Part shown: positions 1 to 18,456 of the stretch, in pieces
Numbering within the stretch: position 1 is the first letter of the stretch
Layout of the letters: the number at the start of each line of letters is the position of its first letter
IMG/VR virus record: IMGVR_UViG_2713896795_000004
Location: 1-18,456 of that record
Reading direction: 5' to 3' (one strand)
Source of the DNA: a virus
Lineage: Duplodnaviria > Heunggongvirae > Uroviricota > Caudoviricetes
Length of the DNA: 18,456 nt
Program-made: the position numbers and the translations under genes
Notes under the pieces: generated by a model
The model's database searches: none
The model's input: the letters and a program-made list of their open reading frames with translations, nothing else
What the model was told of the DNA's origin: nothing

Positions 1-147
1 TCAAACACTCGCAAGCTCGTATTTGATCTTAGAAATAGATAACAACCAAACTTTGCCGAATTCCTCGCTATCGCTACGGAATCCCGCAAGCGTTCTCCCT
101 TCGCTTTGCTCGATCCAGTAGGTGTAGTTCTCATTACTACTATTCAT
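1..147 (-). CDS. hypothetical small protein (48 aa), uncertain
   Basis: Manual reverse-strand translation: ATG (complement of 145..147) to TGA (complement of 1..3), MNSSNENYTYWIEQSEGRTLAGFRSDSEEFGKVWLLSISKIKYELASV. GAGG motif 7 nt upstream of the ATG. Lies in the GC-richer left flank and is below the ORF-track size cut-off. No recognisable family. Confidence 0.2.
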   Translation of the reverse strand: MNSSNENYTYWIEQSEGRTLAGFRSDSEEFGKVWLLSISKIKYELASV

Positions 148-240
148 AGTGATTCCTCAAATATTCTGGGAGTTGGACGCGGCGACGAAGTGGAACGGGG
201 CGGCGGTGTCAGTCAGTACCGAACAATAAGGAAAAAGAAA

Positions 241-582
241 ATGAAATACATACACTCAATAATAAAAGATTGGGGATACAGTCATAACTATCACGATGCC
301 GTACTAAATCACTTTCCTAATCAGGGAATGTACATCTTTGCAAGTGGTGAACTATCTTTCATGTATGACTACTTCCATCATAGGTGGACTGAAAGAACTC
401 ATACAGAAGAAATAACACGTAAACTACTTACAGAGTTCACGGAAGAAATGATCTTTCAGGAATGTACATTATATGATGCAGAATTAGTTCAGAAGGTGCA
501 AAGAGAAATACTCAAACACCACAAAGGCCAAATCACTTATATATGGATACCAAATGAGAAACCTAAAAATCACATACAATAA
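241..582 (+). CDS. hypothetical protein (113 aa)
   Basis: Track ORF 106..582 begins at a TTG in GC-richer flank. The first ATG (241) follows AAGGA with about 10-nt spacing and coincides with the switch to AT-rich composition, so the start is placed at 241. No recognisable motifs. Confidence 0.45.
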   Translation: MKYIHSIIKDWGYSHNYHDAVLNHFPNQGMYIFASGELSFMYDYFHHRWTERTHTEEITRKLLTEFTEEMIFQECTLYDAELVQKVQREILKHHKGQITYIWIPNEKPKNHIQ

Positions 583-973
583 CCCACGAGGCTTGATATT
601 CAATGACCGAGTATTAGCCAGGCGTTATGCAGTCAACCGTAAAGGCATATTACTAAATAATACTATCAAATACGATCATCCCCCTGATTACTATCTAGGA
701 CTGAATGAGGCGGAATACTTCCAATTGTCCGTAGTGATGGGTGATCTGGACGAAATAATATTCATGTCAGACTGTATAATCAATGGAGTAAAAATCATGC
801 AAATAGAAATACTAAACAATAACCCACTAAATTTTAGAGCACGTATCAATGGTGGACTAGACTTATATATTCACCATAAAGATGGAGTTGTCGCAAGTCA
901 GAGAATCCCCAATATAGAGGCTATAAAGAGCTACGTAGCTGGTGGAATCCATAAGGACGTACAACGAACATAG
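554..973 (+). CDS. hypothetical protein (139 aa)
   Basis: ATG-initiated ORF overlapping the previous gene by 29 nt, suggesting translational coupling in one operon. No recognisable family. Confidence 0.45.
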   Translation: MRNLKITYNNPRGLIFNDRVLARRYAVNRKGILLNNTIKYDHPPDYYLGLNEAEYFQLSVVMGDLDEIIFMSDCIINGVKIMQIEILNNNPLNFRARINGGLDLYIHHKDGVVASQRIPNIEAIKSYVAGGIHKDVQRT

Positions 974-1442
974 AAGAGATTAAACGCATTCTAAGGGGCG
1001 GGCAGGACGTTATAGAGGAACTATCAGAAGATGAGAAACTACAGAAGAGTATCAATAAACATACTGATTCAATCGCTAAAGCAGCGAAAGCAAAAAAAAC
1101 ACGCAAGCCAAAAGCATAAAACAAAGAAGCCTCTCTACTGGTGGTTGTCTCATGCTGTAAATCGCCTGACAAATATTCATAGCTATATTGAGCATAAGGC
1201 ACACGCACACATAAAAGCGTATCTAAGGTAATTGATCGTCCGAATAATTACGGTACTGAATTTGAGTTCTCGAAACCAACCAACTATATCGGGGGTAATT
1301 TATAGTTTCATAGTTGCAGTAGTAGTTGGTGTACTATATGATTCTTTAGACGTACAAATAAAAATCCATTGATGAAGTATTGCAGTTTCAAAAAGAGTCT
1401 CAACAACTAATTCCTCACGGTAAATAACAGGAATAAGCCACA

Positions 1443-1972
<530 letters not shown>

Positions 1973-2038
1973 TAATGGAACGGTATTAATATGTTATGTG
2001 AAAGTTTAATAGTGGATTATGACAGTACTAATTACTGA

Positions 2039-2215
<177 letters not shown>

Positions 2216-2504
2216 TAATATATGAGATACTTTGAAGACCAAAAATTCACAATGGCAGTTGCGGTAAATAAGATTATTAAGGGAGTTTATGAGATTAAGA
2301 TGTTGTCTTTATCGATATAGACTTAGCAGGTGAAGCAGGAGACAAGCTAGATATACCTCCAAAGGAGGCAGAAACTATTTAGCTACTAAATGATTTAGTA
2401 CAAATTATAAAATAATAAGAAGAGGCTAAATTTTACTATTAATATTAAAATTAACTTGTAATATTAATAGAGATTATTCATTTAAAATAGTGAGAAATAT
2501 TTAT

Positions 2505-2574
2505 TAATGAGTAATGAGTAATGAGTAATGAGTAATGAGTAATGAGTAATGAGTAATGAGTAATGAGTAATGAG
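2505..2574. repeat. perfect heptanucleotide tandem repeat (TAATGAG)x10
   Basis: Read directly: ten uninterrupted copies of TAATGAG, 70 bp, in the non-coding region about 130 bp downstream of the 3' end of the OLD-like gene. Confidence 0.95.
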
Positions 2575-2662
2575 TATATATAAATAATGGATGTAATAAA
2601 GTAGATGTCATAAATGAGTTTTCTCTATATAATGTATAATTATCAAATTATATTTATTGTAT

Positions 2663-2690
2663 TATATGCCAGTACTAGTACTGGCATATA
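2663..2690. repeat. perfect 28-bp palindrome; possible bidirectional terminator or protein-binding site
   Basis: tatatgccagtactagtactggcatata is its own reverse complement. It sits 13 bp beyond the stop codon of the minus-strand OLD-like gene, flanked by A/T-rich sequence. Confidence 0.5.
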
Positions 2691-2702
2691 TGAATTTAAT
2701 AA

Positions 2703-4549
<1,847 letters not shown>

Positions 4550-4974
4550 TTATTTAATACCATTACCAGAGAGAGAATAAAAATAATATCTTCAAAACTG
4601 TGACATATGTTGTTCTTTTATGTTGATTGTTACATGGTTGATGGTTTTGTGTGTTGACTAATAGTTTTTCAGTAATTTATTTGATTAATATGACATATGG
4701 AAAAGTCATTGCGTACTGGGGTAAATACATCTTATAGAGTATTAATATGGTTTATTACTGTGAATACTGTAATGGAGTAAATCATTTATTTTCATTAGTA
4801 ATAGGTACTCCCGAAAATCTGGGTGATCGTGGAGTTTTCGCCGCGAATTATAAAAAATATCTATGAGATTTTTTTATAAGAACACGCAATATCAATAGCT
4901 AAAAGTAATAAGCACCGAAACATATATAAAATACCAATCAATTGAAAATGAATAAAAAGTGAATAGGAAATCAC

Positions 4975-5544
4975 ATGGCAAAAAATAAAGACGATGGAAC
5001 CCGTTACACATATACGGAAATTGCCGAAAGATTTGGCGTAGAAATTAGTACCGCTTCGCGTATCTGGTCTGGAAAAGGACTGGATATTAACTGGCCTAAA
5101 AAATTAGTGGATCAGTGGTTACTAGCGAACGTAATCGAACCTATGCGTAATGGCGATGTAAAAGGAATGATTCATAAAGCTACACTACGCAAACTAGAAG
5201 CAGAAGCAGACCTGAAAGAATTAGAACTACGTCAACAATCGGGTGAACTAATTCCCGTTGCAGTAGTACAGCAAACATTATCACAATACTTCTATCAATT
5301 AAGACAAGTATTAAGAAGTATTCCCACATCAAGTTATGTTGAACTATTTGAATCACAGGACGCATTAGAATTAAAAATTAAATTACAGGATAAAATAGAC
5401 CGCCAGTTAGAAGAGATTGGCAGCTATGAATATGAGGGAACATATGAAGAACAACTATCAGAAGATGATGAAGGTACTAACGAGGGCGGCGAAATCAATC
5501 CTACCACCGAAGAAACAACTACCAGCGGAATGGGTAGAGAATAA
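4975..5544 (+). CDS. terminase small subunit (Nu1-like, N-terminal HTH), 189 aa
   Basis: N-terminal HTH-like segment YTYTEIAERFGVEISTASRIW, coiled-coil middle, acidic C-terminus. Sits immediately upstream of and overlapping the large terminase. AGGAAA before the ATG. Confidence 0.6.
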   Translation: MAKNKDDGTRYTYTEIAERFGVEISTASRIWSGKGLDINWPKKLVDQWLLANVIEPMRNGDVKGMIHKATLRKLEAEADLKELELRQQSGELIPVAVVQQTLSQYFYQLRQVLRSIPTSSYVELFESQDALELKIKLQDKIDRQLEEIGSYEYEGTYEEQLSEDDEGTNEGGEINPTTEETTTSGMGRE

Positions 5545-7345
5545 CCTAGTCTTCCCAGACGGCGAGCTACAGGGGCAAAGGGTCAAATTATTTGAGTTCC
5601 AAAAAAAGCCCTTGAATGACATAGTAAATCCCCGTATTCGTAAAGTGGTACTCATGAGTAGTGCTCAACTTCTCAAAACAACTGTACTTCAGAATAGTAT
5701 GTACTACTTCCTGGCAAATGATCCAAGTAACATGATCTTTGCGGGTGCAACTGGCGGTACTACAAGTAAGTTCCGTACTGGTAAATGGCAGGCAGTCATA
5801 GAGGCATGTTCGGTACTAAAGAATCTAGTAAGTAATAAGAATGATAAGAACTTTACTAATAACGATAAGACACAACAAAATTTAGATGGTACTTTTACTT
5901 ACTTTCTAACATTGGGTAGTAGTGCACAACTTCGCGGCCTGACAGCACCTCGCATATTTCTTGATGAAATATCCAACGTGGACGCGAGCGGGGATGAAGG
6001 CAACCCCCTGAAGCTAGCAGAACAGCGTACAAAGGCTTTTAGTAATCCCCTTATTATGTGTTGTTCTACTCCCCTTGATGAACATGACCTGATTACACAA
6101 CAGTACGAACAAAGTAATAAACAGAAGTTTTATGTACCGTGTCCACACTGTAACCACTCTCACGAATTAGTTTTTGAAAACGTTAAGTTTGACTGGAAGA
6201 TTATAGAAGGCGGTCGCCGCCGTATTCCTGATGCCGACACTGCAAGGCTAGAATGTCCAAAGTGTAGTAATGAAATCACAGAAGCCGAACGTGTACGAAT
6301 GATTCGTAAAGGAGAATGGATTGCAACAGCACCAGAGATTAAGGATATAGCTGGCTATCATGTCTCCCGCTTGTACTCTCCTATCAACTCTATCAAATCA
6401 ATTGTTGCCGACTTTGCCGAAGCACATTATACATTTGACCTGGCATCATTCTATAACAACGTATTAGGACTGCCATATATTGATAAAGAGAATAGCGAGC
6501 ATGACTTAGTATTATTAGAGAATCTAAGAGATAGTGAAATTGATATTGAAAATATACCAGATGATGTACTAGGGATCGTAATGGGCGTGGACCAGCAGCT
6601 TGATAGGTTGGAAATAAGCACACTAGGAGTAAGTGAAAAGAATCTATATGTACTTGATCACCGTAGTATCTACTCAATTGACTGTACTAAAATCGAAGCC
6701 CCAGCATGGAATAAGTTAACGGCCTTTGCAAATCATCCATTTAAAACACGTTCAGGTAAACCATTGAAGGTACTAGCCGGATTTGTCGATAGTTCAAACG
6801 GCAACGCAACCAGTACCGTGTACCGTTATTGCTCTAACTCTACTATCTTTAAACCTATCAAGGGTGGTACATCAAATACTAACCCACTATTCAAAGGTAG
6901 TACGGCTGGTGGTCACTCCCTGATTAACCTTAACCTTAACGTTAACTTAGGCAAGACTAACGTTAGACAGTTATTAAACCGTGCTGTATCAGATAATGAA
7001 AATAGTAAGGAAGTACAGATTCACTTTAGCCATTCAGTACCAGATGATTACTTTATTCAGGTTACATCAGAGAAGCGAGTAATAAAGGCTGGGGCGTGGG
7101 TATGGGTGAAGAAGATTAGTAGTGCACGTAATGAAACCTTAGACTGTTTAAACTATGCATTAATATGTTTCCAGTGGTATCTATCTAAGTTAGGTAGTCA
7201 ACCATACCGCCAGTTAAGGGAATATAACGCTAAACAAAAAGAGAAAGCAGGACTAAATAAAGAAGTAAATACAGAAGAAGCACCAACTAAGCCAACTCCT
7301 AAGCGAGTAATAAGGCCGCGTAAGGGTGGTGGTTTCTTTAAATAA
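5417..7345 (+). CDS. terminase large subunit, lambda GpA family
   Basis: Recalled similarity to lambda gpA: PAEWVENNLVFP...FEFQKKPLN versus lambda TAVEWADANYYLP...LPFQRAIMN; Cys/His cluster YVPCPHCNHSHEL...CPKC versus lambda HVACPHCGEE; GVDQQLDRLEI versus GIDSQLDRYEM. The track start at 5417 is TTG; in-frame ATGs at 5426, 5432, 5444 and 5465 are alternatives, so the start is uncertain and overlaps the terS 3' end. Confidence 0.85.
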   Translation: MAAMNMREHMKNNYQKMMKVLTRAAKSILPPKKQLPAEWVENNLVFPDGELQGQRVKLFEFQKKPLNDIVNPRIRKVVLMSSAQLLKTTVLQNSMYYFLANDPSNMIFAGATGGTTSKFRTGKWQAVIEACSVLKNLVSNKNDKNFTNNDKTQQNLDGTFTYFLTLGSSAQLRGLTAPRIFLDEISNVDASGDEGNPLKLAEQRTKAFSNPLIMCCSTPLDEHDLITQQYEQSNKQKFYVPCPHCNHSHELVFENVKFDWKIIEGGRRRIPDADTARLECPKCSNEITEAERVRMIRKGEWIATAPEIKDIAGYHVSRLYSPINSIKSIVADFAEAHYTFDLASFYNNVLGLPYIDKENSEHDLVLLENLRDSEIDIENIPDDVLGIVMGVDQQLDRLEISTLGVSEKNLYVLDHRSIYSIDCTKIEAPAWNKLTAFANHPFKTRSGKPLKVLAGFVDSSNGNATSTVYRYCSNSTIFKPIKGGTSNTNPLFKGSTAGGHSLINLNLNVNLGKTNVRQLLNRAVSDNENSKEVQIHFSHSVPDDYFIQVTSEKRVIKAGAWVWVKKISSARNETLDCLNYALICFQWYLSKLGSQPYRQLREYNAKQKEKAGLNKEVNTEEAPTKPTPKRVIRPRKGGGFFK

Positions 7346-7356
7346 GGAAAAATAAA

Positions 7357-7848
7357 ATGGCAATAGTTCGCAAAGTAACCCTAAGAGGCGATATCTTTAA
7401 AGGCGAGACTATTACATTCGACTACCCCGCAGGATCGGAAATTGATTTGATTGATCCTAACGGGGTAAAGACTTCATACACATACCCTTTCCCAGCTATT
7501 GATACTAGTAACTGGGATGCAGGTGTCTGGACTGCAATTATTAACAGTACCGTAGCGTATGGCGTACAACAATTCGAAGTAATAGATCCAACTTCAAAGG
7601 CGTCCGAATATAACGACCTGATGCAAATCATTAAAGATATTGATCAGATCATCATGGACAGAATTAAAGGCGGTGGTGTACTAAGTCAATCAATCCAAAA
7701 TAAATCATTAACATATGAAAGTAGTGAAATACTTATGAAGTTACGCCCTGTTTATGTCAGTCGTGCAAATGATTTACTTTCGGATATGAAAGGCTTTAAT
7801 ACTGGATGCCCTATTAAATCAATTACTACATTTAGGAGATCTCGTTAA
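7357..7848 (+). CDS. hypothetical protein between terminase and portal (163 aa); possible head-completion or accessory head protein
   Basis: AAGGA RBS and ATG start; its stop overlaps the portal start (TAATG). Function inferred from position only (lambda has gpW at the equivalent place). Confidence 0.45.
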   Translation: MAIVRKVTLRGDIFKGETITFDYPAGSEIDLIDPNGVKTSYTYPFPAIDTSNWDAGVWTAIINSTVAYGVQQFEVIDPTSKASEYNDLMQIIKDIDQIIMDRIKGGGVLSQSIQNKSLTYESSEILMKLRPVYVSRANDLLSDMKGFNTGCPIKSITTFRRSR

Positions 7849-9350
7849 TGTTCGGATGGAATAAAAAGAAAGTAGAAGAACCTAAACAAAAAGTTTTAGT
7901 ACAGAAGCCAGTGAAGCTAATGAAGAACAACCCTATGAAGCGTGCAATGTCTTCCCTGAATCTAGGATCTTCTAGTCCTGTTATCTCCTTTGGTTTCACG
8001 GGTGGTAATCAGGCAGGTAATATTAACGCCATCATTAACCGTACTCTACCTGTTATGGTTGCCGTGAGTCGTGAACTCTCGATTAAGAATGGTATTGTTA
8101 AGAAATATGTTTCTACTAACTCAGCAGGTGTAACAGGTGCGGATGGCCTATACATTCGTCCATGTACTCACTCTTCTGATAGTGAACAGGTTAACCAGTC
8201 AATCGATAAACAATTAGAAGATGCCTTCTATGCATGGGCGGAAGATCCTAAAGCCTTTTCACGTTGCGGTACTCTGGATATTAGTACCTTCCAACGTCTA
8301 GTAGAACGTACTCGTTCAGTAGATGGAGATTGTTTCATTCGTATTCACACTAAACCAGGTGAACTACCACAGGTTGAGATCATCGATTCAATGCGTATCT
8401 CTACCTATGAGAACCAGCTACTACCATCAGGTAACTATATTAGTAATGGTATCGAATTTGATATTAATACTAACCGTCCTGTAGCGTACTGGGTAACACG
8501 TTATAACCCTATCATGTATAACTATATGATTGGAGAACGTGAACGCGTACCAGCAGATGAAATTCTACACCTGTTTCAACAGGACTACCCAACGCAGCAA
8601 CGCGGGATACCTGATGTACATTCCGGTACTGAAAAGTTAAAAGAGCTAGAAGAGTTTATGTCAGCGGCAATTACTTCCCGTAAGGTTGCAGCGTCCGCAA
8701 TGGCATTTATCACTAATCCAGATAGTGACGATGTTCAGCTACTGACTGATGACAGTGTTTCGTACTATGATCAAGACTATCTAAATCCGGCTGCAATCGT
8801 AGAACTACAAGCAGGACAAGATATTAAAACAGTAAACCCAACTCAAACCACAGATGGAATTGATGAGTTTATTAATAACCAATTAATGATGATTGCAATG
8901 GGCTTGGATATTACAAAACAATCACTAACATCAGATACTAGTAATGCTTCATTCAGTGCAGCAAAACTGACTGATAAATTACAACAATCAACATTTAAAA
9001 GCCGCACTAATGCTTTAATTGTTTCGGTACTAAAACCTCTTTATATTGCATGGCTAAAATCTGCAATGCTAAATAGTAGTACGTTAAGCAATTTAAATTT
9101 TAGTGATTTTAATAAATTAACCCATGCACAATATGTACAGACTCGTCAAATCTCCCTTGATCCATTAAAAGACCTTCAAACCGAAGTATTAGCAATTGAT
9201 AACGGTTTAAAGAGTAAGGCAATGGTAATTTCAGAGATGGGATACGATCCTGTTATCGTCATGGAAGAGATAAAAAAGGAAAACAAGGAAAATGGAATTG
9301 AACCTGAACAAGAACCAGATGAGGGCGATCAATCTAACGCAGATCAATAA
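7848..9350 (+). CDS. portal protein (lambda gpB-like), 500 aa
   Basis: Canonical position after the large terminase, appropriate size, AGGAGA RBS. Weak recalled similarity to the lambda gpB region around ...NPAAIVELQAGQDIKTV...MIAMGLDITKQSL. Acidic C-terminal tail. Confidence 0.7.
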   Translation: MFGWNKKKVEEPKQKVLVQKPVKLMKNNPMKRAMSSLNLGSSSPVISFGFTGGNQAGNINAIINRTLPVMVAVSRELSIKNGIVKKYVSTNSAGVTGADGLYIRPCTHSSDSEQVNQSIDKQLEDAFYAWAEDPKAFSRCGTLDISTFQRLVERTRSVDGDCFIRIHTKPGELPQVEIIDSMRISTYENQLLPSGNYISNGIEFDINTNRPVAYWVTRYNPIMYNYMIGERERVPADEILHLFQQDYPTQQRGIPDVHSGTEKLKELEEFMSAAITSRKVAASAMAFITNPDSDDVQLLTDDSVSYYDQDYLNPAAIVELQAGQDIKTVNPTQTTDGIDEFINNQLMMIAMGLDITKQSLTSDTSNASFSAAKLTDKLQQSTFKSRTNALIVSVLKPLYIAWLKSAMLNSSTLSNLNFSDFNKLTHAQYVQTRQISLDPLKDLQTEVLAIDNGLKSKAMVISEMGYDPVIVMEEIKKENKENGIEPEQEPDEGDQSNADQ

Positions 9351-11154
9351 TGCAATTGATGAAGCTGATAGAACTGTAGAACTCTCCTTTGCCTCAGAAA
9401 TTCCAGTAGTACGCGACATTAAAGGGACTCTCTATAATGAGATCCTTTTATGCAGTCCTGAAAACGTAGACTTAAGCCGTCTTAATGACGGTGCACCTGT
9501 ACTAGTAGAACATGATGCAATGCGTCAAGTTGGTATAGTTGAGAATGCTCGCGTAGATATGGATAAAGTTTGCCGTGCTACTGTACGTTTTAGTGCACTT
9601 GGAACAGCAAATACTATCTTCGGTATGATCTTAGAAGGTATTCGCCCTAAAGTGTCCGTAGGTTATAACATCTTAGATTATCGTATTGATGGTAATAACC
9701 TAATTGTTTCAAAATGGGAACCCTATGAAATATCCAGTGTTTCGCAGCCAGCGGACAACTCAGTTGGGGTGGGAAGATCACTAAATAGTAATGAAGAAAT
9801 CACACTAGAGGATCTACCCAAAATGGAGCAAGAACAAAAAGAAGAACTAGTACAGGAAGTTGAAGTTATTAAGGAAGTACAGGAAGAAGAAGTACAAGCC
9901 GAAGTAATCGAAGAAGAAGTAGTAGTTCAGGAAGAATCAGTAGAAGTAGTAGAAGAACCGGAAGTAATTGAGGAAGTACAGGAAGTACAACCTGAATTAG
10001 TAGAAGAACGTTCTATTGCAATTACTGATATTCAAGAAAGCATAAATAAAGAAGTAGAAGCAAATCGTATTCGCGAACTTCAATCTATTTCTTTGGTACT
10101 AGGTGTTAGTACAGAAGAAGCAATTAACAACGGTGTAAGCGTAGAAGACTTTAAACGCTCACTAAATAAAGATAATAAATCAATTGATAAGGATATCAAA
10201 AAAATGGAAAAGAAATCTCTAATTAACGAAGGTCTACGTAGTCTAAAAGGTGAAACTCATGATCTAGAAACCTTCGAAAAAGGTGCACGCGGTTATAATG
10301 CAGACCTAAACGCTATGGTACGTTCTACCGCTGATACTACTTCTACTGTAACCGCAGCAGGTCTAGTAAAAGAAGAACTAGCAGACGCGTATATTCGTCA
10401 ACTACTCGCAGCTACTGTACTGGGCCAACTAGATGTAACTGTTTTTGGTGGCCTAGCGGGACGCGGCAATTTCTCTATCCCACGTGCTAAAGGTATGAAC
10501 CCAGCAGCTAAGTTTTACAATGAAGATGAAGCAGTATCCGACGGCTTCGAAACCTTCGATAAGATCACTCTAAAGCCTCGCATGTTCGCAGCAGGTATCA
10601 AGATCACTAAAGCAATGCTACTAAGCAACGCAGCTACCGAACGTTATGTTACCGACGAGCTATTACGCCAATGTTCTAACGGTCTAGAGTCCGCAGTATT
10701 TGCACAAATCGCTACTACTGTACCAGTACAGCAAACCGCTGTATCCGGTCAAGTATCCGAAGCAGACGTACAGAAAGCTATCGAAGCTATCTCCGCGAAA
10801 AACGTTGATATCAATCGTTGTGTTGCTATCGTGCATCCTTCTATGCTCGCTAAACTACGTCAAACCGCGGTATTGAATAACACCGCAGCAGTTGCAATGG
10901 TAGCTGGTCATCGTTATGACATGTGGCTAAACGACGAAGTACGCGTAATTGAATCTACTTTCGTAGCAGCAGATACTATTCTAATTGGTGACTTCTCTGA
11001 ACTAATTTTCGCTAACTGGAACGAAGGTCAAGAACTAGATTTTGATGATACTACTTACCGTGCAGCACAAACTATCGCTATCAGAAGTTTTCAGTACCTC
11101 GACGTAGCTATTGCACACGAAGAAGGATTTGTACTACTACAACTAAAACCATAA
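9292..11154 (+). CDS. fused prohead protease / acidic scaffold-like linker / HK97-fold major capsid protein (620 aa)
   Basis: N-terminal domain with candidate catalytic His in LVEHD (His74, nt 9511..9513) and Ser-containing segments. Acidic E/V/Q-rich repeat linker (aa 178-240). C-terminal domain with HK97-type MCP pattern: VAIVHPSMLAKL...MWLNDEVRVIESTFVAADTILIGDFSE compared with recalled HK97 gp5 IVLNPRDWHNI...MWGLPVVPT...FTVGGFD. Start may instead be the ATG at 9319. Confidence 0.7.
   Translation: MELNLNKNQMRAINLTQINNAIDEADRTVELSFASEIPVVRDIKGTLYNEILLCSPENVDLSRLNDGAPVLVEHDAMRQVGIVENARVDMDKVCRATVRFSALGTANTIFGMILEGIRPKVSVGYNILDYRIDGNNLIVSKWEPYEISSVSQPADNSVGVGRSLNSNEEITLEDLPKMEQEQKEELVQEVEVIKEVQEEEVQAEVIEEEVVVQEESVEVVEEPEVIEEVQEVQPELVEERSIAITDIQESINKEVEANRIRELQSISLVLGVSTEEAINNGVSVEDFKRSLNKDNKSIDKDIKKMEKKSLINEGLRSLKGETHDLETFEKGARGYNADLNAMVRSTADTTSTVTAAGLVKEELADAYIRQLLAATVLGQLDVTVFGGLAGRGNFSIPRAKGMNPAAKFYNEDEAVSDGFETFDKITLKPRMFAAGIKITKAMLLSNAATERYVTDELLRQCSNGLESAVFAQIATTVPVQQTAVSGQVSEADVQKAIEAISAKNVDINRCVAIVHPSMLAKLRQTAVLNNTAAVAMVAGHRYDMWLNDEVRVIESTFVAADTILIGDFSELIFANWNEGQELDFDDTTYRAAQTIAIRSFQYLDVAIAHEEGFVLLQLKP
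9823..10011. repeat. low-complexity acidic coding repeat (GAAGAA/GTAGAA-rich) inside the capsid ORF
   Basis: Translates to MEQEQKEELVQEVEVIKEVQEEEVQAEVIEEEVVVQEESVEVVEEPEVIEEVQEVQPELVEE; the DNA is built from imperfect gaagta/gaagaa units. Confidence 0.7.
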
Positions 11155-11166
11155 GGTACTTTCACT

Positions 11167-11487
11167 ATGAGGCATTTTACTAGCAATCAAATTGATTCTA
11201 CTTTTCTAAATGCCTTTGGTGAACCTATCACAATTAACGGGGCGACGTTCAAAGCTATTTTGGACAATCGCCCCGTAGTCATAGATAGCGGTACTGAAGG
11301 ACTAGTAGAAAGTACAGAAACATTTCTATCAGTGAAGACTGACGATCTAACTACTTTCAGTATCGCAATTGATTCCGAAGTAGTAGTACAGGGTACAAAT
11401 TACACTGTATACAATATCTATAATGATTTGAGCGGTATTTGTGAAGTTTACATAAGACCATCAACAATTAATAATTACGGGTGGTAA
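11167..11487 (+). CDS. hypothetical protein (106 aa); head-tail connector/adaptor candidate by position
   Basis: ATG ORF directly after the capsid gene, in the size range of HK97-like head-tail connector proteins. No motif evidence. Confidence 0.4.
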   Translation: MRHFTSNQIDSTFLNAFGEPITINGATFKAILDNRPVVIDSGTEGLVESTETFLSVKTDDLTTFSIAIDSEVVVQGTNYTVYNIYNDLSGICEVYIRPSTINNYGW

Positions 11488-11488
11488 T

Positions 11489-11884
11489 ATGGGACTATTA
11501 AGCGACGTACAAAAGACAATTAGAACCAGTCTGAATAATATCATGCCAATTCGAAAGGCAATGAATATCCAGGCAGGTAAAGATCTATTCATCTTAGTAT
11601 CAGTAAATCAGACATATTCACCAACCAACTTTGGCACACAACGCCAGACAGGAACATTCGATTTCCAATTTCTCCTAGTACCGGAACCATCAGTACAACT
11701 TCCCGCCGATTCCTACGGTACTATATTCGAATACTTCCGTACTAATACTATTAAAGAGTTTAAAGATAATAACGTCACTCTACTTTCTTATGAGTTTCAA
11801 GATAGCGAACAGGTAACAGATCCAACTACTGGCTATCAATCGTTATCGTTTGCAATAAATATTGTAGCAACTCAAAAACCATAA
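11489..11884 (+). CDS. hypothetical protein (131 aa); head-tail joining candidate by position
   Basis: ATG 1 nt after the previous stop (tightly coupled). Position-based call only. Confidence 0.4.
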   Translation: MGLLSDVQKTIRTSLNNIMPIRKAMNIQAGKDLFILVSVNQTYSPTNFGTQRQTGTFDFQFLLVPEPSVQLPADSYGTIFEYFRTNTIKEFKDNNVTLLSYEFQDSEQVTDPTTGYQSLSFAINIVATQKP

Positions 11885-11896
11885 GGAATATAGATA

Positions 11897-11924
11897 ATGA
11901 GTGATAATATTTTTACTGGTAGTG
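11897..11924 (+). pseudogene. 5' stub of a gene cut by IS2 (9 codons, MSDNIFTGS)
   Basis: AAGGAA RBS at 11883..11888, ATG at 11897, reading frame runs straight into the IS2 terminal inverted repeat at 11925. Confidence 0.35.
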
Positions 11925-11935
11925 TGGATTTGCCC

Positions 11936-12841
11936 CTATATTTCCAGACACCTGTTATCACTTAACCCATTACTGGCCCGCTGCCGTAGATATTCCCGTG
12001 GCGAGCGATAACCCAGTGCACTATGCGGATGCCATTCGTTATAATGCTCGAACGCCTCTGCAAGGTTCTTTGCTGCCGTTAACCCGTCTGGTTTGGGCAT
12101 GATACTGATGTAATCACGCTTTATCGTTTTCACGAAGCTCTCTGCTATGCCGTTACTCTCCGGACTCCGCACCGCCGTGTTCTTCGGTTCAAGTCCCAAC
12201 ATCCGGGCGAACTGGCGTGTTTCATTAGCCCGGTAGCATGAACCATTATCCGTCAGCCACTCCACTGGAGATGTCGGAAGCTCGCTGCCGAAGCGGCGTT
12301 CCACCGCTCCCAGCATGACGTCCTGTACTGTTTCACTGTCGAAGCCGCCCGTAGTGACCGCCCAGTGCAGTGCCTCACGGTCACAGCAGTCCAGCGCGAA
12401 CGTGACTCGCAGTTTTTCTCCGTTATCACAGCGGAACTCGAACCCGTCAGAGCACCATCGTTGATTGCTTTCTTTCACGGCCACTTTGCCAGTATGTGCC
12501 CGTTTCGATGGCGGTACAGCGGTTTTTCGCTCAAGCAACAGCGCATTCTGGCGCATGATCCGGTAAACACGTTTGGCATTGATAGCAGGCATACCATCAA
12601 GTTCGGCCTGTCTGCGAAGCAGCGCCCATACCCGACGATAACCATACGTGGGCAGCTCTCCGATAACATGGTGTATACGGAGAAGCACATCCGTATCATC
12701 TGAGTGACGGCTGCAGCGACCATCTTTCCAGTCATCGGTTCGTCTGAGAATGACGTGCAACTGCGCACGCGACACCCGGAGACAACGGCTGACTAAGCTT
12801 ACTCCCCATCCCCGGGCAATAAGGGCGCGTGCGCTATCCAC
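11936..12841 (-). CDS. insD: IS2 transposase OrfB (InsD), DDE integrase-like catalytic domain, 301 aa
   Basis: Matches recalled InsD sequence. Overlaps insC in the -1 frame at the AAAAAAG slippery site, so the InsCD fusion would arise by programmed frameshift. GTG start. Confidence 0.9.
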
Positions 12842-13164
12842 TTTTTTGCACGCCCATATTCAACGGCTTCTTTAAGGAGTTCATTTTCCATCGTTTTTTT
12901 GCCGAGCAGGCGCTGAAGTTCTTTAATCTGCTTCATGGCAGCAGCAAGTTCAGAGGCAGGAACGACCTGTTCTCCTGCGGCCACAGCAGTAAGACTTCCC
13001 TCCTGGTATTGCTTGCGCCATAGAAATAACTGGCTGGCTGCCACACCGTGTTGCCGGGCAACAAGGGAGACCGTCATTCCCGGTTCAAAGCTCTGCTGAA
13101 CAATAGCGATCTTTTCCTGTGTAGTACGCCGTCTGCGTTTCTCCGGTCCTAAGACATCAATCAT
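12799..13164 (-). CDS. insC: IS2 transposase OrfA (InsC), HTH DNA-binding protein, 121 aa
   Basis: Translation from the ATG at 13164 matches recalled InsC ([56 protein letters not shown]...). The track ORF extends further 5' to an upstream alternative start. Confidence 0.9.
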
Positions 13165-13256
13165 CTGTTCTCCAATGACTAGTCTAAAAACTAGTATTAA
13201 GACTATCACTTATTTAAGTGATATTGGTTGTCTGGAGATTCAGGGGGCCAGTCTAG

Positions 13257-13784
13257 AAAGGTAAATGCATCCCACGAGATTTAAAGGTTAACGAAACAAA
13301 CGCTGACTATCTTTTCCGTAAGTTCGGTGAACTTGAATCAAAACTCAACGAGCAGCGTGAGTATTACGAGGGCGTTATCTCGGATGGGAGTAAGCGTATT
13401 GCTGAACTGGAGAAAAGCGAAGAGCAACTCATCAACGAGCGTGACCATGCTGAGTCTGCTTTAGCTGATATGTACTTTGCAGCAACCGGTAACAGGCCGG
13501 AGTGGAGCAACTGGTTCGGCTTTTCAGATGCTGTCGATGCCGTGGTTGACAGAATAGCTGATTTAGAAGCTAAACAGCCATCGCCGGTAGTGCCGGATAA
13601 TGCATCAGGGTCGCTTGCTTATGCTTACAAAGAGCTTACGCCTGAGATTATGCGCGGTCATATCGCTGTATTCGAGCGATATGGAATAGCCCCAAACGAT
13701 AGCATTACCACAATTCAGGCACTGCGAATCGCGCTGGATGGTATAGAGCGGAGCAACGCCATGCTTCAGGGGAAAGGAGAGTGA
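13257..13784 (+). pseudogene. N-terminally truncated coiled-coil protein of the lambdoid early-accessory region (possibly Ea22-like), cut by IS2
   Basis: Reading frame is open from the first base after IS2 (stop TAG lies inside the IS2 end at 13254..13256) through 13784, with no start codon near the IS boundary. Coiled-coil-like LESKLNEQREYYEGVISDGSKRIAELEKSEEQLINE. The Ea22 assignment is from memory and weak. Confidence 0.45.
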
Positions 13785-13785
13785 T

Positions 13786-14301
13786 ATGGCGTTAACACAC
13801 AGCGAACTCTGTCAGATTGCGTACAAGTTCCTTAAGCGCAACGGGTTCAAGGTTTGTTTTCATGACCGCTTTATAGCTGTAACCAGTACCGGAGAACAGC
13901 CAGATGCTATGGGATTCAGAAATTCAGCATCATGCCTGATAGAGGCGAAGTGTTCTCGTGCTGACTTGTTGGCAGATAGAAAAAAGCGTTTTCGTAAAAA
14001 TCCGTCTCTTGGAATGGGCGACTGGCGATTCTTTATTAGTGAGCCGGGGATTATTTCAATTGAGGATTTACCACCTGGCTGGGGATTACTTCACGTTGTT
14101 AACGGAAGAGTACGGAAAGTACATGGGTGGCCAAAGGGCAATTGCTGTTGGGGTAATCCTGACGATAAGCCATTTACTGGAAATAAGCAGGTTGAATGCG
14201 ATTACATGTTATCTGCATTAAGGCGCATGGAGTTGAGAGGGCACCTTAATGAAATATATGACGGTGTAATTGTTAATAAGAAAGAAGGAAACGCGGCATG
14301 A
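13786..14301 (+). CDS. hypothetical protein with PD-(D/E)xK-like nuclease motif (171 aa)
   Basis: AAAGGAGAG RBS, ATG 1 nt after the previous stop. Motif ...EQPDAMGF...(12 aa)...LIEAKCSRADL resembles the PD...(D/E)xK core of restriction-endonuclease-fold proteins. Family not assigned. Confidence 0.5.
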   Translation: MALTHSELCQIAYKFLKRNGFKVCFHDRFIAVTSTGEQPDAMGFRNSASCLIEAKCSRADLLADRKKRFRKNPSLGMGDWRFFISEPGIISIEDLPPGWGLLHVVNGRVRKVHGWPKGNCCWGNPDDKPFTGNKQVECDYMLSALRRMELRGHLNEIYDGVIVNKKEGNAA

Positions 14302-15137
14302 CCACTATTACCAAAGAGCGACTGCTGACAATCAAGCAGTGGCGCGAAACATACGGACCTGGTAGCAACGTTGTACTGCCAGCAGAAGAAGCGGAAGAAC
14401 TGGCACGAATTGCTCTGGCATCGCTGGAAGCAAAACCAATAGGTGCTTTCCACATTGCAGAACAGCAGGTCGATGGCACAAGTGACTACATCAAGGATGG
14501 GGAGTGGCCTATTGATAACGGGATAATTGAAGTATACGCCGCTCCGCCAGTGCCGGTAGTACCTGGGGAAATTGCTGATGATTTAATGGAGAAATTACCG
14601 AAAAGTGATGCATGGGCTAATGGGTTTCGTGGTGGCTGGAACGCCTGCCGCGCAGTCATGCTTCAGTCCGGAAACTTTCGGAAAATCCCGGAAGCGTCAA
14701 CCAGCTCTCCGGTAACTCCGCCTCTTTTGCCTGGTGGTTTCACCATTGAGGATGCGAAGGAGTTACATGAAGACCTGGTTCGCAGCCACATAAGCCAGGC
14801 TTTAAGTGGCGAAAAGATGAAAAAGAAAGATCGCGAGGCTGATTTGCGCTGGATTCATGGCGTAATAGTTCAGGCTGCGTGGTTTGTAAAGGCATCACTG
14901 GAGCAGAATGCACTATCGGGCAACTCTCCGGTAACTCCGGATAGTTGGATAAGCTGTAGTGAGCGAATGCCGGAAGAAACGGGTGACATTATTGTTGTTT
15001 CGGATGGCATTGTAATGTCAGGGATTTCTTATTCTCGTCGTGACGGGTTCTATATGGCCGCATTGGAGTACGACGACGACGAACCAATTGACGGTGTAAC
15101 CCACTGGATGCCGCTGCCAGAACCGCCGCAGGGGTGA
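14298..15137 (+). CDS. phage protein with C-terminal DUF551-like domain (279 aa)
   Basis: ATGA start/stop overlap with the previous gene. C-terminal SERMPEE...VTHWMPLPEPP matches the recalled DUF551 signature (ER[ML]PE ... W-x-PLP-x-PP) common in lambdoid early-region accessory genes. Confidence 0.55.
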   Translation: MTTITKERLLTIKQWRETYGPGSNVVLPAEEAEELARIALASLEAKPIGAFHIAEQQVDGTSDYIKDGEWPIDNGIIEVYAAPPVPVVPGEIADDLMEKLPKSDAWANGFRGGWNACRAVMLQSGNFRKIPEASTSSPVTPPLLPGGFTIEDAKELHEDLVRSHISQALSGEKMKKKDREADLRWIHGVIVQAAWFVKASLEQNALSGNSPVTPDSWISCSERMPEETGDIIVVSDGIVMSGISYSRRDGFYMAALEYDDDEPIDGVTHWMPLPEPPQG

Positions 15138-15203
15138 AATGATGCTTGGCCTGAAGTATTTTATGTAATTGGTATTGCTATATTTTTATCTGGGGATAAA
15201 CGA

Positions 15204-15446
15204 ATGTTCTCTCTGATTCAACGTGGTCAGATATACACCGATAGCGCTGGCTATCCAGTAAAAATCATTCGTAGTACTGATCACTCAGTATTCTTCAAGA
15301 GGATGGATGGCTATCCTGGAAGAGTGTGCATCAGAAAATTCAATAATTTATTCGAACACATTGATCACAGAGAATATCACCAGATCCTGGCTGAAACAGA
15401 GCAGGAGAACCATCTGAAAAAATTACGTGCCATGCAAAGGAGATAA
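15204..15446 (+). CDS. hypothetical lambdoid early-region protein (80 aa)
   Basis: ATG ORF in the position occupied by ea-type genes in lambda; no motif evidence. Confidence 0.45.
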   Translation: MFSLIQRGQIYTDSAGYPVKIIRSTDHSVFFKRMDGYPGRVCIRKFNNLFEHIDHREYHQILAETEQENHLKKLRAMQRR

Positions 15447-15526
15447 ACCGGTAAAGGTGTTCGCGATAAAGGTGAATATCGGCAATGAATAACAATCCTC
15501 GAACTCGCGGGGATTTCTTTTATCTG

Positions 15527-15553
15527 AACTCGCTACGGCGAGTTTTGTTTTAT
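15527..15553 (+). terminator. putative intrinsic terminator
   Basis: 7-bp stem AACTCGC / GCGAGTT with 4-nt loop TACG, followed by TTGTTTTAT. Confidence 0.35.
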
Positions 15554-15564
15554 GGAGATGATAA

Positions 15565-15732
15565 ATGCACTTCCGAGTCACAGGTGAATGGAATGGAGAG
15601 CCATTCAACAGAGTTATCGAGGCAGAGAACATCAACGACTGCTATGACCACTGGATGCTGTGGGCGCAGATAGCACATGCAGACGTAACCAATATTCGAA
15701 TTGAAGAACTGAAAGAACACCAATCCGCCTGA
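15565..15732 (+). CDS. small hypothetical protein (55 aa), same size and spacing as the small ORF just upstream of xis in phage lambda
   Basis: Manual translation MHFRVTGEWNGEPFNRVIEAENINDCYDHWMLWAQIAHADVTNIRIEELKEHQSA. GGAGA RBS 7 nt before the ATG; ends 39 nt before xis. Below the ORF-track size cut-off. Confidence 0.45.
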   Translation: MHFRVTGEWNGEPFNRVIEAENINDCYDHWMLWAQIAHADVTNIRIEELKEHQSA

Positions 15733-15747
15733 TGGCGGCTTTTTCTT
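15725..15747 (+). terminator. putative intrinsic terminator overlapping the stop of the 55-aa ORF
   Basis: CCGCC-TGAT-GGCGG hairpin followed by CTTTTTCTT. Confidence 0.35.
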
Positions 15748-15771
15748 GCGTGTAATTGCGGAGACTTTGCG

Positions 15772-15990
15772 ATGTACTTGACACTTCAGGAGTGGAACGC
15801 ACGCCAGCGACGCCCAAGAAGCCTTGAAACAGTTCGTCGATGGGTGCGCGAATGCAGGATATTCCCTCCTCCGGTTAAGGATGGAAGAGAGTATCTGTTC
15901 CACGAATCAGCGGTAAAGGTTGACTTAAATCGACCAGTAACAGGTAGCCTTTTGAAGAGGATCAGAAATGGGAAGAAGGCGAAGTCATGA
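15772..15990 (+). CDS. xis: excisionase Xis (lambda type), 72 aa
   Basis: MYLTLQEWNARQRRPRSLETVRRWVRECRIFPPPVKDGREYLFHESAVKVDLNRPVTGSLLKRIRNGKKAKS matches recalled lambda Xis. Overlaps the int start as in lambda. Confidence 0.95.
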   Translation: MYLTLQEWNARQRRPRSLETVRRWVRECRIFPPPVKDGREYLFHESAVKVDLNRPVTGSLLKRIRNGKKAKS

Positions 15991-17038
15991 GCGCCGGGAT
16001 TTACCCCCTAACCTTTATATAAGAAACAATGGATATTACTGCTACAGGGACCCAAGGACGGGTAAAGAGTTTGGATTAGGCCGAGACAGGAGGATAGCAA
16101 TCACTGAAGCTATACAGGCCAACATTGAGTTATTTTCAGGACACAAACACAAGCCTCTGACAGCGAGAATCAACAGTGATAATTCTGTTACGTTACATTC
16201 ATGGCTTGATCGCTACGAAAAAATCCTCGCCAGCAGAGGAATCAAGCAGAAGACACTCATAAATTACATGAGCAAAATTAAAGCAATAAGGAGGGGTCTG
16301 CCTGATGTTTCACTTGAAGACATCACCACAAAAGAAATTGCGGCAATGCTCAATGGATACATAGACGAGGGCAAGGCGGCGTCAGCCAAGTTAATCAGAT
16401 CAACACTGAGCGATGCATTCCGAGAGGCAATAGCTGAAGGCCATATAACAACAAACCCGGTCGCTGCCACTCGCGCAGCAAAATCAGAGGTAAGGAGATC
16501 AAGACTTACGGCTGACGAATACCTGAAAATTTATCAAGCAGCAGAATCATCACCATGTTGGCTCAGACTTGCAATGGAACTGGCTGTTGTTACCGGGCAG
16601 CGAGTTGGTGATTTATGCGAAATGAAGTGGTCTGATATCGTAGATGGATATCTTTATGTCGAGCAAAGCAAAACAGGCGTAAAAATTGCCATCCCTACAA
16701 CATTGCATGTTGATGCTCTCGGGATATCAATGAAGGAAACACTTGGTAAATGCAAAGAGATTCTTGGCGGAGAAACCATAATTGCATCTACTCGTCGTGA
16801 ACCGCTTTCATCCGGCACAGTATCAAGGTATTTTATGCGCGCACGAAAAGCATCAGGTCTTTCCTTCGAAGGGGATCCGCCAACCTTTCACGAGTTGCGC
16901 AGTTTGTCTGCAAGACTCTATGAGAAGCAGATAAGCGATAAGTTTGCTCAACATCTTCTCGGGCATAAGTCGGACACCATGGCATCACAGTATCGTGATG
17001 ACAGAGGCAGGGAGTGGGACAAAATTGAAATCAAATAA
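15968..17038 (+). CDS. int: tyrosine integrase Int (lambda type), 356 aa
   Basis: Near-identical to recalled lambda Int over its whole length (MGRRRSHERRDLPPNLYIRNNGYYCYRDPRTGKEFGLGRDRR ... HELRSLSARLYEKQISDKFAQHLLGHKSDTMASQYRDDRGREWDKIEIK). Catalytic R...H-x-x-R...Y context present. Confidence 0.97.
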   Translation: MGRRRSHERRDLPPNLYIRNNGYYCYRDPRTGKEFGLGRDRRIAITEAIQANIELFSGHKHKPLTARINSDNSVTLHSWLDRYEKILASRGIKQKTLINYMSKIKAIRRGLPDVSLEDITTKEIAAMLNGYIDEGKAASAKLIRSTLSDAFREAIAEGHITTNPVAATRAAKSEVRRSRLTADEYLKIYQAAESSPCWLRLAMELAVVTGQRVGDLCEMKWSDIVDGYLYVEQSKTGVKIAIPTTLHVDALGISMKETLGKCKEILGGETIIASTRREPLSSGTVSRYFMRARKASGLSFEGDPPTFHELRSLSARLYEKQISDKFAQHLLGHKSDTMASQYRDDRGREWDKIEIK

Positions 17039-17133
17039 TGATTTTATTTTGACTGATAGTGACCTGTTCGTTGCAACAAATTGATAAGCAATGCTTTTTT
17101 ATAATGCCAACTTAGTATAAAAAAGCAGGCTTC
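17039..17133. other. attL: lambda P' arm plus 15-bp core (reverse complement of GCTTTTTTATACTAA at 17112..17126) joined to the bacterial B arm
   Basis: Sequence TTTTATTTTGACTGATAGTGACCTGTTCGTTGCAACAAATTGATAAGCAATGCTTTTTTATAATGCCAACTTAGTATAAAAAAGCAGGCTTCA matches the recalled lambda attL/P' arm, with the core directly followed by host sequence leading into ybhC. Confidence 0.9.
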
Positions 17134-17172
17134 AACGGATTCATTTTTCTATTTCATAGCCCGGAGCAACCT

Positions 17173-18456
17173 GTGAACACATTTTCAGTTTCCCGTCTGG
17201 CGCTGGCATTGGCTTTTGGCGTGACGCTGACCGCCTGTAGCTCAACACCGCCCGATCAACGTCCTTCTGATCAAACCGCGCCTGGTACCTCTTCTCGCCC
17301 GATTCTGTCGGCAAAAGAAGCGCAGAATTTCGATGCTCAACACTATTTTGCATCCCTGACACCAGGTGCGGCAGCGTGGAATCCTTCCCCGATTACCCTG
17401 CCTGCGCAACCTGACTTTGTTGTCGGCCCGGCGGGTACTCAAGGTGTAACGCATACCACGATTCAGGCGGCGGTAGATGCGGCAATTATCAAGCGTACCA
17501 ACAAGCGCCAGTATATTGCCGTGATGCCTGGTGAGTATCAGGGAACGGTGTATGTCCCTGCCGCTCCGGGTGGAATTACTCTATACGGTACAGGTGAAAA
17601 ACCGATTGATGTGAAGATTGGGCTTTCCCTTGATGGTGGCATGAGCCCTGCCGACTGGCGTCACGACGTCAACCCGCGCGGCAAATATATGCCAAGTAAA
17701 CCGGCGTGGTATATGTACGATAGCTGCCAGAGTAAACGCAGCGACAGTATCGGTGTTCTCTGCTCTGCGGTCTTCTGGTCACAAAACAATGGCCTGCAAC
17801 TGCAAAACCTGACCATCGAAAACACGCTGGGCGATAGCGTAGATGCGGGTAACCATCCGGCGGTGGCACTGCGTACTGATGGCGACAAAGTGCAGATCAA
17901 TAACGTCAACATTCTCGGTCGTCAGAACACCTTCTTTGTCACCAACAGCGGTGTGCAGAACCGTCTGGAAACGAATCGCCAGCCGCGTACGCTGGTGACC
18001 AACAGCTATATTGAAGGGGATGTGGATATCGTTTCTGGTCGCGGCGCAGTGGTGTTCGATAACACCGAATTCCGCGTGGTGAACTCCCGTACCCAGCAAG
18101 AAGCGTATGTGTTTGCACCGGCTACGCTGTCCAACATTTACTACGGTTTCCTCGCCGTAAACAGCCGTTTCAATGCTTCCGGTGATGGCGTGGCGCAACT
18201 GGGCCGCTCGCTGGATGTTGATGCCAATACCAACGGTCAGGTAGTGATCCGTGATAGCGCCATCAACGAAGGTTTTAACACGGCGAAACCGTGGGCCGAT
18301 GCGGTGATTTCCAATCGTCCATTCGCGGGTAACACCGGCAGCGTTGATGATAACGACGAAGTACAGCGTAATCTGAATGACACTAACTACAACCGCATGT
18401 GGGAATACAATAACCGCGGCGTGGGTAGCAAAGTGGTTGCAGAGGCGAAGAAGTAG
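17173..18456 (+). CDS. ybhC: YbhC, pectinesterase-fold outer-membrane lipoprotein (putative acyl-CoA thioesterase), 427 aa, complete
   Basis: GTG start; lipobox LTAC in MNTFSVSRLALALAFGVTLTACSS; sequence matches recalled E. coli YbhC. Known chromosomal neighbour of attB-lambda. Composition is host-like. Confidence 0.9.
   Translation: MNTFSVSRLALALAFGVTLTACSSTPPDQRPSDQTAPGTSSRPILSAKEAQNFDAQHYFASLTPGAAAWNPSPITLPAQPDFVVGPAGTQGVTHTTIQAAVDAAIIKRTNKRQYIAVMPGEYQGTVYVPAAPGGITLYGTGEKPIDVKIGLSLDGGMSPADWRHDVNPRGKYMPSKPAWYMYDSCQSKRSDSIGVLCSAVFWSQNNGLQLQNLTIENTLGDSVDAGNHPAVALRTDGDKVQINNVNILGRQNTFFVTNSGVQNRLETNRQPRTLVTNSYIEGDVDIVSGRGAVVFDNTEFRVVNSRTQQEAYVFAPATLSNIYYGFLAVNSRFNASGDGVAQLGRSLDVDANTNGQVVIRDSAINEGFNTAKPWADAVISNRPFAGNTGSVDDNDEVQRNLNDTNYNRMWEYNNRGVGSKVVAEAKK

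Follow-up and report, generated by a model that had tools for sequence, protein, structure and literature searches.

The intergenic region 3' of an OLD-family nuclease gene in an E. coli prophage contains a hypervariable heptanucleotide VNTR with the unit TAATGAG. On the comparative evidence set out below, from which its neutrality is argued, the array is best read as a neutral, slippage-driven, non-coding VNTR in a prophage spacer and not as a regulatory switch, and we put the probability of this reading at about three in four. The window referred to throughout is the whole stretch of DNA that was analysed, 18,456 nucleotides long.

Tandem Repeats Finder (TRF) describes positions 2505-2576 as (TAATGAG)x10.3, with a period of 7, 100% matches, no indels and a score of 144, the second-best tandem array of the window scoring 54. 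The units are thus short, perfect and arranged head to tail, as in other VNTRs. Direct reading gives ten full TAATGAG units at 2505-2574 followed by a trailing TA, and bears out both the coordinates and the purity of the ten perfect copies that the original prediction had placed in the 3' flank of the defence gene. TAATGAG occurs 13 times in the window, ten of these being contiguous, compared with 3.4 ± 1.7 occurrences in 200 dinucleotide-preserving shuffles, and the array is therefore not a product of chance. The 10-copy array is also present in the assembly from which the window derives, E. coli GCA_001077955.1 (contig LFKC01000009.1). It lies between convergent units, 127 bp from the OLD stop codon, with a 28-bp palindrome in between. 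The features of the window are as follows.

1443..1820, plus strand: last intact gene of the upstream plus-strand unit, 125 aa (from the open reading frame list; no family match)
1820..2077, plus strand: truncated DNA-methyltransferase-like remnant (51-aa ORF at 1820-1975, with further homology beyond it)
2109..2218, plus strand: what is left of a hypothetical gene for 94 aa (WP_089578772.1), which the EC28-type phage has in intact form
2436..2470: AT-only inverted repeat, 34 bp to the left of the array, with 15-nt arms (repeat finder) and a 12-bp RNA stem
2505..2576: perfect heptanucleotide VNTR (TRF), (TAATGAG)x10.3 on the plus strand and (CTCATTA)n on the OLD-sense strand
2605-2633, plus strand: sigma-70-like consensus match, ATGTCA-17-TATAAT, 10 of 12 positions, the best in the 3.7 kb scanned
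2611 to 2584, minus strand: sigma-70-like consensus match, ATGACA-16-CATTAT, 9 of 12 positions, back to back with the plus-strand match
2663..2690: 28-bp perfect palindrome, TATATGCCAGTACT/AGTACTGGCATATA, an inverted repeat (100% complementary) between the OLD stop codon and the array
2703..4523, minus strand: standalone OLD-family ATPase-TOPRIM nuclease, 606 aa, convergent with the upstream plus-strand genes
4975: small terminase subunit, in the phage module to the right of OLD
5417-7345: large terminase subunit, followed by a head-tail joining protein and a portal protein
9292-11154: capsid-family protein, followed by a head-tail attachment protein
11936-13209, minus strand: IS3-family element (orfA, HTH_Tnp_1, 12799-13209; orfB, rve, 11936-12841), 53-55% GC
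17173-18456: pectinesterase-family host gene, adjoining the end of the lambda-type region at about 17126

Positions 1 to about 11,900 form an AT-rich prophage segment (30-42% GC) with small plus-strand genes. The 125-aa protein at 1443-1820 has no match in Pfam or PHROG, and members of its cluster occur in many Escherichia assemblies. The gene following it is preserved only as a remnant, which matches PHROG 3820 'DNA methyltransferase' over profile positions 179-222 of 255 only; its matches in E. coli are annotated as class I SAM-dependent methyltransferase, and relatives of the phage that lack OLD have an intact 153-aa gene in its place. The remnant of the 94-aa gene is similarly reduced. Positions 2109-2514 match the EC28-type loci (L001 and L016, described below) at 73% nucleotide identity, and only a 29-aa ORF remains in the window. 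Furthermore, a segment of 470 bp (1905-2375) is deleted in most window-type relatives, the junction 1904|2376 being found in two of them (L008 and L029). The gene remnants and the deletion polymorphism point to a decaying, dispensable spacer as the surroundings of the array.

The AT-only hairpin at 2436-2470 has a predicted folding energy of -8.1 kcal/mol (z = -2.9) in the window, and its EC28-type counterpart -4.2 kcal/mol (z = -1.7). The EC28-type hairpin (L001, approximately 5934-5963) occupies the same place with a different stem sequence and a conserved AAATTAACTT loop. The difference in the stems may represent compensatory change in what is a weak structure.

The OLD protein has an N-terminal ATPase and a C-terminal TOPRIM domain (Pfam AAA_15, AAA_21 and OLD-like_TOPRIM), and its top PADLOC match is 'Old' (E=1.5e-74). 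No UvrD/GajB-like ORF is adjacent, which marks it as a standalone OLD. The slot that the gene occupies lies directly before the small terminase gene. In a further E. coli phage (L002) it is filled by a RipA-family gene and a hypothetical gene, while the relatives without OLD carry 153-, 73- and 127-aa genes there and no array. By comparison of these sequences, the slot upstream of terS appears to be an exchangeable hotspot for cargo or defence genes.

The large terminase next to the OLD cassette varies among relatives, with calls of 546, 459+167, 252+284, 484, 561 and 346 aa, and is in three pieces in EC28 (calls taken from seven relatives and one EC28-type locus). Decay seems to be under way in many members of this prophage family, with OLD remaining intact.

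At the other end of the AT-rich segment, the IS3-family element lies exactly where the AT-rich head module, which ends with the head-tail attachment gene and lacks tail genes, meets a lambda-like ea/xis/int module. The latter (13252-17126) shares 97.8% identity with lambda, contains ea22-like, Xis and Int genes, and was the only part of the window to be matched when the whole window was searched by megablast against phage GenBank records. Presumably the adjoining pectinesterase-family gene is ybhC, which neighbours the attachment site of lambda. The int gene shares its strand with the head genes of the AT-rich phage, an arrangement not seen in lambda. The prophage looks like an IS-mediated chimera or deletion product.

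The protein index lists linked OLD and 125-aa proteins in 213 and 291 blocks, respectively. Loci were fetched by means of proteins identical or nearly identical to OLD and to the 125-aa protein, together with one viral contig found by the repeat itself, and an orthologous array was resolved between the same anchor sequences on both sides in 23 assemblies. The number of units, as read from the assemblies (some of which may be one strain deposited twice, L008 and L030 being identical), is 2 in one assembly, 3 in four, 4 in three, 5 in three, 8 in three, 9 in three, 10, 11 and 12 in one each, and 17 in three. There are thus ten alleles, apparently with a gap at 6-7 units, giving a Nei diversity of approximately 0.92 (our own arithmetic on the 23 allele counts). 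Length changes by whole 7-bp steps at the orthologous site, the spacing from gene to gene differing by exact multiples of 7.

The array also changes much faster than point substitution accumulates: over the 2,300-nt flank on the OLD side, five pairs of loci show 0 SNPs and yet carry 2 and 3, 17 and 9, 5 and 4, 4 and 3, and 17 and 12 units, respectively. Both of these features are characteristic of a VNTR. Variant units (CAATGAG, and once AAATGAG) occupy fixed ends of the array and follow the flank phylogeny, the CAATGAG variants being at the OLD-proximal end and stable within clades, and it is the pure TAATGAG run that varies in length. Arrays of 8-17 pure units are found in about half of the isolates. 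The suggestion that the repeat is a substrate for slipped-strand mispairing and would be polymorphic in length is upheld by the ten alleles of 2-17 units in 23 assemblies and by their rapid change. The comparison of isolates that was proposed along with it, with an invariant copy number as the outcome that would count against it, shows a number that varies.

A diverged prophage in yegD of E. coli EC28 and of six other complete genomes, and one metagenome contig, contain the same OLD cassette, and allow the origin of the array to be traced. The cassette is common to both lineages, window positions 2563-4846 being 92.5% identical to the EC28 type. Outside the shared cassette (2563-4851), the window and the EC28-type phage have in common only three patches of 65-82% identity, one of which is 2109-2514. 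At the aligned position of the array, the EC28-type cassette has one degenerate unit, ACATGAG. The array therefore grew at its present site out of one heptamer, and did so in one lineage.

The window-type flank was found in none of 5,426 complete RefSeq E. coli genomes, where the only matches were to the EC28-type cassette (seven genomes) and to fragments of the methyltransferase. A BLAST search of positions 1900-2760 against phage GenBank records, run in a mode for distant matches, gave none, and a 20-mer from the palindrome had no match in species-representative genomes. The same 20-mer had two matches in metagenomes, one in an EC28-type contig and one in a contig ending 30 nt from the array. 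In the other OLD homologues of viral contigs (62-86% amino-acid identity), the 3' flank is unrelated and an array is absent, and the repeat is therefore not a general feature of OLD.

The EC28-type cassette also indicates which parts of the region are constrained. The OLD coding sequences of the window and EC28 share 94.7% of their nucleotides and 96% of their amino acids, with pS of 0.183, an identity of 82% at synonymous sites, and dN/dS of 0.087. Since one of the two copies compared has a single unit beside it, this ratio marks OLD as a functional gene under selection, whether or not the array is there. Identity to the EC28 type amounts to 72% in the left flank (2380-2504) and to 82% in the right flank (2577-2662), the latter being equal to synonymous sites. 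By contrast, the palindrome through the stop codon (2663-2702) is 97.5% identical, compared with 82% at neutral sites. This difference in identity implies that the constrained 3' end of the OLD unit is the palindrome, and that the array is outside it, in neutrally evolving DNA.

The palindrome is predicted to form a hairpin of -16.1 kcal/mol (z = -5.1), and both lineages give values between -16 and -17 kcal/mol (z between -5 and -7). The palindrome lacks a canonical U-tract, and a terminator scan did not pick it up. It is probably a 3' stem-loop or a bidirectional terminator of the convergent units, or may instead be a protein site. Some short-read contigs (L053, L052) end 16-36 nt past the OLD stop codon, at or just before the palindrome.

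We propose that a single TAATGAG-like heptamer gave rise to the array by growth in place through replication slippage (slipped-strand mispairing), and that slippage adds and removes whole units of the pure TAATGAG run to produce the alleles of 2-17 units. Loops above about 4 nt are poorly recognised by mismatch repair. Loops of 7 nt would thus be expected to escape MutS-dependent repair, and a perfect heptamer array would be intrinsically unstable in E. coli. A change in length would alter only a spacer of 14-119 bp beyond the palindrome at the 3' end of OLD, and would be selectively neutral or nearly so. The observations that speak against neutrality are the persistence of the long, pure arrays in about half of the isolates, the 10-of-12 sigma-70-like match 29 bp from the array, the minus-strand match, whose transcript would start at the edge of the array, and the G-free, unstructured RNA of the array on the OLD-sense strand.

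Regulatory explanations, taken together, are unlikely. The one that survives best, itself improbable, is that the array is a tunable regulatory spacer, in which the copy number shifts the distance and helical phase, or the 5' leader, of an adjacent promoter, and so grades expression in the manner of a contingency locus. The array is certainly hypermutable, the two promoter matches are close by (the minus-strand match has a predicted start at about 2577 and reads into the array), and there is a precedent in the 7-bp repeats of the hmwA promoters of Haemophilus influenzae, where more repeats generally give less transcript (PMC2424069). However, neither putative promoter has an intact gene downstream: the plus-strand match is followed only by the palindrome and antisense OLD, and the minus-strand match only by gene remnants and the antisense of the upstream genes. 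The number of promoter-like sites in the scanned region is 10, compared with 21 ± 4.4 in shuffles, and is thus below expectation. Alignment shows that the -10 of the minus-strand match is not conserved in the EC28 type, and the divergence of the segment is at the neutral level. Short alleles of 2-3 units are frequent, and in the EC28 type OLD remains under purifying selection beside just one unit. The position of the array is also unlike that of a contingency locus, where the repeat is in an ORF, a promoter or a 5' leader; here it is 3' of both convergent units.

It is worth adding that the plus strand has a 32-aa hydrophobic ORF across the palindrome (2614-2712), with no Shine-Dalgarno sequence. 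In EC28 its ATG and frame are kept over a 9-nt in-frame indel, with an earlier stop (23 aa, our own reading). This ORF is probably a chance occurrence in AT-rich DNA.

Nor do known RNA families offer a role for the array. A search of positions 1-5600 against Rfam at E<=1 gave no match, and a search for tRNA and tmRNA genes found none. The repeat also differs from the ToxI-like arrays of type III toxin-antitoxin systems, in which tandem units of about 36 nt precede, in the same orientation, the gene for the toxin endoribonuclease; the present unit has 7 nt, is downstream of the convergent OLD gene, and has no Rfam match.

The proposal that copy number might tune a nearby promoter, small RNA or transcript end consequently finds no support here. 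The array is outside the conserved palindrome, in neutrally diverging DNA, a single degenerate unit accompanies an OLD gene under purifying selection in the EC28-type phage, promoter matches are fewer than in shuffles, and Rfam has no match.

A second possibility is that the OLD-sense RNA of the array forms a Rho-loading (rut-like) or insulating trailer past the palindrome, where termination would shield the upstream plus-strand genes from antisense transcription, and where more units would make a longer rut site. The composition is what such a site would have, a rut region being C-rich, G-poor and unstructured over a length of about 70-80 nt past a stop codon: the array RNA has no G and 20 C in 72 nt (28% C), is fully unpaired in the predicted MFE structure, and ranks at the 99.9th percentile for C minus G when all 78-nt windows from the two strands of the window are compared. 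In the 327 nt downstream of the OLD stop codon there are 49 C and 16 G. This match is weak, since the composition is a by-product of the repeat unit and not independent evidence, and the surrounding trailer is already richer in C than in G without the array. The EC28-type cassette and the alleles of 2-3 units manage without a long array. Moreover, YC dimers recur every 7 nt in the array, while rut predictors use a YC spacing of roughly 11-13 nt. A G-free, unstructured array of 70 nt in the OLD-sense RNA could, on the modelled structure, affect Rho or RNA decay, but the chance that it functions as a trailer of this kind is small.

Smaller again is the likelihood that the array is a contingency locus of the prophage, with slippage acting on the 3' end of OLD through a change in antisense transcription, in the loading of Rho or in read-through. 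If it were, lysogens would be heterogeneous in the level of OLD or in the expression of the neighbouring phage unit, which could serve as bet-hedging between defence and autotoxicity. Should a regulatory reading of any kind be true, E. coli would offer here a rare example of phase variation driven by an SSR, and one tied to an anti-phage defence gene. Elsewhere, the phase variation known for defence systems is, to our knowledge, mainly that of restriction-modification in other genera.

That the array binds protein or acts like iterons, or that it belongs to a minus-strand gene for a small, phase-variable peptide, is a very faint prospect. The array is certainly a regular series of identical sites. 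However, its contiguous head-to-tail units of 7 bp range in number from 1 to 17, and there is no replication initiator gene or origin context, its neighbours being OLD, gene remnants and the small terminase subunit. Typical iterons have a length of about 17-22 bp and a nearly fixed number, and adjoin the gene for a replication initiator. The idea of an iteron-like or protein-binding array, which had been raised for this repeat, thus fares no better than that of tuning, given the 7-bp units and a number that falls to 1-2.

With regard to coding, it had been stated that the repeat has stops in every frame and is therefore not coding. This is correct for the plus strand, where TAA and TGA stops fall in all frames, and for the conclusion that the array is in effect non-coding. 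It does not hold for the minus strand, on which (CTCATTA)n is open in all three frames. There, a hydrophobic ORF crosses the array (2611 to 2504), limited by flanking stops to 35 aa in the window, with a C-terminus that changes with n mod 3. It would have 14-61 aa for n = 1-18, the repeat encoding LLITHYS, but a Shine-Dalgarno sequence is absent, and none of the three frames stays open for more than 27 nt past the array. A phase-variable protein from the array was rejected on this last ground.

Finally, an assembly artefact, either in the array or in its copy-number variation, is scarcely credible: short-read contigs often break inside the array (eight such contigs) and one scaffold (L065) has an N gap there, but arrays of 14-119 bp are shorter than typical reads, five multi-megabase contigs, of a size that points to long reads, carry 17 (CP053045.1), 5 (CP057354.1), 3 (UFZU01000002.1), 8 (a 4.87-Mb contig) and 17 units (a 4.53-Mb contig), the same 9-unit allele is found in independent databases (L008 and L030), and the pattern of variant units tracks the flank phylogeny.

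The TAATGAG unit is found as a repeat in other genomes. In representative genomes there are more than 120 loci with at least four copies, mostly in Symploca, Nostoc, Calothrix, Mastigocoleus and Bacteroidota, and also in Okeania; none of those among the matches listed is enterobacterial. Several arrays occur per contig in places, for example eight matches in Mastigocoleus testarum L108. Arrays of TAATGAG are also present in cyanophage-like viral contigs that have several different heptamer arrays. Three copies are found in 13 viral contigs, compared with 4 and 8 for two composition-matched control heptamers; the frequencies are of the same order, and a special status for the TAATGAG unit was rejected. 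In the literature searched, no paper has two or more tandem TAATGAG units, and the matches to single units are unrelated papers from other fields.

In a Mu-like phage (36% GC; L013 and L014), inverted TAATGAG arrays lie on either side of two ORFs, one of 165 aa that is small-terminase-like and one of 511 aa that matches nothing in Pfam. The arrays are at 6250-6298 and 8417-8458 in L013, and at 697-710, 4849-4911 and 7037-7078 in L014. These arrays pair with degenerate copies on the opposite strand to give long hairpins, and one is in a convergent gap beside a gene of the 23S-rRNA-IVP family. A cargo cassette bracketed by arrays in this way was considered for the present locus and rejected, there being no second array in the window. 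The Mu-like and cyanophage-like contigs have nothing but the repeat in common with the window.

Read as a neutral VNTR, the locus shows the birth of a microsatellite, from one unit in one phage lineage to as many as 17 in another, inside a horizontally exchanged OLD cassette. With about ten alleles in 23 genomes, it is potentially a high-resolution marker for typing strains that carry this prophage and for following outbreaks. Short-read assemblies can moreover be expected to break into separate contigs at this array.

Three known systems can be compared with it. The classic STRR units of filamentous cyanobacteria are heptamers, and, like the arrays of Bacteroidota, they resemble the present array in being tandem heptamers in non-coding DNA. 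They differ in that those genomes have many dispersed arrays of several unit types, whereas here there is a single local array in the window, in an enterobacterial prophage of E. coli, which arose locally from one unit. STRR fingerprinting has been used for typing Nostoc (PMC5088731).

The repeats of the hmw1A and hmw2A promoters of nontypeable Haemophilus influenzae are likewise an intergenic, hypervariable heptanucleotide array produced by slippage, with 9-28 copies (PMC2424069; PMC8262952), and their effect is a graded phase variation. However, they are in a promoter region, upstream of the gene that they control, while the present array is downstream of both neighbouring units and past the palindrome.

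The closest precedent is VNTR-36 (Vhec7) of the MLVA scheme for E. coli O157, a non-coding 7-bp repeat on plasmid pO157 with 3-15 repeats, 13 alleles and a diversity of 0.87 (PMC3321953). Both are non-coding 7-bp units on a mobile element of E. coli, and the range is similar to the 2-17 units, ten alleles and diversity of about 0.92 found here. The two differ in their carrier (a plasmid as opposed to a prophage), in the sequence of the unit and in the host lineages, and only the present array has an OLD defence gene as its neighbour. VNTR-36 is used as a neutral typing marker, and the array described here is usable in the same way.

What the first reader, a model, noticed from the sequence alone, without database searches (positions are those of the whole stretch)
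2663..2690. Perfect 28-bp palindrome 13 bp beyond the stop of the OLD-like gene
tatatgccagtactagtactggcatata is exactly self-complementary (14-bp arms with no spacer), which is unusual to find by chance. Its position fits a bidirectional transcription terminator between convergent transcripts. A perfect palindrome with no loop, containing AGTACT at its centre, equally fits a dimeric DNA-binding-protein site or a restriction or recombination target.
Basis: seen in the sequence. Interest (0 to 1): 0.35.

Follow-up and report, generated by a model that had tools for sequence, protein, structure and literature searches.

The report
Hairpin ending a phage defence gene
The perfect 28-bp palindrome is real, but it is most likely an ordinary RNA hairpin marking the 3' end of a prophage-borne OLD anti-phage nuclease gene, as found after almost every phage OLD gene examined.

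Summary
The palindrome is confirmed: 2663-2690, 14-nt arms, no spacer, 12 nt past the stop of a 606-aa class-1-type OLD nuclease gene, and far beyond chance.

Its 20-nt core is single-copy. In viral contigs, metagenomes and 5,426 E. coli genomes it occurs only directly after this OLD gene.

The deciding evidence is comparative. Of 28 distinct phage or prophage OLD loci, 24 carry a stable hairpin within 90 nt of the stop (median -16.4 kcal/mol). Control windows inside the genes reach this in 8 of 56. The hairpin sequences are unrelated, and several are canonical intrinsic terminators. This fits an RNA hairpin better than a sequence-specific protein, restriction or recombination site.

The window's hairpin has a 12-bp stem, a CUAG loop and about -16 kcal/mol. 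It has no U-tract on either strand, so it is not a canonical or bidirectional intrinsic terminator. A G-free, C-containing tract, (CUCAUUA)x10, follows on the OLD transcript. I infer Rho-assisted termination with the hairpin as the stable 3' end.

The nearest + strand genes are pseudogene remnants, so the "convergent transcripts" idea is weak.

Side observation: AGTACT is strongly enriched in some related phages and completely avoided in this one's backbone.

Ordinary feature; low interest.

The parts
2663..2690 (.). Perfect 28-bp palindrome. As RNA on either strand it folds into a 12-bp stem with a 4-nt loop (CUAG), about -16 kcal/mol.
   Evidence: sequence and chance test. (fold: z -4.4 on the OLD-sense strand, -3.7 on the + strand). 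(28/28 identical to L003, while the adjacent non-coding flank has 63 matches, 14 mismatches and 9 gaps).
2691..2702 (-). 12-nt spacer between the OLD stop codon and the hairpin.
   Evidence: In most of the other OLD loci the hairpin starts 0-47 nt after the stop, and up to 55 nt.
2703..4523 (-). 606-aa OLD-family nuclease gene (ABC-type ATPase plus TOPRIM). It is a single gene, i.e. the class-1 layout.
   Evidence: Pfam; PADLOC Old 1.5e-74; 23.9% identity to P2 Old over 84% of its length.
2505..2576 (-). (TAATGAG)x10.3 tandem repeat. On the OLD-sense RNA it reads (CUCAUUA)n, a G-free, C-containing tract 87-158 nt past the hairpin. It is a candidate Rho-utilisation (rut)-like tract (inferred).
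   Evidence: TRF: period 7, 10.3 copies, 100% matches. (9.3 copies in L001, absent in L003). (C 18-20 and G 0-1 per 80 nt).
4524..4851 (-). Region 5' of OLD that travels with the gene into other prophage backbones. It presumably holds the OLD promoter, which I did not identify.
   Evidence: homology to L003, L004 and L018 spans 2563-4851 at 92.4%; no convincing -35/-10 match close to the start codon.

Best explanation
The palindrome is the 3'-end hairpin of an independently transcribed accessory ('moron'-type) OLD defence gene in a defective E. coli prophage. The OLD mRNA is read on the - strand. Twelve nucleotides after the stop codon it folds into a 12-bp stem with a CUAG loop. Because no U-tract follows, I infer that the hairpin is not an efficient stand-alone intrinsic terminator. 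It most likely acts in two ways. It may pause or partly terminate RNA polymerase. Mainly, it serves as the stable 3' end to which 3'-to-5' exonucleases trim the transcript after Rho-dependent termination in the untranslated, G-free, C-containing tract that follows. Because the sequence is a palindrome, the same hairpin forms in + strand RNA and can also limit antisense read-through into OLD. Shown here: the position, stability and conservation of the hairpin, and its recurrence with unrelated sequences after other OLD genes. Inferred: the role of Rho and exonucleases, and any effect on + strand transcripts. The complete absence of a spacer needs only that the 4-nt loop be self-complementary (1 chance in 16).
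For: The hairpin is stable on both strands (-16.1 and -16.8 kcal/mol; at most 1 of 200 shuffles folds as well). Close orthologues at 62-86% aa identity from seven other lineages have unrelated hairpins 0-37 nt after the stop, with z from -3.4 to -6.8. L009, L010/L011 and L012 have U-tracts, i.e. canonical terminators. Across 28 distinct OLD loci including P2-type ones, 24 have a hairpin of -10 kcal/mol or better within 90 nt of the stop (median -16.4). Control windows inside the genes reach this in 8 of 56 (median -7.25). The window's value (-15.3, 12 nt after the stop) is typical. L010 versus L012 differ by a U-A to U.G change that keeps pairing only in the OLD-sense RNA. The palindrome is 28/28 identical between the window and L003, while the adjacent non-coding flank is about 73% identical. 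In L003 it is extended to 30 bp. The core is single-copy and always follows this OLD gene. OLD is an accessory gene at a variable spot divergent from terS: it is absent from the otherwise homologous prophage L002 and present in unrelated backbones L003/L004. The OLD-sense RNA 40-160 nt past the hairpin has C 18-20 and G 0-1 per 80 nt. In E. coli, Rho-dependent 3' ends fold into terminator-like stem-loops that typically lack U-tracts (PMC13613805, citing Dar and Sorek 2018). P2 old has the same layout: - strand, next to cosR, its own transcript starts, and a hairpin 19 nt after the stop.
Against: There are no transcript data. There is no U-tract on either strand, and the consensus scan does not call the palindrome. 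The heptamer tract is absent from the L003 lineage, where the C over G excess is weaker, so it cannot be essential. In L001/L019 the one substitution gives a C.A mismatch in the OLD-sense RNA but a G.U pair in the + sense RNA, which does not favour the OLD strand. The half-site CAGTACTA recurs in the window more often than expected. A strong hairpin after a gene is expected for almost any transcription unit, so the comparative test shows the kind of element, not its efficiency.
Confidence: 0.65

Rival explanations
1. It is an efficient, factor-independent bidirectional intrinsic terminator separating convergent transcripts.
For: It is a symmetric, stable hairpin between a block of + strand ORFs and the - strand OLD gene. 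The + sense tail UGAAUUUAAU has 5 U in 10. Some orthologues have true U-tract terminators.
Against: The U-tract criterion fails on both strands (2 T in the 10 nt after the stem on the OLD-sense strand). The nearest + strand coding sequences are pseudogene remnants ending near 2200. The hairpin abuts OLD, not the + strand genes. Orthologues often have co-directional downstream neighbours.
Confidence: 0.12
2. It is a DNA-level site: an operator for a dimeric DNA-binding protein, or a target of an AGTACT-recognising (ScaI-type) enzyme. In this reading it is built from two inverted, overlapping CAGTACTA half-sites.
For: CAGTACTA occurs 7 times in the window against 0.57 expected (0 of 200 shuffles), and all 7 AGTACT sites have these flanks. 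AGTACT is under clear DNA-level selection in this phage family: enriched in some members and absent from this backbone. P2 old's 3' hairpin also contains CAGTACTA.
Against: Orthologous OLD genes keep a hairpin but not the sequence. No regulator gene travels with the cassette 2563-4851, and the site is at the 3' end of the gene, not at a promoter. (C)AGTAC(TA)-type oligomers are generally over-represented in the window, which raises the chance of these flanks to about 0.26-0.36 per site. None of the other roughly 20 OLD lineages besides P2 has the 8-mer near the stop.
Confidence: 0.08
3. It has no selected function. It would be a quasi-palindrome made perfect by template-switch mutation and carried along with OLD.
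For: The differences between lineages all concern how perfect the palindrome is: A/G at 2666, and T/A at 2662 giving 28 versus 30 bp. Template switching is known to perfect inverted repeats in E. coli (own knowledge).
Against: It is conserved 28/28 next to a flank that is about 73% identical. The positional recurrence of strong hairpins after 24 of 28 OLD genes argues for selection on the structure.
Confidence: 0.08
4. It belongs to a + strand product. This could be the stem-loop of a short antisense RNA started at the promoter-like ATGTCA-17-TATAAT (2605-2633), or codons of a 32-aa hydrophobic ORF (2614-2712) that overlaps the OLD stop.
For: That promoter-like site is the best match in 1400-5600, at 10 of 12. 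The ORF stays open in L003 despite an in-frame 9-nt deletion. The L001 substitution keeps G.U pairing only in the + sense RNA.
Against: Promoter-like matches are fewer than in shuffles of this AT-rich region (10 versus 22.8), and the hexamers are degraded in L003. There is no Shine-Dalgarno sequence, and the ATG lies inside the putative promoter. AT-rich DNA yields hydrophobic ORFs by default. There is no Rfam match.
Confidence: 0.04
5. It is a recombination or mobility site: a cassette boundary, an attC- or REP-like element, a telomere-resolution site or cos.
For: The OLD cassette sits in different prophage backbones. Perfect spacer-less palindromes are typical of telomere-resolution sites (own knowledge).
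Against: The homology between backbones runs through the palindrome (2563-4851), so it is not at a junction. It is single-copy. It is intact inside integrated prophages that use a lambda-type or serine integrase elsewhere. I found no protelomerase or integron integrase in the window or the loci examined. Related terminases go with unrelated hairpins, so it is not cos.
Confidence: 0.03

Closest known systems
Stem-loops at Rho-dependent transcript 3' ends in E. coli (Dar and Sorek 2018, as summarised in PMC13613805)
   Same: A stable hairpin just past the stop codon, with folding energy like that of intrinsic terminators, no U-tract, and a C-rich, G-poor untranslated tract nearby.
   Different: Neither Rho dependence nor the 3' end has been measured here. 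The rut-like tract lies downstream of the hairpin and is missing in one lineage.
Canonical Rho-independent (intrinsic) terminators, including bidirectional ones
   Same: A hairpin with a G+C-containing stem and a 4-nt loop directly after a gene. Orthologues L009-L012 have true examples at the same position.
   Different: No U-tract on either strand, an AU-rich outer stem, and not called by the consensus scan.
Phage moron or accessory cassettes, such as the P2 old-tin locus and lambda bor
   Same: An accessory defence gene of lower G+C, opposite in orientation to the phage structural genes and next to the terminase/cos end. It is present or absent among related phages and is followed by a hairpin.
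   Different: The OLD promoter was not identified. P2 old is co-transcribed with tin, whereas here OLD is the only gene of the cassette.
REP/BIME extragenic palindromes that stabilise upstream mRNA
   Same: An extragenic palindrome immediately 3' of a gene that could block 3' exonucleases.
   Different: REPs are multi-copy families. This sequence is single-copy, in 7 of 5,426 E. coli genomes, and always with OLD.

Membership tests
Rho-independent (intrinsic) terminator | Stable stem-loop (loop of 3-8 nt) shortly after the stop codon | tested here: met
   12-bp stem with a 4-nt loop, -16.1 kcal/mol, starting 12 nt after the stop.
Rho-independent (intrinsic) terminator | U-tract (at least 5 U in about 8 nt) directly after the stem | tested here: not met
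   The OLD-sense tail AUACAAUAAA has 2 U. The + sense tail UGAAUUUAAU has 4 U in the best 8-nt window. The scan gives no hit at the palindrome.
Bidirectional terminator between convergent genes | Intact convergent genes whose 3' ends flank the hairpin, with A- and U-tracts on the two sides | tested here: not met
   The nearest + strand sequences are pseudogene remnants ending near 2200, and there are no tracts.
Stem-loop 3' end of a Rho-dependent transcript | Hairpin without a U-tract, plus a C-rich, G-poor, unstructured untranslated RNA nearby | tested here: met
   C 18-20 and G 0-1 per 80 nt at 40-160 nt past the hairpin; hairpin as.
Stem-loop 3' end of a Rho-dependent transcript | 3' ends at the hairpin that depend on Rho (bicyclomycin-sensitive read-through) | not testable with these tools
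   Needs Term-seq or 3'-RACE with and without bicyclomycin.
Phage moron / accessory cassette | Gene absent from otherwise homologous phages and present in unrelated backbones | tested here: met
   L002 lacks 1020-4831. L003, L004 and L018 share only 2563-4851 at high identity.
Phage moron / accessory cassette | Own promoter and expression from the prophage | not testable with these tools
   No convincing -35/-10 match was found. Transcript data are needed.
Class 1 OLD nuclease (neighbouring gene) | N-terminal ABC-type ATPase plus C-terminal TOPRIM, as a single gene without a helicase or retron partner | tested here: met
   Pfam AAA_15 plus OLD-like_TOPRIM and PADLOC Old. No adjacent UvrD-like or RT gene appears among the ORFs. 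The class definition is taken from PMC10568477.
REP/BIME or other repeated extragenic palindrome | Many copies per genome | tested here: not met
   One copy in the window. It occurs only with OLD in 7 of 5,426 E. coli genomes, 1 viral contig and 2 metagenome contigs.
Operator of a dimeric DNA-binding protein | Sequence (not just symmetry) conserved with a cognate regulator, located at a promoter | tested here: not met
   Orthologues have unrelated sequences. The site is at the 3' end of the gene, and the cassette holds no regulator.
Telomere-resolution site, attP, attC or cos | A cognate enzyme gene adjacent, or the site at an element or junction boundary | tested here: not met
   The palindrome is intact inside integrated prophages. 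Homology runs through it, and related terminases go with unrelated hairpins.

The most novel reading that the evidence does not exclude
The palindrome could be a double, inverted site (CAGTAC-TA-GTACTG) for an unknown factor that recognises AGTACT/GTACT-type sequences. That hexamer is under strong and opposite DNA-level selection in this phage family: about 8-fold enriched through unusual codon pairs in some members, and completely avoided in this phage's backbone. The same 8-mer, CAGTACTA, sits in the hairpin after P2 old. A variant of this reading is that the RNA hairpin, with its paired CAG/CUG, is recognised by OLD itself, because P2 OLD cuts tRNA stems at paired CNG motifs (PMC12445682). 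That would give autoregulation.
Probability: 0.06. Interest if true: 0.6.

Novelty: new member of a known kind. Interest (0 to 1): 0.15.

Why it matters
It matters little by itself. It delimits the 3' end of a prophage-borne OLD defence cassette, which helps when annotating or cloning the unit. It also shows that phage OLD genes as a group are followed by strong hairpins. If the hairpin-plus-rut arrangement is confirmed, it would be one more case of Rho-assisted 3'-end formation on AT-rich horizontally acquired DNA. The side observation may deserve its own look: AGTACT is enriched or purged at the codon level in related phages. It points to an unidentified sequence-specific pressure, restriction or something else, on this phage family.

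Tried and rejected
1. Repeated element: I searched the 20-nt core in viral contigs, metagenomes and E. coli genomes and found only OLD-linked copies.

2. Known RNA family: Rfam at E<=1 gives nothing near the site.

3. Mosaic junction, att site or cos: homology to other backbones runs through the palindrome. The prophages are integrated elsewhere, and the hairpin varies independently of the terminase.

4. Half-site operator idea: the CAGTACTA recurrence is real. It is weakened by the general excess of (C)AGTAC(TA) oligomers. Sites 1879 and 2023 are not conserved in L003.

5. A link between OLD 3' ends and CAGTACTA: it is found in P2 but in none of the other roughly 20 lineages. After multiple testing, p is about 0.08.

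6. A paired CNG motif as an OLD recognition signal: it is present here and in P2, but it also appears in many G+C-rich stems by inspection of the sequences. It is too low in information to test.

7. VSP-repair-like origin of the AGTACT excess: one-substitution neighbours are not depleted.

8. LexA box: the half-sites are in the wrong order (CAGTA...TACTG rather than CTG-N10-CAG), judged by inspection.

9. Small + strand ORF or antisense RNA: the evidence is weak.

10. Literature searches for AGTACT/GTAC enrichment in phages and for Eco255I gave nothing useful.

Full report
**Observation.** The sequence at 2663-2690 is TATATGCCAGTACTAGTACTGGCATATA. It is a perfect palindrome with 14-nt arms and no spacer and occurs once in the window even with 3 mismatches allowed. 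It is the only zero-spacer palindrome in the window with arms of 7 nt or more. In 300 dinucleotide-preserving shuffles the longest arm reached 11 nt, and usually 6-8. Twelve nucleotides to its right lies the stop codon (TAG, 2705-2703) of a 606-aa - strand ORF, 2703-4523. That ORF matches Pfam AAA_15 plus OLD-like_TOPRIM and the PADLOC 'Old' model at 1.5e-74. It is 23.9% identical to phage P2 Old over 84% of its length.

**Context.**
- The window is E. coli-type DNA.
- Positions 1-11924 are part of a prophage. It holds small accessory ORFs, the OLD gene, TerS (4975-5544), a gpA-type TerL (5417-7345), a portal and a capsid.
- About 11925-13250 is IS2. Next comes a lambda-type int/xis segment, then ybhC.
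- A related prophage, L002 (about 86% identity), shares 45-1019 and 4832-11924 but carries other cargo in place of 1020-4831.
- Conversely, seven complete E. coli genomes and one metagenome contig carry 2563-4851 at 92.4% identity. This segment holds the palindrome, OLD and 328 bp upstream. It sits in a different prophage that has a serine recombinase and only 37%-identical terminase genes; in L004 the prophage abuts a truncated yegD.
- OLD is thus an exchangeable accessory gene. It lies divergent from terS, and this synteny holds in nearly all orthologous loci.
- P2 old has the same layout: - strand, at the right genome end next to cosR, with its own transcript starts. The P2 old locus is a known hotspot for defence genes (PMC10568477).
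- G+C is 0.30-0.35 across OLD, against 0.37-0.45 in the structural genes.

**Is the palindrome found elsewhere?** The 20-nt core TGCCAGTACTAGTACTGGCA occurs in 1 viral contig, 2 metagenome contigs and 7 of 5,426 complete E. coli genomes. In every case it lies directly after this OLD gene. It is not a repeated element. There are three variants:
- the window's perfect 28-mer;
- L001/L019, with A2666 changed to G;
- L003/L004/L018, with T2662 changed to A, which extends the perfect palindrome to 30 bp.

Between the window and L003 the palindrome is 28/28 identical. The adjacent 86 nt of non-coding DNA show 63 matches, 14 mismatches and 9 gap positions. The sequence is therefore constrained within this lineage.

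**What the comparison with other OLD genes shows.**
- Orthologues at 62-86% aa identity came from viral contigs and from Mangrovibacter, Citrobacter, Erwinia and Serratia genomes.
- All carry a hairpin 0-37 nt after the stop, but the sequences are unrelated to the palindrome and to each other.
- Seven of eight lineages fold far better than shuffles, with z from -3.4 to -6.8 and 0 of 200 shuffles as stable. Only L016 is weak.
- L009, L010/L011 and L012 have U-tracts and are textbook intrinsic terminators.
- L010 and L012 differ by a U-A to U.G change that preserves pairing only in the OLD-sense RNA.
- I extended the sample with an alignment-based scan to P2-type Old genes, giving 28 distinct loci.
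- Of these, 24 have a hairpin of -10 kcal/mol or better within 90 nt after the stop (median -16.4). The same measure on 90-nt windows inside the genes gives 8 of 56 (median -7.25).
- The window's hairpin (-15.3 kcal/mol in that measure, 12 nt after the stop) is typical.
- Conservation of a structure at a position, without conservation of sequence, is what an RNA-level 3'-end element predicts. A sequence-specific protein, restriction or recombination site does not predict it.

**Mechanism.**
- On either strand the RNA forms a 12-bp stem with a CUAG loop, at -16.1 and -16.8 kcal/mol.
- There is no U-tract. The OLD-sense tail is AUACAAUAAA and the + sense tail is UGAAUUUAAU. The consensus scan does not call the site. 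It fails a defining feature of intrinsic and bidirectional terminators.
- On the OLD-sense RNA, nucleotides 40-160 past the hairpin contain 18-20 C and 0-1 G per 80 nt. This is largely due to the (CUCAUUA)x10 array. Such composition is associated with Rho-utilisation sites.
- In E. coli, Rho-dependent 3' ends are reported to fold into terminator-like stem-loops that typically lack U-tracts (PMC13613805, citing Dar and Sorek 2018).
- I therefore infer three steps: translation stops, the hairpin forms, and Rho terminates in the untranslated tract. Exonucleases then trim back to the hairpin, which defines and protects the OLD mRNA 3' end. Some direct pausing or termination at the hairpin is also possible.
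- This model is inferred, not shown. The heptamer array is absent in the L003 lineage, so it cannot be essential.
- The symmetric hairpin would also form in + strand RNA and could limit antisense transcription into OLD. However, the nearest + strand coding sequences are remnants: a methyltransferase C-terminus with an internal stop (1838-2032), and a truncated homologue of an L003 gene (2012-2194). Orthologues have co-directional downstream neighbours as often as convergent ones.
- The zero-spacer perfection needs only a self-complementary 4-nt loop (1 chance in 16). It may have been sharpened by template-switch mutation (own knowledge).

**Rivals.**
- A DNA-level site keeps some weight because CAGTACTA, the inner half-site, occurs 7 times in the window against 0.57 expected, and all seven AGTACT sites have these flanks.
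- This is weakened in three ways. (C)AGTAC(TA)-type oligomers are generally over-represented in the phage part of the window. The single sites at 1879 and 2023 are not conserved in L003. There is no regulator in the cassette.
- P2 old's own 3' hairpin (AGCACAGTACTAAACC...GGCTGTGCT) also contains CAGTACTA. None of the other roughly 20 lineages does, so after multiple testing this is about p = 0.08.
- P2 OLD cleaves tRNA anticodon stems at paired CNG motifs (PMC12445682). Both hairpins contain a paired CAG/CUG. That motif is too common in G+C-containing stems to be informative.
- I considered and rejected junction, att, cos, attC, REP and telomere-resolution readings.
- A + strand small RNA or a 32-aa ORF across the palindrome has only weak support.

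**Side finding.** AGTACT, which occurs twice at the centre of the palindrome, is under DNA-level selection in this phage family.
- In loci L006, L008, L009, L011, L012 and L017 it is about 8-fold over-represented (91 observed, 11.3 expected). CAGTAC and AGTACT are the top two of all hexamers (z about 23 in the five-locus set that omits L008).
- It lies in two reading frames. More than half of the Ser-Thr dipeptides in L006 and L011 are encoded AGT-ACT.
- Synonymous-codon shuffles confirm the enrichment: L006 15 versus 3.7, L011 13 versus 2.4, L017 8 versus 2.6, with 0 of 300 shuffles reaching the observed count.
- The same shuffles confirm complete avoidance in L002 (0 versus 7.7) and in this window's structural genes (0 versus 4.7; no shuffle reached 0).
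- Six of the window's seven AGTACT sites lie in the accessory island 1443-4523.
- The avoidance looks like restriction avoidance. The enrichment is unexplained.

**Verdict.** The feature is real and non-random, and it belongs to the OLD transcription unit. It is best described as a non-canonical, U-tract-less terminator or 3'-end hairpin of a phage accessory defence gene. That makes it a new member of a well-known kind and of low intrinsic interest.

Noticed in passing
window 2505-2576: A perfect heptamer tandem repeat, (TAATGAG)x10.3. L001 has 9.3 copies and the L003 lineage has none, so the array is recent and its length varies. On the OLD-sense RNA it is a G-free CUCAUUA tract. It has stop codons in all three + strand frames.
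   Followed up: partly
L006, L008, L009, L011, L012, L017 (enriched); L002 and window 4900-11924 (avoided): AGTACT is about 8-fold enriched in the backbone genes of some related phages, through unusual codon pairs (AGT-ACT, GTA-CTN). It is completely absent from L002 and from this window's structural genes. Both effects are significant against synonymous-codon shuffles. GTAC/GTACT is moderately enriched family-wide. The cause is unknown.
   Followed up: partly
window 1453, 1879, 2023, 2670, 2676, 3834, 15272: All seven AGTACT sites in the window sit in the same 8-mer, CAGTACTA (7 versus 0.57 expected). Six lie in the accessory island 1443-4523. The site at 2023 is itself a small inverted repeat, CAGTActaatTACTG.
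   Followed up: partly
L020 (phage P2) 2062-2096, - strand: P2 old is followed, 19 nt after its stop, by a hairpin (AGCACAG...CTGTGCT, then TTTACCC) that contains the same 8-mer, CAGTACTA. The old-tin genes are nevertheless annotated as one mRNA.
   Followed up: partly
window 1838-2194: Two pseudogene remnants on the + strand. One is the C-terminal part of a phage DNA methyltransferase (phrog_3820) with an internal stop. The other is a truncated homologue of a 94-aa L003 protein.
   Followed up: partly
window about 11925-13250 and 13252-18456: An IS2 copy truncates the phage structural module after the head-tail genes. It is followed by a lambda-type int/xis/ea22 segment and the host gene ybhC (the lambda attachment region). 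The 'prophage' is therefore a composite, defective element. L004 also has IS2 cutting its head genes.
   Followed up: no
window 2614-2712 (+): A 32-aa hydrophobic ORF ([32 protein letters not shown]) runs through the palindrome and overlaps the OLD stop. It stays open in L003 despite a 9-nt in-frame deletion. It has no Shine-Dalgarno sequence, and its ATG lies inside a promoter-like site.
   Followed up: partly
window 2433-2470: AT-only inverted repeats (CTATTAATATTAAAA / TTGTAATATTAATAG, 5-nt gap) lie in the roughly 340-bp gene-free, about 20% G+C stretch between the + strand remnants and the palindrome.
   Followed up: no
window 4832-4851: Homology to L002 begins at 4832 and homology to the L003-type cassette ends at 4851. 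This shared breakpoint sits in a short G+C-rich patch about 125-140 bp upstream of terS and may be at or near cos.
   Followed up: no

Follow-up and report, generated by a model that had tools for sequence, protein, structure and literature searches.

The window analysed here, a stretch of 18,456 nt covering positions 1 to 18,456 of the IMG/VR virus record IMGVR_UViG_2713896795_000004, originates from the E. coli genome GCA_001077955.1, and its ybhC gene is 99.6% identical to that of E. coli. The window carries a gene for an OLD-family nuclease and, in divergent orientation, the terminase genes terS and terL; in its AT-rich part, the terminase genes are found together with genes encoding a head-tail joining protein, a lambda-family portal, a protease-capsid fusion and a head-closure protein, as well as a small ORF. 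This part is followed by an IS3 element (11936-13209), by the int end of a lambdoid prophage and then by ybhC. The start of the AT-rich element lies upstream of the window, where a large serine recombinase gene adjoins msyB. The position of the features discussed below is given in Table 1; for terL, gene callers place the start at 5444, which results in a called gene of 633 aa.

Table 1. Genes and predicted packaging-site features at the terminase end of the prophage in the window.
Feature	Coordinates	Strand	Remarks
OLD-family nuclease gene	2703-4523	-	
cosQ-like heptamer AGGTACT	4803-4809	+	Consensus AGGTWCT; some members have GGGTCCT, identical to lambda cosQ
Variable spacer, holding the left arm CGAAAA	4810-4830	+	0.31-0.41 bits per column
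Predicted cosN, GG / AGTTTTCGCCG(C) / (C)G	4831-4845	+	Contains the right arm TTTTCG
I2-like interval between cosN and the R-like site	4846-4879	+	Conserved TGAG (4864-4867) and a T run
R3-like candidate TerS-binding site, GAACACGCAAT	4880-4890	+	bp 48-58 from the predicted left end
Rest of the cosB-like region and terS leader	4891-4974	+	Conserved ATCAATTGAAAATGAAT (4935-4951) and ribosome-binding site; from the alignment of close relatives; putative function
terS, Nu1-like small terminase	4975-5544	+	N-terminal helix-turn-helix EIAERFGVEISTASRIW; PHROG 57 terminase small subunit, 1.6e-18
terL, GpA-type large terminase	5417-7345	+	Pfam GpA_ATPase 5.9e-50, GpA_nuclease 5.2e-42

In intact relatives of this prophage, the last head ORF is followed by genes for a 924-1020-aa major-tail/fibre fusion, a tail tube and a chaperone. 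The occurrence of these tail genes therefore identifies the family as small temperate siphophage-like prophages, not capsid-forming satellites. Its members have a serine integrase, are held by contigs of about 22-36 kb, and were found as prophages in E. coli, Citrobacter, Salmonella, Klebsiella, Pseudocitrobacter and Pluralibacter. In the window, the IS3 element interrupts the prophage just behind its head and connector genes; the site described below is thus intact in sequence, but this copy alone cannot make complete virions. Such a truncated copy is superficially similar to the cf-PICIs (e.g. EcCIEDL933), whose gene content is that of a head-only module with its own packaging site (10.1101/2022.09.08.507074), since the window has terS, terL, portal, protease-capsid and connector genes and a predicted packaging site, and is devoid of tail genes. 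However, the proteobacterial cf-PICIs described so far are HK97-type and their operon ends with hnh-terS-terL; here, in contrast, the GpA/Nu1 pair is placed first. Together with the tail genes found after the connectors in intact relatives, the large serine recombinase, the GpA/Nu1 terminase and the interruption of the window copy by IS3 led us to reject a cf-PICI identity.

BLASTP analyses revealed that TerL is colinear with lambda gpA over its full length (23% identity, 2e-24) and that TerS is colinear with lambda Nu1, helix-turn-helix included (24% identity, E 5e-4). Based on these similarities and on the GpA_ATPase and GpA_nuclease domains of TerL, the terminase of the window can be regarded as a remote GpA/Nu1 homologue, in agreement with the type of terminase assumed in the original prediction. 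A GpA-type large terminase with a Nu1-like TerS is of the lambda 5'-cos type. When TerL was compared with phages by tblastn, no cultured phage exceeded 39% identity, and the best match among phages was the odd record DCP80, at whose start a related motif is missing. The DNA of the intergenic region upstream of terS gave zero matches in 50,697 phage records (blastn) and in 5,426 complete E. coli genomes (megablast).

This intergenic region, from which the nuclease gene and terS diverge, is 451 nt long and has a GC content of 28%. Its GC maximum is found at 4810-4846, with 57% GC, so that the GC-richer segment first noticed in these AT-rich surroundings does stand out. A direct sequence check also located, inside cccGAAAATCtgggtgatcgtgGAGTTTTCgccgcg, the two inverted arms that had drawn attention to this spot, CGAAAA at 4812-4817 and TTTTCG at 4835-4840, separated by a spacer of 17 nt; the end of the right arm lies 135 nt from the terS ATG (4975), matching the distance of about 135 bp initially given. 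The repeat exists as described, yet there is little reason to single it out. The intergenic region contains 11 perfect 6-bp inverted repeats with spacers of 3-25 nt, against 6.4 +/- 3.5 in shuffled sequences, and such a repeat with two or more G/C in each arm turns up in 60% of the shuffles. In a comparison of 45 distinct homologous sites, the left arm is at background level (0.31 bits per column), and the right arm reaches 1.28 bits per column because it lies inside a conserved core. With a frequency at chance level and an unconserved left arm, the CGAAAA/TTTTCG dyad was rejected as a functional symmetry element, and the inverted repeat is a coincidence. Nor do its arms form the symmetric nicking site that had been proposed, since the left one belongs to a variable spacer and the right one corresponds to the left half of the predicted cohesive end. 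The conservation of the surrounding DNA across the family nonetheless indicates that the site itself is real, even though the dyad is not its organising feature.

This conservation extends over an element of about 90 bp (window ~4800-4890), which occurs once per genome, in the orientation of terL and upstream of terS, in 45 distinct relatives with TerL identities down to about 43%. Relatives were collected by TerL-based scans, which provided 12 from genomes and IMG/VR and 42 more from metagenomes. In 12 relatives whose TerS are 33-97% identical, AGGTWCTC (window 4802-4809) and CGAGTTTYCGCCGCGAAT (4830-4848) were kept amid diverged intergenic DNA, and positions G4832, T4836, T4837, G4840, C4841, G4843, C4844, G4845 and A4846 are invariant in 12 close relatives. 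The block comprising the heptamer (4802-4809) is the best conserved of the 45-sequence alignment, with 1.47 bits per column. A profile built from 22 sites was then used to search 1.26 Mb with nhmmer. Exactly one match was found for each family locus having enough upstream sequence, always on the terL strand and 558-672 nt before terL; matches outside the family were limited to a single, marginal one. The profile also detected the element in a clade outside its training set (L110, L111, L119, L126, L128, L129, L131, L135-137 and L143), at about 1150-1210 nt before terL and with E values from 1e-8 to 7e-4. In L110, minus-strand ORFs are located between the element and terS. This comparative evidence supports the reading of the element as a packaging site, probably of the cos type.

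The organization of the element was further examined in an alignment anchored on the first heptamer base, which comprised lambda, the 45 sites of the family and two Jilinvirus phages, Bas97 and Arya. In most sequences, a (C/G)G step occupies offsets 28-29 and is followed by a conserved hexamer, [ATG][AG]GTTT, and then by a variable one. CG itself is found at offset 28 in 20 of the 45 sequences and at offset 42 in 12 of the 45, the others being shifted by 1. The family pattern can thus be written AGGTWCT-N22-24-(C/G)G/[ATG][AG]GTTT + 6 variable/CG, where slashes mark the predicted nicks, and the distance from the start of the heptamer to the first of these nicks is 30 +/- 1 nt in most of the 45 sequences, as it is in lambda and Bas97. 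In the window, this frame places GG at 4831-4832, the conserved hexamer AGTTTT followed by the variable hexamer CGCCGC at 4833-4844, and CG at 4844-4845. The top strand would then be nicked at 4832/4833 and the bottom strand at 4843/4844 or 4844/4845, leaving a predicted 11-12-nt 5' cohesive end, AGTTTTCGCCG(C), of which bp 1-6 are conserved and bp 7-12 vary family-wide. The window departs from the lambda pattern by its left flank, which is GG and not CG, and in its clade the right CG comes 11 nt, not 12, after the predicted nick.

Several elements found in lambda cos were less apparent. By inspection of 4828-4849, at most one of the 11 symmetric pairs of the predicted cosN matches, leaving next to no twofold symmetry; another palindrome, TTCGC-C-GCGAA (4837-4847), is present but clade-specific. 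The search for an IHF (I1) site, which a complex cosB has between its R sequences, yielded only TATCAATAGCTAA (4891-4903), a string resembling WATCAANNNNTTR with one mismatch and unconserved in the relatives L002 and L003. The I2-like interval contains an A/T-rich inverted repeat, TTATAAAAAA (4848-4857) and TTTTTTATAA (4870-4879). In the remainder of the cosB-like region, other clades display short direct/inverted/direct repeats, such as L008, in which CAAAACGAAAG occurs twice together with GAAAGGT/ACCTTTC.

To the right of the predicted cosN, each clade possesses a distinctive block at a constant position, bp ~46-60 from the first base of the predicted end. This block varies with the helix-turn-helix of TerS, while the cosQ-like and cosN-like parts are constant. 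The helix-turn-helix EIADRFGVEHSTVSRIW is found with the block AAAACAAACAA, QYGYDESTVRxW with CCCGCACCGCA, QYG(F/Y)NESTVREW with GAGGCGAAACG, RRYGYDVSVISR with TACACAAAACA, and RRYGVNESTVRGW with either CGCGTACCGCA or CGCGTGCCGAA. Within the close clade, the TerS variant EISTAS pairs with ACACGCAA and EHSTVS with ACAAACAA. The clearest example of co-variation comes from the comparison of P0001/L268 with P0002/L003: the former combines the TerS variant of the window, EIAERFGVEISTASRIW, with ACACGCAA, as at 4880-4890 of the window, whereas the latter has a nearly identical TerS C-terminal region and yet associates EHSTVS with ACAAACAA. The co-variation between TerS and site is partly confounded by the shared ancestry of the clades. 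As judged from these associations, the site of the window and its own TerS appear to be a matched pair. The same pattern has been described for lambda, 21 and N15, in which cosB specificity shifts while cosQ and cosN stay constant (PMC4669245). The location of the putative TerS-binding block of the window is also consistent with lambda R3 (bp 50-65), N15 R3 (bp 48-60) and the 47 +/- 2 bp rule (PMC9026076).

Taken in this frame, the element is very probably a cos site, best read as cosQ-cosN-cosB, and we consider it likely, with good confidence, that the stretch from ~4800 to 4975 of the window serves as cos region in an uncultured family of Enterobacteriaceae prophages that are AT-rich, temperate and siphophage-like. 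The placement originally suggested for the packaging site, of lambda type and just upstream of the small terminase gene, is thereby upheld by a conserved element in this position, by the GpA/Nu1-type terminase and by what looks like a lambda-like geometry of cosQ, cosN and R site.

A different frame for the same cos site, which we regard as unlikely, would have the nicks flank the variable spacer, with the conserved AGGTWCTC and CGAGTTTYCG serving as outer cosN recognition flanks. These blocks would then be the equivalents of lambda AGGTTACG and CGCGGGTTTTCGC, and the end would be lineage-specific and about 15-19 nt long, located at about 4811-4828 in the window. Some similarities with lambda and Bas97 point in this direction. 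The motif AGGT-N14-30-G[AG]GTTT[TC]CG, for which 0.13 occurrences were expected, is found in lambda once in 97 kb, exactly across cosN, but its N range was widened after seeing lambda. Moreover, the family sequence GAGTTTTCG can be aligned to GGGTTTTCG at lambda bp 17-25, and the best nhmmer match of the family profile in lambda falls at cos (bp 9-40) in the right orientation, with an E value of 1.6 that makes it suggestive only. In Bas97, CGCGTAATTCGCG, directly to the right of the lambda-like 12-mer, resembles the family sequence CGCGTAGTTTCGCC. This frame was nevertheless ranked lower because its spacing is 5-7 nt off that of lambda, because it leaves no equivalent of cosQ, and because a fully variable overhang breaks the lambda-like conservation of bp 1-6 (PMC4669245). 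It would also shift the clade-specific, TerS-linked block from about bp 47 to about bp 65-75. The frame with nicks next to the (C/G)G steps, on the other hand, meets three independent lambda distances together, namely 30, 12 and about 47.

The location of the element at an operon boundary might also suggest a transcription signal of the late (packaging and head) operon, such as a site for an activator or antiterminator, an attenuator or a weak intrinsic terminator. In some relatives, a hairpin and a T run are indeed found just past the core (L001, z = -3.6; L107, z = -2.9), and in L011 UUUUUU follows a stem of 8-10 bp. In L017, L109 and L110, the hairpin is missing or does not stand out, though the primary sequence of both blocks is kept in these relatives, and a plus-strand scan gave no sigma-70-like promoter or terminator. 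Rfam produced two chance-level matches only (E 0.66 and 0.88), and a structured RNA or intrinsic terminator was rejected on this ground and for lack of hairpin conservation. Antisense ORFs between the element and terS in the L110 clade, the single copy per genome, and a downstream block that tracks the DNA-binding helix of the packaging protein TerS further argue against a transcription signal, which we hold to be very unlikely.

Physical ends were searched for in about 70 related contigs, obtained from IMG/VR by two pattern scans and a TerL scan, from metagenomes, and from Logan assemblies via TerS homologues. None of these contigs starts or ends at the predicted nick, and the nick positions were inferred from sequence because no physical termini were found. 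Two contigs, L040 and L046, start 87 nt before the core, but these starts were dismissed as prophage-caller boundaries at a gene edge, since the sequence continues in L080. L199 and L201 turned out to be chance matches. The record of Arya starts 5 nt before the nick predicted for this phage, but this start is unusable as a terminus because the genome is reported to be permuted (PMC5754474). Terminal redundancy and circular permutation, as given in the announcement of this Jilinvirus with a homologous element (PMC5754474), would suit a pac site, at which the terminase recognises the element and packages by headful, yielding permuted and terminally redundant DNA. This statement is based on assembly and restriction data only, and the cosQ-like and CG-N12-CG features would serve nothing in headful packaging, which is moreover a poor fit with a GpA/Nu1 terminase; a pac site thus appears extremely improbable. 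Finally, an attP site was excluded, the element being internal to the integrated prophage and about 10 kb from the integrase.

The heptamer GGGTCCT is present at 48473-48479 of the lambda genome, which we take to be cosQ, and the lambda junction reads ...ACGGGTCCTTTCCGGTGATCCGACAGGTTACG/GGGCGGCGACCT/CGCGGGTTTTCGC..., that is, GGGTCCT-N23-/GGGCGGCGACCT/CG. In lambda, cosQ is a highly conserved 7-bp site; conservation also covers the CG dinucleotides next to the nicks and the first half of the end (bp 1-6), but not its variable bp 7-12 (PMC4669245). The cos region proposed for the window shares several of these properties. Both sites are upstream of terS in the packaging direction, both have a heptamer 30 nt from the nick, predicted in the case of the window (AGGTACT here, GGGTCCT in lambda), and in both the nicks, again predicted for the window, adjoin (C/G)G, with a spacing of about 11-12 bp. 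In the predicted end, conservation is confined to the first six bases, the next six being free. A block specific to TerS occurs about 47 bp from the predicted nick, and the terminase proteins are remote homologues. By statistics alone, the similarity to lambda is weak, since the best profile match in lambda, at cos, has an E value of 1.6, and the motif matches were noticed before being tested. In contrast, the predicted end of the window, AGTTTTCGCCG(C), is unrelated to lambda GGGCGGCGACCT, and the ends of the family are predicted from sequence. The twofold symmetry of cosN, which involves 10/16 bp in lambda, is small or nil in the predicted cosN of the window. The region is also shorter, with terS starting at bp 143 instead of bp 191 in lambda, the clade of the window is without a convincing IHF site or a clear R3/R2/R1 triplet, and TerL is only 23% identical to gpA. 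The strict definition of lambda-like phages by Feiss et al. asks for a cohesive end similar to GGGCGGCGACCT (PMC4669245). The predicted end AGTTTTCGCCGC has no meaningful same-orientation identity to it, and the family thus falls outside this group.

In its compact organization, the region is closer to that of N15, which relies on a single critical TerS site (bp ~48-60) and lacks an IHF site (PMC9026076), comparable to the single clade-specific block found here at bp 46-60. Unlike the family, N15 retains the cosQ of lambda and an end that differs from that of lambda at 2/12 positions only. Jilinvirus was represented by Escherichia phage HeidiAbel_Bas97 and Enterobacter phage Arya, whose TerL are GpA-type (27-29% identity). 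Upstream of its terS, Bas97 displays AGGTACT-N23-/GGGCATTGGTCC/CG and, with this lambda-like 12-mer, is a clear intermediate. The GGGTCCT form of the heptamer is found in Arya as well as in the family member L103. As in the family, the heptamer of Jilinvirus (AGGTACT or GGGTCCT) is upstream of terS and 30 nt from a G/G step, with a 12-mer and then CG, and ...TTCGCG and GTGCGTGGAT resemble the right-hand blocks of the family. Local alignment of the family profile to Bas97 and Arya recovered the heptamer block alone. Differences with the family include the 12-mer itself, GGGCATTGGTCC being lambda-like, and the fact that these phages are GC-rich myoviruses; their termini are likewise not established (PMC5754474).

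By analogy with lambda, these features can be assembled into a model in which the N-terminal helix-turn-helix of TerS would bind the R3-like block at 4880-4890, and possibly further short repeats downstream. Bound TerS would position the GpA-type TerL about 47 bp away on cosN, where it would cut both strands 11-12 bp apart, each nick adjoining (C/G)G (4832/4833 on the top strand, 4843/4844 or 4844/4845 on the bottom strand). The left end would carry the 5' cohesive sequence AGTTTTCGCCG(C), and packaging would proceed rightwards through terS. The AGGTACT heptamer, 30 nt upstream of the nick, may act like cosQ, which lambda requires for termination, and end packaging when the motor arrives at the next cos.

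Overall, the site is best described as a cos site of lambda type whose cohesive end differs; the phage family is new, but the kind of feature is ordinary, and the current understanding of cos packaging is unchallenged by it. The cos reading accounts for the GC island of the intergenic region, in which the small dyad should not be over-read. It also provides a concrete cos assignment, with predicted nicks, overhang, termination signal and TerS site, for a family that has no cultured member. More tentatively, and with the balance tipped slightly against it, a common cos "grammar", consisting of a cosQ-like heptamer that precedes the nick by 30 nt, nicks flanked by (C/G)G and spaced 11-12 bp, an end whose left half is conserved and whose right half is free, and a TerS site at about 47 bp, may have been kept far beyond lambdoid phages, in GpA-terminase phages with TerL about 23-29% identical to gpA. 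With the same reserve, this grammar might hold in the family of the window and in Jilinvirus despite the full replacement of the cohesive-end sequence. The geometry of lambda cos appears to be recognisable at a very low terminase identity (about 23%), and it may help to orient and delimit the genomes of uncultured phages and to predict their packaging specificity. If the proposed pairing is true, the family would offer natural swaps between TerS helix and R site (EISTAS with ACACGCAA versus EHSTVS with ACAAACAA) for recognition studies, and, should the grammar be confirmed, sequence alone would be enough to read the cohesive ends of uncultured GpA-type phages and their packaging specificity.

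Directly upstream of the predicted cos, and on the opposite strand, lies a single gene encoding an OLD-family nuclease. The same arrangement was found in relatives whose TerS is just 81-82% identical (L269 and L270). In other relatives, the corresponding position is occupied by unrelated small ORFs, including one encoding a PLDc_2 protein in L264. Since the OLD gene is present in some relatives and replaced by unrelated small ORFs in others, the region upstream of cos looks like a defence-gene hotspot.

Several other elements were observed upstream of cos among the relatives. Some encode an HNH endonuclease of 241 aa, ca. 2-2.5 kb upstream of terS, and Pfam searches detected no HNH domain in the three window ORFs scanned upstream of OLD. 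HNH proteins of HK97-type phages are involved in cleaving cos, a role that the HNH endonuclease of these relatives may share. The relative L007 encodes a phage T4 Gp30.7 homologue amid many small ORFs of unknown function, and the metagenomic relative L124 carries four copies of a short tandem repeat just upstream of its cos-like element.

Coordinates of the OLD gene, the IS3 element and features identified in flanks and relatives
Feature	Location	Strand	Details
OLD-family nuclease	window 2703-4523	minus	Pfam AAA_15 and OLD-like TOPRIM; PADLOC 'Old' 1.5e-74
OLD gene upstream of cos	L269 787-2607; L270 786-2606
HNH endonuclease gene	L264 7350-8075; L266 7106-7831
T4 Gp30.7 homologue	L007 1111-1491		Pfam PF06919, 1.5e-33
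CTCTGTACCG tandem repeat	L124, ~600-700 nt upstream of terL
Long tail protein, 924-1020 aa	L100 8451-11225; L264 17069-20131; L266 16558-19527
Large serine recombinase, 620 aa	L148 (source-genome flank) 5269-7131; ~2.3-4.2 kb upstream of window position 1		Resolvase/Recombinase/Zn_ribbon_recom
IS3	window 11936-13209

Downstream of cos, the TerL match is split across different reading frames in the relatives L040, L046, L080 (terL region) and L017 (1458-3341), which suggests frameshifts or pseudogenes; their cos core is intact despite the split match. The relatives L100, L264 and L266 encode an unusually long protein that matches major tail protein families at its N-terminus and, at its C-terminus, tail-fibre families that include an S74 chaperone domain.

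In the phage database, the nearest TerL (35-39% identical) was that of Escherichia phage DCP80 (PQ671644.1), a 141 kb record classified in Tevenvirinae/Gaprivervirus. Yet positions 1-14000, at the start of this record, encode a GpA-type terminase, a lambda-type portal and a protease-capsid fusion. Ahead of the terminase gene lies 1.3 kb of non-coding DNA rich in repeats. Either the taxonomic label or the assembly looks doubtful. The linear record of Enterobacter phage Arya (KX231828.1) opens within that phage's own predicted cos, its first base lying 5 nt ahead of where lambda geometry would place the nick; even so, this genome was announced as circularly permuted (PMC5754474).

The last head ORF of the AT-rich prophage ends at 11884 and is followed by IS3, at a point where relatives have tail genes. 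On the far side of IS3, the sequence continues with the int end of a lambdoid prophage located at ybhC, in the attB region of lambda. At its opposite end, the AT-rich prophage borders on msyB/mdoGH, a chromosomal locus far from ybhC in E. coli K-12, with its large serine recombinase adjoining msyB; the relatives L264 and L266 begin with the same kind of gene. The occurrence of IS3 in place of tail genes, together with ends located at distant loci, thus suggests that two prophages were joined by an IS3-mediated inversion or deletion.

What the first reader, a model, noticed from the sequence alone, without database searches (positions are those of the whole stretch)
4975..11924. Tail-less AT-rich packaging/head module next to a lambda-type int/xis/attL: satellite-like or hybrid element
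From terS to the IS2 boundary the window encodes only DNA-packaging and head functions (small terminase, GpA-type large terminase, 163-aa unknown, portal, protease-capsid fusion, two connector-sized proteins). The next gene is cut after 9 codons by IS2, and no tail, lysis, replication or repressor genes are seen. The module is strongly AT-rich, unlike the roughly 50% GC int/xis arm and host DNA. It is also transcribed in the same direction as int, whereas in an integrated lambda the head genes run opposite to int. Two readings are plausible: a capsid-forming satellite (cf-PICI-like) that borrows helper tails, or the stump of an AT-rich prophage joined to a lambda remnant by IS2-mediated deletion or inversion.
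Basis: partly seen in the sequence, partly recalled or inferred. Interest (0 to 1): 0.7.

Follow-up and report, generated by a model that had tools for sequence, protein, structure and literature searches.

The report
IS2-cut half of an ordinary prophage
The "tail-less" head-gene block is not a phage satellite but the front half of a common, complete type of E. coli prophage, cut in its first tail gene by the mobile element IS2; the neighbouring lambda-type integrase belongs to a second, unrelated prophage.

Summary
Positions 4975-11924 encode terS, a GpA-type terL, a 163-aa connector, a lambda-type portal, a protease-capsid fusion, a gpFII-like joining protein and a 131-aa protein. The next gene stops after 9 codons, exactly at an IS2 end. 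GC is 39% here against 46-54% to the right.

The satellite reading fails. The window comes from E. coli HMLN-1, contig LFKC01000009. Upstream, the element starts with a large serine recombinase integrated in the 5' end of msyB. All 22 relatives with downstream sequence continue from the same 9 codons into a full siphovirus tail and lysis module of about 17 kb. The closest subtype sits at the same msyB/mdtG site in many E. coli genomes.

IS2 has no target duplication (TAGTG versus GAAAG). It joins msyB-side DNA head-to-head to the int arm of a separate lambda-like prophage at attλ/ybhC. This is the signature of exchange between two inverted IS2 copies.

The strain's own paper lists a 17.5-kb, 37% GC "prophage" at the start of contig 10. 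A tail protein with an adjacent accession number lies on another contig. So the tail half is probably still in the genome.

The assembly is from 101-bp reads. A real inversion of about 300 kb and an assembler mis-join therefore cannot be separated. The finding is ordinary and of low interest.

The parts
1..2702 (+). Early-region ORFs of the AT-rich prophage (113, 139 and 125 aa), function unknown. The element continues about 4.2 kb upstream of the window to a serine recombinase and attL in msyB.
   Evidence: There are no Pfam, PHROG or PADLOC hits. The region is partly homologous to the early regions of L001 and L014. The upstream context comes from L003: the recombinase lies at L003 5582-7444 (Resolvase + Recombinase + Zn_ribbon_recom; phrog_95, 1e-51) and attL lies in msyB.
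2703..4523 (-). OLD-family ATPase/TOPRIM nuclease, a P2 Old-like defence cargo gene of the prophage.
   Evidence: Pfam AAA_15 9e-38 and OLD-like_TOPRIM 2.6e-14. The best PADLOC model is 'Old', 1.5e-74. The region is 98.5% identical at nucleotide level in the closest relative L014 and absent from the L001-type relatives.
4832..4846 (+). Family-invariant GC-rich motif GAGTTTTCGCCGCGA, about 130 bp upstream of terS. It is a candidate cos site or late-control site (inferred).
   Evidence: The motif is invariant in 8 of 8 family members, inside an otherwise diverged AT-rich spacer. Its function was not tested.
4975..5544 (+). Small terminase subunit.
   Evidence: phrog_57, 1.6e-18. The homologue is annotated as small terminase in L001.
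5444..7345 (+). Large terminase, lambda GpA type.
   Evidence: Pfam GpA_ATPase 5.9e-50 and GpA_nuclease 5.2e-42. phrog_15, 8e-132.
7357..7848 (+). 163-aa head-tail joining / connector protein.
   Evidence: phrog_5774 'head-tail joining', 6e-18. It is conserved in all relatives.
7848..9350 (+). Portal protein, lambda family.
   Evidence: Pfam Phage_portal_2, 2.9e-61.
9292..11154 (+). Prohead protease / scaffold / HK97-fold major capsid fusion protein.
   Evidence: Pfam Phage_capsid covers residues 358-617. NCBIfam NF045541 matches the N-terminal part at 1.6e-35. phrog_617 matches the full length. The PDB major capsid protein 8gta matches at 7.7e-7.
11167..11487 (+). gpFII-like head-tail joining protein.
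   Evidence: Pfam Phage_attach, 1.4e-7. phrog_82 'head closure', 4e-10.
11489..11884 (+). 131-aa conserved protein between the head and tail genes. It is probably a neck or tail-completion protein (inferred from position).
   Evidence: No family hit. It is present at the same position in all relatives.
11897..11924 (+). First 9 codons plus 1 base of the first tail gene. In relatives this gene encodes a 1,211-1,233-aa protein with a major-tail-protein-like N-terminus fused to an S74 tail-fibre C-terminus.
   Evidence: These 28 nt are identical to the start of the L019 tail gene, and homology ends exactly at 11924. The L001 homologue begins MADQIFTGS.
11925..13255 (-). IS2 (IS3 family), 1331 bp, intact, with its transposase genes on the - strand. 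The flanks are TAGTG and GAAAG, so there is no 5-bp target duplication.
   Evidence: Sequence. It is 96.1% identical to K-12 IS2A and ends at the annotated IS2A terminus. Pfam HTH_Tnp_1 and rve match the called gene.
13256..17126 (+). pL-distal arm of a separate lambda-like prophage: a 5'-truncated ORF, Ea22-like, DUF551, DUF4222, xis 15772-15990, int 15968-17038, and the attL core at 17112-17126.
   Evidence: 97-99% identical to lambda, HK106, JEP4 and E. coli A26.
17173..18456 (+). Host gene ybhC, on the gal side of attλ.
   Evidence: Annotated as ybhC in every E. coli hit. ybhJ follows it in L002.

Best explanation
Positions 1-11924, together with about 4.2 kb upstream of the window, are the left 16.1 kb of an AT-rich temperate siphovirus-type prophage of about 33.5 kb.

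- **Integration.** The prophage is integrated by a large serine recombinase into the 5' end of msyB. Its late operon normally runs terS, terL, portal, capsid, connectors, major-tail/fibre fusion, tail tube, tape measure, baseplate/J-like fibre, lysozyme, and ends at mdtG.
- **Disruption.** In strain HMLN-1 an IS2 lies 28 bp into the first tail gene.
- **What lies beyond IS2.** The DNA on the far side of that IS2 is not part of this element. It is the xis/int/attL arm of a different, lambda-like prophage at attλ, next to ybhC.
- **Origin of the join.** The two prophage fragments meet only through IS2 and in head-to-head chromosomal orientation. This is what exchange between two inverted IS2 copies gives, one copy in each prophage. 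The exchange is either a real inversion of about 300 kb or a collapse of the two copies by the short-read assembler. I put these at roughly even odds; they cannot be separated from the window.
- **Tail and lysis half.** This half is most probably still in the genome, at the start of contig 10.
- **Consequence.** In either case the head module is an ordinary phage head operon whose tail genes have been cut off from their promoter. It is a defective or split prophage, not a satellite and not a designed hybrid.

**Shown:** gene content, the break point, the absence of a target duplication, the two integration sites, and intact relatives with tails.
**Inferred:** the second IS2 copy, the location of the tail half, and the defect in tail production.
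For: **(1) Break point.** Homology to the intact relatives stops exactly at the IS2 end, 28 nt into their 1,211-aa tail gene.

**(2) Relatives all have tails.**
- All 22 relatives with more than 1 kb of downstream sequence continue into tail tube, tape measure, pb9-like distal tail protein, J-like fibre and lysozyme. These are L001, H1, L004-L011, L015-L017 and L018-L027.
- None is tail-less.

**(3) Same integration site.**
- The closest subtype is 91.6% identical at nucleotide level and is listed in 110 blocks of the index.
- It ends at mdtG with the att core CTTCTTCAAGCGT. This is the same core as at the HMLN-1 attL in msyB.

**(4) No target duplication.** The IS2 flanks are TAGTG and GAAAG. 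The native lambda-side sequence in strain A26 reads ...TTTTCTGAAAGGTAAATG across the insertion point.

**(5) Chromosomal geometry.**
- The left host flank is opgC-opgG-opgH-yceK-msyB in K-12 orientation, at about 1.11 Mb.
- The right flank is ybhC-ybhJ in reversed orientation, at about 0.80 Mb.
- The position of ybhC in K-12 is from my knowledge of the K-12 map.

**(6) The source paper, PMC4552563, Table 2.**
- ROD-9: contig 9, 317,516-333,578; 16,062 bp; GC 36%; labelled 'Prophage'. This is the present stump.
- ROD-10: contig 10, 1-17,530; 20 genes; GC 37%; labelled 'Prophage'.
- The tail half of relatives measures 17.0 kb, 37.9% GC and 21 genes.

**(7) A tail protein from the same genome.**
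- A 184-aa distal-tail protein, KMV59863.1 / WP_049595125.1, lies on a 213,842-bp contig.
- It is 96.7% identical to the homologue in the closest subtype.
- Its accession follows the window's own proteins, WP_049595101-108, by 17.
Against: - Contig 10 could not be fetched. The location of the tail half rests on size, GC, gene number and accession adjacency, not on sequence.
- The paper gives 'tRNA-Lys-TTT' as the insertion site of ROD-10. This does not fit an mdtG-proximal end.
- The second IS2 copy has not been seen.
- The assembly is from 101-bp paired reads with SPAdes 3.0.0, and IS2 is multi-copy in most E. coli (4,924 of 5,426 genomes, median 4 places). A contig that runs through IS2 is not trustworthy evidence of physical linkage.
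- All head ORFs are full length. Sequence decay therefore gives no independent sign of long-standing defectiveness.
Confidence: 0.9

Rival explanations
1. The join is purely an assembly artefact. On this reading HMLN-1 carries two simple IS2 insertions in inverted orientation, one in the first tail gene of an otherwise contiguous msyB-site prophage and one in the lambda-like prophage. SPAdes left the collapsed IS2 by the wrong exit. The physical prophage would then be heads-IS2-tails. This is nested inside the best explanation and differs from it only on whether the join is physical.
For: - The assembly used 101-bp paired-end MiSeq reads and SPAdes 3.0.0.
- IS2 is 1331 bp, longer than typical inserts, and is multi-copy in most E. 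coli.
- Contigs 9 and 10 both begin inside prophage regions at position 1. This is expected if they stop at an unresolved IS copy.
- No complete E. coli genome shares this IS2/lambda-arm join.
- Intra-replichore inversions of 300 kb are uncommon (general knowledge).
Against: Assemblers usually break at such repeats rather than guess. A contig that passes through IS2 may therefore rest on real long-insert pairs or on differences between the copies. Nothing in the window contradicts a real inversion.
Confidence: 0.45
2. The module is a true deletion stump. On this reading the tail, lysis and attR part of the AT-rich prophage has been lost from the genome through IS2-mediated deletion, and ROD-10 and the KMV59863 protein belong to a different element.
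For: - The window shows no tail genes.
- The paper's insertion site for ROD-10, tRNA-Lys, does not match mdtG.
- Contig 10 was not inspected.
Against: - A simple deletion cannot join the msyB side and the ybhC side head-to-head.
- ROD-10 matches the expected tail half in size, GC and gene number.
- The tail protein's accession number is adjacent to the window's proteins, and its divergence (96.7%) is in the same range as theirs (91.5-99.8%).
Confidence: 0.07
3. The module is a capsid-forming satellite (cf-PICI-like) that makes its own heads and borrows helper tails. Alternatively, it is a functional hybrid that uses lambda int/xis.
For: - Within the window the module has terS, terL, portal, protease-capsid and head-tail joining genes and no tail genes.
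- The head ORFs are intact.
- Its gpFII-like joining protein is of the lambda type, as is the neighbouring prophage.
Against: - It carries a truncated tail gene.
- All 22 relatives are tailed phages.
- It has a serine recombinase and no AlpA, MerR or primase-replicase.
- Its terminase and portal are the GpA/lambda type, whereas cf-PICI packaging operons are the HK97 type with HNH (bioRxiv 10.1101/2025.02.11.637232; PMC10085698).
- Its right boundary is an IS end, not an att site.
- The lambda int arm belongs to a prophage at its own attL with its own host flank.
Confidence: 0.02

Closest known systems
Uncharacterised AT-rich serine-recombinase prophages of Escherichia, annotated by PGAP only. 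Examples: the yegD-site prophage in NZ_CM151386.1 (L001) and the msyB/mdtG-site prophages in GCA_049929455.2, GCA_000190855.1 and others (L018-L027).
   Same: - Gene order from terS to the 131-aa gene is identical.
- Nucleotide identity is 86-92%.
- The att core in msyB is the same for the closest subtype.
- The OLD nuclease cargo is the same in the closest relative.
   Different: - The HMLN-1 copy is interrupted by IS2 28 bp into the first tail gene.
- In the assembly it is followed by DNA of another prophage instead of its own 17-kb tail and lysis half.
IS-mediated prophage disruption or chromosomal inversion between inverted IS copies, and the equivalent repeat-collapse mis-joins in short-read assemblies.
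   Same: - An intact IS without a target-site duplication.
- Flanks that come from two distant loci.
- A head-to-head orientation of those flanks.
   Different: The reciprocal junction has not been seen, so a physical inversion is not proven.
[quoted passage not shown] EcCIEDL933).
   Same: Within the window there is a packaging and head operon with head-tail joining genes and no complete tail gene.
   Different: - It has a serine rather than a tyrosine integrase.
- It lacks an AlpA/MerR regulator and a primase-replicase.
- Its terminase and portal are lambda GpA type, not the HK97/HNH type.
- It has a tail-gene stub.
- It has no attR.
- Its relatives are full phages.
Phage lambda and lambdoid phages such as HK106 and JEP4.
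   Same: - The right arm (13256-17126) is 97-98% identical to lambdoid xis/int/b-region DNA at attλ.
- The head module shares only family-level homology with lambda: GpA terminase, lambda-family portal and gpFII.
   Different: - The head module is not lambdoid at nucleotide level.
- The best cultured-phage TerL match is 37% (phage DCP80), and the best capsid match is about 31% (VP882).
- It has a different integrase type and a different integration site.

Membership tests
cf-PICI | No tail or holin genes. These are 'forbidden components' in SatelliteFinder (PMC10085698). | tested here: not met
   The 9-codon stub of a major-tail/fibre gene lies at 11897-11924 and is identical to the start of the 1,211-aa tail gene of relatives. 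All 22 relatives carry full tail modules and a lysozyme.
cf-PICI | A PICI-type left arm: integrase plus AlpA/MerR-type regulator plus primase-replicase. | tested here: not met
   The left end is a large serine recombinase. No AlpA, MerR or primase domain was found in any early ORF with Pfam or PHROGs. There is only a weak RHH hit and an HNH-like ORF.
cf-PICI | An HK97-type packaging operon (HNH, terS, terL, portal, protease, capsid, adaptor, connector). | tested here: not met
   The terminase is lambda GpA type and the portal is Phage_portal_2. The HNH-like ORF lies in the early region, not beside terS. The capsid does have the HK97 fold.
cf-PICI | A discrete island of about 10-15 kb bounded by att sites. 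| tested here: not met
   attL lies in msyB. The right boundary is an IS2 end. There is no copy of the att core in the window.
cf-PICI | Forms small capsids that package island DNA and acquire helper tails. | not testable with these tools
   This needs induction, electron microscopy and transduction experiments.
Msy​B-site AT-rich serine-recombinase siphovirus-type prophage (unnamed family) | A conserved head operon in the same order with high identity. | tested here: met
   Nucleotide identity is 86-92% over 6.9 kb to L001, L004-L006, L014 and L017-L025. Protein identity is 91.5-99.8%.
Msy​B-site AT-rich serine-recombinase siphovirus-type prophage (unnamed family) | Integration by a serine recombinase into the 5' end of msyB with the core CTTCTTCAAGCGT. 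| tested here: met
   attL in L003 and attR in L019, L021 and L025 share the core and the K-12 break point.
Msy​B-site AT-rich serine-recombinase siphovirus-type prophage (unnamed family) | A tail and lysis module contiguous with the head module. | tested here: not met
   In the HMLN-1 assembly the module is interrupted at 11924 by IS2. The tail half is probably on contig 10, but this was not inspected.
IS2 (IS3 family) | A 1331-bp element with IS2 termini and the insC/insD genes. | tested here: met
   It is 96.1% identical to K-12 IS2A and ends at the annotated IS2A terminus. rve and HTH_Tnp_1 domains are present.
IS2 (IS3 family) | A 5-bp target-site duplication, as expected of a simple insertion (property recalled from knowledge of IS2). 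| tested here: not met
   The flanks are TAGTG and GAAAG. They derive from two different prophages.
Lambda-like prophage at attλ (right arm only) | Lambda-type int and xis next to the att core and ybhC. | tested here: met
   The arm is 97-99% identical to lambda, HK106 and E. coli A26. The core is at 17112-17126.

The most novel reading that the evidence does not exclude
The IS2-interrupted prophage keeps its recombinase, candidate cos site, terminase, all head genes and a gpFII-like joining protein intact. If the join is an assembly artefact and the prophage can still excise, it might behave as an accidental capsid-forming satellite. It would release DNA-filled tail-less heads that become infectious only by acquiring tails from a related resident or infecting phage. 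That would be a snapshot of how cf-PICI-like elements could arise from phages through loss of tail expression.
Probability: 0.04. Interest if true: 0.55.

Novelty: new member of a known kind. Interest (0 to 1): 0.12.

Why it matters
- **As a caution.** A head-only gene block next to an integrase looks like a capsid-forming satellite when read in an 18-kb window. The wider context shows an IS-split prophage: the flanking contig, intact relatives and the strain's own paper all point that way. The join may even be a short-read assembly artefact.
- **For the strain.** At least one of the HMLN-1 'prophage regions' (ROD-9) is half of a disrupted phage. Either a chromosomal segment of about 300 kb between attλ and msyB is inverted, or contig 9 is mis-assembled.
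- **On the phage family.** This AT-rich family has a serine recombinase, integrates at msyB or yegD, and sometimes carries an Old nuclease. It is widespread in Escherichia but has no cultured or characterised member in the phage collection searched. That is a modest descriptive gap, not a surprise.

Tried and rejected
**Satellite reading.** Rejected on four defining features of cf-PICIs; see the membership test.

**Simple IS2 insertion into one element.** Rejected for the assembled sequence, for two reasons:
- The flanks differ (TAGTG versus GAAAG).
- The flanks derive from two prophages at two chromosomal sites.

**Simple deletion between the two prophages.** Rejected because the host flanks are joined head-to-head.

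**Attempts to fetch the other half of the prophage from HMLN-1.**
- The tail-tube representative P0003 came from another sample.
- The tail-fibre search returned no representative on a 213,842-bp contig.
- The listed cluster members showed no tail-tube protein on a 364,558-bp contig.

**Searches for close relatives and shared junctions.**
- Complete E. coli genomes contain no close copy of the head module. Only two hits were found, both at about 87%.
- No complete genome shares the IS2/lambda-arm junction. The ancestral or reciprocal junction therefore could not be read from relatives.

**Searches that found nothing.**
- No tRNA in the window or in the relatives. This leaves the paper's 'tRNA-Lys' insertion site for ROD-10 unexplained.
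- No Rfam family in the window.
- No nucleotide-level relative of the head module among 50,697 phage records. Only distant protein matches appeared.

Full report
**Observation**

The region holds seven co-oriented genes.

| Coordinates | Product | Evidence |
|---|---|---|
| 4975-5544 | small terminase | phrog_57, 1.6e-18 |
| 5444-7345 | large terminase, lambda GpA type | GpA_ATPase 5.9e-50, GpA_nuclease 5.2e-42 |
| 7357-7848 | 163-aa protein | phrog_5774 'head-tail joining' |
| 7848-9350 | portal, lambda family | Phage_portal_2, 2.9e-61 |
| 9292-11154 | 620-aa protease/capsid fusion | see below |
| 11167-11487 | gpFII-like protein | Phage_attach |
| 11489-11884 | 131-aa protein | no family hit |

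- In the fusion protein, the C-terminal part is an HK97-fold capsid domain. The N-terminal part matches NCBIfam 'prohead protease/major capsid protein fusion' at 1.6e-35.
- A further ORF starts at 11897 and is broken after 28 nt, exactly where a 1331-bp IS2 begins. The IS2 spans 11925-13255 and is 96.1% identical to K-12 IS2A, ending at the annotated terminus.
- The module is 39.3% GC and the early region to its left is 34.3%. The lambda-like arm is 46.1% and ybhC is 53.6%.
- The head genes and xis/int are on the same strand.

**Where the window comes from**

- An exact look-up of the portal protein places the window on contig LFKC01000009.1 (364,558 bp) of GCA_001077955.1.
- This is E. coli HMLN-1, a 'translocating' clinical isolate (PMC4552563).
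- It was sequenced with 101-bp paired-end MiSeq reads and assembled with SPAdes 3.0.0 into 59 contigs.
- Table 2 of that paper already lists this region as ROD-9: contig 9, 317,516-333,578; 16,062 bp; GC 36%; 'Prophage'.

**The left end of the element**

- Ten kilobases upstream of the window (L003) the host genes are opgC, opgG, opgH, yceK and msyB.
- They are followed at once by a large serine recombinase (Resolvase + Recombinase + Zn ribbon; phrog_95, 1e-51) and small unannotatable ORFs.
- Comparison with K-12 shows that the element is inserted in the first codons of msyB and rebuilds them: MTMYATLEE becomes MYFYATLEE. The shared core is CTTCTTCAAGCGT.
- The element therefore starts about 4.2 kb before window position 1 and runs 16.1 kb to the IS2. 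This matches ROD-9.
- There is no tyrosine integrase, AlpA/MerR regulator or primase-replicase.

**What the head module belongs to**

- The module is 87% identical to a 33-kb prophage inserted in yegD in two complete E. coli genomes. There it is followed directly by these genes:
  - a 1,233-aa tail-fibre-domain protein;
  - a tail tube protein;
  - a tape-measure-sized protein;
  - a fibronectin/J-like fibre;
  - a lysozyme;
  - a GIY-YIG nuclease.
- IMG/VR relatives show the same continuation. So do contigs found through the tail-tube protein and the 184-aa distal-tail protein.
- In total, 22 of 22 relatives with enough downstream sequence continue into this tail module. None stops after the 131-aa gene.
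- The closest subtype (L018-L027) is 91.6% identical over capsid-to-131-aa, and its 184-aa protein is listed in 110 blocks of the index. It ends next to a 408-aa MFS transporter that aligns to K-12 mdtG, with the same att core.
- It is thus the same phage type at the same msyB/mdtG site, but intact.
- Its first tail gene begins ATGAGTGATAATATTTTTACTGGTAGTG|GTTTTAAACTC. The window is identical up to the bar and then becomes IS2.
- In relatives that gene encodes a major-tail-protein-like N-terminus (phrog_158) fused to an S74-type tail-fibre C-terminus.

**The join**

- IS2 is flanked by TAGTG on the left and GAAAG on the right, so there is no 5-bp target duplication.
- The right flank is the pL-distal arm of a lambdoid prophage: a truncated ORF, Ea22-like, DUF551, DUF4222, xis and int. 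The arm is 97-99% identical to lambda, HK106, JEP4 and the prophage of E. coli A26. The exact lambda att core sits at 17112-17126, followed by ybhC and ybhJ.
- In A26 the native sequence across the insertion point is …TTTTCTGAAAGGTAAATG….
- The left host flank is in K-12 orientation at about 1.11 Mb. The right host flank is in reversed orientation at about 0.80 Mb (the position is from knowledge of the K-12 map; the orientations are).
- Left-of-A joined head-to-head to left-of-B through an IS is the signature of exchange between two inverted IS2 copies, one in each prophage. A deletion cannot produce it.
- This also explains why the head genes run 'the same way as int': the two arms belong to different prophages.

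**Real or artefact**

- The same four flanks and one collapsed IS2 node would appear in the assembly graph in two cases. In one, the chromosome carries a real inversion of about 300 kb. In the other, it simply carries two inverted IS2 insertions.
- IS2 (1331 bp) is longer than ordinary inserts for 101-bp libraries. It occurs in 4,924 of 5,426 complete E. coli genomes, with a median of 4 places.
- Contigs 9 and 10 both begin at position 1 inside 'prophage' regions, ROD-7 and ROD-10. This is expected if they stop at an unresolved IS copy.
- I cannot tell the two cases apart from the data available and put them at roughly even odds.

**Where the tails are**

- ROD-10 (contig 10, 1-17,530; 20 genes; GC 37%) matches the tail and lysis half of the closest relatives (17.0 kb, 37.9% GC, 21 genes).
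- ROD-9 plus ROD-10 gives 33.6 kb, the size of the intact relatives.
- The 184-aa distal-tail protein cluster contains a member, KMV59863.1 / WP_049595125.1, found on a single 213,842-bp contig.
- The window's own proteins are KMV60455-60462 / WP_049595101-108.
- That member is 96.7% identical to the closest-subtype homologue. The window's head proteins are 91.5-99.8% identical to theirs, so the divergence is in the same range.
- This is good circumstantial evidence that the tail half is in the same genome. The contig itself could not be fetched.
- The paper's 'tRNA-Lys-TTT' insertion site for ROD-10 remains unexplained. No tRNA occurs in the window or in relatives.

**Mechanism**

- The element is a temperate, cos-type (inferred from the GpA terminase) siphovirus-like phage.
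- Its late operon has been severed 28 bp into the first tail gene.
- Head genes can still be transcribed from upstream signals. Tail and lysis genes are separated from them by IS2, and possibly by 300 kb and an inversion.
- The prophage should therefore be unable to make infectious particles. If the inversion is real, its attL and attR are no longer in an excisable configuration.
- All head ORFs are full length relative to relatives, so the disruption is probably recent.

**Comparison with known systems**

- Against cf-PICIs, four defining features tested here are not met. The cf-PICI definition is 11 core components, with tails and holins forbidden and an HK97-type packaging operon (PMC10085698; bioRxiv 10.1101/2025.02.11.637232).
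- The head module is not lambdoid at nucleotide level. No phage record matches it.
- The best cultured-phage TerL match is 37% (DCP80). The best capsid match is about 31% (VP882).
- It is a member of a widespread but uncharacterised Escherichia/Enterobacterales prophage group known only from automatic annotation.

**Verdict**

This is an ordinary IS2-split or IS2-interrupted prophage, abutting the int arm of a second prophage. It is not a satellite or a functional hybrid. The apparent hybrid join may be a short-read assembly artefact. Interest is low.

Noticed in passing
window 2703-4523 (- strand): An OLD-family ATPase/TOPRIM nuclease lies between the early and late regions of the prophage on the opposite strand. 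Its best PADLOC model is P2-type 'Old' (1.5e-74). It is 98.5% conserved in the closest relative (L014) but absent from the yegD-site relatives. It is likely a phage-borne defence cargo gene.
   Followed up: partly
window 2505-2576 and 2663-2690: There is a perfect tandem array of a 7-nt unit (TAATGAG, 10.3 copies). A perfect 28-bp palindrome (TATATGCCAGTACT/AGTACTGGCATATA) lies just 3' of the OLD gene stop. The function of both is unknown; the palindrome may be a terminator or a binding site.
   Followed up: no
window 4832-4846: The GC-rich motif GAGTTTTCGCCGCGA is invariant in 8 of 8 family members within an otherwise diverged AT-rich spacer, about 130 bp upstream of terS. It is a candidate cos site or late-gene control site.
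   Followed up: partly
L003 5562-5583 (about 4.2 kb upstream of window position 1): The serine-recombinase phage integrates inside the first codons of msyB and supplies a replacement N-terminus: MTMYATLEE becomes MYFYATLEE. The att core is CTTCTTCAAGCGT. Intact relatives have their attR at the same site, next to mdtG.
   Followed up: yes
L019 2526-6161 (relative); stub at window 11897-11924: The first tail gene of this phage family encodes a protein of about 1,200 aa. It combines a major-tail-protein-like N-terminal domain (phrog_158, about 33% identical to the separate tail tube protein) with an S74-chaperone tail-fibre C-terminus. The phage therefore has two tail-tube-like genes.
   Followed up: partly
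window 13256-13470: IS2 also truncates a lambdoid b-region ORF about 38 bp after its start. The homologue is E. coli A26 locus L028 5966-6511. The lambda-like prophage is therefore IS2-disrupted as well. Its remainder is probably ROD-7 at the start of contig 9 (35.4 kb).
   Followed up: partly
PMC4552563 Table 2 (ROD-10, contig 10, 1-17,530): The paper gives 'tRNA-Lys-TTT' as the insertion site of the 37% GC region that otherwise fits the missing tail half. No tRNA is found in the window or in relatives, and the expected neighbour is mdtG. This is unexplained.
   Followed up: partly
L003 8418-9020 and 8194-8346 (upstream of the window): The early region encodes an HNH-endonuclease-like 200-aa protein (phrog_959, 4.6e-11) and a 50-aa protein with a weak ribbon-helix-helix (CopG) match. 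No recognisable repressor, replication or excisionase genes were found in this phage family's early region of about 9 kb.
   Followed up: no

Follow-up and report, generated by a model that had tools for sequence, protein, structure and literature searches.

The 620-codon open reading frame described here is real and intact, and it very probably encodes a self-processing capsid precursor in which the counterparts of HK97 gp4 and gp5 are joined in their usual gene order. It lies within a stretch of 18,456 nucleotides of tailed-phage DNA (hereafter the window), and its product (68.5 kDa, pI 4.5) consists of four segments, namely an S78 protease (residues 1-165), an acidic linker (166-245), a delta-like domain (246-344) and a major capsid protein (MCP, 345-620) (Table 1). 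The first-pass annotation of this DNA had proposed an N-terminal protease, an acidic stretch and an HK97-type C-terminal domain in one frame, and the profile, alignment and fold evidence bears this out; it had overlooked, however, the helical delta-like scaffolding domain (about residues 246-344) by which the acidic stretch is separated from the capsid fold. The protein matches the PHROG family phrog_617 ('major head protein') from end to end (E 2.6e-88), its residues 7-616 aligning with positions 7-621 of the 626 in the profile. Its reading frame shares 59 nt with the end of the portal gene, and the start called by PGAP is identical in the ortholog of E. coli WGI31CT (618 aa, 86% identical), where the overlap with the portal gene is 53 nt.

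Table 1. Features of the fusion gene and its surroundings (positions in the window)
Feature	Position	Strand	Remarks
Small terminase	4975-5544	+	Pfam/PHROG
gpA-type large terminase	5417-7345	+	Pfam/PHROG
Head-tail joining (adaptor-like) protein	7357-7848	+	Pfam/PHROG; R4C gp004 in the equivalent position is a structurally defined adaptor
Lambda-family portal	7848..9350	+	Pfam Phage_portal_2, E 3e-61; order as in R4C and ep3
Fusion ORF	9292..11154	+	ATG start; 620 codons plus stop; stop codon 11152-11154
Predicted HK97-type (MEROPS S78) prohead serine protease domain, residues 1-165	9292..9786	+	Folded core 21-165
H74 codon, in LVEHD; predicted catalytic His	9511..9513	+	Invariant; paired by hhalign with HK97 gp4 H65
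S122 codon, in KVSVGY; predicted catalytic Ser	9655..9657	+	Invariant; paired by hmmalign and hhalign with HK97 gp4 S114
E146 codon, in EISSVSQPAD; candidate third active-site residue	9727..9729	+	Invariant; aligned to HK97 gp4 E141
Acidic E/V/Q-rich low-complexity linker, residues 166-245	9787..10026	+	About 9.3 kDa, pI 4.05
Predicted helical delta-like scaffolding domain, residues 246-344	10027..10323	+	Ends at near-invariant R344
Predicted mature HK97-fold MCP, residues 345-620	10324..11151	+	29.9 kDa; N-arm, E-loop, P-domain, A-domain
FII-like head-tail attachment (stopper) protein	11167-11487	+	Pfam Phage_attach, phrog_82; syntenic with L001
131-aa ORF of unknown function	11489-11884	+	With the stopper gene, closes the run of phage late genes before IS2
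IS2 element, ends approximate	11925..13255	-	Encodes transposase domains rve and HTH_Tnp_1; annotated as IS2 in E. coli records

Two genes that are separate in HK97 could appear as one through a sequencing or assembly frameshift, or through a stop codon lost in this genome only. The HK97 genes are indeed adjacent yet separate (gp4, 3348-4025; gp5, 4028-5185), and a low-complexity linker is the type of sequence that is prone to indel errors. Against such an artificial joining speaks the distribution of the undivided frame: 738 database homologs from Escherichia, Shigella, Citrobacter, Salmonella and Enterobacter share it, as do the RefSeq ortholog L001, the cultured phages R4C and ep3 and the majority of the 150 best distant representatives. 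The best 120 of the 738 homologs, which reach 95% identity to the window protein, are all single ORFs and mostly 585-621 aa long, with a few partial entries among them. Indels among 119 close homologs are confined to the linker and all of them keep the frame. Purifying selection acts on all four segments, with dN/dS values against L001 ranging between 0.11 in the protease and 0.18 in the linker, and at the conserved alignment columns just 3 substitutions are private to the window protein. Because the single frame is conserved, we consider an artificial joining to be refuted and leave it practically no probability; the uninterrupted frame noticed in the first-pass annotation stands.

The N-terminal domain is predicted to be an S78-type prohead protease. 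The assignment is transitive and structural, because the window protein itself reaches no curated protease cut-off: in a Pfam scan its residues 1-175 match no family even at E 10, and TIGR01543 gives only 17.9-19.8 bits (E 7e-4 to 3e-3) against a cut-off of 59 bits. Its relatives, on the other hand, are recognised members of Pfam Peptidase_S78 (PF04586), which is matched by 33 of 34 aligned sequences with 42-59% identity to the window protein (best E 4.8e-14). A fold search with the domain returned T4 gp21 and the herpesvirus assemblins, capsid-maturation proteases of clan SH that share 10-16% sequence identity with it and are not fused to a capsid shell protein. The protease-like His (in LVEHD) and Ser segments pointed out earlier correspond to H74 and S122, both without variation in the 34-sequence alignment. 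Alignment to HK97 gp4 depended on the method: global pairwise alignment was unreliable and misplaced the His, hmmalign covered only the half containing the Ser, and hhalign put both residues in register with H65 and S114, which we take to be the catalytic residues of gp4, at E 0.0055 and with a low formal probability, the latter because the template is a single sequence. For E146 a catalytic role may be proposed from the same kind of alignment.

The neighbouring portal and terminase are of the lambda family and fusions of ClpP with a capsid protein are known from Paracoccus prophages (PMC6536676), and on these grounds the domain could be a ClpP/S49-type protease resembling lambda gpC. Neither the window protein nor its relatives match a ClpP, S49 or S14 family of Pfam, however, and no ClpP-fold protein stands among the structural matches listed for the domain; the S78 matches of the relatives, the gp21 and assemblin fold matches and the His and Ser motifs in register with HK97 gp4 all speak against this reading, to which we give next to no credence. 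Between the S78/U35 and ClpP/S49 folds that had been put forward for comparison, the evidence thus decides for the former.

A second doubt concerns activity, since the domain could be a catalytically dead relic that serves as extra scaffold only, with any processing left to another enzyme. The window copy has diverged so far that the Pfam S78 model does not detect it, and it bears the private substitutions Y131R and T152Q in this domain. H74, S122, E146 and D155 are nevertheless invariant across relatives 27-81% identical, the window copy included, and the protease has the lowest dN/dS of the segments. Annotation of the window with Pfam and PHROG found no second protease gene between the portal and the head-completion genes, and the head modules of L001, R4C and ep3 hold none either. 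A dead relic is therefore very unlikely, and we continue with an S78 protease that is probably active.

The linker that follows is rich in E (37%), V (21%) and Q (10%) over residues 166-243, with a net charge of -26. The stretch had been called an E/V/Q-rich repeat; the acidic enrichment is real, but the periodicity detected by Tandem Repeats Finder is weak, with 3.4 copies of a 15-nt unit at 69% matches and 2.1 copies of a 9-nt unit, so that the stretch is of low-complexity composition rather than a clean repeat. In the predicted model it has pLDDT below 50 and no secondary structure. Together with its standing as the sole segment with indels, this indicates a disordered linker of variable length and not a scaffold. 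The idea that the acidic stretch acts as a scaffold or delta domain consequently fails, that role fitting the helical residues 246-344 instead, and no link was seen to capsid size, the other function suggested for it: the mature part, with 276 aa, matches the HK97 and R4C proteins, both of which form T=7 capsids.

Residues 246-344 are predicted to form the delta-like scaffolding domain. The model places helices at 248-270, 275-279, 284-291, 310-318 and 339-347 with pLDDT of about 70-80; the TIGR01554 profile (positions 42-384, 55.6 bits against a cut-off of 27.5) aligns to residues 285-617, extending into this segment; and a profile built from the homolog alignment pairs over 246-344 with the N-terminal region of the unfused 394-aa capsid protein gp3 of phiXacJX1. 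All three point to a scaffolding segment that precedes the mature MCP. The domain would end at R344, kept in 42 of 47 sequences.

In the capsid domain, Pfam Phage_capsid (PF05065) matches residues 358-617 (E 7e-17; 62.1 bits against a cut-off of 24.2), so that with TIGR01554 two capsid families score above cut-off and the HK97 MCP pattern recognised in the C-terminal part is upheld. The full-length model has pLDDT mostly of 80-96 over residues 364-620, and Foldseek with this fold returned the capsid proteins of phiXacJX1, R4C, D3 and HK97 (9lbm, 8gta, 9ous and 1ohg) at E values of about 5e-15 to 4e-13 and TM-scores, normalised to target length, of 0.60-0.69, confirming the HK97 fold by structure prediction as well. 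The R4C capsid 8GTA is also matched by profile (E 4e-67), its chain beginning opposite about residue 355. The exact N-terminus of the mature protein is probably residue 345, judging from the conservation of R344 and from the analogy between a cleavage after this residue and the one between K103 and S104 that we take to be the HK97 site.

A separate MCP or protease-scaffold protein could still be made from a nested gene, as with lambda C/Nu3, by an internal start or by a frameshift, in which case the true protease-to-capsid ratio would not be 1:1. There is an AGGA 10 nt upstream of the in-frame M305, and a run of seven A at 10198-10204 is conserved in L001; a shift there would reach a stop within 7 codons and yield a product of about 310 aa comprising protease, linker and half of the delta-like domain. 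A self-sufficient MCP would, however, need a start codon where the delta-like domain begins (about residue 246), and there is none. Among 47 diverse aligned sequences 21 retain M305 and 6 retain M342, the latter lacking a Shine-Dalgarno sequence, so that the search for an internal ribosome-binding site and start that had been recommended yields no conserved one. The run of A encodes Lys-Lys within a Lys-rich stretch, and its conservation was compared in a single relative, 86% identical. We regard nested products as very improbable, and the single precursor with a protease on every subunit as the better reading.

Comparison with known systems places this precursor close to HK97 in design and far from it in sequence. 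HK97 gp4 and gp5 together have the same two folds in the same order, with the catalytic His and Ser in register and, in both, a helical delta or delta-like domain that precedes the capsid fold; in sequence the two are only remotely similar, the protease matching at E 0.0055 and the capsid profile at about 1e-8. Because gp4 and gp5 are separate genes, the HK97 protease is packaged in sub-stoichiometric amounts, through its free C-terminal tail, as known from the work of Hendrix and Duda, whereas in the window the protease is covalently joined 1:1 to the capsid protein through the 80-residue acidic linker. The mature part has 276 aa against the 282 aa of the HK97 capsid chain (PDB 1OHG).

The full architecture in one gene is found in gp006 of roseophage vB_DshS-R4C (629 aa), which follows the adaptor and portal genes as in the window; its protease domain is 36% identical to ours (E 2e-19) and its capsid domain 23%, and it belongs to a different clade with an alphaproteobacterial host. 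The chain deposited for the T=7 virion of R4C (PDB 8GTA) comprises only residues 362-629, the last 268, with 1-361 absent. This is consistent, by analogy, with self-removal of the N-terminal part, although the 268-residue chain could in principle reflect the modelled extent rather than a mapped N-terminus; the R4C paper (PMC10276861) describes neither protease nor processing and contains no SDS-PAGE or mass-spectrometry processing data. In Escherichia phage vB_EcoM-ep3 (Jilinvirus) the single 682-aa major head protein ep3_0031, encoded directly after the portal gene, scores above cut-off for both Peptidase_S78 (38.6 bits against 21) and Phage_capsid (162 bits). The N-domains of ep3_0031 and of its relatives in Arya, Persinger, phiRSP and ECO1230-10 are 46-48% identical to that of the window protein, whereas their capsid halves have no BLAST similarity to it. 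Their linkers are longer, and the phages, virulent or temperate, are cultured ones, unlike the prophage type of the window.

The rarity that the first-pass annotation implied for such a fusion is contradicted by its distribution, and the protease-capsid fusion architecture is already known. A search with the N-domain gave 5100 clusters, and among the best 150 representatives 114 are at least 540 aa long, so that the fusion is the dominant architecture of the protease subfamily. Names for such fusions exist in PHROGs and NCBIfam as well as in GenBank records and papers. Two curated families are dedicated to exactly such proteins, PHROG 4523 ('major head and protease protein'; E 5e-39) and NCBIfam NF045541 ('prohead protease/major capsid protein fusion protein'; E 1.6e-35), both matching about residues 20-290. 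The window protein does not belong to NF045541, as it reaches 122.8 bits against a cut-off of 525 bits, with profile positions 1-260 of 634 matched, and L001, ep3 and R4C likewise fall short of a full-length match. As the matches to these two families stop after some 260 N-terminal positions, the capsid half of the window protein, which differs from theirs, represents a different lineage. The same design principle recurs with different hosts in the actinobacteriophage 'capsid and protease fusion' proteins of clusters AU, AN, EE and AW and in the S78-capsid fusions of thaumarchaeal proviruses (PMC6563490), and some documented fusions combine other protease or capsid families, including ClpP/S14 with Mu gpT in Paracoccus (PMC6536676) and chymotrypsin-like proteases. 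Papers on Stx-phage Sp5 and on CBASS were considered as precedents and set aside since they concern other arrangements, and our literature search brought up no biochemical work on a triple fusion of the S78-delta-capsid kind. When the ORF was compared by megablast with 50,697 phage records, no match appeared, for which reason phage relatives were sought by tblastn. Being widespread and documented, the design is an ordinary one.

The gene itself sits in a tail-less prophage remnant of an E. coli chromosome, truncated by IS2. Homology to L001 (86% identical) ends at 11924, and the terminal inverted repeats of IS2 lie at 11933-11965 and 13214-13246; L001 goes on with tail fibre and tail tube genes, and alignment to this intact relative indicates that IS2 stands in place of them. 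The window element probably makes no infectious particles, and because its host element is truncated the fusion gene may have no present function here. Packaging modules of the cf-PICI type are head-only and tail-less by design, in islands of 10-18 kb (10.1101/2025.02.11.637232); we rejected this identity, given that tail-gene loss coincides with IS2 at 11925 and that L001 continues into tail genes. It is a very unlikely proposition that the strongly acidic, length-variable linker is a functional element instead of a passive tether. If true, some -26 charges per subunit would line the procapsid interior with roughly 10,000 negative charges, the linker could be an electrostatic spacer that separates 415 tethered proteases and excludes DNA until processing, and variation in linker indels could tune the timing of assembly or maturation. 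A related and equally speculative idea is that the remnant may go on producing capsids, to be completed with tails of other prophages in the manner of cf-PICIs.

Under the preferred reading of a self-processing precursor, about 415 copies would come together on the portal as a T=7 procapsid whose shell is built by the C-terminal domains. The helical delta-like domains would be its internal scaffold, and one protease per subunit would be held inside by the disordered acidic linker, a tether in place of the free C-terminal tail of a separate protease. Crowding after assembly may activate the proteases, which would cut near the conserved R344-S345 junction; residues 1-344 (38.7 kDa) would be degraded and leave the shell, and the mature subunit of about 30 kDa would stay as the shell expands with DNA packaging. 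By a rough estimate, with an assumed inner radius of 22 nm, the 1:1 protease load amounts to about 16 MDa and some 44% of the procapsid volume, which is crowded though not impossible.

As a discovery this carries little weight, fusions being common and named in curated resources and the R4C capsid (PDB 8GTA) of the same family being solved. The enterobacterial clade is nonetheless labelled by PGAP as 'phage major capsid protein' only, and owing to this label and to the Pfam miss in this copy the protease function is missing from the annotation of hundreds of prophages in Escherichia, Shigella, Citrobacter and Salmonella. The family would offer a convenient single-gene system in which an MCP would carry its own scaffold and protease at a fixed 1:1 stoichiometry.

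The features of the window and of L001, a related, intact prophage locus in E. coli WGI31CT, are listed in the table. The start of the fusion ORF lies inside the 3' end of the portal gene, and PGAP (the NCBI annotation pipeline) picks the equivalent start for the L001 ortholog (618 aa, 86% identical), which it labels 'phage major capsid protein'. With the start sites as called, unusually long overlaps occur between consecutive late genes, of 128 nt between the small and large terminase genes (the large subunit having a TTG start) and of 59 nt between the portal gene and the fusion ORF, while their equivalents in L001 measure 119 and 53 nt in the PGAP calls. The elements that the first-pass annotation had read in this frame were all located in the protein: the His of LVEHD is H74, the Ser segment is VSVGY with S122, the E/V/Q-rich stretch comprises residues 166-243 (37% Glu, 21% Val, 10% Gln; net charge -26), and the C-terminal HK97 capsid pattern corresponds to Pfam Phage_capsid at residues 358-617 (E 7e-17), with TIGR01554 also matching. 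The stretch had in addition been called a repeat; its composition stands, but it is not a clean tandem array, showing only a weak 15-nt period (3.4 copies, 69% matches).

Features of the window and of the related locus L001
Feature	Coordinates	Strand	Remarks
OLD-family ATPase/TOPRIM nuclease	2703-4523	-	stand-alone, 606 aa; Pfam AAA_15 and OLD-like_TOPRIM
Small terminase	4975-5544		head module, first in order
gpA-type large terminase	5417-7345		head module, after small terminase
Head-tail joining (adaptor-like) protein	7357-7848		head module
Lambda-family portal	7848-9350		head module, directly before fusion ORF
Fusion ORF	9292-11154	+	620 codons, ATG start; ORF calling
A7 homopolymer (codons AAA AAA A)	10198-10204		in delta-like domain; common to L001
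FII-like head-tail attachment protein	11167-11487		head module, after fusion ORF
ORF without known function	11489-11884		last in head module
IS2	~11925-13255	-	imperfect 33-nt terminal inverted repeats 11933-11965 / 13214-13246
IS2 orfB	11936-12841	-
IS2 orfA	12799-13209	-
Early region of lambdoid prophage	13470-15137
ead/Ea22-like ORF	13786-14301		in early region; phrog_9263, E 1e-122
DUF551 protein	14298-15137		in early region; 279 aa
DUF4222 ORF	15204-15446		near early region
Lambda-type integrase	15968-17038		right end of window
ybhC	from 17173		right end of window
'Pyocin knob domain-containing S74 family peptidase'	L001 19335-22559		1074 aa; tail fibre with intramolecular chaperone

A direct Pfam scan of the N-terminal domain gave no match, and TIGR01543 (HK97 proheadase) remained under its cut-off (E 7e-4). 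In an alignment of 34 relatives that are 42-59% identical to this domain, 33 members matched Pfam Peptidase_S78 (best E 4.8e-14), the invariant columns included H74, S122, E146 and D155, and the AlphaFold model built from the alignment was confident (pLDDT 88.9, pTM 0.80). Profile alignment with HK97 gp4 placed H74 on H65, S122 on S114 and E146 on E141, H65 and S114 being the residues that we take to be catalytic. The N-terminal domain is an S78/clan SH capsid-maturation protease, and a ClpP/S49 identity was rejected in its favour. The core proposal, of one frame in which a linker connects a protease (S78 being among the types offered) to an HK97 capsid protein, was correct.

The full-length model of the protein (pLDDT 77) splits the middle region in two. 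Residues 165-250, the acidic linker, have pLDDT values below 50 and lack secondary structure; this is the sole indel-tolerant segment of the protein, all indels in 119 close homologs falling within residues 181-245 and preserving the frame. Residues 248-347 are modelled as successive helices (pLDDT ~70-80). Positions 42-384 of TIGR01554, a model that takes in the HK97 delta domain, align to residues 285-617, and the family profile aligns across the region of residues 248-347 to the N-terminal part of the phage phiXacJX1 capsid protein (394 aa, unfused). The helices together with these two alignments therefore identify a scaffolding (delta-like) domain as a segment separate from the acidic stretch. 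The delta domain of HK97 has been described as a scaffold that each capsid protein carries by fusion, at a 1:1 ratio (PMC10275583). The first-pass annotation had missed this segment and had offered the acidic stretch as scaffold or delta domain, a role that does not fit, since the stretch is predicted to be disordered and it is the helical segment that aligns to the delta region; the stretch itself is a tether.

Among 5.8 billion proteins searched, 738 homologs were found, the best 120 of which, from Escherichia, Shigella, Citrobacter, Salmonella and Enterobacter, are single ORFs mostly of 585-621 aa, with a few partial entries. Residues 1-175 alone, used as query in an exhaustive search, yielded 5100 representative clusters; among the best 150 of these, 114 reach 540 aa or more, and in 87 phmmer detects homology to the C-terminal domain of the window protein. 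The dN/dS values against L001 ranged from 0.11 in the protease to 0.18 in the linker, with 0.14 in the delta-like and 0.16 in the capsid domain, and at columns with a conservation of 97% or more the window copy has only 3 private changes (range in relatives, 0-5). A sequencing artefact behind the single frame was rejected because the same frame occurs in the homologs, the linker indels are in frame and dN/dS is low.

There was no convincing sign of a separately made capsid part when the in-frame internal starts of residues 150-370 were checked for Shine-Dalgarno sequences: only M178 and M305 have any such sequence, the delta-like domain does not open with a start codon, and neither M305 nor M342 is conserved (kept in 21 and 6 of 47 diverse sequences, respectively). 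A shift of -1 or +1 at the A7 run would lead to a stop within 5-7 codons and a protease-linker-partial-scaffold product of ~310 aa; no sign that recoding is used there was found in the sequence, and the run could be a chance Lys-Lys run.

Foldseek searches with the full-length model matched the capsids of phiXacJX1, R4C, D3 and HK97 (E 5e-15 to 4e-13), and the family profile matched the capsid chain of roseophage vB_DshS-R4C (PDB 8GTA) with E 4e-67. The product of R4C gene 006 has 629 aa; over its first 172 residues it shares 36% identity with the window protein and keeps the His and Ser motifs. The R4C virion is T=7 with 415 capsid copies, and the deposited chain contains residues 362-629 only (PMC10276861). 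The start of this chain aligns opposite window residue ~355, just upstream of which lies R344, a residue that 42 of 47 diverse sequences share. Taking the HK97 cleavage site to be between K103 and S104, we infer by analogy that the window protein is cleaved at or near R344-S345. After such cleavage the mature protein would have 29.9 kDa and the discarded part 38.7 kDa; 415 copies of the latter, at a 1:1 load, would amount to ~16 MDa inside the procapsid, or roughly 44% of its volume (a rough estimate with an assumed inner radius of 22 nm), making the interior crowded and the packing feasible. As read from its sequence, the protein would be one self-processing precursor in which a linker joins an S78 protease to an HK97 capsid protein.

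At its right end the window shares 97-99% identity with many E. coli genomes, and by its sequence the window is chromosome of Escherichia coli or of a very close relative. Homology to L001 ends at 11924, at the start of IS2, and beyond this breakpoint L001 continues with the tail fibre and then the tail tube gene. Because the tail genes of L001 start where IS2 begins, the fusion ORF lies in an IS2-truncated, tail-less prophage remnant. A design like that of capsid-forming PICIs, head-only modules naturally without tail genes, was rejected, tail loss in the window being the outcome of truncation. IS2 forms the junction between the head module and a lambdoid ead/Ea22-DUF551-xis-int segment adjoining ybhC. 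Here int lies on the strand of the head genes, an arrangement that differs from a lambda prophage and suggests an IS2-mediated deletion or rearrangement, or else two different prophage remnants; among 5,426 complete E. coli genomes, not one has the whole head module-IS2-int configuration. The L001 prophage, which sits in yegD, uses a serine recombinase, and the position of its tail fibre gene, directly after the head-completion genes and ahead of the tail tube gene, is unusual. Upstream of the terminase genes, on the opposite strand and inside the prophage, the OLD-family protein matched the PADLOC 'Old' model (E 1.5e-74) more strongly than AriA and GajA; it is likely an anti-phage defence gene, and the flanking ORFs revealed no partner for it.

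The rarity of the fusion that the first-pass annotation had implied does not hold. Residues ~20-290 are matched by two families named for such fusions, PHROG 4523 ('major head and protease protein') and NCBIfam NF045541 ('prohead protease/major capsid protein fusion protein'). The window protein, coliphage vB_EcoM-ep3 and R4C all score far below the NF045541 cut-off of 525 bits and hence fall outside that lineage. In the ep3 major head protein Peptidase_S78 and Phage_capsid each score above the Pfam cut-off, the homolog in Pseudomonas phage PPpW-3 is labelled 'major capsid protein and peptidase U35' in GenBank, and 'Capsid and protease fusion' is used routinely as an annotation in actinobacteriophages. 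Fusions of S78 to capsid proteins have been described in thaumarchaeal proviruses (PMC6563490), and ClpP-gpT fusions in Paracoccus prophages (PMC6536676). In the 543-aa 'Phage capsid-like C-terminal domain-containing protein' of the mycobacteriophage Mycofy1 head (PDB 9lw6), the capsid part of the family profile matched only residues 301-501, and this chain may be a further capsid protein that carries a long extension or a fusion at its N-terminus. The protease-capsid fusion is an already known and widespread design, and the one useful by-product of its analysis here is an annotation gap, the protease domain being unlabelled in this enterobacterial clade.

Follow-up and report, generated by a model that had tools for sequence, protein, structure and literature searches.

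The question raised by this locus is what kind of event is recorded by a complete copy of the insertion sequence IS2, the left and right flanks of which belong to two unrelated, truncated genes and differ in the five bases that adjoin the element. The window (the whole stretch of DNA analysed, 18,456 nucleotides) corresponds to positions 321,695-340,150 of contig LFKC01000009.1 (364,558 bp) in assembly GCA_001077955.1 of Escherichia coli HMLN-1. The single IS2 copy present in the window occupies positions 333,619-334,949 of this contig. An exact look-up of the 131-aa protein encoded in the window returned this contig alone. E. coli HMLN-1 is a translocating clinical isolate, whose draft genome of 59 contigs was produced with SPAdes 3.0.0 from 2x101-bp MiSeq reads (PMC4552563). 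The assembly made use of k-mers of up to 71, and neither IS2 nor an inversion is mentioned in the paper describing the strain (PMC4552563).

Anatomy and boundaries of the IS2 element

The element and its immediate flanks are made up of the following features, in window coordinates:

11925-13255, minus strand: complete IS2 of 1331 bp, with its right terminal repeat (IRR) adjoining the tail-fibre stub, its left terminal repeat (IRL) adjoining the ea22-like gene and its transposase read from right to left
11933-11965: matching arm of the right terminal inverted repeat, 33 nt, 79% complementary to 13214-13246
13214-13246: matching arm of the left terminal inverted repeat, forming an imperfect pair with 11933-11965
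12799-13164, minus strand: insC (orfA), 121 aa, from its translation and Pfam HTH_Tnp_1
11936-12841, minus strand: insD (orfB) frame, 301 aa, with Pfam HTH_21, rve and rve_3
12841-12847, minus strand: AAAAAAG -1 frameshift site (A6G), read as CTTTTTT on the plus strand
11920-11924: TAGTG, the left flank of IS2 and the last 5 nt of the tail-fibre stub
13256-13260: GAAAG, the right flank of IS2, native to the ea22-like gene and different from TAGTG

The length of 1331 bp, the terminal sequences (left end TGGATTTGCCCC... and right end ...GGGGCCAGTCTA of the stretch 11925-13255), the overlapping orfA and orfB frames with their A6G -1 frameshift site and the HTH and rve domains identify the element as IS2 of the IS3 family, and in all of these features it resembles the IS2 of E. 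coli. When the -1 fusion is rebuilt at the A6G site, the resultant protein is 409 aa in length, as is the gene called on the source contig. The copy is a variant, ~96% identical to the K-12-type IS2 (52 differences), and has an R151C change in OrfAB, three private substitutions and no 5-bp duplication. Its nearest counterparts in complete E. coli genomes are 99.6% identical over the full length; five differences separate it from these, including the three substitutions, which are absent from all copies compared. An origin of the element by recombination between two IS2 variants was discarded, as the five changes relative to the nearest copies are scattered single-base changes and do not form a block. 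An exact look-up showed that InsD alone is not on record.

Insertion of IS2 generally results in a 5-bp duplication of the target site. Three control IS2 copies with identical TGGATTTG...CCAGTCTA ends are each flanked by a perfect duplication of this kind (tattc, aaaac and atgag), indicating that the boundaries of the window copy are correct and that the missing duplication is real. The lack of a duplication is a property of the insertion event and provides no argument against the identification of the element as IS2. The two flanks share only an offset GGTA, and no homology able to drive the join, in the form of a repeat of at least 20 nt linking both sides, was found. An earlier note, made from the sequence alone, had described a complete 1331-bp IS2 with both ends, insC/insD and the A6G site, mismatched 5-bp flanks and a jump in composition from AT-rich to about 50% GC. 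The sequence and Pfam domains bear out the first of these statements and the control copies, which share the same ends and are perfectly duplicated, lend weight to the second and dispose of the mis-set boundaries that the note had named as a possible source of error. The measured GC content rises from 0.37-0.39 to the left of IS2 to 0.46-0.50 to its right, in agreement with the third.

Two prophages in opposite backbone orientation

On either side of the element the window contains parts of two prophages, denoted here as A (left) and B (right):

4975-11884, plus strand: head module of prophage A, with terS, terL, a 163-aa ORF, portal, capsid, head-tail joining protein and a 131-aa ORF
11897-11924, plus strand: tail-fibre stub of 28 nt (9 codons, beginning with ATG, and 1 nt), with an AAGGA ribosome-binding site upstream
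13257-13784, plus strand: 5'-truncated ea22-like ORF, with 175 codons kept and 38 nt missing, and a weak Pfam Ead_Ea22 match
13786-17107, plus strand: early-left arm of prophage B up to attL, with a 171-aa ORF, DUF551, DUF4222, xis and int, from Pfam
15772-15990, plus strand: excisionase, Pfam Exc
15968-17038, plus strand: lambda-type integrase, Pfam Arm-DNA-bind_1 and Phage_integrase
17108-18456, plus strand: backbone at att-lambda, consisting of an intergenic stretch and ybhC (17173-18456), running opposite to K-12

To the left of the window the contig carries opgC-opgG-opgH-yceK-msyB, followed by a serine recombinase and the AT-rich phage genes. The recombinase, a protein of 620 aa encoded beside msyB and outside the window, marks the start of prophage A. 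The backbone on this side matches K-12 from 1,108,911 up to 1,114,166 in the forward direction and ends 15 nt before the msyB start, and prophage A is integrated in the 5' end of msyB. Its head genes are recognised by Pfam on the source contig (GpA_ATPase/nuclease, Phage_portal_2, Phage_capsid and Phage_attach). The head module shows ~86% DNA identity to its relatives, and every alignment stops at 11923, 1 base before IS2. Only two relatives of the stretch 10900-11924, at ~81% identity, are found in the complete E. coli genomes, and the phage collection holds no near match to the head module. One relative of prophage A, in another E. coli, is 33 kb in size, likewise encodes a serine recombinase and is integrated inside yegD.

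The stub (MADQIFTGS...) aligns with the start of a tail-fibre gene coding for 1022-1244 aa in L001, L005 and L013, where the gene continues past the break as GGTTTTAAATTA... This gene is located between the head and tail genes, has a full length of 3-3.7 kb and is intact in every relative found. In the window, the frame of the stub extends into IS2 and gives rise to a chimeric ORF of 22 aa. On the opposite side of the element, comparison with E. coli A26 and L045 puts the loss from the ea22-like gene at 12 codons and 2 nt relative to its intact relatives, which begin with ATGAAACAAATGTCACTAATTGAGATGGATGGTTTTCT before the break point and GAAAGGTAAATGC after it. The truncated ea22-like ORF is itself a mosaic of two gene types.

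The gene order of the prophage B arm is that of the intact prophage of E. coli A26, which occupies the same site. Homology to K-12 resumes at window position 17108, and 17108-18572 matches K-12 from 807,346 down to 805,881 with 96.8% identity. The right backbone as a whole, with ybhC and ybhJ, descends in K-12 coordinates from 807,346 to 801,096, and is thus in reverse. Position 807,346 falls in the gap between ybhC and ybhB, which is the integration site of lambda. The lambda-type integrase and the excisionase adjoin this intergenic site, identifying prophage B as a lambdoid prophage at att-lambda.

The backbone across IS2 therefore ascends K-12 on the left to 1,114,166 and descends from 807,346 on the right, and two loci far apart on the chromosome meet, in opposite orientation, at an IS with hybrid flanks, as in an IS-mediated inversion. 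Starting from a gene order like that of K-12, neither an insertion nor a deletion yields flanks running in opposite K-12 directions, and the junction as assembled has the form of an inversion endpoint. The inverted segment would measure ~334 kb on the contig and ~307 kb in K-12 coordinates (807,346-1,114,166). The junction is not a simple insertion, as the flanks are unrelated truncated genes of two different prophages, nor can they be two halves of one gene, with the 5' end of a tail-fibre gene on the left and an ea22-like gene short of 38 nt on the right.

Alignment of the flanks to relatives, a check which the earlier note had put forward, returned two unrelated genes. The tail-fibre alignments agree with its description of a left gene that starts at 11897 with a ribosome-binding site and ATG and is cut after 9 codons. 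Its right-hand ORF does lack the N-terminus, although the open frame begins at the second base past the element (13257) rather than at the first. The fusion of an AT-rich head module to a lambda-type arm also holds for the contig as assembled, with the two arms now anchored at msyB and att-lambda. From its broader proposal of a deletion, an inversion or recombination between copies, the K-12 backbone directions retain the inversion endpoint and remove the deletion. The note had not considered that a short-read assembler, rather than the cell, may have made the fusion.

Possible origins of the junction

The reading tentatively favoured here, if at somewhat less than even odds, is that the window IS2 is one endpoint of a large chromosomal inversion with its breakpoints in two different prophages. 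One IS2 would have inserted 28 nt into the tail-fibre gene of prophage A, with duplication of TAGTG, and a second would have inserted 38 nt into the ea22-like gene of prophage B at att-lambda, with duplication of GAAAG. Since the tail-fibre gene and the ea22-like gene point in opposite chromosomal directions, the copies would constitute inverted repeats, and homologous recombination between them would flip the interval; intramolecular transposition of an IS2 dimer may provide an alternative, one-step route to the identical product. Each product IS2 would have one flank from each site. The window copy would correspond to stub..TAGTG-IS2-GAAAG..C-terminal part of ea22, and the predicted partner to N-terminal part of ea22..GAAAG-IS2-TAGTG..rest of the tail fibre. 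Inversions of 164 kb to 1.8 Mb arising from IS-IS recombination are well documented in E. coli (PMC4173774). IS2 moves via a figure-of-eight and a minicircle in a copy-out/paste-in pathway in which the donor copy is retained (PMC3299598), and a second IS2 copy is therefore to be expected.

Two prophage regions of HMLN-1 are candidates for the missing halves. Table 2 of PMC4552563 lists a prophage of 35.4 kb with 46% GC at position 1 of contig 9 and one of 17.5 kb with 37% GC at position 1 of contig 10. The former appears to fit the missing part of prophage B, and the latter the missing tail module of prophage A, since 15.8 kb separate the tail-fibre start from the prophage end in the relative, against 17.5 kb here. 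From the contig 9 prophage to the msyB prophage there is ~282 kb of backbone, compared to 307 kb in K-12. A tRNA-Lys-TTT insertion site is given for the contig 10 region (PMC4552563). This site was probably taken from the end of the contig before it, as contig 9 extrapolates to ~781.5 kb in K-12, inside the tRNA-Lys(UUU) array. Both partner segments would then be located at contig ends, as expected of a short-read assembly interrupted by a repeated IS2. If there are two copies, contigs 9 and 10 would each be predicted to open with a piece of an IS2 end no longer than 71 nt, the k-mer overlap of SPAdes. Behind this piece, contig 9 should read CTTTCAGAAAACCATC..., the 5' portion of ea22 up to and including GAAAG in reverse complement, and contig 10 should read TAGTGG(T/A)TTTAAA..., the remainder of the tail-fibre gene. 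The published table is consistent with the second copy with reciprocal flanks that the earlier note had asked for. The anatomy of IS2, its hybrid flanks, the identity of both truncated genes and the opposite directions of the backbone are thus shown, whereas the second IS2 copy, and the existence of the join in the cell and not only in the assembly, are inferred.

Several observations count against the inversion. An identical second IS2 would normally have stopped the assembler at the element, the orientation is not provable from the contig alone, given that pairs of such short reads are not expected to reach across 1331 bp, and the junction is shared by none of the other recorded assemblies. 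An inversion of 300 kb inside one replichore is also expected to carry some fitness cost. The reciprocal junction was not seen; homologue searches with the tail-tube protein, a variable 130-aa tail protein of a relative and the first 320 aa of the tail fibre, the last of which missed even close relatives, did not bring up GCA_001077955.1, and neither did subsequent exact look-ups and a listing of cluster members. A scan of IMG/VR with the capsid protein recovered relatives at no more than 95-96% identity, with HMLN-1 not among them.

A chimeric contig ranks only slightly behind a real inversion in likelihood, because a pair of inverted IS2 copies gives one and the same assembly graph for both orientations, and it is accordingly a substantial possibility that HMLN-1 is collinear with K-12. 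The strain would then harbour two ordinary IS2 insertions in inverted orientation, with TAGTG and GAAAG each duplicated, and SPAdes would have taken the wrong exit from the repeat. The 2x101-bp reads, the use of SPAdes 3.0.0 with k up to 71 and the 59 contigs are consistent with such a mis-join, as an inverted repeat longer than the insert size is expected, from the structure of assembly graphs, to produce the same edges in both arrangements. The predicted partner segments both lie at contig starts, as expected if the IS2 node was used once, and a collinear backbone, which most E. coli genomes display, would entail one biological event fewer. The junction is unique to the HMLN-1 assembly; the IS2/right-flank junction occurs in none of the complete E. 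coli genomes in the collection, and a junction-spanning ORF of 51 aa is on record only for the source contig.

The behaviour of the assembler, however, also argues in the other direction. SPAdes by design halts at repeats that it cannot resolve, and its read-through suggests that some supporting information was available. Should the five differences in the window IS2, three of them private, be absent from the second copy, the two copies would be identical over no more than ~760 bp at a stretch, a distance that read pairs of long insert size could span correctly. The locus resembles repeat-induced chimeric short-read contigs in having a 1.3-kb repeat, longer than the expected insert, inside the contig and the partner segments at contig ends, but differs in that no direct sign of mis-assembly was obtained for the HMLN-1 contig. 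GC skew was not used in this comparison, as a mis-join and a recent real inversion would look alike by this measure.

An improbable third explanation invokes one IS2 only, either through an older inversion followed by an IS2-adjacent deletion of the tail genes and most of prophage B, or through a single IS that bridges distant loci. The contig reads straight through IS2, as would be expected of a single-copy sequence, and joins of distant loci by a single IS have been validated with long reads, although these concern amplification in direct orientation and mostly IS1 (PMC13423834), whereas the window flanks are inverted. More events are needed than in the other explanations, the copy-out/paste-in minicircle pathway of IS2 leaves a donor copy behind (PMC3299598), and contigs 9 and 10 are both listed as starting with prophage DNA of the right size and GC content, so that the missing halves appear not to have been deleted. 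The stricter form of this explanation, in which a lone IS2 truly bridges inverted loci 307 kb apart with no reciprocal IS, is more improbable still. Such a bridge, if true, would be the inverted counterpart of the non-canonical junctions formed by a single IS1. Replicative transposition is not known for IS2, an IS3-family element.

An IS2-mediated deletion within a composite prophage or between adjacent prophages, with loss of the intervening DNA, is highly unlikely. A single IS with mismatched flanks is the classic signature of an adjacent deletion, and automated prophage callers would probably call one prophage from the head genes and integrase. The arms are, however, anchored 307 kb apart with their backbones in opposite directions, which contradicts a deletion, and the head genes are transcribed toward the lambdoid integrase, opposite to the lambdoid layout of the intact relative. 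A simple insertion with misread boundaries or a degenerate duplication, which has in its favour nothing beyond the general 5-bp rule for IS2, is refuted by element ends identical to those of the duplication-bearing controls and by flanks that share merely the offset GGTA and belong to unrelated genes of differing GC content (0.38 versus 0.47).

Relation to known rearrangements

Prophage-associated inversions of E. coli O157:H7 were reportedly described by Iguchi et al. in 2006, with prophage DNA, going by the title of that work, as the recombining homology. The inversion favoured here for HMLN-1 would be like these in its large size and in having both endpoints inside prophages, but the two HMLN-1 prophages are unrelated and the homology would be supplied by IS2. 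The inversions in the E. coli long-term evolution lines (PMC4173774) likewise feature an IS with hybrid flanks that joins distant loci in opposite orientation, and a size of ~0.3 Mb falls within their range. The HMLN-1 case, by contrast, involves IS2, has both of its breakpoints within prophage genes, concerns a clinical isolate and is known from one junction in an assembled contig.

The non-canonical junctions reported by Yelin and Kishony 2026 (PMC13423834) are in direct orientation, border an amplified segment and are ascribed to replicative transposition of IS1. The HMLN-1 junction is similar in that the two ends of one IS abut distant loci with no matching duplication. It differs in that the window flanks are inverted, so that the direct orientation of single-IS-bridged amplification does not apply, and in that IS2 employs the minicircle pathway (PMC3299598). 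Structures of this type are the usual mark of an IS at the breakpoint of a rearrangement, and nothing in the present one is new in kind, either on IS2 or on the mechanisms of rearrangement.

If the inversion is real, the locus would provide a natural example of IS2 flipping ~7% of the E. coli chromosome within one replichore. Two prophages would have been split into four halves and both disabled, with each integrase end parted from its partner attachment site. In the lambdoid prophage, the xis-int arm would be severed from the remainder of the early-left operon, and the AT-rich phage would be left without its tail module. If the inversion is not real, the contig would serve as a cautionary example of an assembly artefact. 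Long reads are needed before a hybrid-flank IS in a short-read contig is accepted as a structural variant. In either case, the apparent prophage with head genes and an integrase is a composite of two unrelated phages, which prophage-calling tools would probably read as one prophage.

The OLD-family nuclease gene and repeats of the AT-rich prophage

The AT-rich prophage that makes up the left arm of the window carries a gene for an OLD-family nuclease, as well as two repeat regions, one of which falls within the capsid ORF:

2505-2576: tandem array of the 7-nt unit TAATGAG, 10.3 copies, perfect (100% matches)
2703-4523, minus strand: OLD-family nuclease (606 aa) with AAA_15/AAA_21 and OLD-like TOPRIM domains
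9292-11154: capsid ORF (620 aa), carrying a Phage_capsid domain
9829-9990: run of imperfect repeats with many GAA and GTA triplets, inside the capsid ORF and ahead of the Phage_capsid domain

The top PADLOC model for the 606-aa nuclease is 'Old' (E=1.5e-74). The gene stands alone in a stretch with a GC content of 30-35%, its neighbours are encoded on the opposite strand, and there is no sizeable adjoining ORF that might represent a partner gene. This lack suggests that the nuclease gene represents single-gene defence cargo resembling P2 Old. A few other E. coli genomes also have the gene, at ~92% identity, but not the rest of the AT-rich phage. The TAATGAG array is located in the AT-rich gap directly 3' of the nuclease gene; tandem arrays of this kind can differ in length. 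The portal ORF and the capsid ORF overlap by 59 nt.

Prophage insertion sites in HMLN-1

The opposite end of the AT-rich prophage is located on the source contig, in the stretch extending to the left of the window (L004):

L004 4896-7131: serine-recombinase end of the AT-rich prophage and msyB

A 620-aa serine recombinase has inserted the prophage within the 5' end of msyB, whereas in a relative, whose serine recombinase is a different one, yegD is the gene that is split. Although homology to K-12 ends 15 nt ahead of the msyB start, the msyB ORF is still called full-length on the source contig despite the prophage, and the phage end thus appears, from the ORF call, to provide msyB with a new start.

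The HMLN-1 genome paper (PMC4552563, Table 2) names 'tRNA-Lys-TTT' as the insertion site of the prophage region with which contig 10 opens. The end of contig 9 extrapolates to ~781.5 kb in K-12, within the tRNA-Lys(UUU) array, and the contig 10 entry may for this reason merely reflect where the preceding contig ends. A like explanation may apply to the prophage region that opens contig 8.

The IS2 copy and the ORFs at its ends

The IS2 element joining the two prophage arms (11925-13255) shares ~96% identity with a K-12-type copy. Three substitutions (IS positions 791, 992 and 1097) are absent from every copy compared, OrfAB carries an R151C change, and none of the copies in a set of 5,426 complete genomes of E. 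coli is identical to this one. One short ORF spans each end of the element:

11897-11962: chimeric ORF (22 aa), the tail-fibre stub running into the IS2 right end

The second, a 51-aa ORF annotated on the source contig, runs outward across the left end of IS2 and terminates after 9 nt of flanking sequence. The two ORFs probably arose as by-products of the junction and have no meaning of their own.

The truncated gene to the right of IS2 (13256-13784) is a mosaic of two gene types. Over the first 76 nt it matches the 5' portion of a gene from other lambdoid prophages that encodes 122 aa, and over the rest of its length the 3' portion of an Ea22 gene, a composition consistent with a common N-terminal module among the genes of the ea22 region.

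Follow-up and report, generated by a model that had tools for sequence, protein, structure and literature searches.

A probable PD-(D/E)XK endonuclease of the Upf89.0 family in the early accessory region of a lambda-type prophage

Gene content of the locus

By the window we mean the whole stretch of 18,456 nucleotides that was analysed. Its right-hand third is occupied by the integrase end of a lambda-type prophage, inserted at the attachment site of lambda. Positions 15489-17126, with orf55, xis, int and att, align with lambda 29361-27724 at 97.9% DNA identity; the att core, GCTTTTTTATACTAA, forms the junction between prophage and chromosome, and ybhC adjoins it from 17173 on, an int-ybhC arrangement that is common to the window and E. 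coli A26. The gene order leading to this junction is an Ead/Ea22-like gene cut by an IS2-like element, the gene of a 171-aa predicted nuclease, that of an EaA-type DUF551 protein, a DUF4222 gene, orf55, xis, int and att (Table 1), and an Rfam scan of 11800-18456 returned no RNA family.

Table 1. Positions of the features discussed in the text, with strand and basis of assignment.
Feature	Positions	Strand	Basis or remark
gpA-type large terminase	5417-7345		head module
Portal	7848-9350		head module
Capsid-domain fusion	9292-11154		head module
IS2-like (IS3-family) insertion sequence, approximate ends	11925-13255	-	ORFs of 136 aa and 301 aa, minus strand
Ead/Ea22-like gene, 3' remnant	13257-13784	+	open frame from 13257; PHROG 6847
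171-aa predicted PD-(D/E)XK endonuclease, P7 Upf89.0 family	13786-14301	+	PHROG 631/9263
Putative catalytic codons D40 (13903-13905), E53 (13942-13944), K55 (13948-13950)	13903-13950	+	conservation, alignment
279-aa mosaic EaA-type protein	14298-15137	+	PHROG 60; DUF551 at residues 216-278, nt 14943-15131
Internal 73-codon module of the DUF551 gene	14702-14939	+	flanking 18/19 direct repeat
DUF4222 protein, 80 aa, at the position of lambda ea8.5	15204-15446	+	Pfam PF13973, E=2.6e-15; PHROG 285
orf55, lambda-type	15565-15732	+	within the 97.9% lambda alignment
xis, lambda-type	15772-15990	+	lambda alignment; Pfam Exc match, E=3.9e-41
int, lambda-type	15968-17038	+	within the 97.9% lambda alignment
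lambda att core	17112-17126	-	exact 15-bp match; prophage/chromosome junction

On the 5' side of 15489 the similarity to lambda ends, except for 87 bases of the ea22 coiled-coil segment. The corresponding interval of lambda, between xis/orf55 and the Ea22 coiled coil, holds ea8.5 and ea22; in the window, lambda ea8.5 and the Ea22 C-terminal domain are replaced by the DUF4222 protein, the DUF551 protein, the nuclease and a different Ea22 C-terminus, and the lambda proteins have no sequence similarity to these replacements. The early-left ('ea', exo-xis) accessory region of lambdoid phages is mosaic, and the locus is an ordinary piece of it. A first-pass annotation had already described Int, Xis, attL and the 55-aa ORF as lambda-like, had placed ea8.5 and ea22 in this part of lambda, and had singled out the ORFs of 171 and 279 aa as a departure from it; the comparison bears out each of these points, with both ORFs at the positions of Table 1. 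They are real genes and not chance reading frames, since thousands of homologues exist for each.

The IS2-like element, whose terminal inverted repeats of 33 nt lie at 11933-11965 and 13214-13246, has cost the Ea22-like gene its 5' part and stands between the lambda-type remnant and a low-GC head-gene module. The earliest in-frame start codon left to the Ea22-like frame, at 13470, would give a product of 104 aa, for which no Pfam match was found, including the Ead/Ea22-like PF13935; the annotation of E. coli A26, where the gene is intact, names it ead/Ea22-like. Positions 13336-13422 are 92% identical in DNA to lambda ea22 (30169-30083), with a translation that includes SKLNEQREYYEGVISDGSKRIAELE, whereas the C-terminal domain is unlike that of lambda Ea22. 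The genes that follow are tightly packed: the ATG of the 171-aa gene lies one base past the stop of the Ea22-like frame (TGA-T-ATG), behind an AAAGGAG Shine-Dalgarno sequence, and the ATG of the 279-aa gene overlaps the stop of the 171-aa gene within GCATGACC, an ATGA junction that agrees with the translational coupling proposed for the two genes in the first-pass annotation. Because the insertion has removed the upstream operon and a scan of 13200-15800 found no plus-strand promoter-like site, expression of the intact genes may be poor in this genome.

Elsewhere in the window, a low-GC lambda-type head module (4975-11884) abuts the IS2-like element. Besides the three genes of Table 1 it has a small terminase candidate; it is transcribed in the direction of int, which is the opposite of the lambda prophage order, and its DNA finds matches of about 86% only, in two E. 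coli genomes. The IS2-like element probably marks a rearrangement or the junction of two phage-derived segments. A stretch of 30-35% GC holds a minus-strand gene (2703-4523) for a 606-aa protein with an AAA_15 ATPase and an OLD-like TOPRIM domain. Among the PADLOC models this protein matches Old best (E=1.5e-74), with AriA and GajA next in line, and the OLD-like gene is a likelier defence gene than either the 171-aa or the 279-aa one.

The 171-aa protein and its relatives

The PD...ExK nuclease-like motif reported in the first-pass annotation is present in the 171-aa protein, where P39-D40-A-M-G-F is followed by L-I-E53-A-K55. The protein has no match in Pfam, NCBIfam or PADLOC and is assigned to PHROG 9263/631 (E=1e-122), both entries being without functional annotation. 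Across 43 homologues of 59-99% identity, D27, E37, D40, E53 and K55 are invariant and the blocks GMGDWRF, GWGLL, KPF..NKQ.E and RR are conserved as well; in 50 relatives of 34-56% identity, D40 is again invariant and E37, E53 and K55 are each conserved in at least 90%. Nearer the N-terminus, H5 is conserved and E7 is variable. The AlphaFold model is confident (pLDDT 89.3, pTM 0.83), and its order of helix, three strands, helix and strand is that of the PD-(D/E)XK core (alpha-beta-beta-beta-alpha-beta), with D40 at the start of strand 2 and E53 and K55 at the end of strand 3. Conservation and model together support a nuclease fold with an intact D40...E53-x-K55 site in a large phage family that has no Pfam model of its own.

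Remote similarities point in the same direction. A profile built from the distant relatives matches the sequence of 3dnx across the catalytic motif (E=3e-4) and, more weakly, that of Hjc; in the alignment, D40, E53 and K55 stand opposite D42, E55 and K57 of Hjc and opposite the D...IECK motif in 3dnx. Eight of the 50 relatives touch the Pfam MmcB-like family PF06319 (best E=2.9e-4) and ten touch the Hjc family PF01870; all matches to the Hjc family lie below threshold (best E 0.008 and 1.3e-4), and the window protein itself has no match to PF06319 even up to E=10. Structural comparison of the 171-aa model by Foldseek gave several matches named MmcB-like DNA repair protein among viral models and no significant match in the PDB, where the weak matches were PD-(D/E)XK enzymes; the two methods thus differ, in that the profile search reaches 3dnx while Foldseek against the PDB does not list it. 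Searches of PDB sequences with the single 171-aa or 279-aa protein gave chance-level matches only.

The nearest characterised relatives of the 171-aa protein are the DUF1052/MmcB-like family (PF06319, COG5321; 3dnx, SPO1766) and archaeal Hjc (PF01870; 1hh1, 4tkk, 2eo0), and both are remote. The structure 3dnx is that of a DUF1052/PF06319 protein (PMC3424549), and profile analysis has tied the DUF1052 family to the archaeal junction resolvases (PMC1189080). Caulobacter MmcB, a PD-(D/E)XK endonuclease induced in the SOS response, confers protection from mitomycin C and cisplatin (PMC9578287), a resistance to crosslinkers known for the Caulobacter protein alone. Whereas MmcB is encoded by a chromosomal SOS gene found mainly in alpha-proteobacteria, the 171-aa protein is encoded by a phage gene, and its C-terminal half (GWGLL, KPF-x-NKQ-x-E, SALRR) is particular to the phage family; from Hjc it differs in that the helix-1 glutamate is not conserved, the position of E7 being variable. 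Lambdoid phages already have other resolvases, and NinG/Rap even adjoins the homologue in some loci. By the Pfam criterion the 171-aa protein is not a member of the MmcB-like family; it fits best in a sister family from phages. Phage P7 Upf89.0 is essentially the same protein, with nothing of substance different. The members of the Upf89.0/PHROG 631 family are probably active PD-(D/E)XK endonucleases, with MmcB and Hjc among their relatives; no functional, biochemical or genetic study of the family was found in the literature searched.

Some members of the family have additional parts or misleading names. In rare fusions (P0090, P0100 and P0009) the nuclease domain follows an Ea22 N-terminus; the short Ead/Ea22-like N-termini are from Salmonella proteins (240-245 aa), and in P0009 the Ea22 coiled coil is joined at about nuclease residue 12, without H5. 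Unrelated N-terminal extensions are found in P0256 (about 260 aa of 428) and in P0254 (95 aa). The homologue of Vibrio phage Her (KX581090.3, L090 3486-4178) is annotated as 'structural protein' with the note 'spo1766 structure', which is an independent structure-based link to 3dnx turned into a misleading product name, and in some other records homologues are called 'adenylosuccinate synthase'.

The 279-aa DUF551 protein

The DUF551-like C-terminus that had been noticed in the 279-aa protein is confirmed by a match to PF04448 (E=1.5e-15, 58.2 bits against a cut-off of 22) that spans profile positions 1-68 of 68 and includes the motifs SERMPEE (221-227) and WMPLPEPP (270-277). An identical sequence has been deposited as 'DUF551 domain-containing protein [E. 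coli]' (P0121), and the protein has at least 8000 relatives, whose alignment consists of a conserved N-terminal module (1-45), variable blocks, recurring linkers (PPVPVVPEE; GWNACRAAMLQSGNF...SSPVTP) and the C-terminal DUF551. An 18/19 direct repeat, CAGCTCTCCGGTAACTCCG, occurs at 14702-14720 and again at 14921-14939, around the internal module of 73 codons, and in homologues that do not have this module the SSPVTP linker is joined straight to DUF551; repeat and module-less homologues together make the linkers look like recombination joints for the shuffling of modules. The AlphaFold model is unusable (pLDDT 36.9) and a sequence search of solved structures found no match. The 279-aa protein is a modular patchwork of which DUF551 is the sole recognisable part.

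Other proteins of lambdoid early accessory regions, namely P22 EaA, YfdS of E. coli prophage CPS-53 and the Stx-phage Ea22 variant V2, share the C-terminal DUF551 with the 279-aa protein, while their N-terminal modules are unrelated or shuffled. Functional data on DUF551 are limited to YfdS, which contributes to the suppression of hda-185 over-initiation and whose deletion confers sensitivity to H2O2 (PMC4776307), and they do not define a mechanism (PMC4776307; PMC10834534).

Distribution and neighbourhood

Far from being unusual, the 171-aa gene is carried at 95% DNA identity or more by 928 of 5426 complete E. coli genomes (17%). A genome may have as many as six copies, and 248 of the places are on plasmids, several of which (about 90-107 kb) have a size like that of P1/P7-type phage-plasmids. 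Protein identity over the 171 aa is 99.4% to phage P7 Upf89.0, Shigella phage Ss-VASD and a Stx2a-converting phage, and about 98% to other Stx1 and Stx2 phages, while the wider family counts 3222 clusters at 50% identity (E<=0.001). The 279-aa protein, identical as it is to a deposited sequence, is equally unexceptional. The outcome that would have refuted the first-pass annotation, two ordinary and widely conserved ea-region ORFs of which neither has a nuclease fold, came true in its first part and not in its second, the fold being predicted.

The order of Ead/Ea22-like gene, nuclease gene and DUF551-type gene is the same in the window, Ss-VASD and P7 (Ead-like Upf88.3, Upf89.0, Upf89.5), and in Klebsiella phage KpnS_VR6602 the nuclease is followed by an 'EaA protein'. 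The upstream Ea22-like proteins of the window and of Ss-VASD (L001 4298-4996) nonetheless have no detectable similarity, and this difference beside near-identical nuclease genes indicates a mosaic breakpoint at the gene boundary. At ybhC in E. coli A26 the order is N ... erf ... anti-RecBCD ... Ea22-like and an identical nuclease gene, after which a dATP/dGTP pyrophosphohydrolase takes the place of the 279-aa gene and is followed by DUF4222, orf55, xis and int. RefSeq calls the A26 gene a frameshifted pseudogene of 179 bases (NZ_CP028749.1, L087 6001-6179) despite DNA that is 100% identical to the intact 516-base ORF of the window, probably through an artefact of annotation.

In a spread sample of 60 E. 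coli records, the gene upstream of the nuclease was named ead/Ea22-like in most, and the gene downstream was DUF551, a pyrophosphohydrolase or hypothetical. Of 69 immediate downstream neighbours in the 80 IMG/VR loci, 4 had DUF551, and of 74 upstream neighbours, 4 had Ead_Ea22, the remaining neighbours including NinB, NinG, SSB, YbcO, helicases and methylases. Within 3 kb of the gene in 26 more distant loci, DNA methylases (9 of 149 ORFs), RdgC (4), DnaB, NinG, SSB and replication protein O recurred. Two virulent phages place a 205-aa homologue beside the primase: in Vibrio phage vB_VpS_C2 (L003 3863-5607) it follows DNA polymerase I and two helicases and overlaps the primase by 4 bp, and in Kuttervirus FEC14 (L004 3980-5661) it directly abuts the primase on its upstream side. 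Homologue contexts in other Vibrio phages were uninformative.

What the nuclease may do

The 171-aa protein would be a stand-alone DNA endonuclease that depends on metal and is expressed early, from the leftward operon. Its substrate would most likely be a DNA structure (branched, stalled or damaged) and not a specific sequence, and its task to help phage recombination, replication or repair. To this reading, suggested by kinship with a resolvase and a crosslink-repair nuclease, the nearest relatives, and by the placement beside primase in virulent phages, we give a probability of about 0.5. The only clues to the substrate are remote relatives and the genes nearby, and DNA-metabolism genes are in any case abundant in the early regions of phages; the lambdoid contexts are accessory and non-essential, which suits other roles just as well. 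In helix 1 the family does not conserve the first acidic residue of the Hjc site, Foldseek found no significant match in the PDB and no Pfam model was reached.

The ea region is non-essential and a known site of accessory genes, and the nuclease gene in it is highly mobile, with near-identical copies in lambdoid, Stx and P1/P7-type elements. The nuclease could on these grounds be an effector of host takeover, anti-defence, or prophage defence and superinfection exclusion, acting on nucleic acids of the host, of competing phages or of defence systems, a role to which the methyltransferases near distant homologues and the occasional fusion of the domain to other modules (the 428-aa P0256) would also be suited. 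We nevertheless regard such a role as unlikely, and the pointer to defence or anti-defence in the first-pass annotation was not substantiated: NCBIfam gave nothing, PADLOC gave no significant match (in PADLOC-DB 2.0, none for the 171-aa protein and for the 279-aa protein only PglZ, E=0.024, 11 bits), the neighbourhood surveys turned up no sensor, inhibitor, methylase or other partner that is conserved, and in the two virulent phages the homologue belongs to a replication cluster. A restriction-modification system, considered because of those methylases, was rejected, as none adjoins the gene in the window or in the intact A26 prophage.

The stop-start and ATGA junctions, the gene order shared with Ss-VASD and P7 and in part with KpnS_VR6602, the ead/Ea22-like gene upstream in most of the sampled E. 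coli records and the rare Ea22-nuclease fusions would all suit a dedicated multi-gene system, either a nuclease with its regulator or inhibitor, or an Ea22 scaffold with a nuclease effector and a DUF551 adaptor. Tight coupling is however normal throughout these operons, and the downstream partner differs even at 100% nuclease identity, as in A26. In the IMG/VR loci DUF551 and Ead_Ea22 are infrequent neighbours, the Ss-VASD and window Ea22-like proteins are dissimilar, and DUF551 proteins have a much wider distribution than the nuclease. A dedicated system is accordingly very doubtful; an obligate nuclease-DUF551 pair was rejected on the variability of the partner, no dedicated two-gene system is seen, and we infer that the 279-aa gene is an independent accessory gene. 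Another proposal, that the Upf89.0-family nuclease is an effector working with a tetrameric Ea22 scaffold encoded just upstream and not a helper of recombination or repair, is quite improbable. Still further down the scale is a selfish, homing-type endonuclease that would pass from one phage to a related one through cleavage, at the Ea22/EaA junction, of alleles that lack the gene: homing endonucleases of the PD-(D/E)XK type exist, and in otherwise mosaic surroundings the gene keeps 95-100% identity and the junctions at the gene boundaries are conserved, but the protein is small and has no extra DNA-recognition domain, homologues occur elsewhere too, including beside primase in virulent phages, and ordinary recombination at shared linkers already explains the mosaic exchange, so that homing is extremely unlikely.

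Significance for lambdoid phages

Nothing at the 171-aa/279-aa locus points to a new kind of system. A structure-specific endonuclease aiding recombination, replication or repair is our preferred reading of the nuclease, and the more immediate gain is in annotation, where a protein that is 'hypothetical' in about one sixth of complete E. coli genomes becomes a probable PD-(D/E)XK endonuclease related to MmcB and Hjc, a change that also covers Stx-converting phages, P1/P7-type plasmid prophages and two groups of virulent phages. The exo-xis genes of Stx phages influence prophage induction and hence toxin release, and the predicted nuclease adds one more testable enzyme to that region.

Follow-up and report, generated by a model that had tools for sequence, protein, structure and literature searches.

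The lambda-type xis and int genes adjoining ybhC in E. coli HMLN-1 very probably mark the end of an ordinary lambdoid prophage at attB-lambda, and their appearance as an orphan module is due to an IS2 junction with a second prophage. The DNA analysed here, referred to as the window, is a stretch of 18,456 nucleotides (321695..340150 of the 364,558-bp contig LFKC01000009.1; GCA_001077955.1) from HMLN-1, a phylogroup B2 'translocating' clinical isolate (PMC4552563). Int-mediated exchange of attP and attB between ybhC and ybhB would have generated a B-O-P' structure beside int, and IS2 would then sit in an Ea22-like gene, beyond which the contig leads into the head-gene end of an unrelated prophage in msyB. 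The remainder of the lambdoid prophage, including attR, would be elsewhere whether the IS2 junction is an assembly mis-join or a genuine inversion.

The int-proximal prophage end at attB-lambda

The region to the right of IS2 is the normal int-proximal (attL) end of a lambda-family prophage at the classic attB-lambda. An initial annotation had placed a lambda-type int/xis/attL at attB-lambda by ybhC at 15772..17133, and identity to lambda and K-12 shows this placement to be accurate. The components are as follows:

15772..15990, plus strand: xis, excisionase, 72 aa; 71/72 identical to lambda Xis (G59S)
15968..17038, plus strand: int, lambda-type tyrosine integrase, 356 aa; 350/356 identical to lambda Int
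17035..17111, minus strand: attL P' arm, 100% identical to lambda, including the C' side of the core
17035..17044, minus strand: P'3 site of the P' arm
17046..17055, minus strand: P'2 site of the P' arm
17056..17065, minus strand: P'1 site of the P' arm
17074..17086, minus strand: H' IHF site of the P' arm
17112..17126, minus strand: 15-bp common core GCTTTTTTATACTAA, present as a single copy in the window
17127..17172, minus strand: bacterial B arm and ybhC upstream region, laid out as the left half of K-12 attB
17173..18456, plus strand: ybhC, 427 aa, the host gene on the gal side of attB-lambda

Both the xis and int open reading frames are intact, with xis positioned just 5' of int and overlapping it by 23 nt. 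Xis matches the Pfam family Exc (PF07825, 3.9e-41) and has the layout expected of a 72-aa winged-helix excisionase. Int is a 356-codon open reading frame with one terminal stop, and Pfam matches to Arm-DNA-bind_1 (PF09003, 7e-33), PF02899/PF22022 and Phage_integrase (PF00589, 2.1e-40) account for arm-binding, core-binding and catalytic domains, all of which are present. Alignment with lambda Int (NC_001416) identifies the substitutions A114V, P115S, H164P, A245T, I248V and D260G, none of them inactivating, and the six catalytic residues (R212, K235, H308, R311, H333 and Y342) are all in place. The description of Int and Xis as essentially lambda proteins is thus borne out. The closest phage integrases are those of HK106, JEP4, 2B8 and Huey (99.2% identical), followed by those of HK97 and 434 (98.9%), and from the 99.2% identity to Int of viable phages, together with the wide distribution of the allele, we infer that the protein would be active in recombination at lambda att sites.

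From the int stop codon through the P' arm to the core (17036..17126, 91 bases) the sequence matches lambda at every position. The match to lambda ends at 17127 and that to K-12 attB/ybhC begins at 17108, such that the two meet exactly over the shared core, as expected for a B-O-P' structure; the core has the P' arm, with P'1 to P'3 and H', on one side and the B arm of attB on the other. The core and P' arm are therefore intact and joined directly to host DNA, as had been proposed.

The lambda int/xis/attL module at attB-lambda is already known, and is a textbook arrangement present in ~35% of complete E. coli genomes. Of 5,426 complete E. coli genomes, 1,920 match a 351-bp probe for the int/attL/ybhC junction (16950..17300) along its whole length, and the remainder match its host half only. 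That attB is occupied in HMLN-1, a further point of the initial annotation, is in this light true and trivial. In an assembly collection, 197 blocks contain the exact Int protein, which adjoins ybhC in all ten of the contigs listed among these; the ten include the source contig itself and one short remnant. Eight of the nine listed contigs from other assemblies have a normal lambdoid early-left/immunity region (RecT or Erf, kil, cIII, N, cI, cro, cII, O). Fifteen of the junction-probe matches fall on plasmid records, which suggests that lambda-type int/attP modules are also carried on plasmids or phage-plasmids; in the 103-kb plasmid NZ_CP026403.1 the match extends no further than the int 3' end and the larger part of the P' arm.

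Between IS2 and xis the following lambdoid features are present:

13256..15771, plus strand: lambdoid early-left accessory genes, mosaic
13257..13784, plus strand: Ea22-like ORF lacking ~13 N-terminal codons
plus strand: further accessory ORFs of 171 aa, 279 aa (DUF551 protein) and 80 aa (DUF4222 protein)
15565..15732, plus strand: homologue of lambda orf-55
15746..15759, plus strand: TTGC-N6-TTGC at the start of xis, which we take from established knowledge of lambda to be the cII box of the pI promoter

Matches to lambda itself are confined to 15489..17126 (1,638 bp, 97.9%, 34 mismatches) and 76 bp of ea22, and the segment 13256..15488 is a generic lambdoid mosaic, segments of which recur in many prophages and in phages including HK106 and JEP4. 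The ~3.9 kb (13256..17133) originally assigned to lambda is thus lambda-derived in 15489..17126 and the 76 bp, and lambdoid in a broader sense over 13256..15488.

The interval 15740..15812, which includes the cII box, does not differ from lambda at any position. In lambda, transcription from pL with N antitermination normally provides Xis and Int together, and pI requires cII and yields Int only. A sigma-70 consensus scan from IS2 to xis identified no plus-strand promoter, two terminator-like hairpins (15494..15545 and 15725..15738) lie within the same interval, and the IS2 end nearest xis is the one bearing the inward-facing transposase promoter. These features together hint that xis is probably silent in cis in the contig as assembled. 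Neither Rfam nor tRNA scanning gave any match in the window.

The AT-rich prophage in msyB

The DNA to the left of IS2 had been thought, together with IS2, to replace what would be exo-bet-gam-N-cI. This proved incorrect, as the AT-rich DNA is the left half of an independent prophage in msyB, with the following features:

1..11924, plus strand: left half of an unrelated ~36% GC prophage, ROD-9 of strain HMLN-1
2703..4523, minus strand: Old-type OLD nuclease, 606 aa (AAA_15, 9e-38; OLD-like_TOPRIM, 2.6e-14; PADLOC Old, 1.5e-74)
4975..5544, plus strand: terS, small terminase
ending at 7345, plus strand: gpA-type terL, large terminase
7357..7848, plus strand: connector
7848..9350, plus strand: lambda-family portal
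9292..11154, plus strand: protease/capsid fusion, 620 aa (phrog_617, phrog_4523, PF05065)
11167..11487, plus strand: FII-like head-tail protein
plus strand: 131-aa ORF following the FII-like protein
11898..11924, plus strand: tail-fibre gene, first 27 nt only

Early ORFs are also present. To the left of the window lie opgC, opgG (+), opgH (+), yceK (+) and msyB (-), followed by the gene of a large serine recombinase (620 aa); the match to K-12 breaks off 9 nt into msyB, the chromosomal anchor of the AT-rich prophage. The serine recombinase and the msyB boundary identify the AT-rich element as a separate prophage with its own integrase and attachment site. ROD-9 was described as a 36% GC prophage of HMLN-1 at 317516..333578 of contig 9 (PMC4552563, Table 2), and this interval runs exactly from the serine recombinase to position 11884 of the window.

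The AT-rich DNA is collinear, with 86% nucleotide identity, with complete prophages that continue into tail and lysis genes; relatives include a prophage of E. coli WGI31CT (at yegD, with a serine recombinase) and CP057354. This collinearity with full-length prophages that have tails and lysis genes led us to reject two other identities for the AT-rich module, a defence island and a satellite that forms capsids.

Several other features of this prophage can be recorded. Its nearest relatives occupy other sites, yegD among them. The prophage is siphovirus-like and extends over 5261..9447 of the 9.4 kb to the left of the window (L005), and it provides a replacement N-terminus for msyB (MYFYATLEEA vs MTMYATLEEA in K-12). 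The OLD nuclease, a single gene encoding an N-terminal ABC-type ATPase and a C-terminal TOPRIM domain as in P2 Old-type nucleases, is on the opposite strand between the early genes and terS, is flanked by ORF-poor stretches of ~30% GC (1975..2702 and 4524..4974), and is probably a prophage-borne defence moron. The 620-aa fusion has a protease/scaffold-like N-terminal half joined to an HK97-fold major capsid domain, and its gene overlaps the end of the portal gene. A 139-aa protein and the 131-aa protein were found only in HMLN-1 within a collection of 15 billion proteins.

These boundaries bear on whether the lambda-type genes could act on the element as assembled. An excisable prophage would have a second core with a P arm, as P-O-B', next to ybhB; over the ~28 kb formed by the window and the adjoining 9.4 kb on its left (L005), neither a second copy of the 15-bp core nor homology to the lambda P arm was found, and the other boundary is msyB. 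The unit from msyB to ybhC as assembled is thus not excisable by Int/Xis. The initial annotation had anticipated an attR at the far end of the island and possible excision by Int/Xis, but that end is bounded by msyB/opgH rather than ybhB/bio, and an attL x attR reaction is impossible for the unit as assembled.

The same observations weigh against a stand-alone 3.9-kb lambda remnant, the rest of which was replaced by IS2 and AT-rich DNA to give an island that may be bounded by attR and excisable. The window does contain no lambda immunity or replication genes, as noted at the outset, and true short remnants are known: in GCA_052767485.1 (L012), core copies at 3895..3909 and 11145..11159 form an attL and a P-O-B' attR by ybhB that are 7.2 kb apart with IS1 between them, and the decayed prophage of APEC O78 has an IS2. 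However, the AT-rich DNA is bounded on its outer side by msyB and a serine recombinase and not by ybhB/bio, ~28 kb includes neither a second core nor P-arm homology, and the AT-rich DNA consists of head genes collinear with full prophages at other sites; we therefore regard a stand-alone remnant as most improbable. The contents of the L012 remnant are a P22-type tailspike gene, mnt/arc, IS1, a DUF4222 gene, xis and int; its P arm is 88.6% identical to lambda and its P' arm 100%.

The remainder of the lambdoid prophage (immunity, replication, late genes and attR) is probably ROD-7 on the same contig, an assignment drawn from just its size, GC content, position at the contig start, and a roughly fitting distance. 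ROD-7 is a prophage at 1..35407 of contig 9 with 46% GC and 51 genes (PMC4552563, Table 2). It is 277 kb from opgG, and the distance from ybhB to opgG is 302 kb in K-12 and 351 kb in CU42ET-1, values that fit a position of ROD-7 at attB without deciding it. The earlier impression that only 3.9 kb of prophage is left reflects the IS2 breakpoint and the edge of the window, as the 35.4-kb ROD-7 lies on the same contig.

The IS2 joint and its origin

The element that separates the two prophages is:

11925..13255, minus strand: IS2, 1,331 bp, with intact orfA and orfB (HTH_Tnp_1 and rve) and terminal inverted repeats

This copy is 99.6% identical to other copies of IS2. Its flanks are TAGTG on the left and GAAAG on the right, and no 5-bp target duplication is present. 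On the left IS2 abuts the tail-fibre gene of the msyB prophage, which in uninterrupted relatives runs on after AGTG, and on the right it abuts the Ea22-like gene of the lambdoid prophage, ~38 nt into that gene and 2.5 kb upstream of xis. IS2 is a recombinant or chimeric joint between two prophages, and not a simple insertion.

The host flanks reveal the geometry of this joint. In K-12, ybhC (-) is at 805,998..807,281, opgG (+) is at 1,109,335 and msyB ends at 1,114,181, and in the contig ybhC and opgG are both on the plus strand; on the K-12 map the two host flanks are thus 307 kb apart and in opposite relative orientation. In the complete genome of CU42ET-1, in which attB is empty, the flank probes are on opposite strands and 351 kb apart. 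The reversed orientation on both maps indicates that the joint is of the inversion type, corresponding to ~307 kb of the reference map. The ancestral orientations deduced for the two IS2 copies are inverted, such that homologous inversion is mechanistically possible.

A joint with these properties could have arisen during assembly or in the chromosome. Short-read assemblies are known to mis-join at IS repeats. With two IS2 copies the assembly graph permits four pairings of the four flanks, and 101-bp reads, being shorter than the 1.33-kb IS2, normally cannot choose among them. HMLN-1 was sequenced using MiSeq 101-bp paired reads and assembled with SPAdes 3.0.0 into 59 contigs (PMC4552563). We consider it on balance probable, and more likely than an inversion, that SPAdes threaded one path through a two-copy IS2 to give a mis-join. 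The 3.9 kb, IS2 and the 35.4-kb ROD-7 would then sum to ~40.6 kb, a normal lambdoid size with one IS2 insertion, and attR would be ~37 kb away in direct orientation, in which case the prophage may be fully excisable. A point against a mis-join is that SPAdes normally halts at unresolved repeats, so that crossing a full IS2 somewhat favours either a real joint or a single-copy IS2.

The right end of contig 9 is presumably at the lysT-lysQ tRNA cluster, judging from its K-12 position. Contig 10 (1..17530, 37% GC) and contig 8 (1..20003, 46% GC) begin in prophage-like DNA that is attributed to tRNA-Lys sites (PMC4552563, Table 2). Taken together, these suggest that several contig ends are repeat breaks near this region. 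We do not claim ROD-10 (37% GC, at the start of contig 10) as the tail half of the msyB prophage, as it has been attributed to a tRNA-Lys site.

Alternatively, the joint may be real, with inverted IS2 copies in the Ea22-like and tail-fibre genes having recombined to invert ~310-330 kb and split both prophages; the K-12 equivalent of the inverted segment is 0.807-1.114 Mb. We view this as possible but doubtful. In its favour, the arrangement of the flanks is precisely what an inversion joint would show, no target duplication accompanies IS2, and the deduced ancestral copies are inverted as homologous inversion requires. In addition, the assembler crossed IS2, which usually needs read-pair support, and the far end of the contig, at which the reciprocal joint would be expected, is likewise occupied by a prophage. 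However, neither IS2 junction is present in any of the 5,426 complete E. coli genomes, 101-bp reads alone cannot span the 1.33-kb IS2, and a de Bruijn graph allows the path even if it is false. The reciprocal junction was also not found, as a homologue search for the tail half using the tail-tube protein of a relative returned no HMLN-1 contig. Moreover, inversions of ~0.3 Mb lying wholly within one replichore, as this one would, are rare in natural E. coli and usually counter-selected. Such probability as is left beyond a mis-join and an inversion falls to other histories.

If the inversion is real, then attR would be ~0.3 Mb away and inverted relative to attL, and Int/Xis would invert the intervening DNA rather than excise it. 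It is conceivable, and in our view improbable, that an intact attL, a surviving inverted attR and functional Int/Xis could together reversibly flip a 300-kb segment, with cII, N and pL supplied by the other half of the prophage or by another lambdoid phage.

Significance and comparison with known systems

The module itself is of little import, as it is textbook and found in about one third of complete E. coli genomes. The lesson is rather for the reading of windows such as this, in which an apparent orphan integrase corresponds to an IS2 breakpoint joining two prophages in a short-read draft. If real, the joint would represent an IS-driven inversion within one replichore that disabled two prophages at once, and would have turned a phage excision system into a potential inversion system, which would be mildly interesting with regard to prophage domestication and chromosome architecture.

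Decayed remnants such as that in GCA_052767485.1 and that of APEC O78 resemble the window in having an int/xis/attL end with IS elements inside, although the former has attR by ybhB in direct orientation, unlike the contig of the window, which has no attR within reach. The joint is similar to IS-mediated inversions and short-read mis-joins in lacking a target duplication and in having flanks that derive from loci 307 kb apart and inverted, but its reciprocal junction was not found, and an inversion here would be asymmetric and lie within one replichore, which is unusual among natural isolates.

Further parallels are lambda and its relatives. The window shares with lambda the ybhC-ybhB integration site, the gene order, the xis/int overlap and an unaltered pI/cII box; identity to lambda amounts to 98.3% in Int, 98.6% in Xis and 100% over the P' arm and core. 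The differences from lambda are six conservative substitutions in Int and one in Xis, and the presence upstream of orf-55 of DUF4222, DUF551 and 171-aa ORFs instead of ea8.5 and ea22. Lambdoid phages that use the lambda att site (HK97, 434, HK106, JEP4, 2B8, mEp332) have Int proteins 98.9-99.2% identical to that of the window, and the attB-lambda prophages in ~35% of E. coli genomes have an identical attL/ybhC junction and an early-left region that is likewise mosaic. Unlike in those lambdoids, the early-left region of the window is cut by an IS2 that leads into a different prophage.
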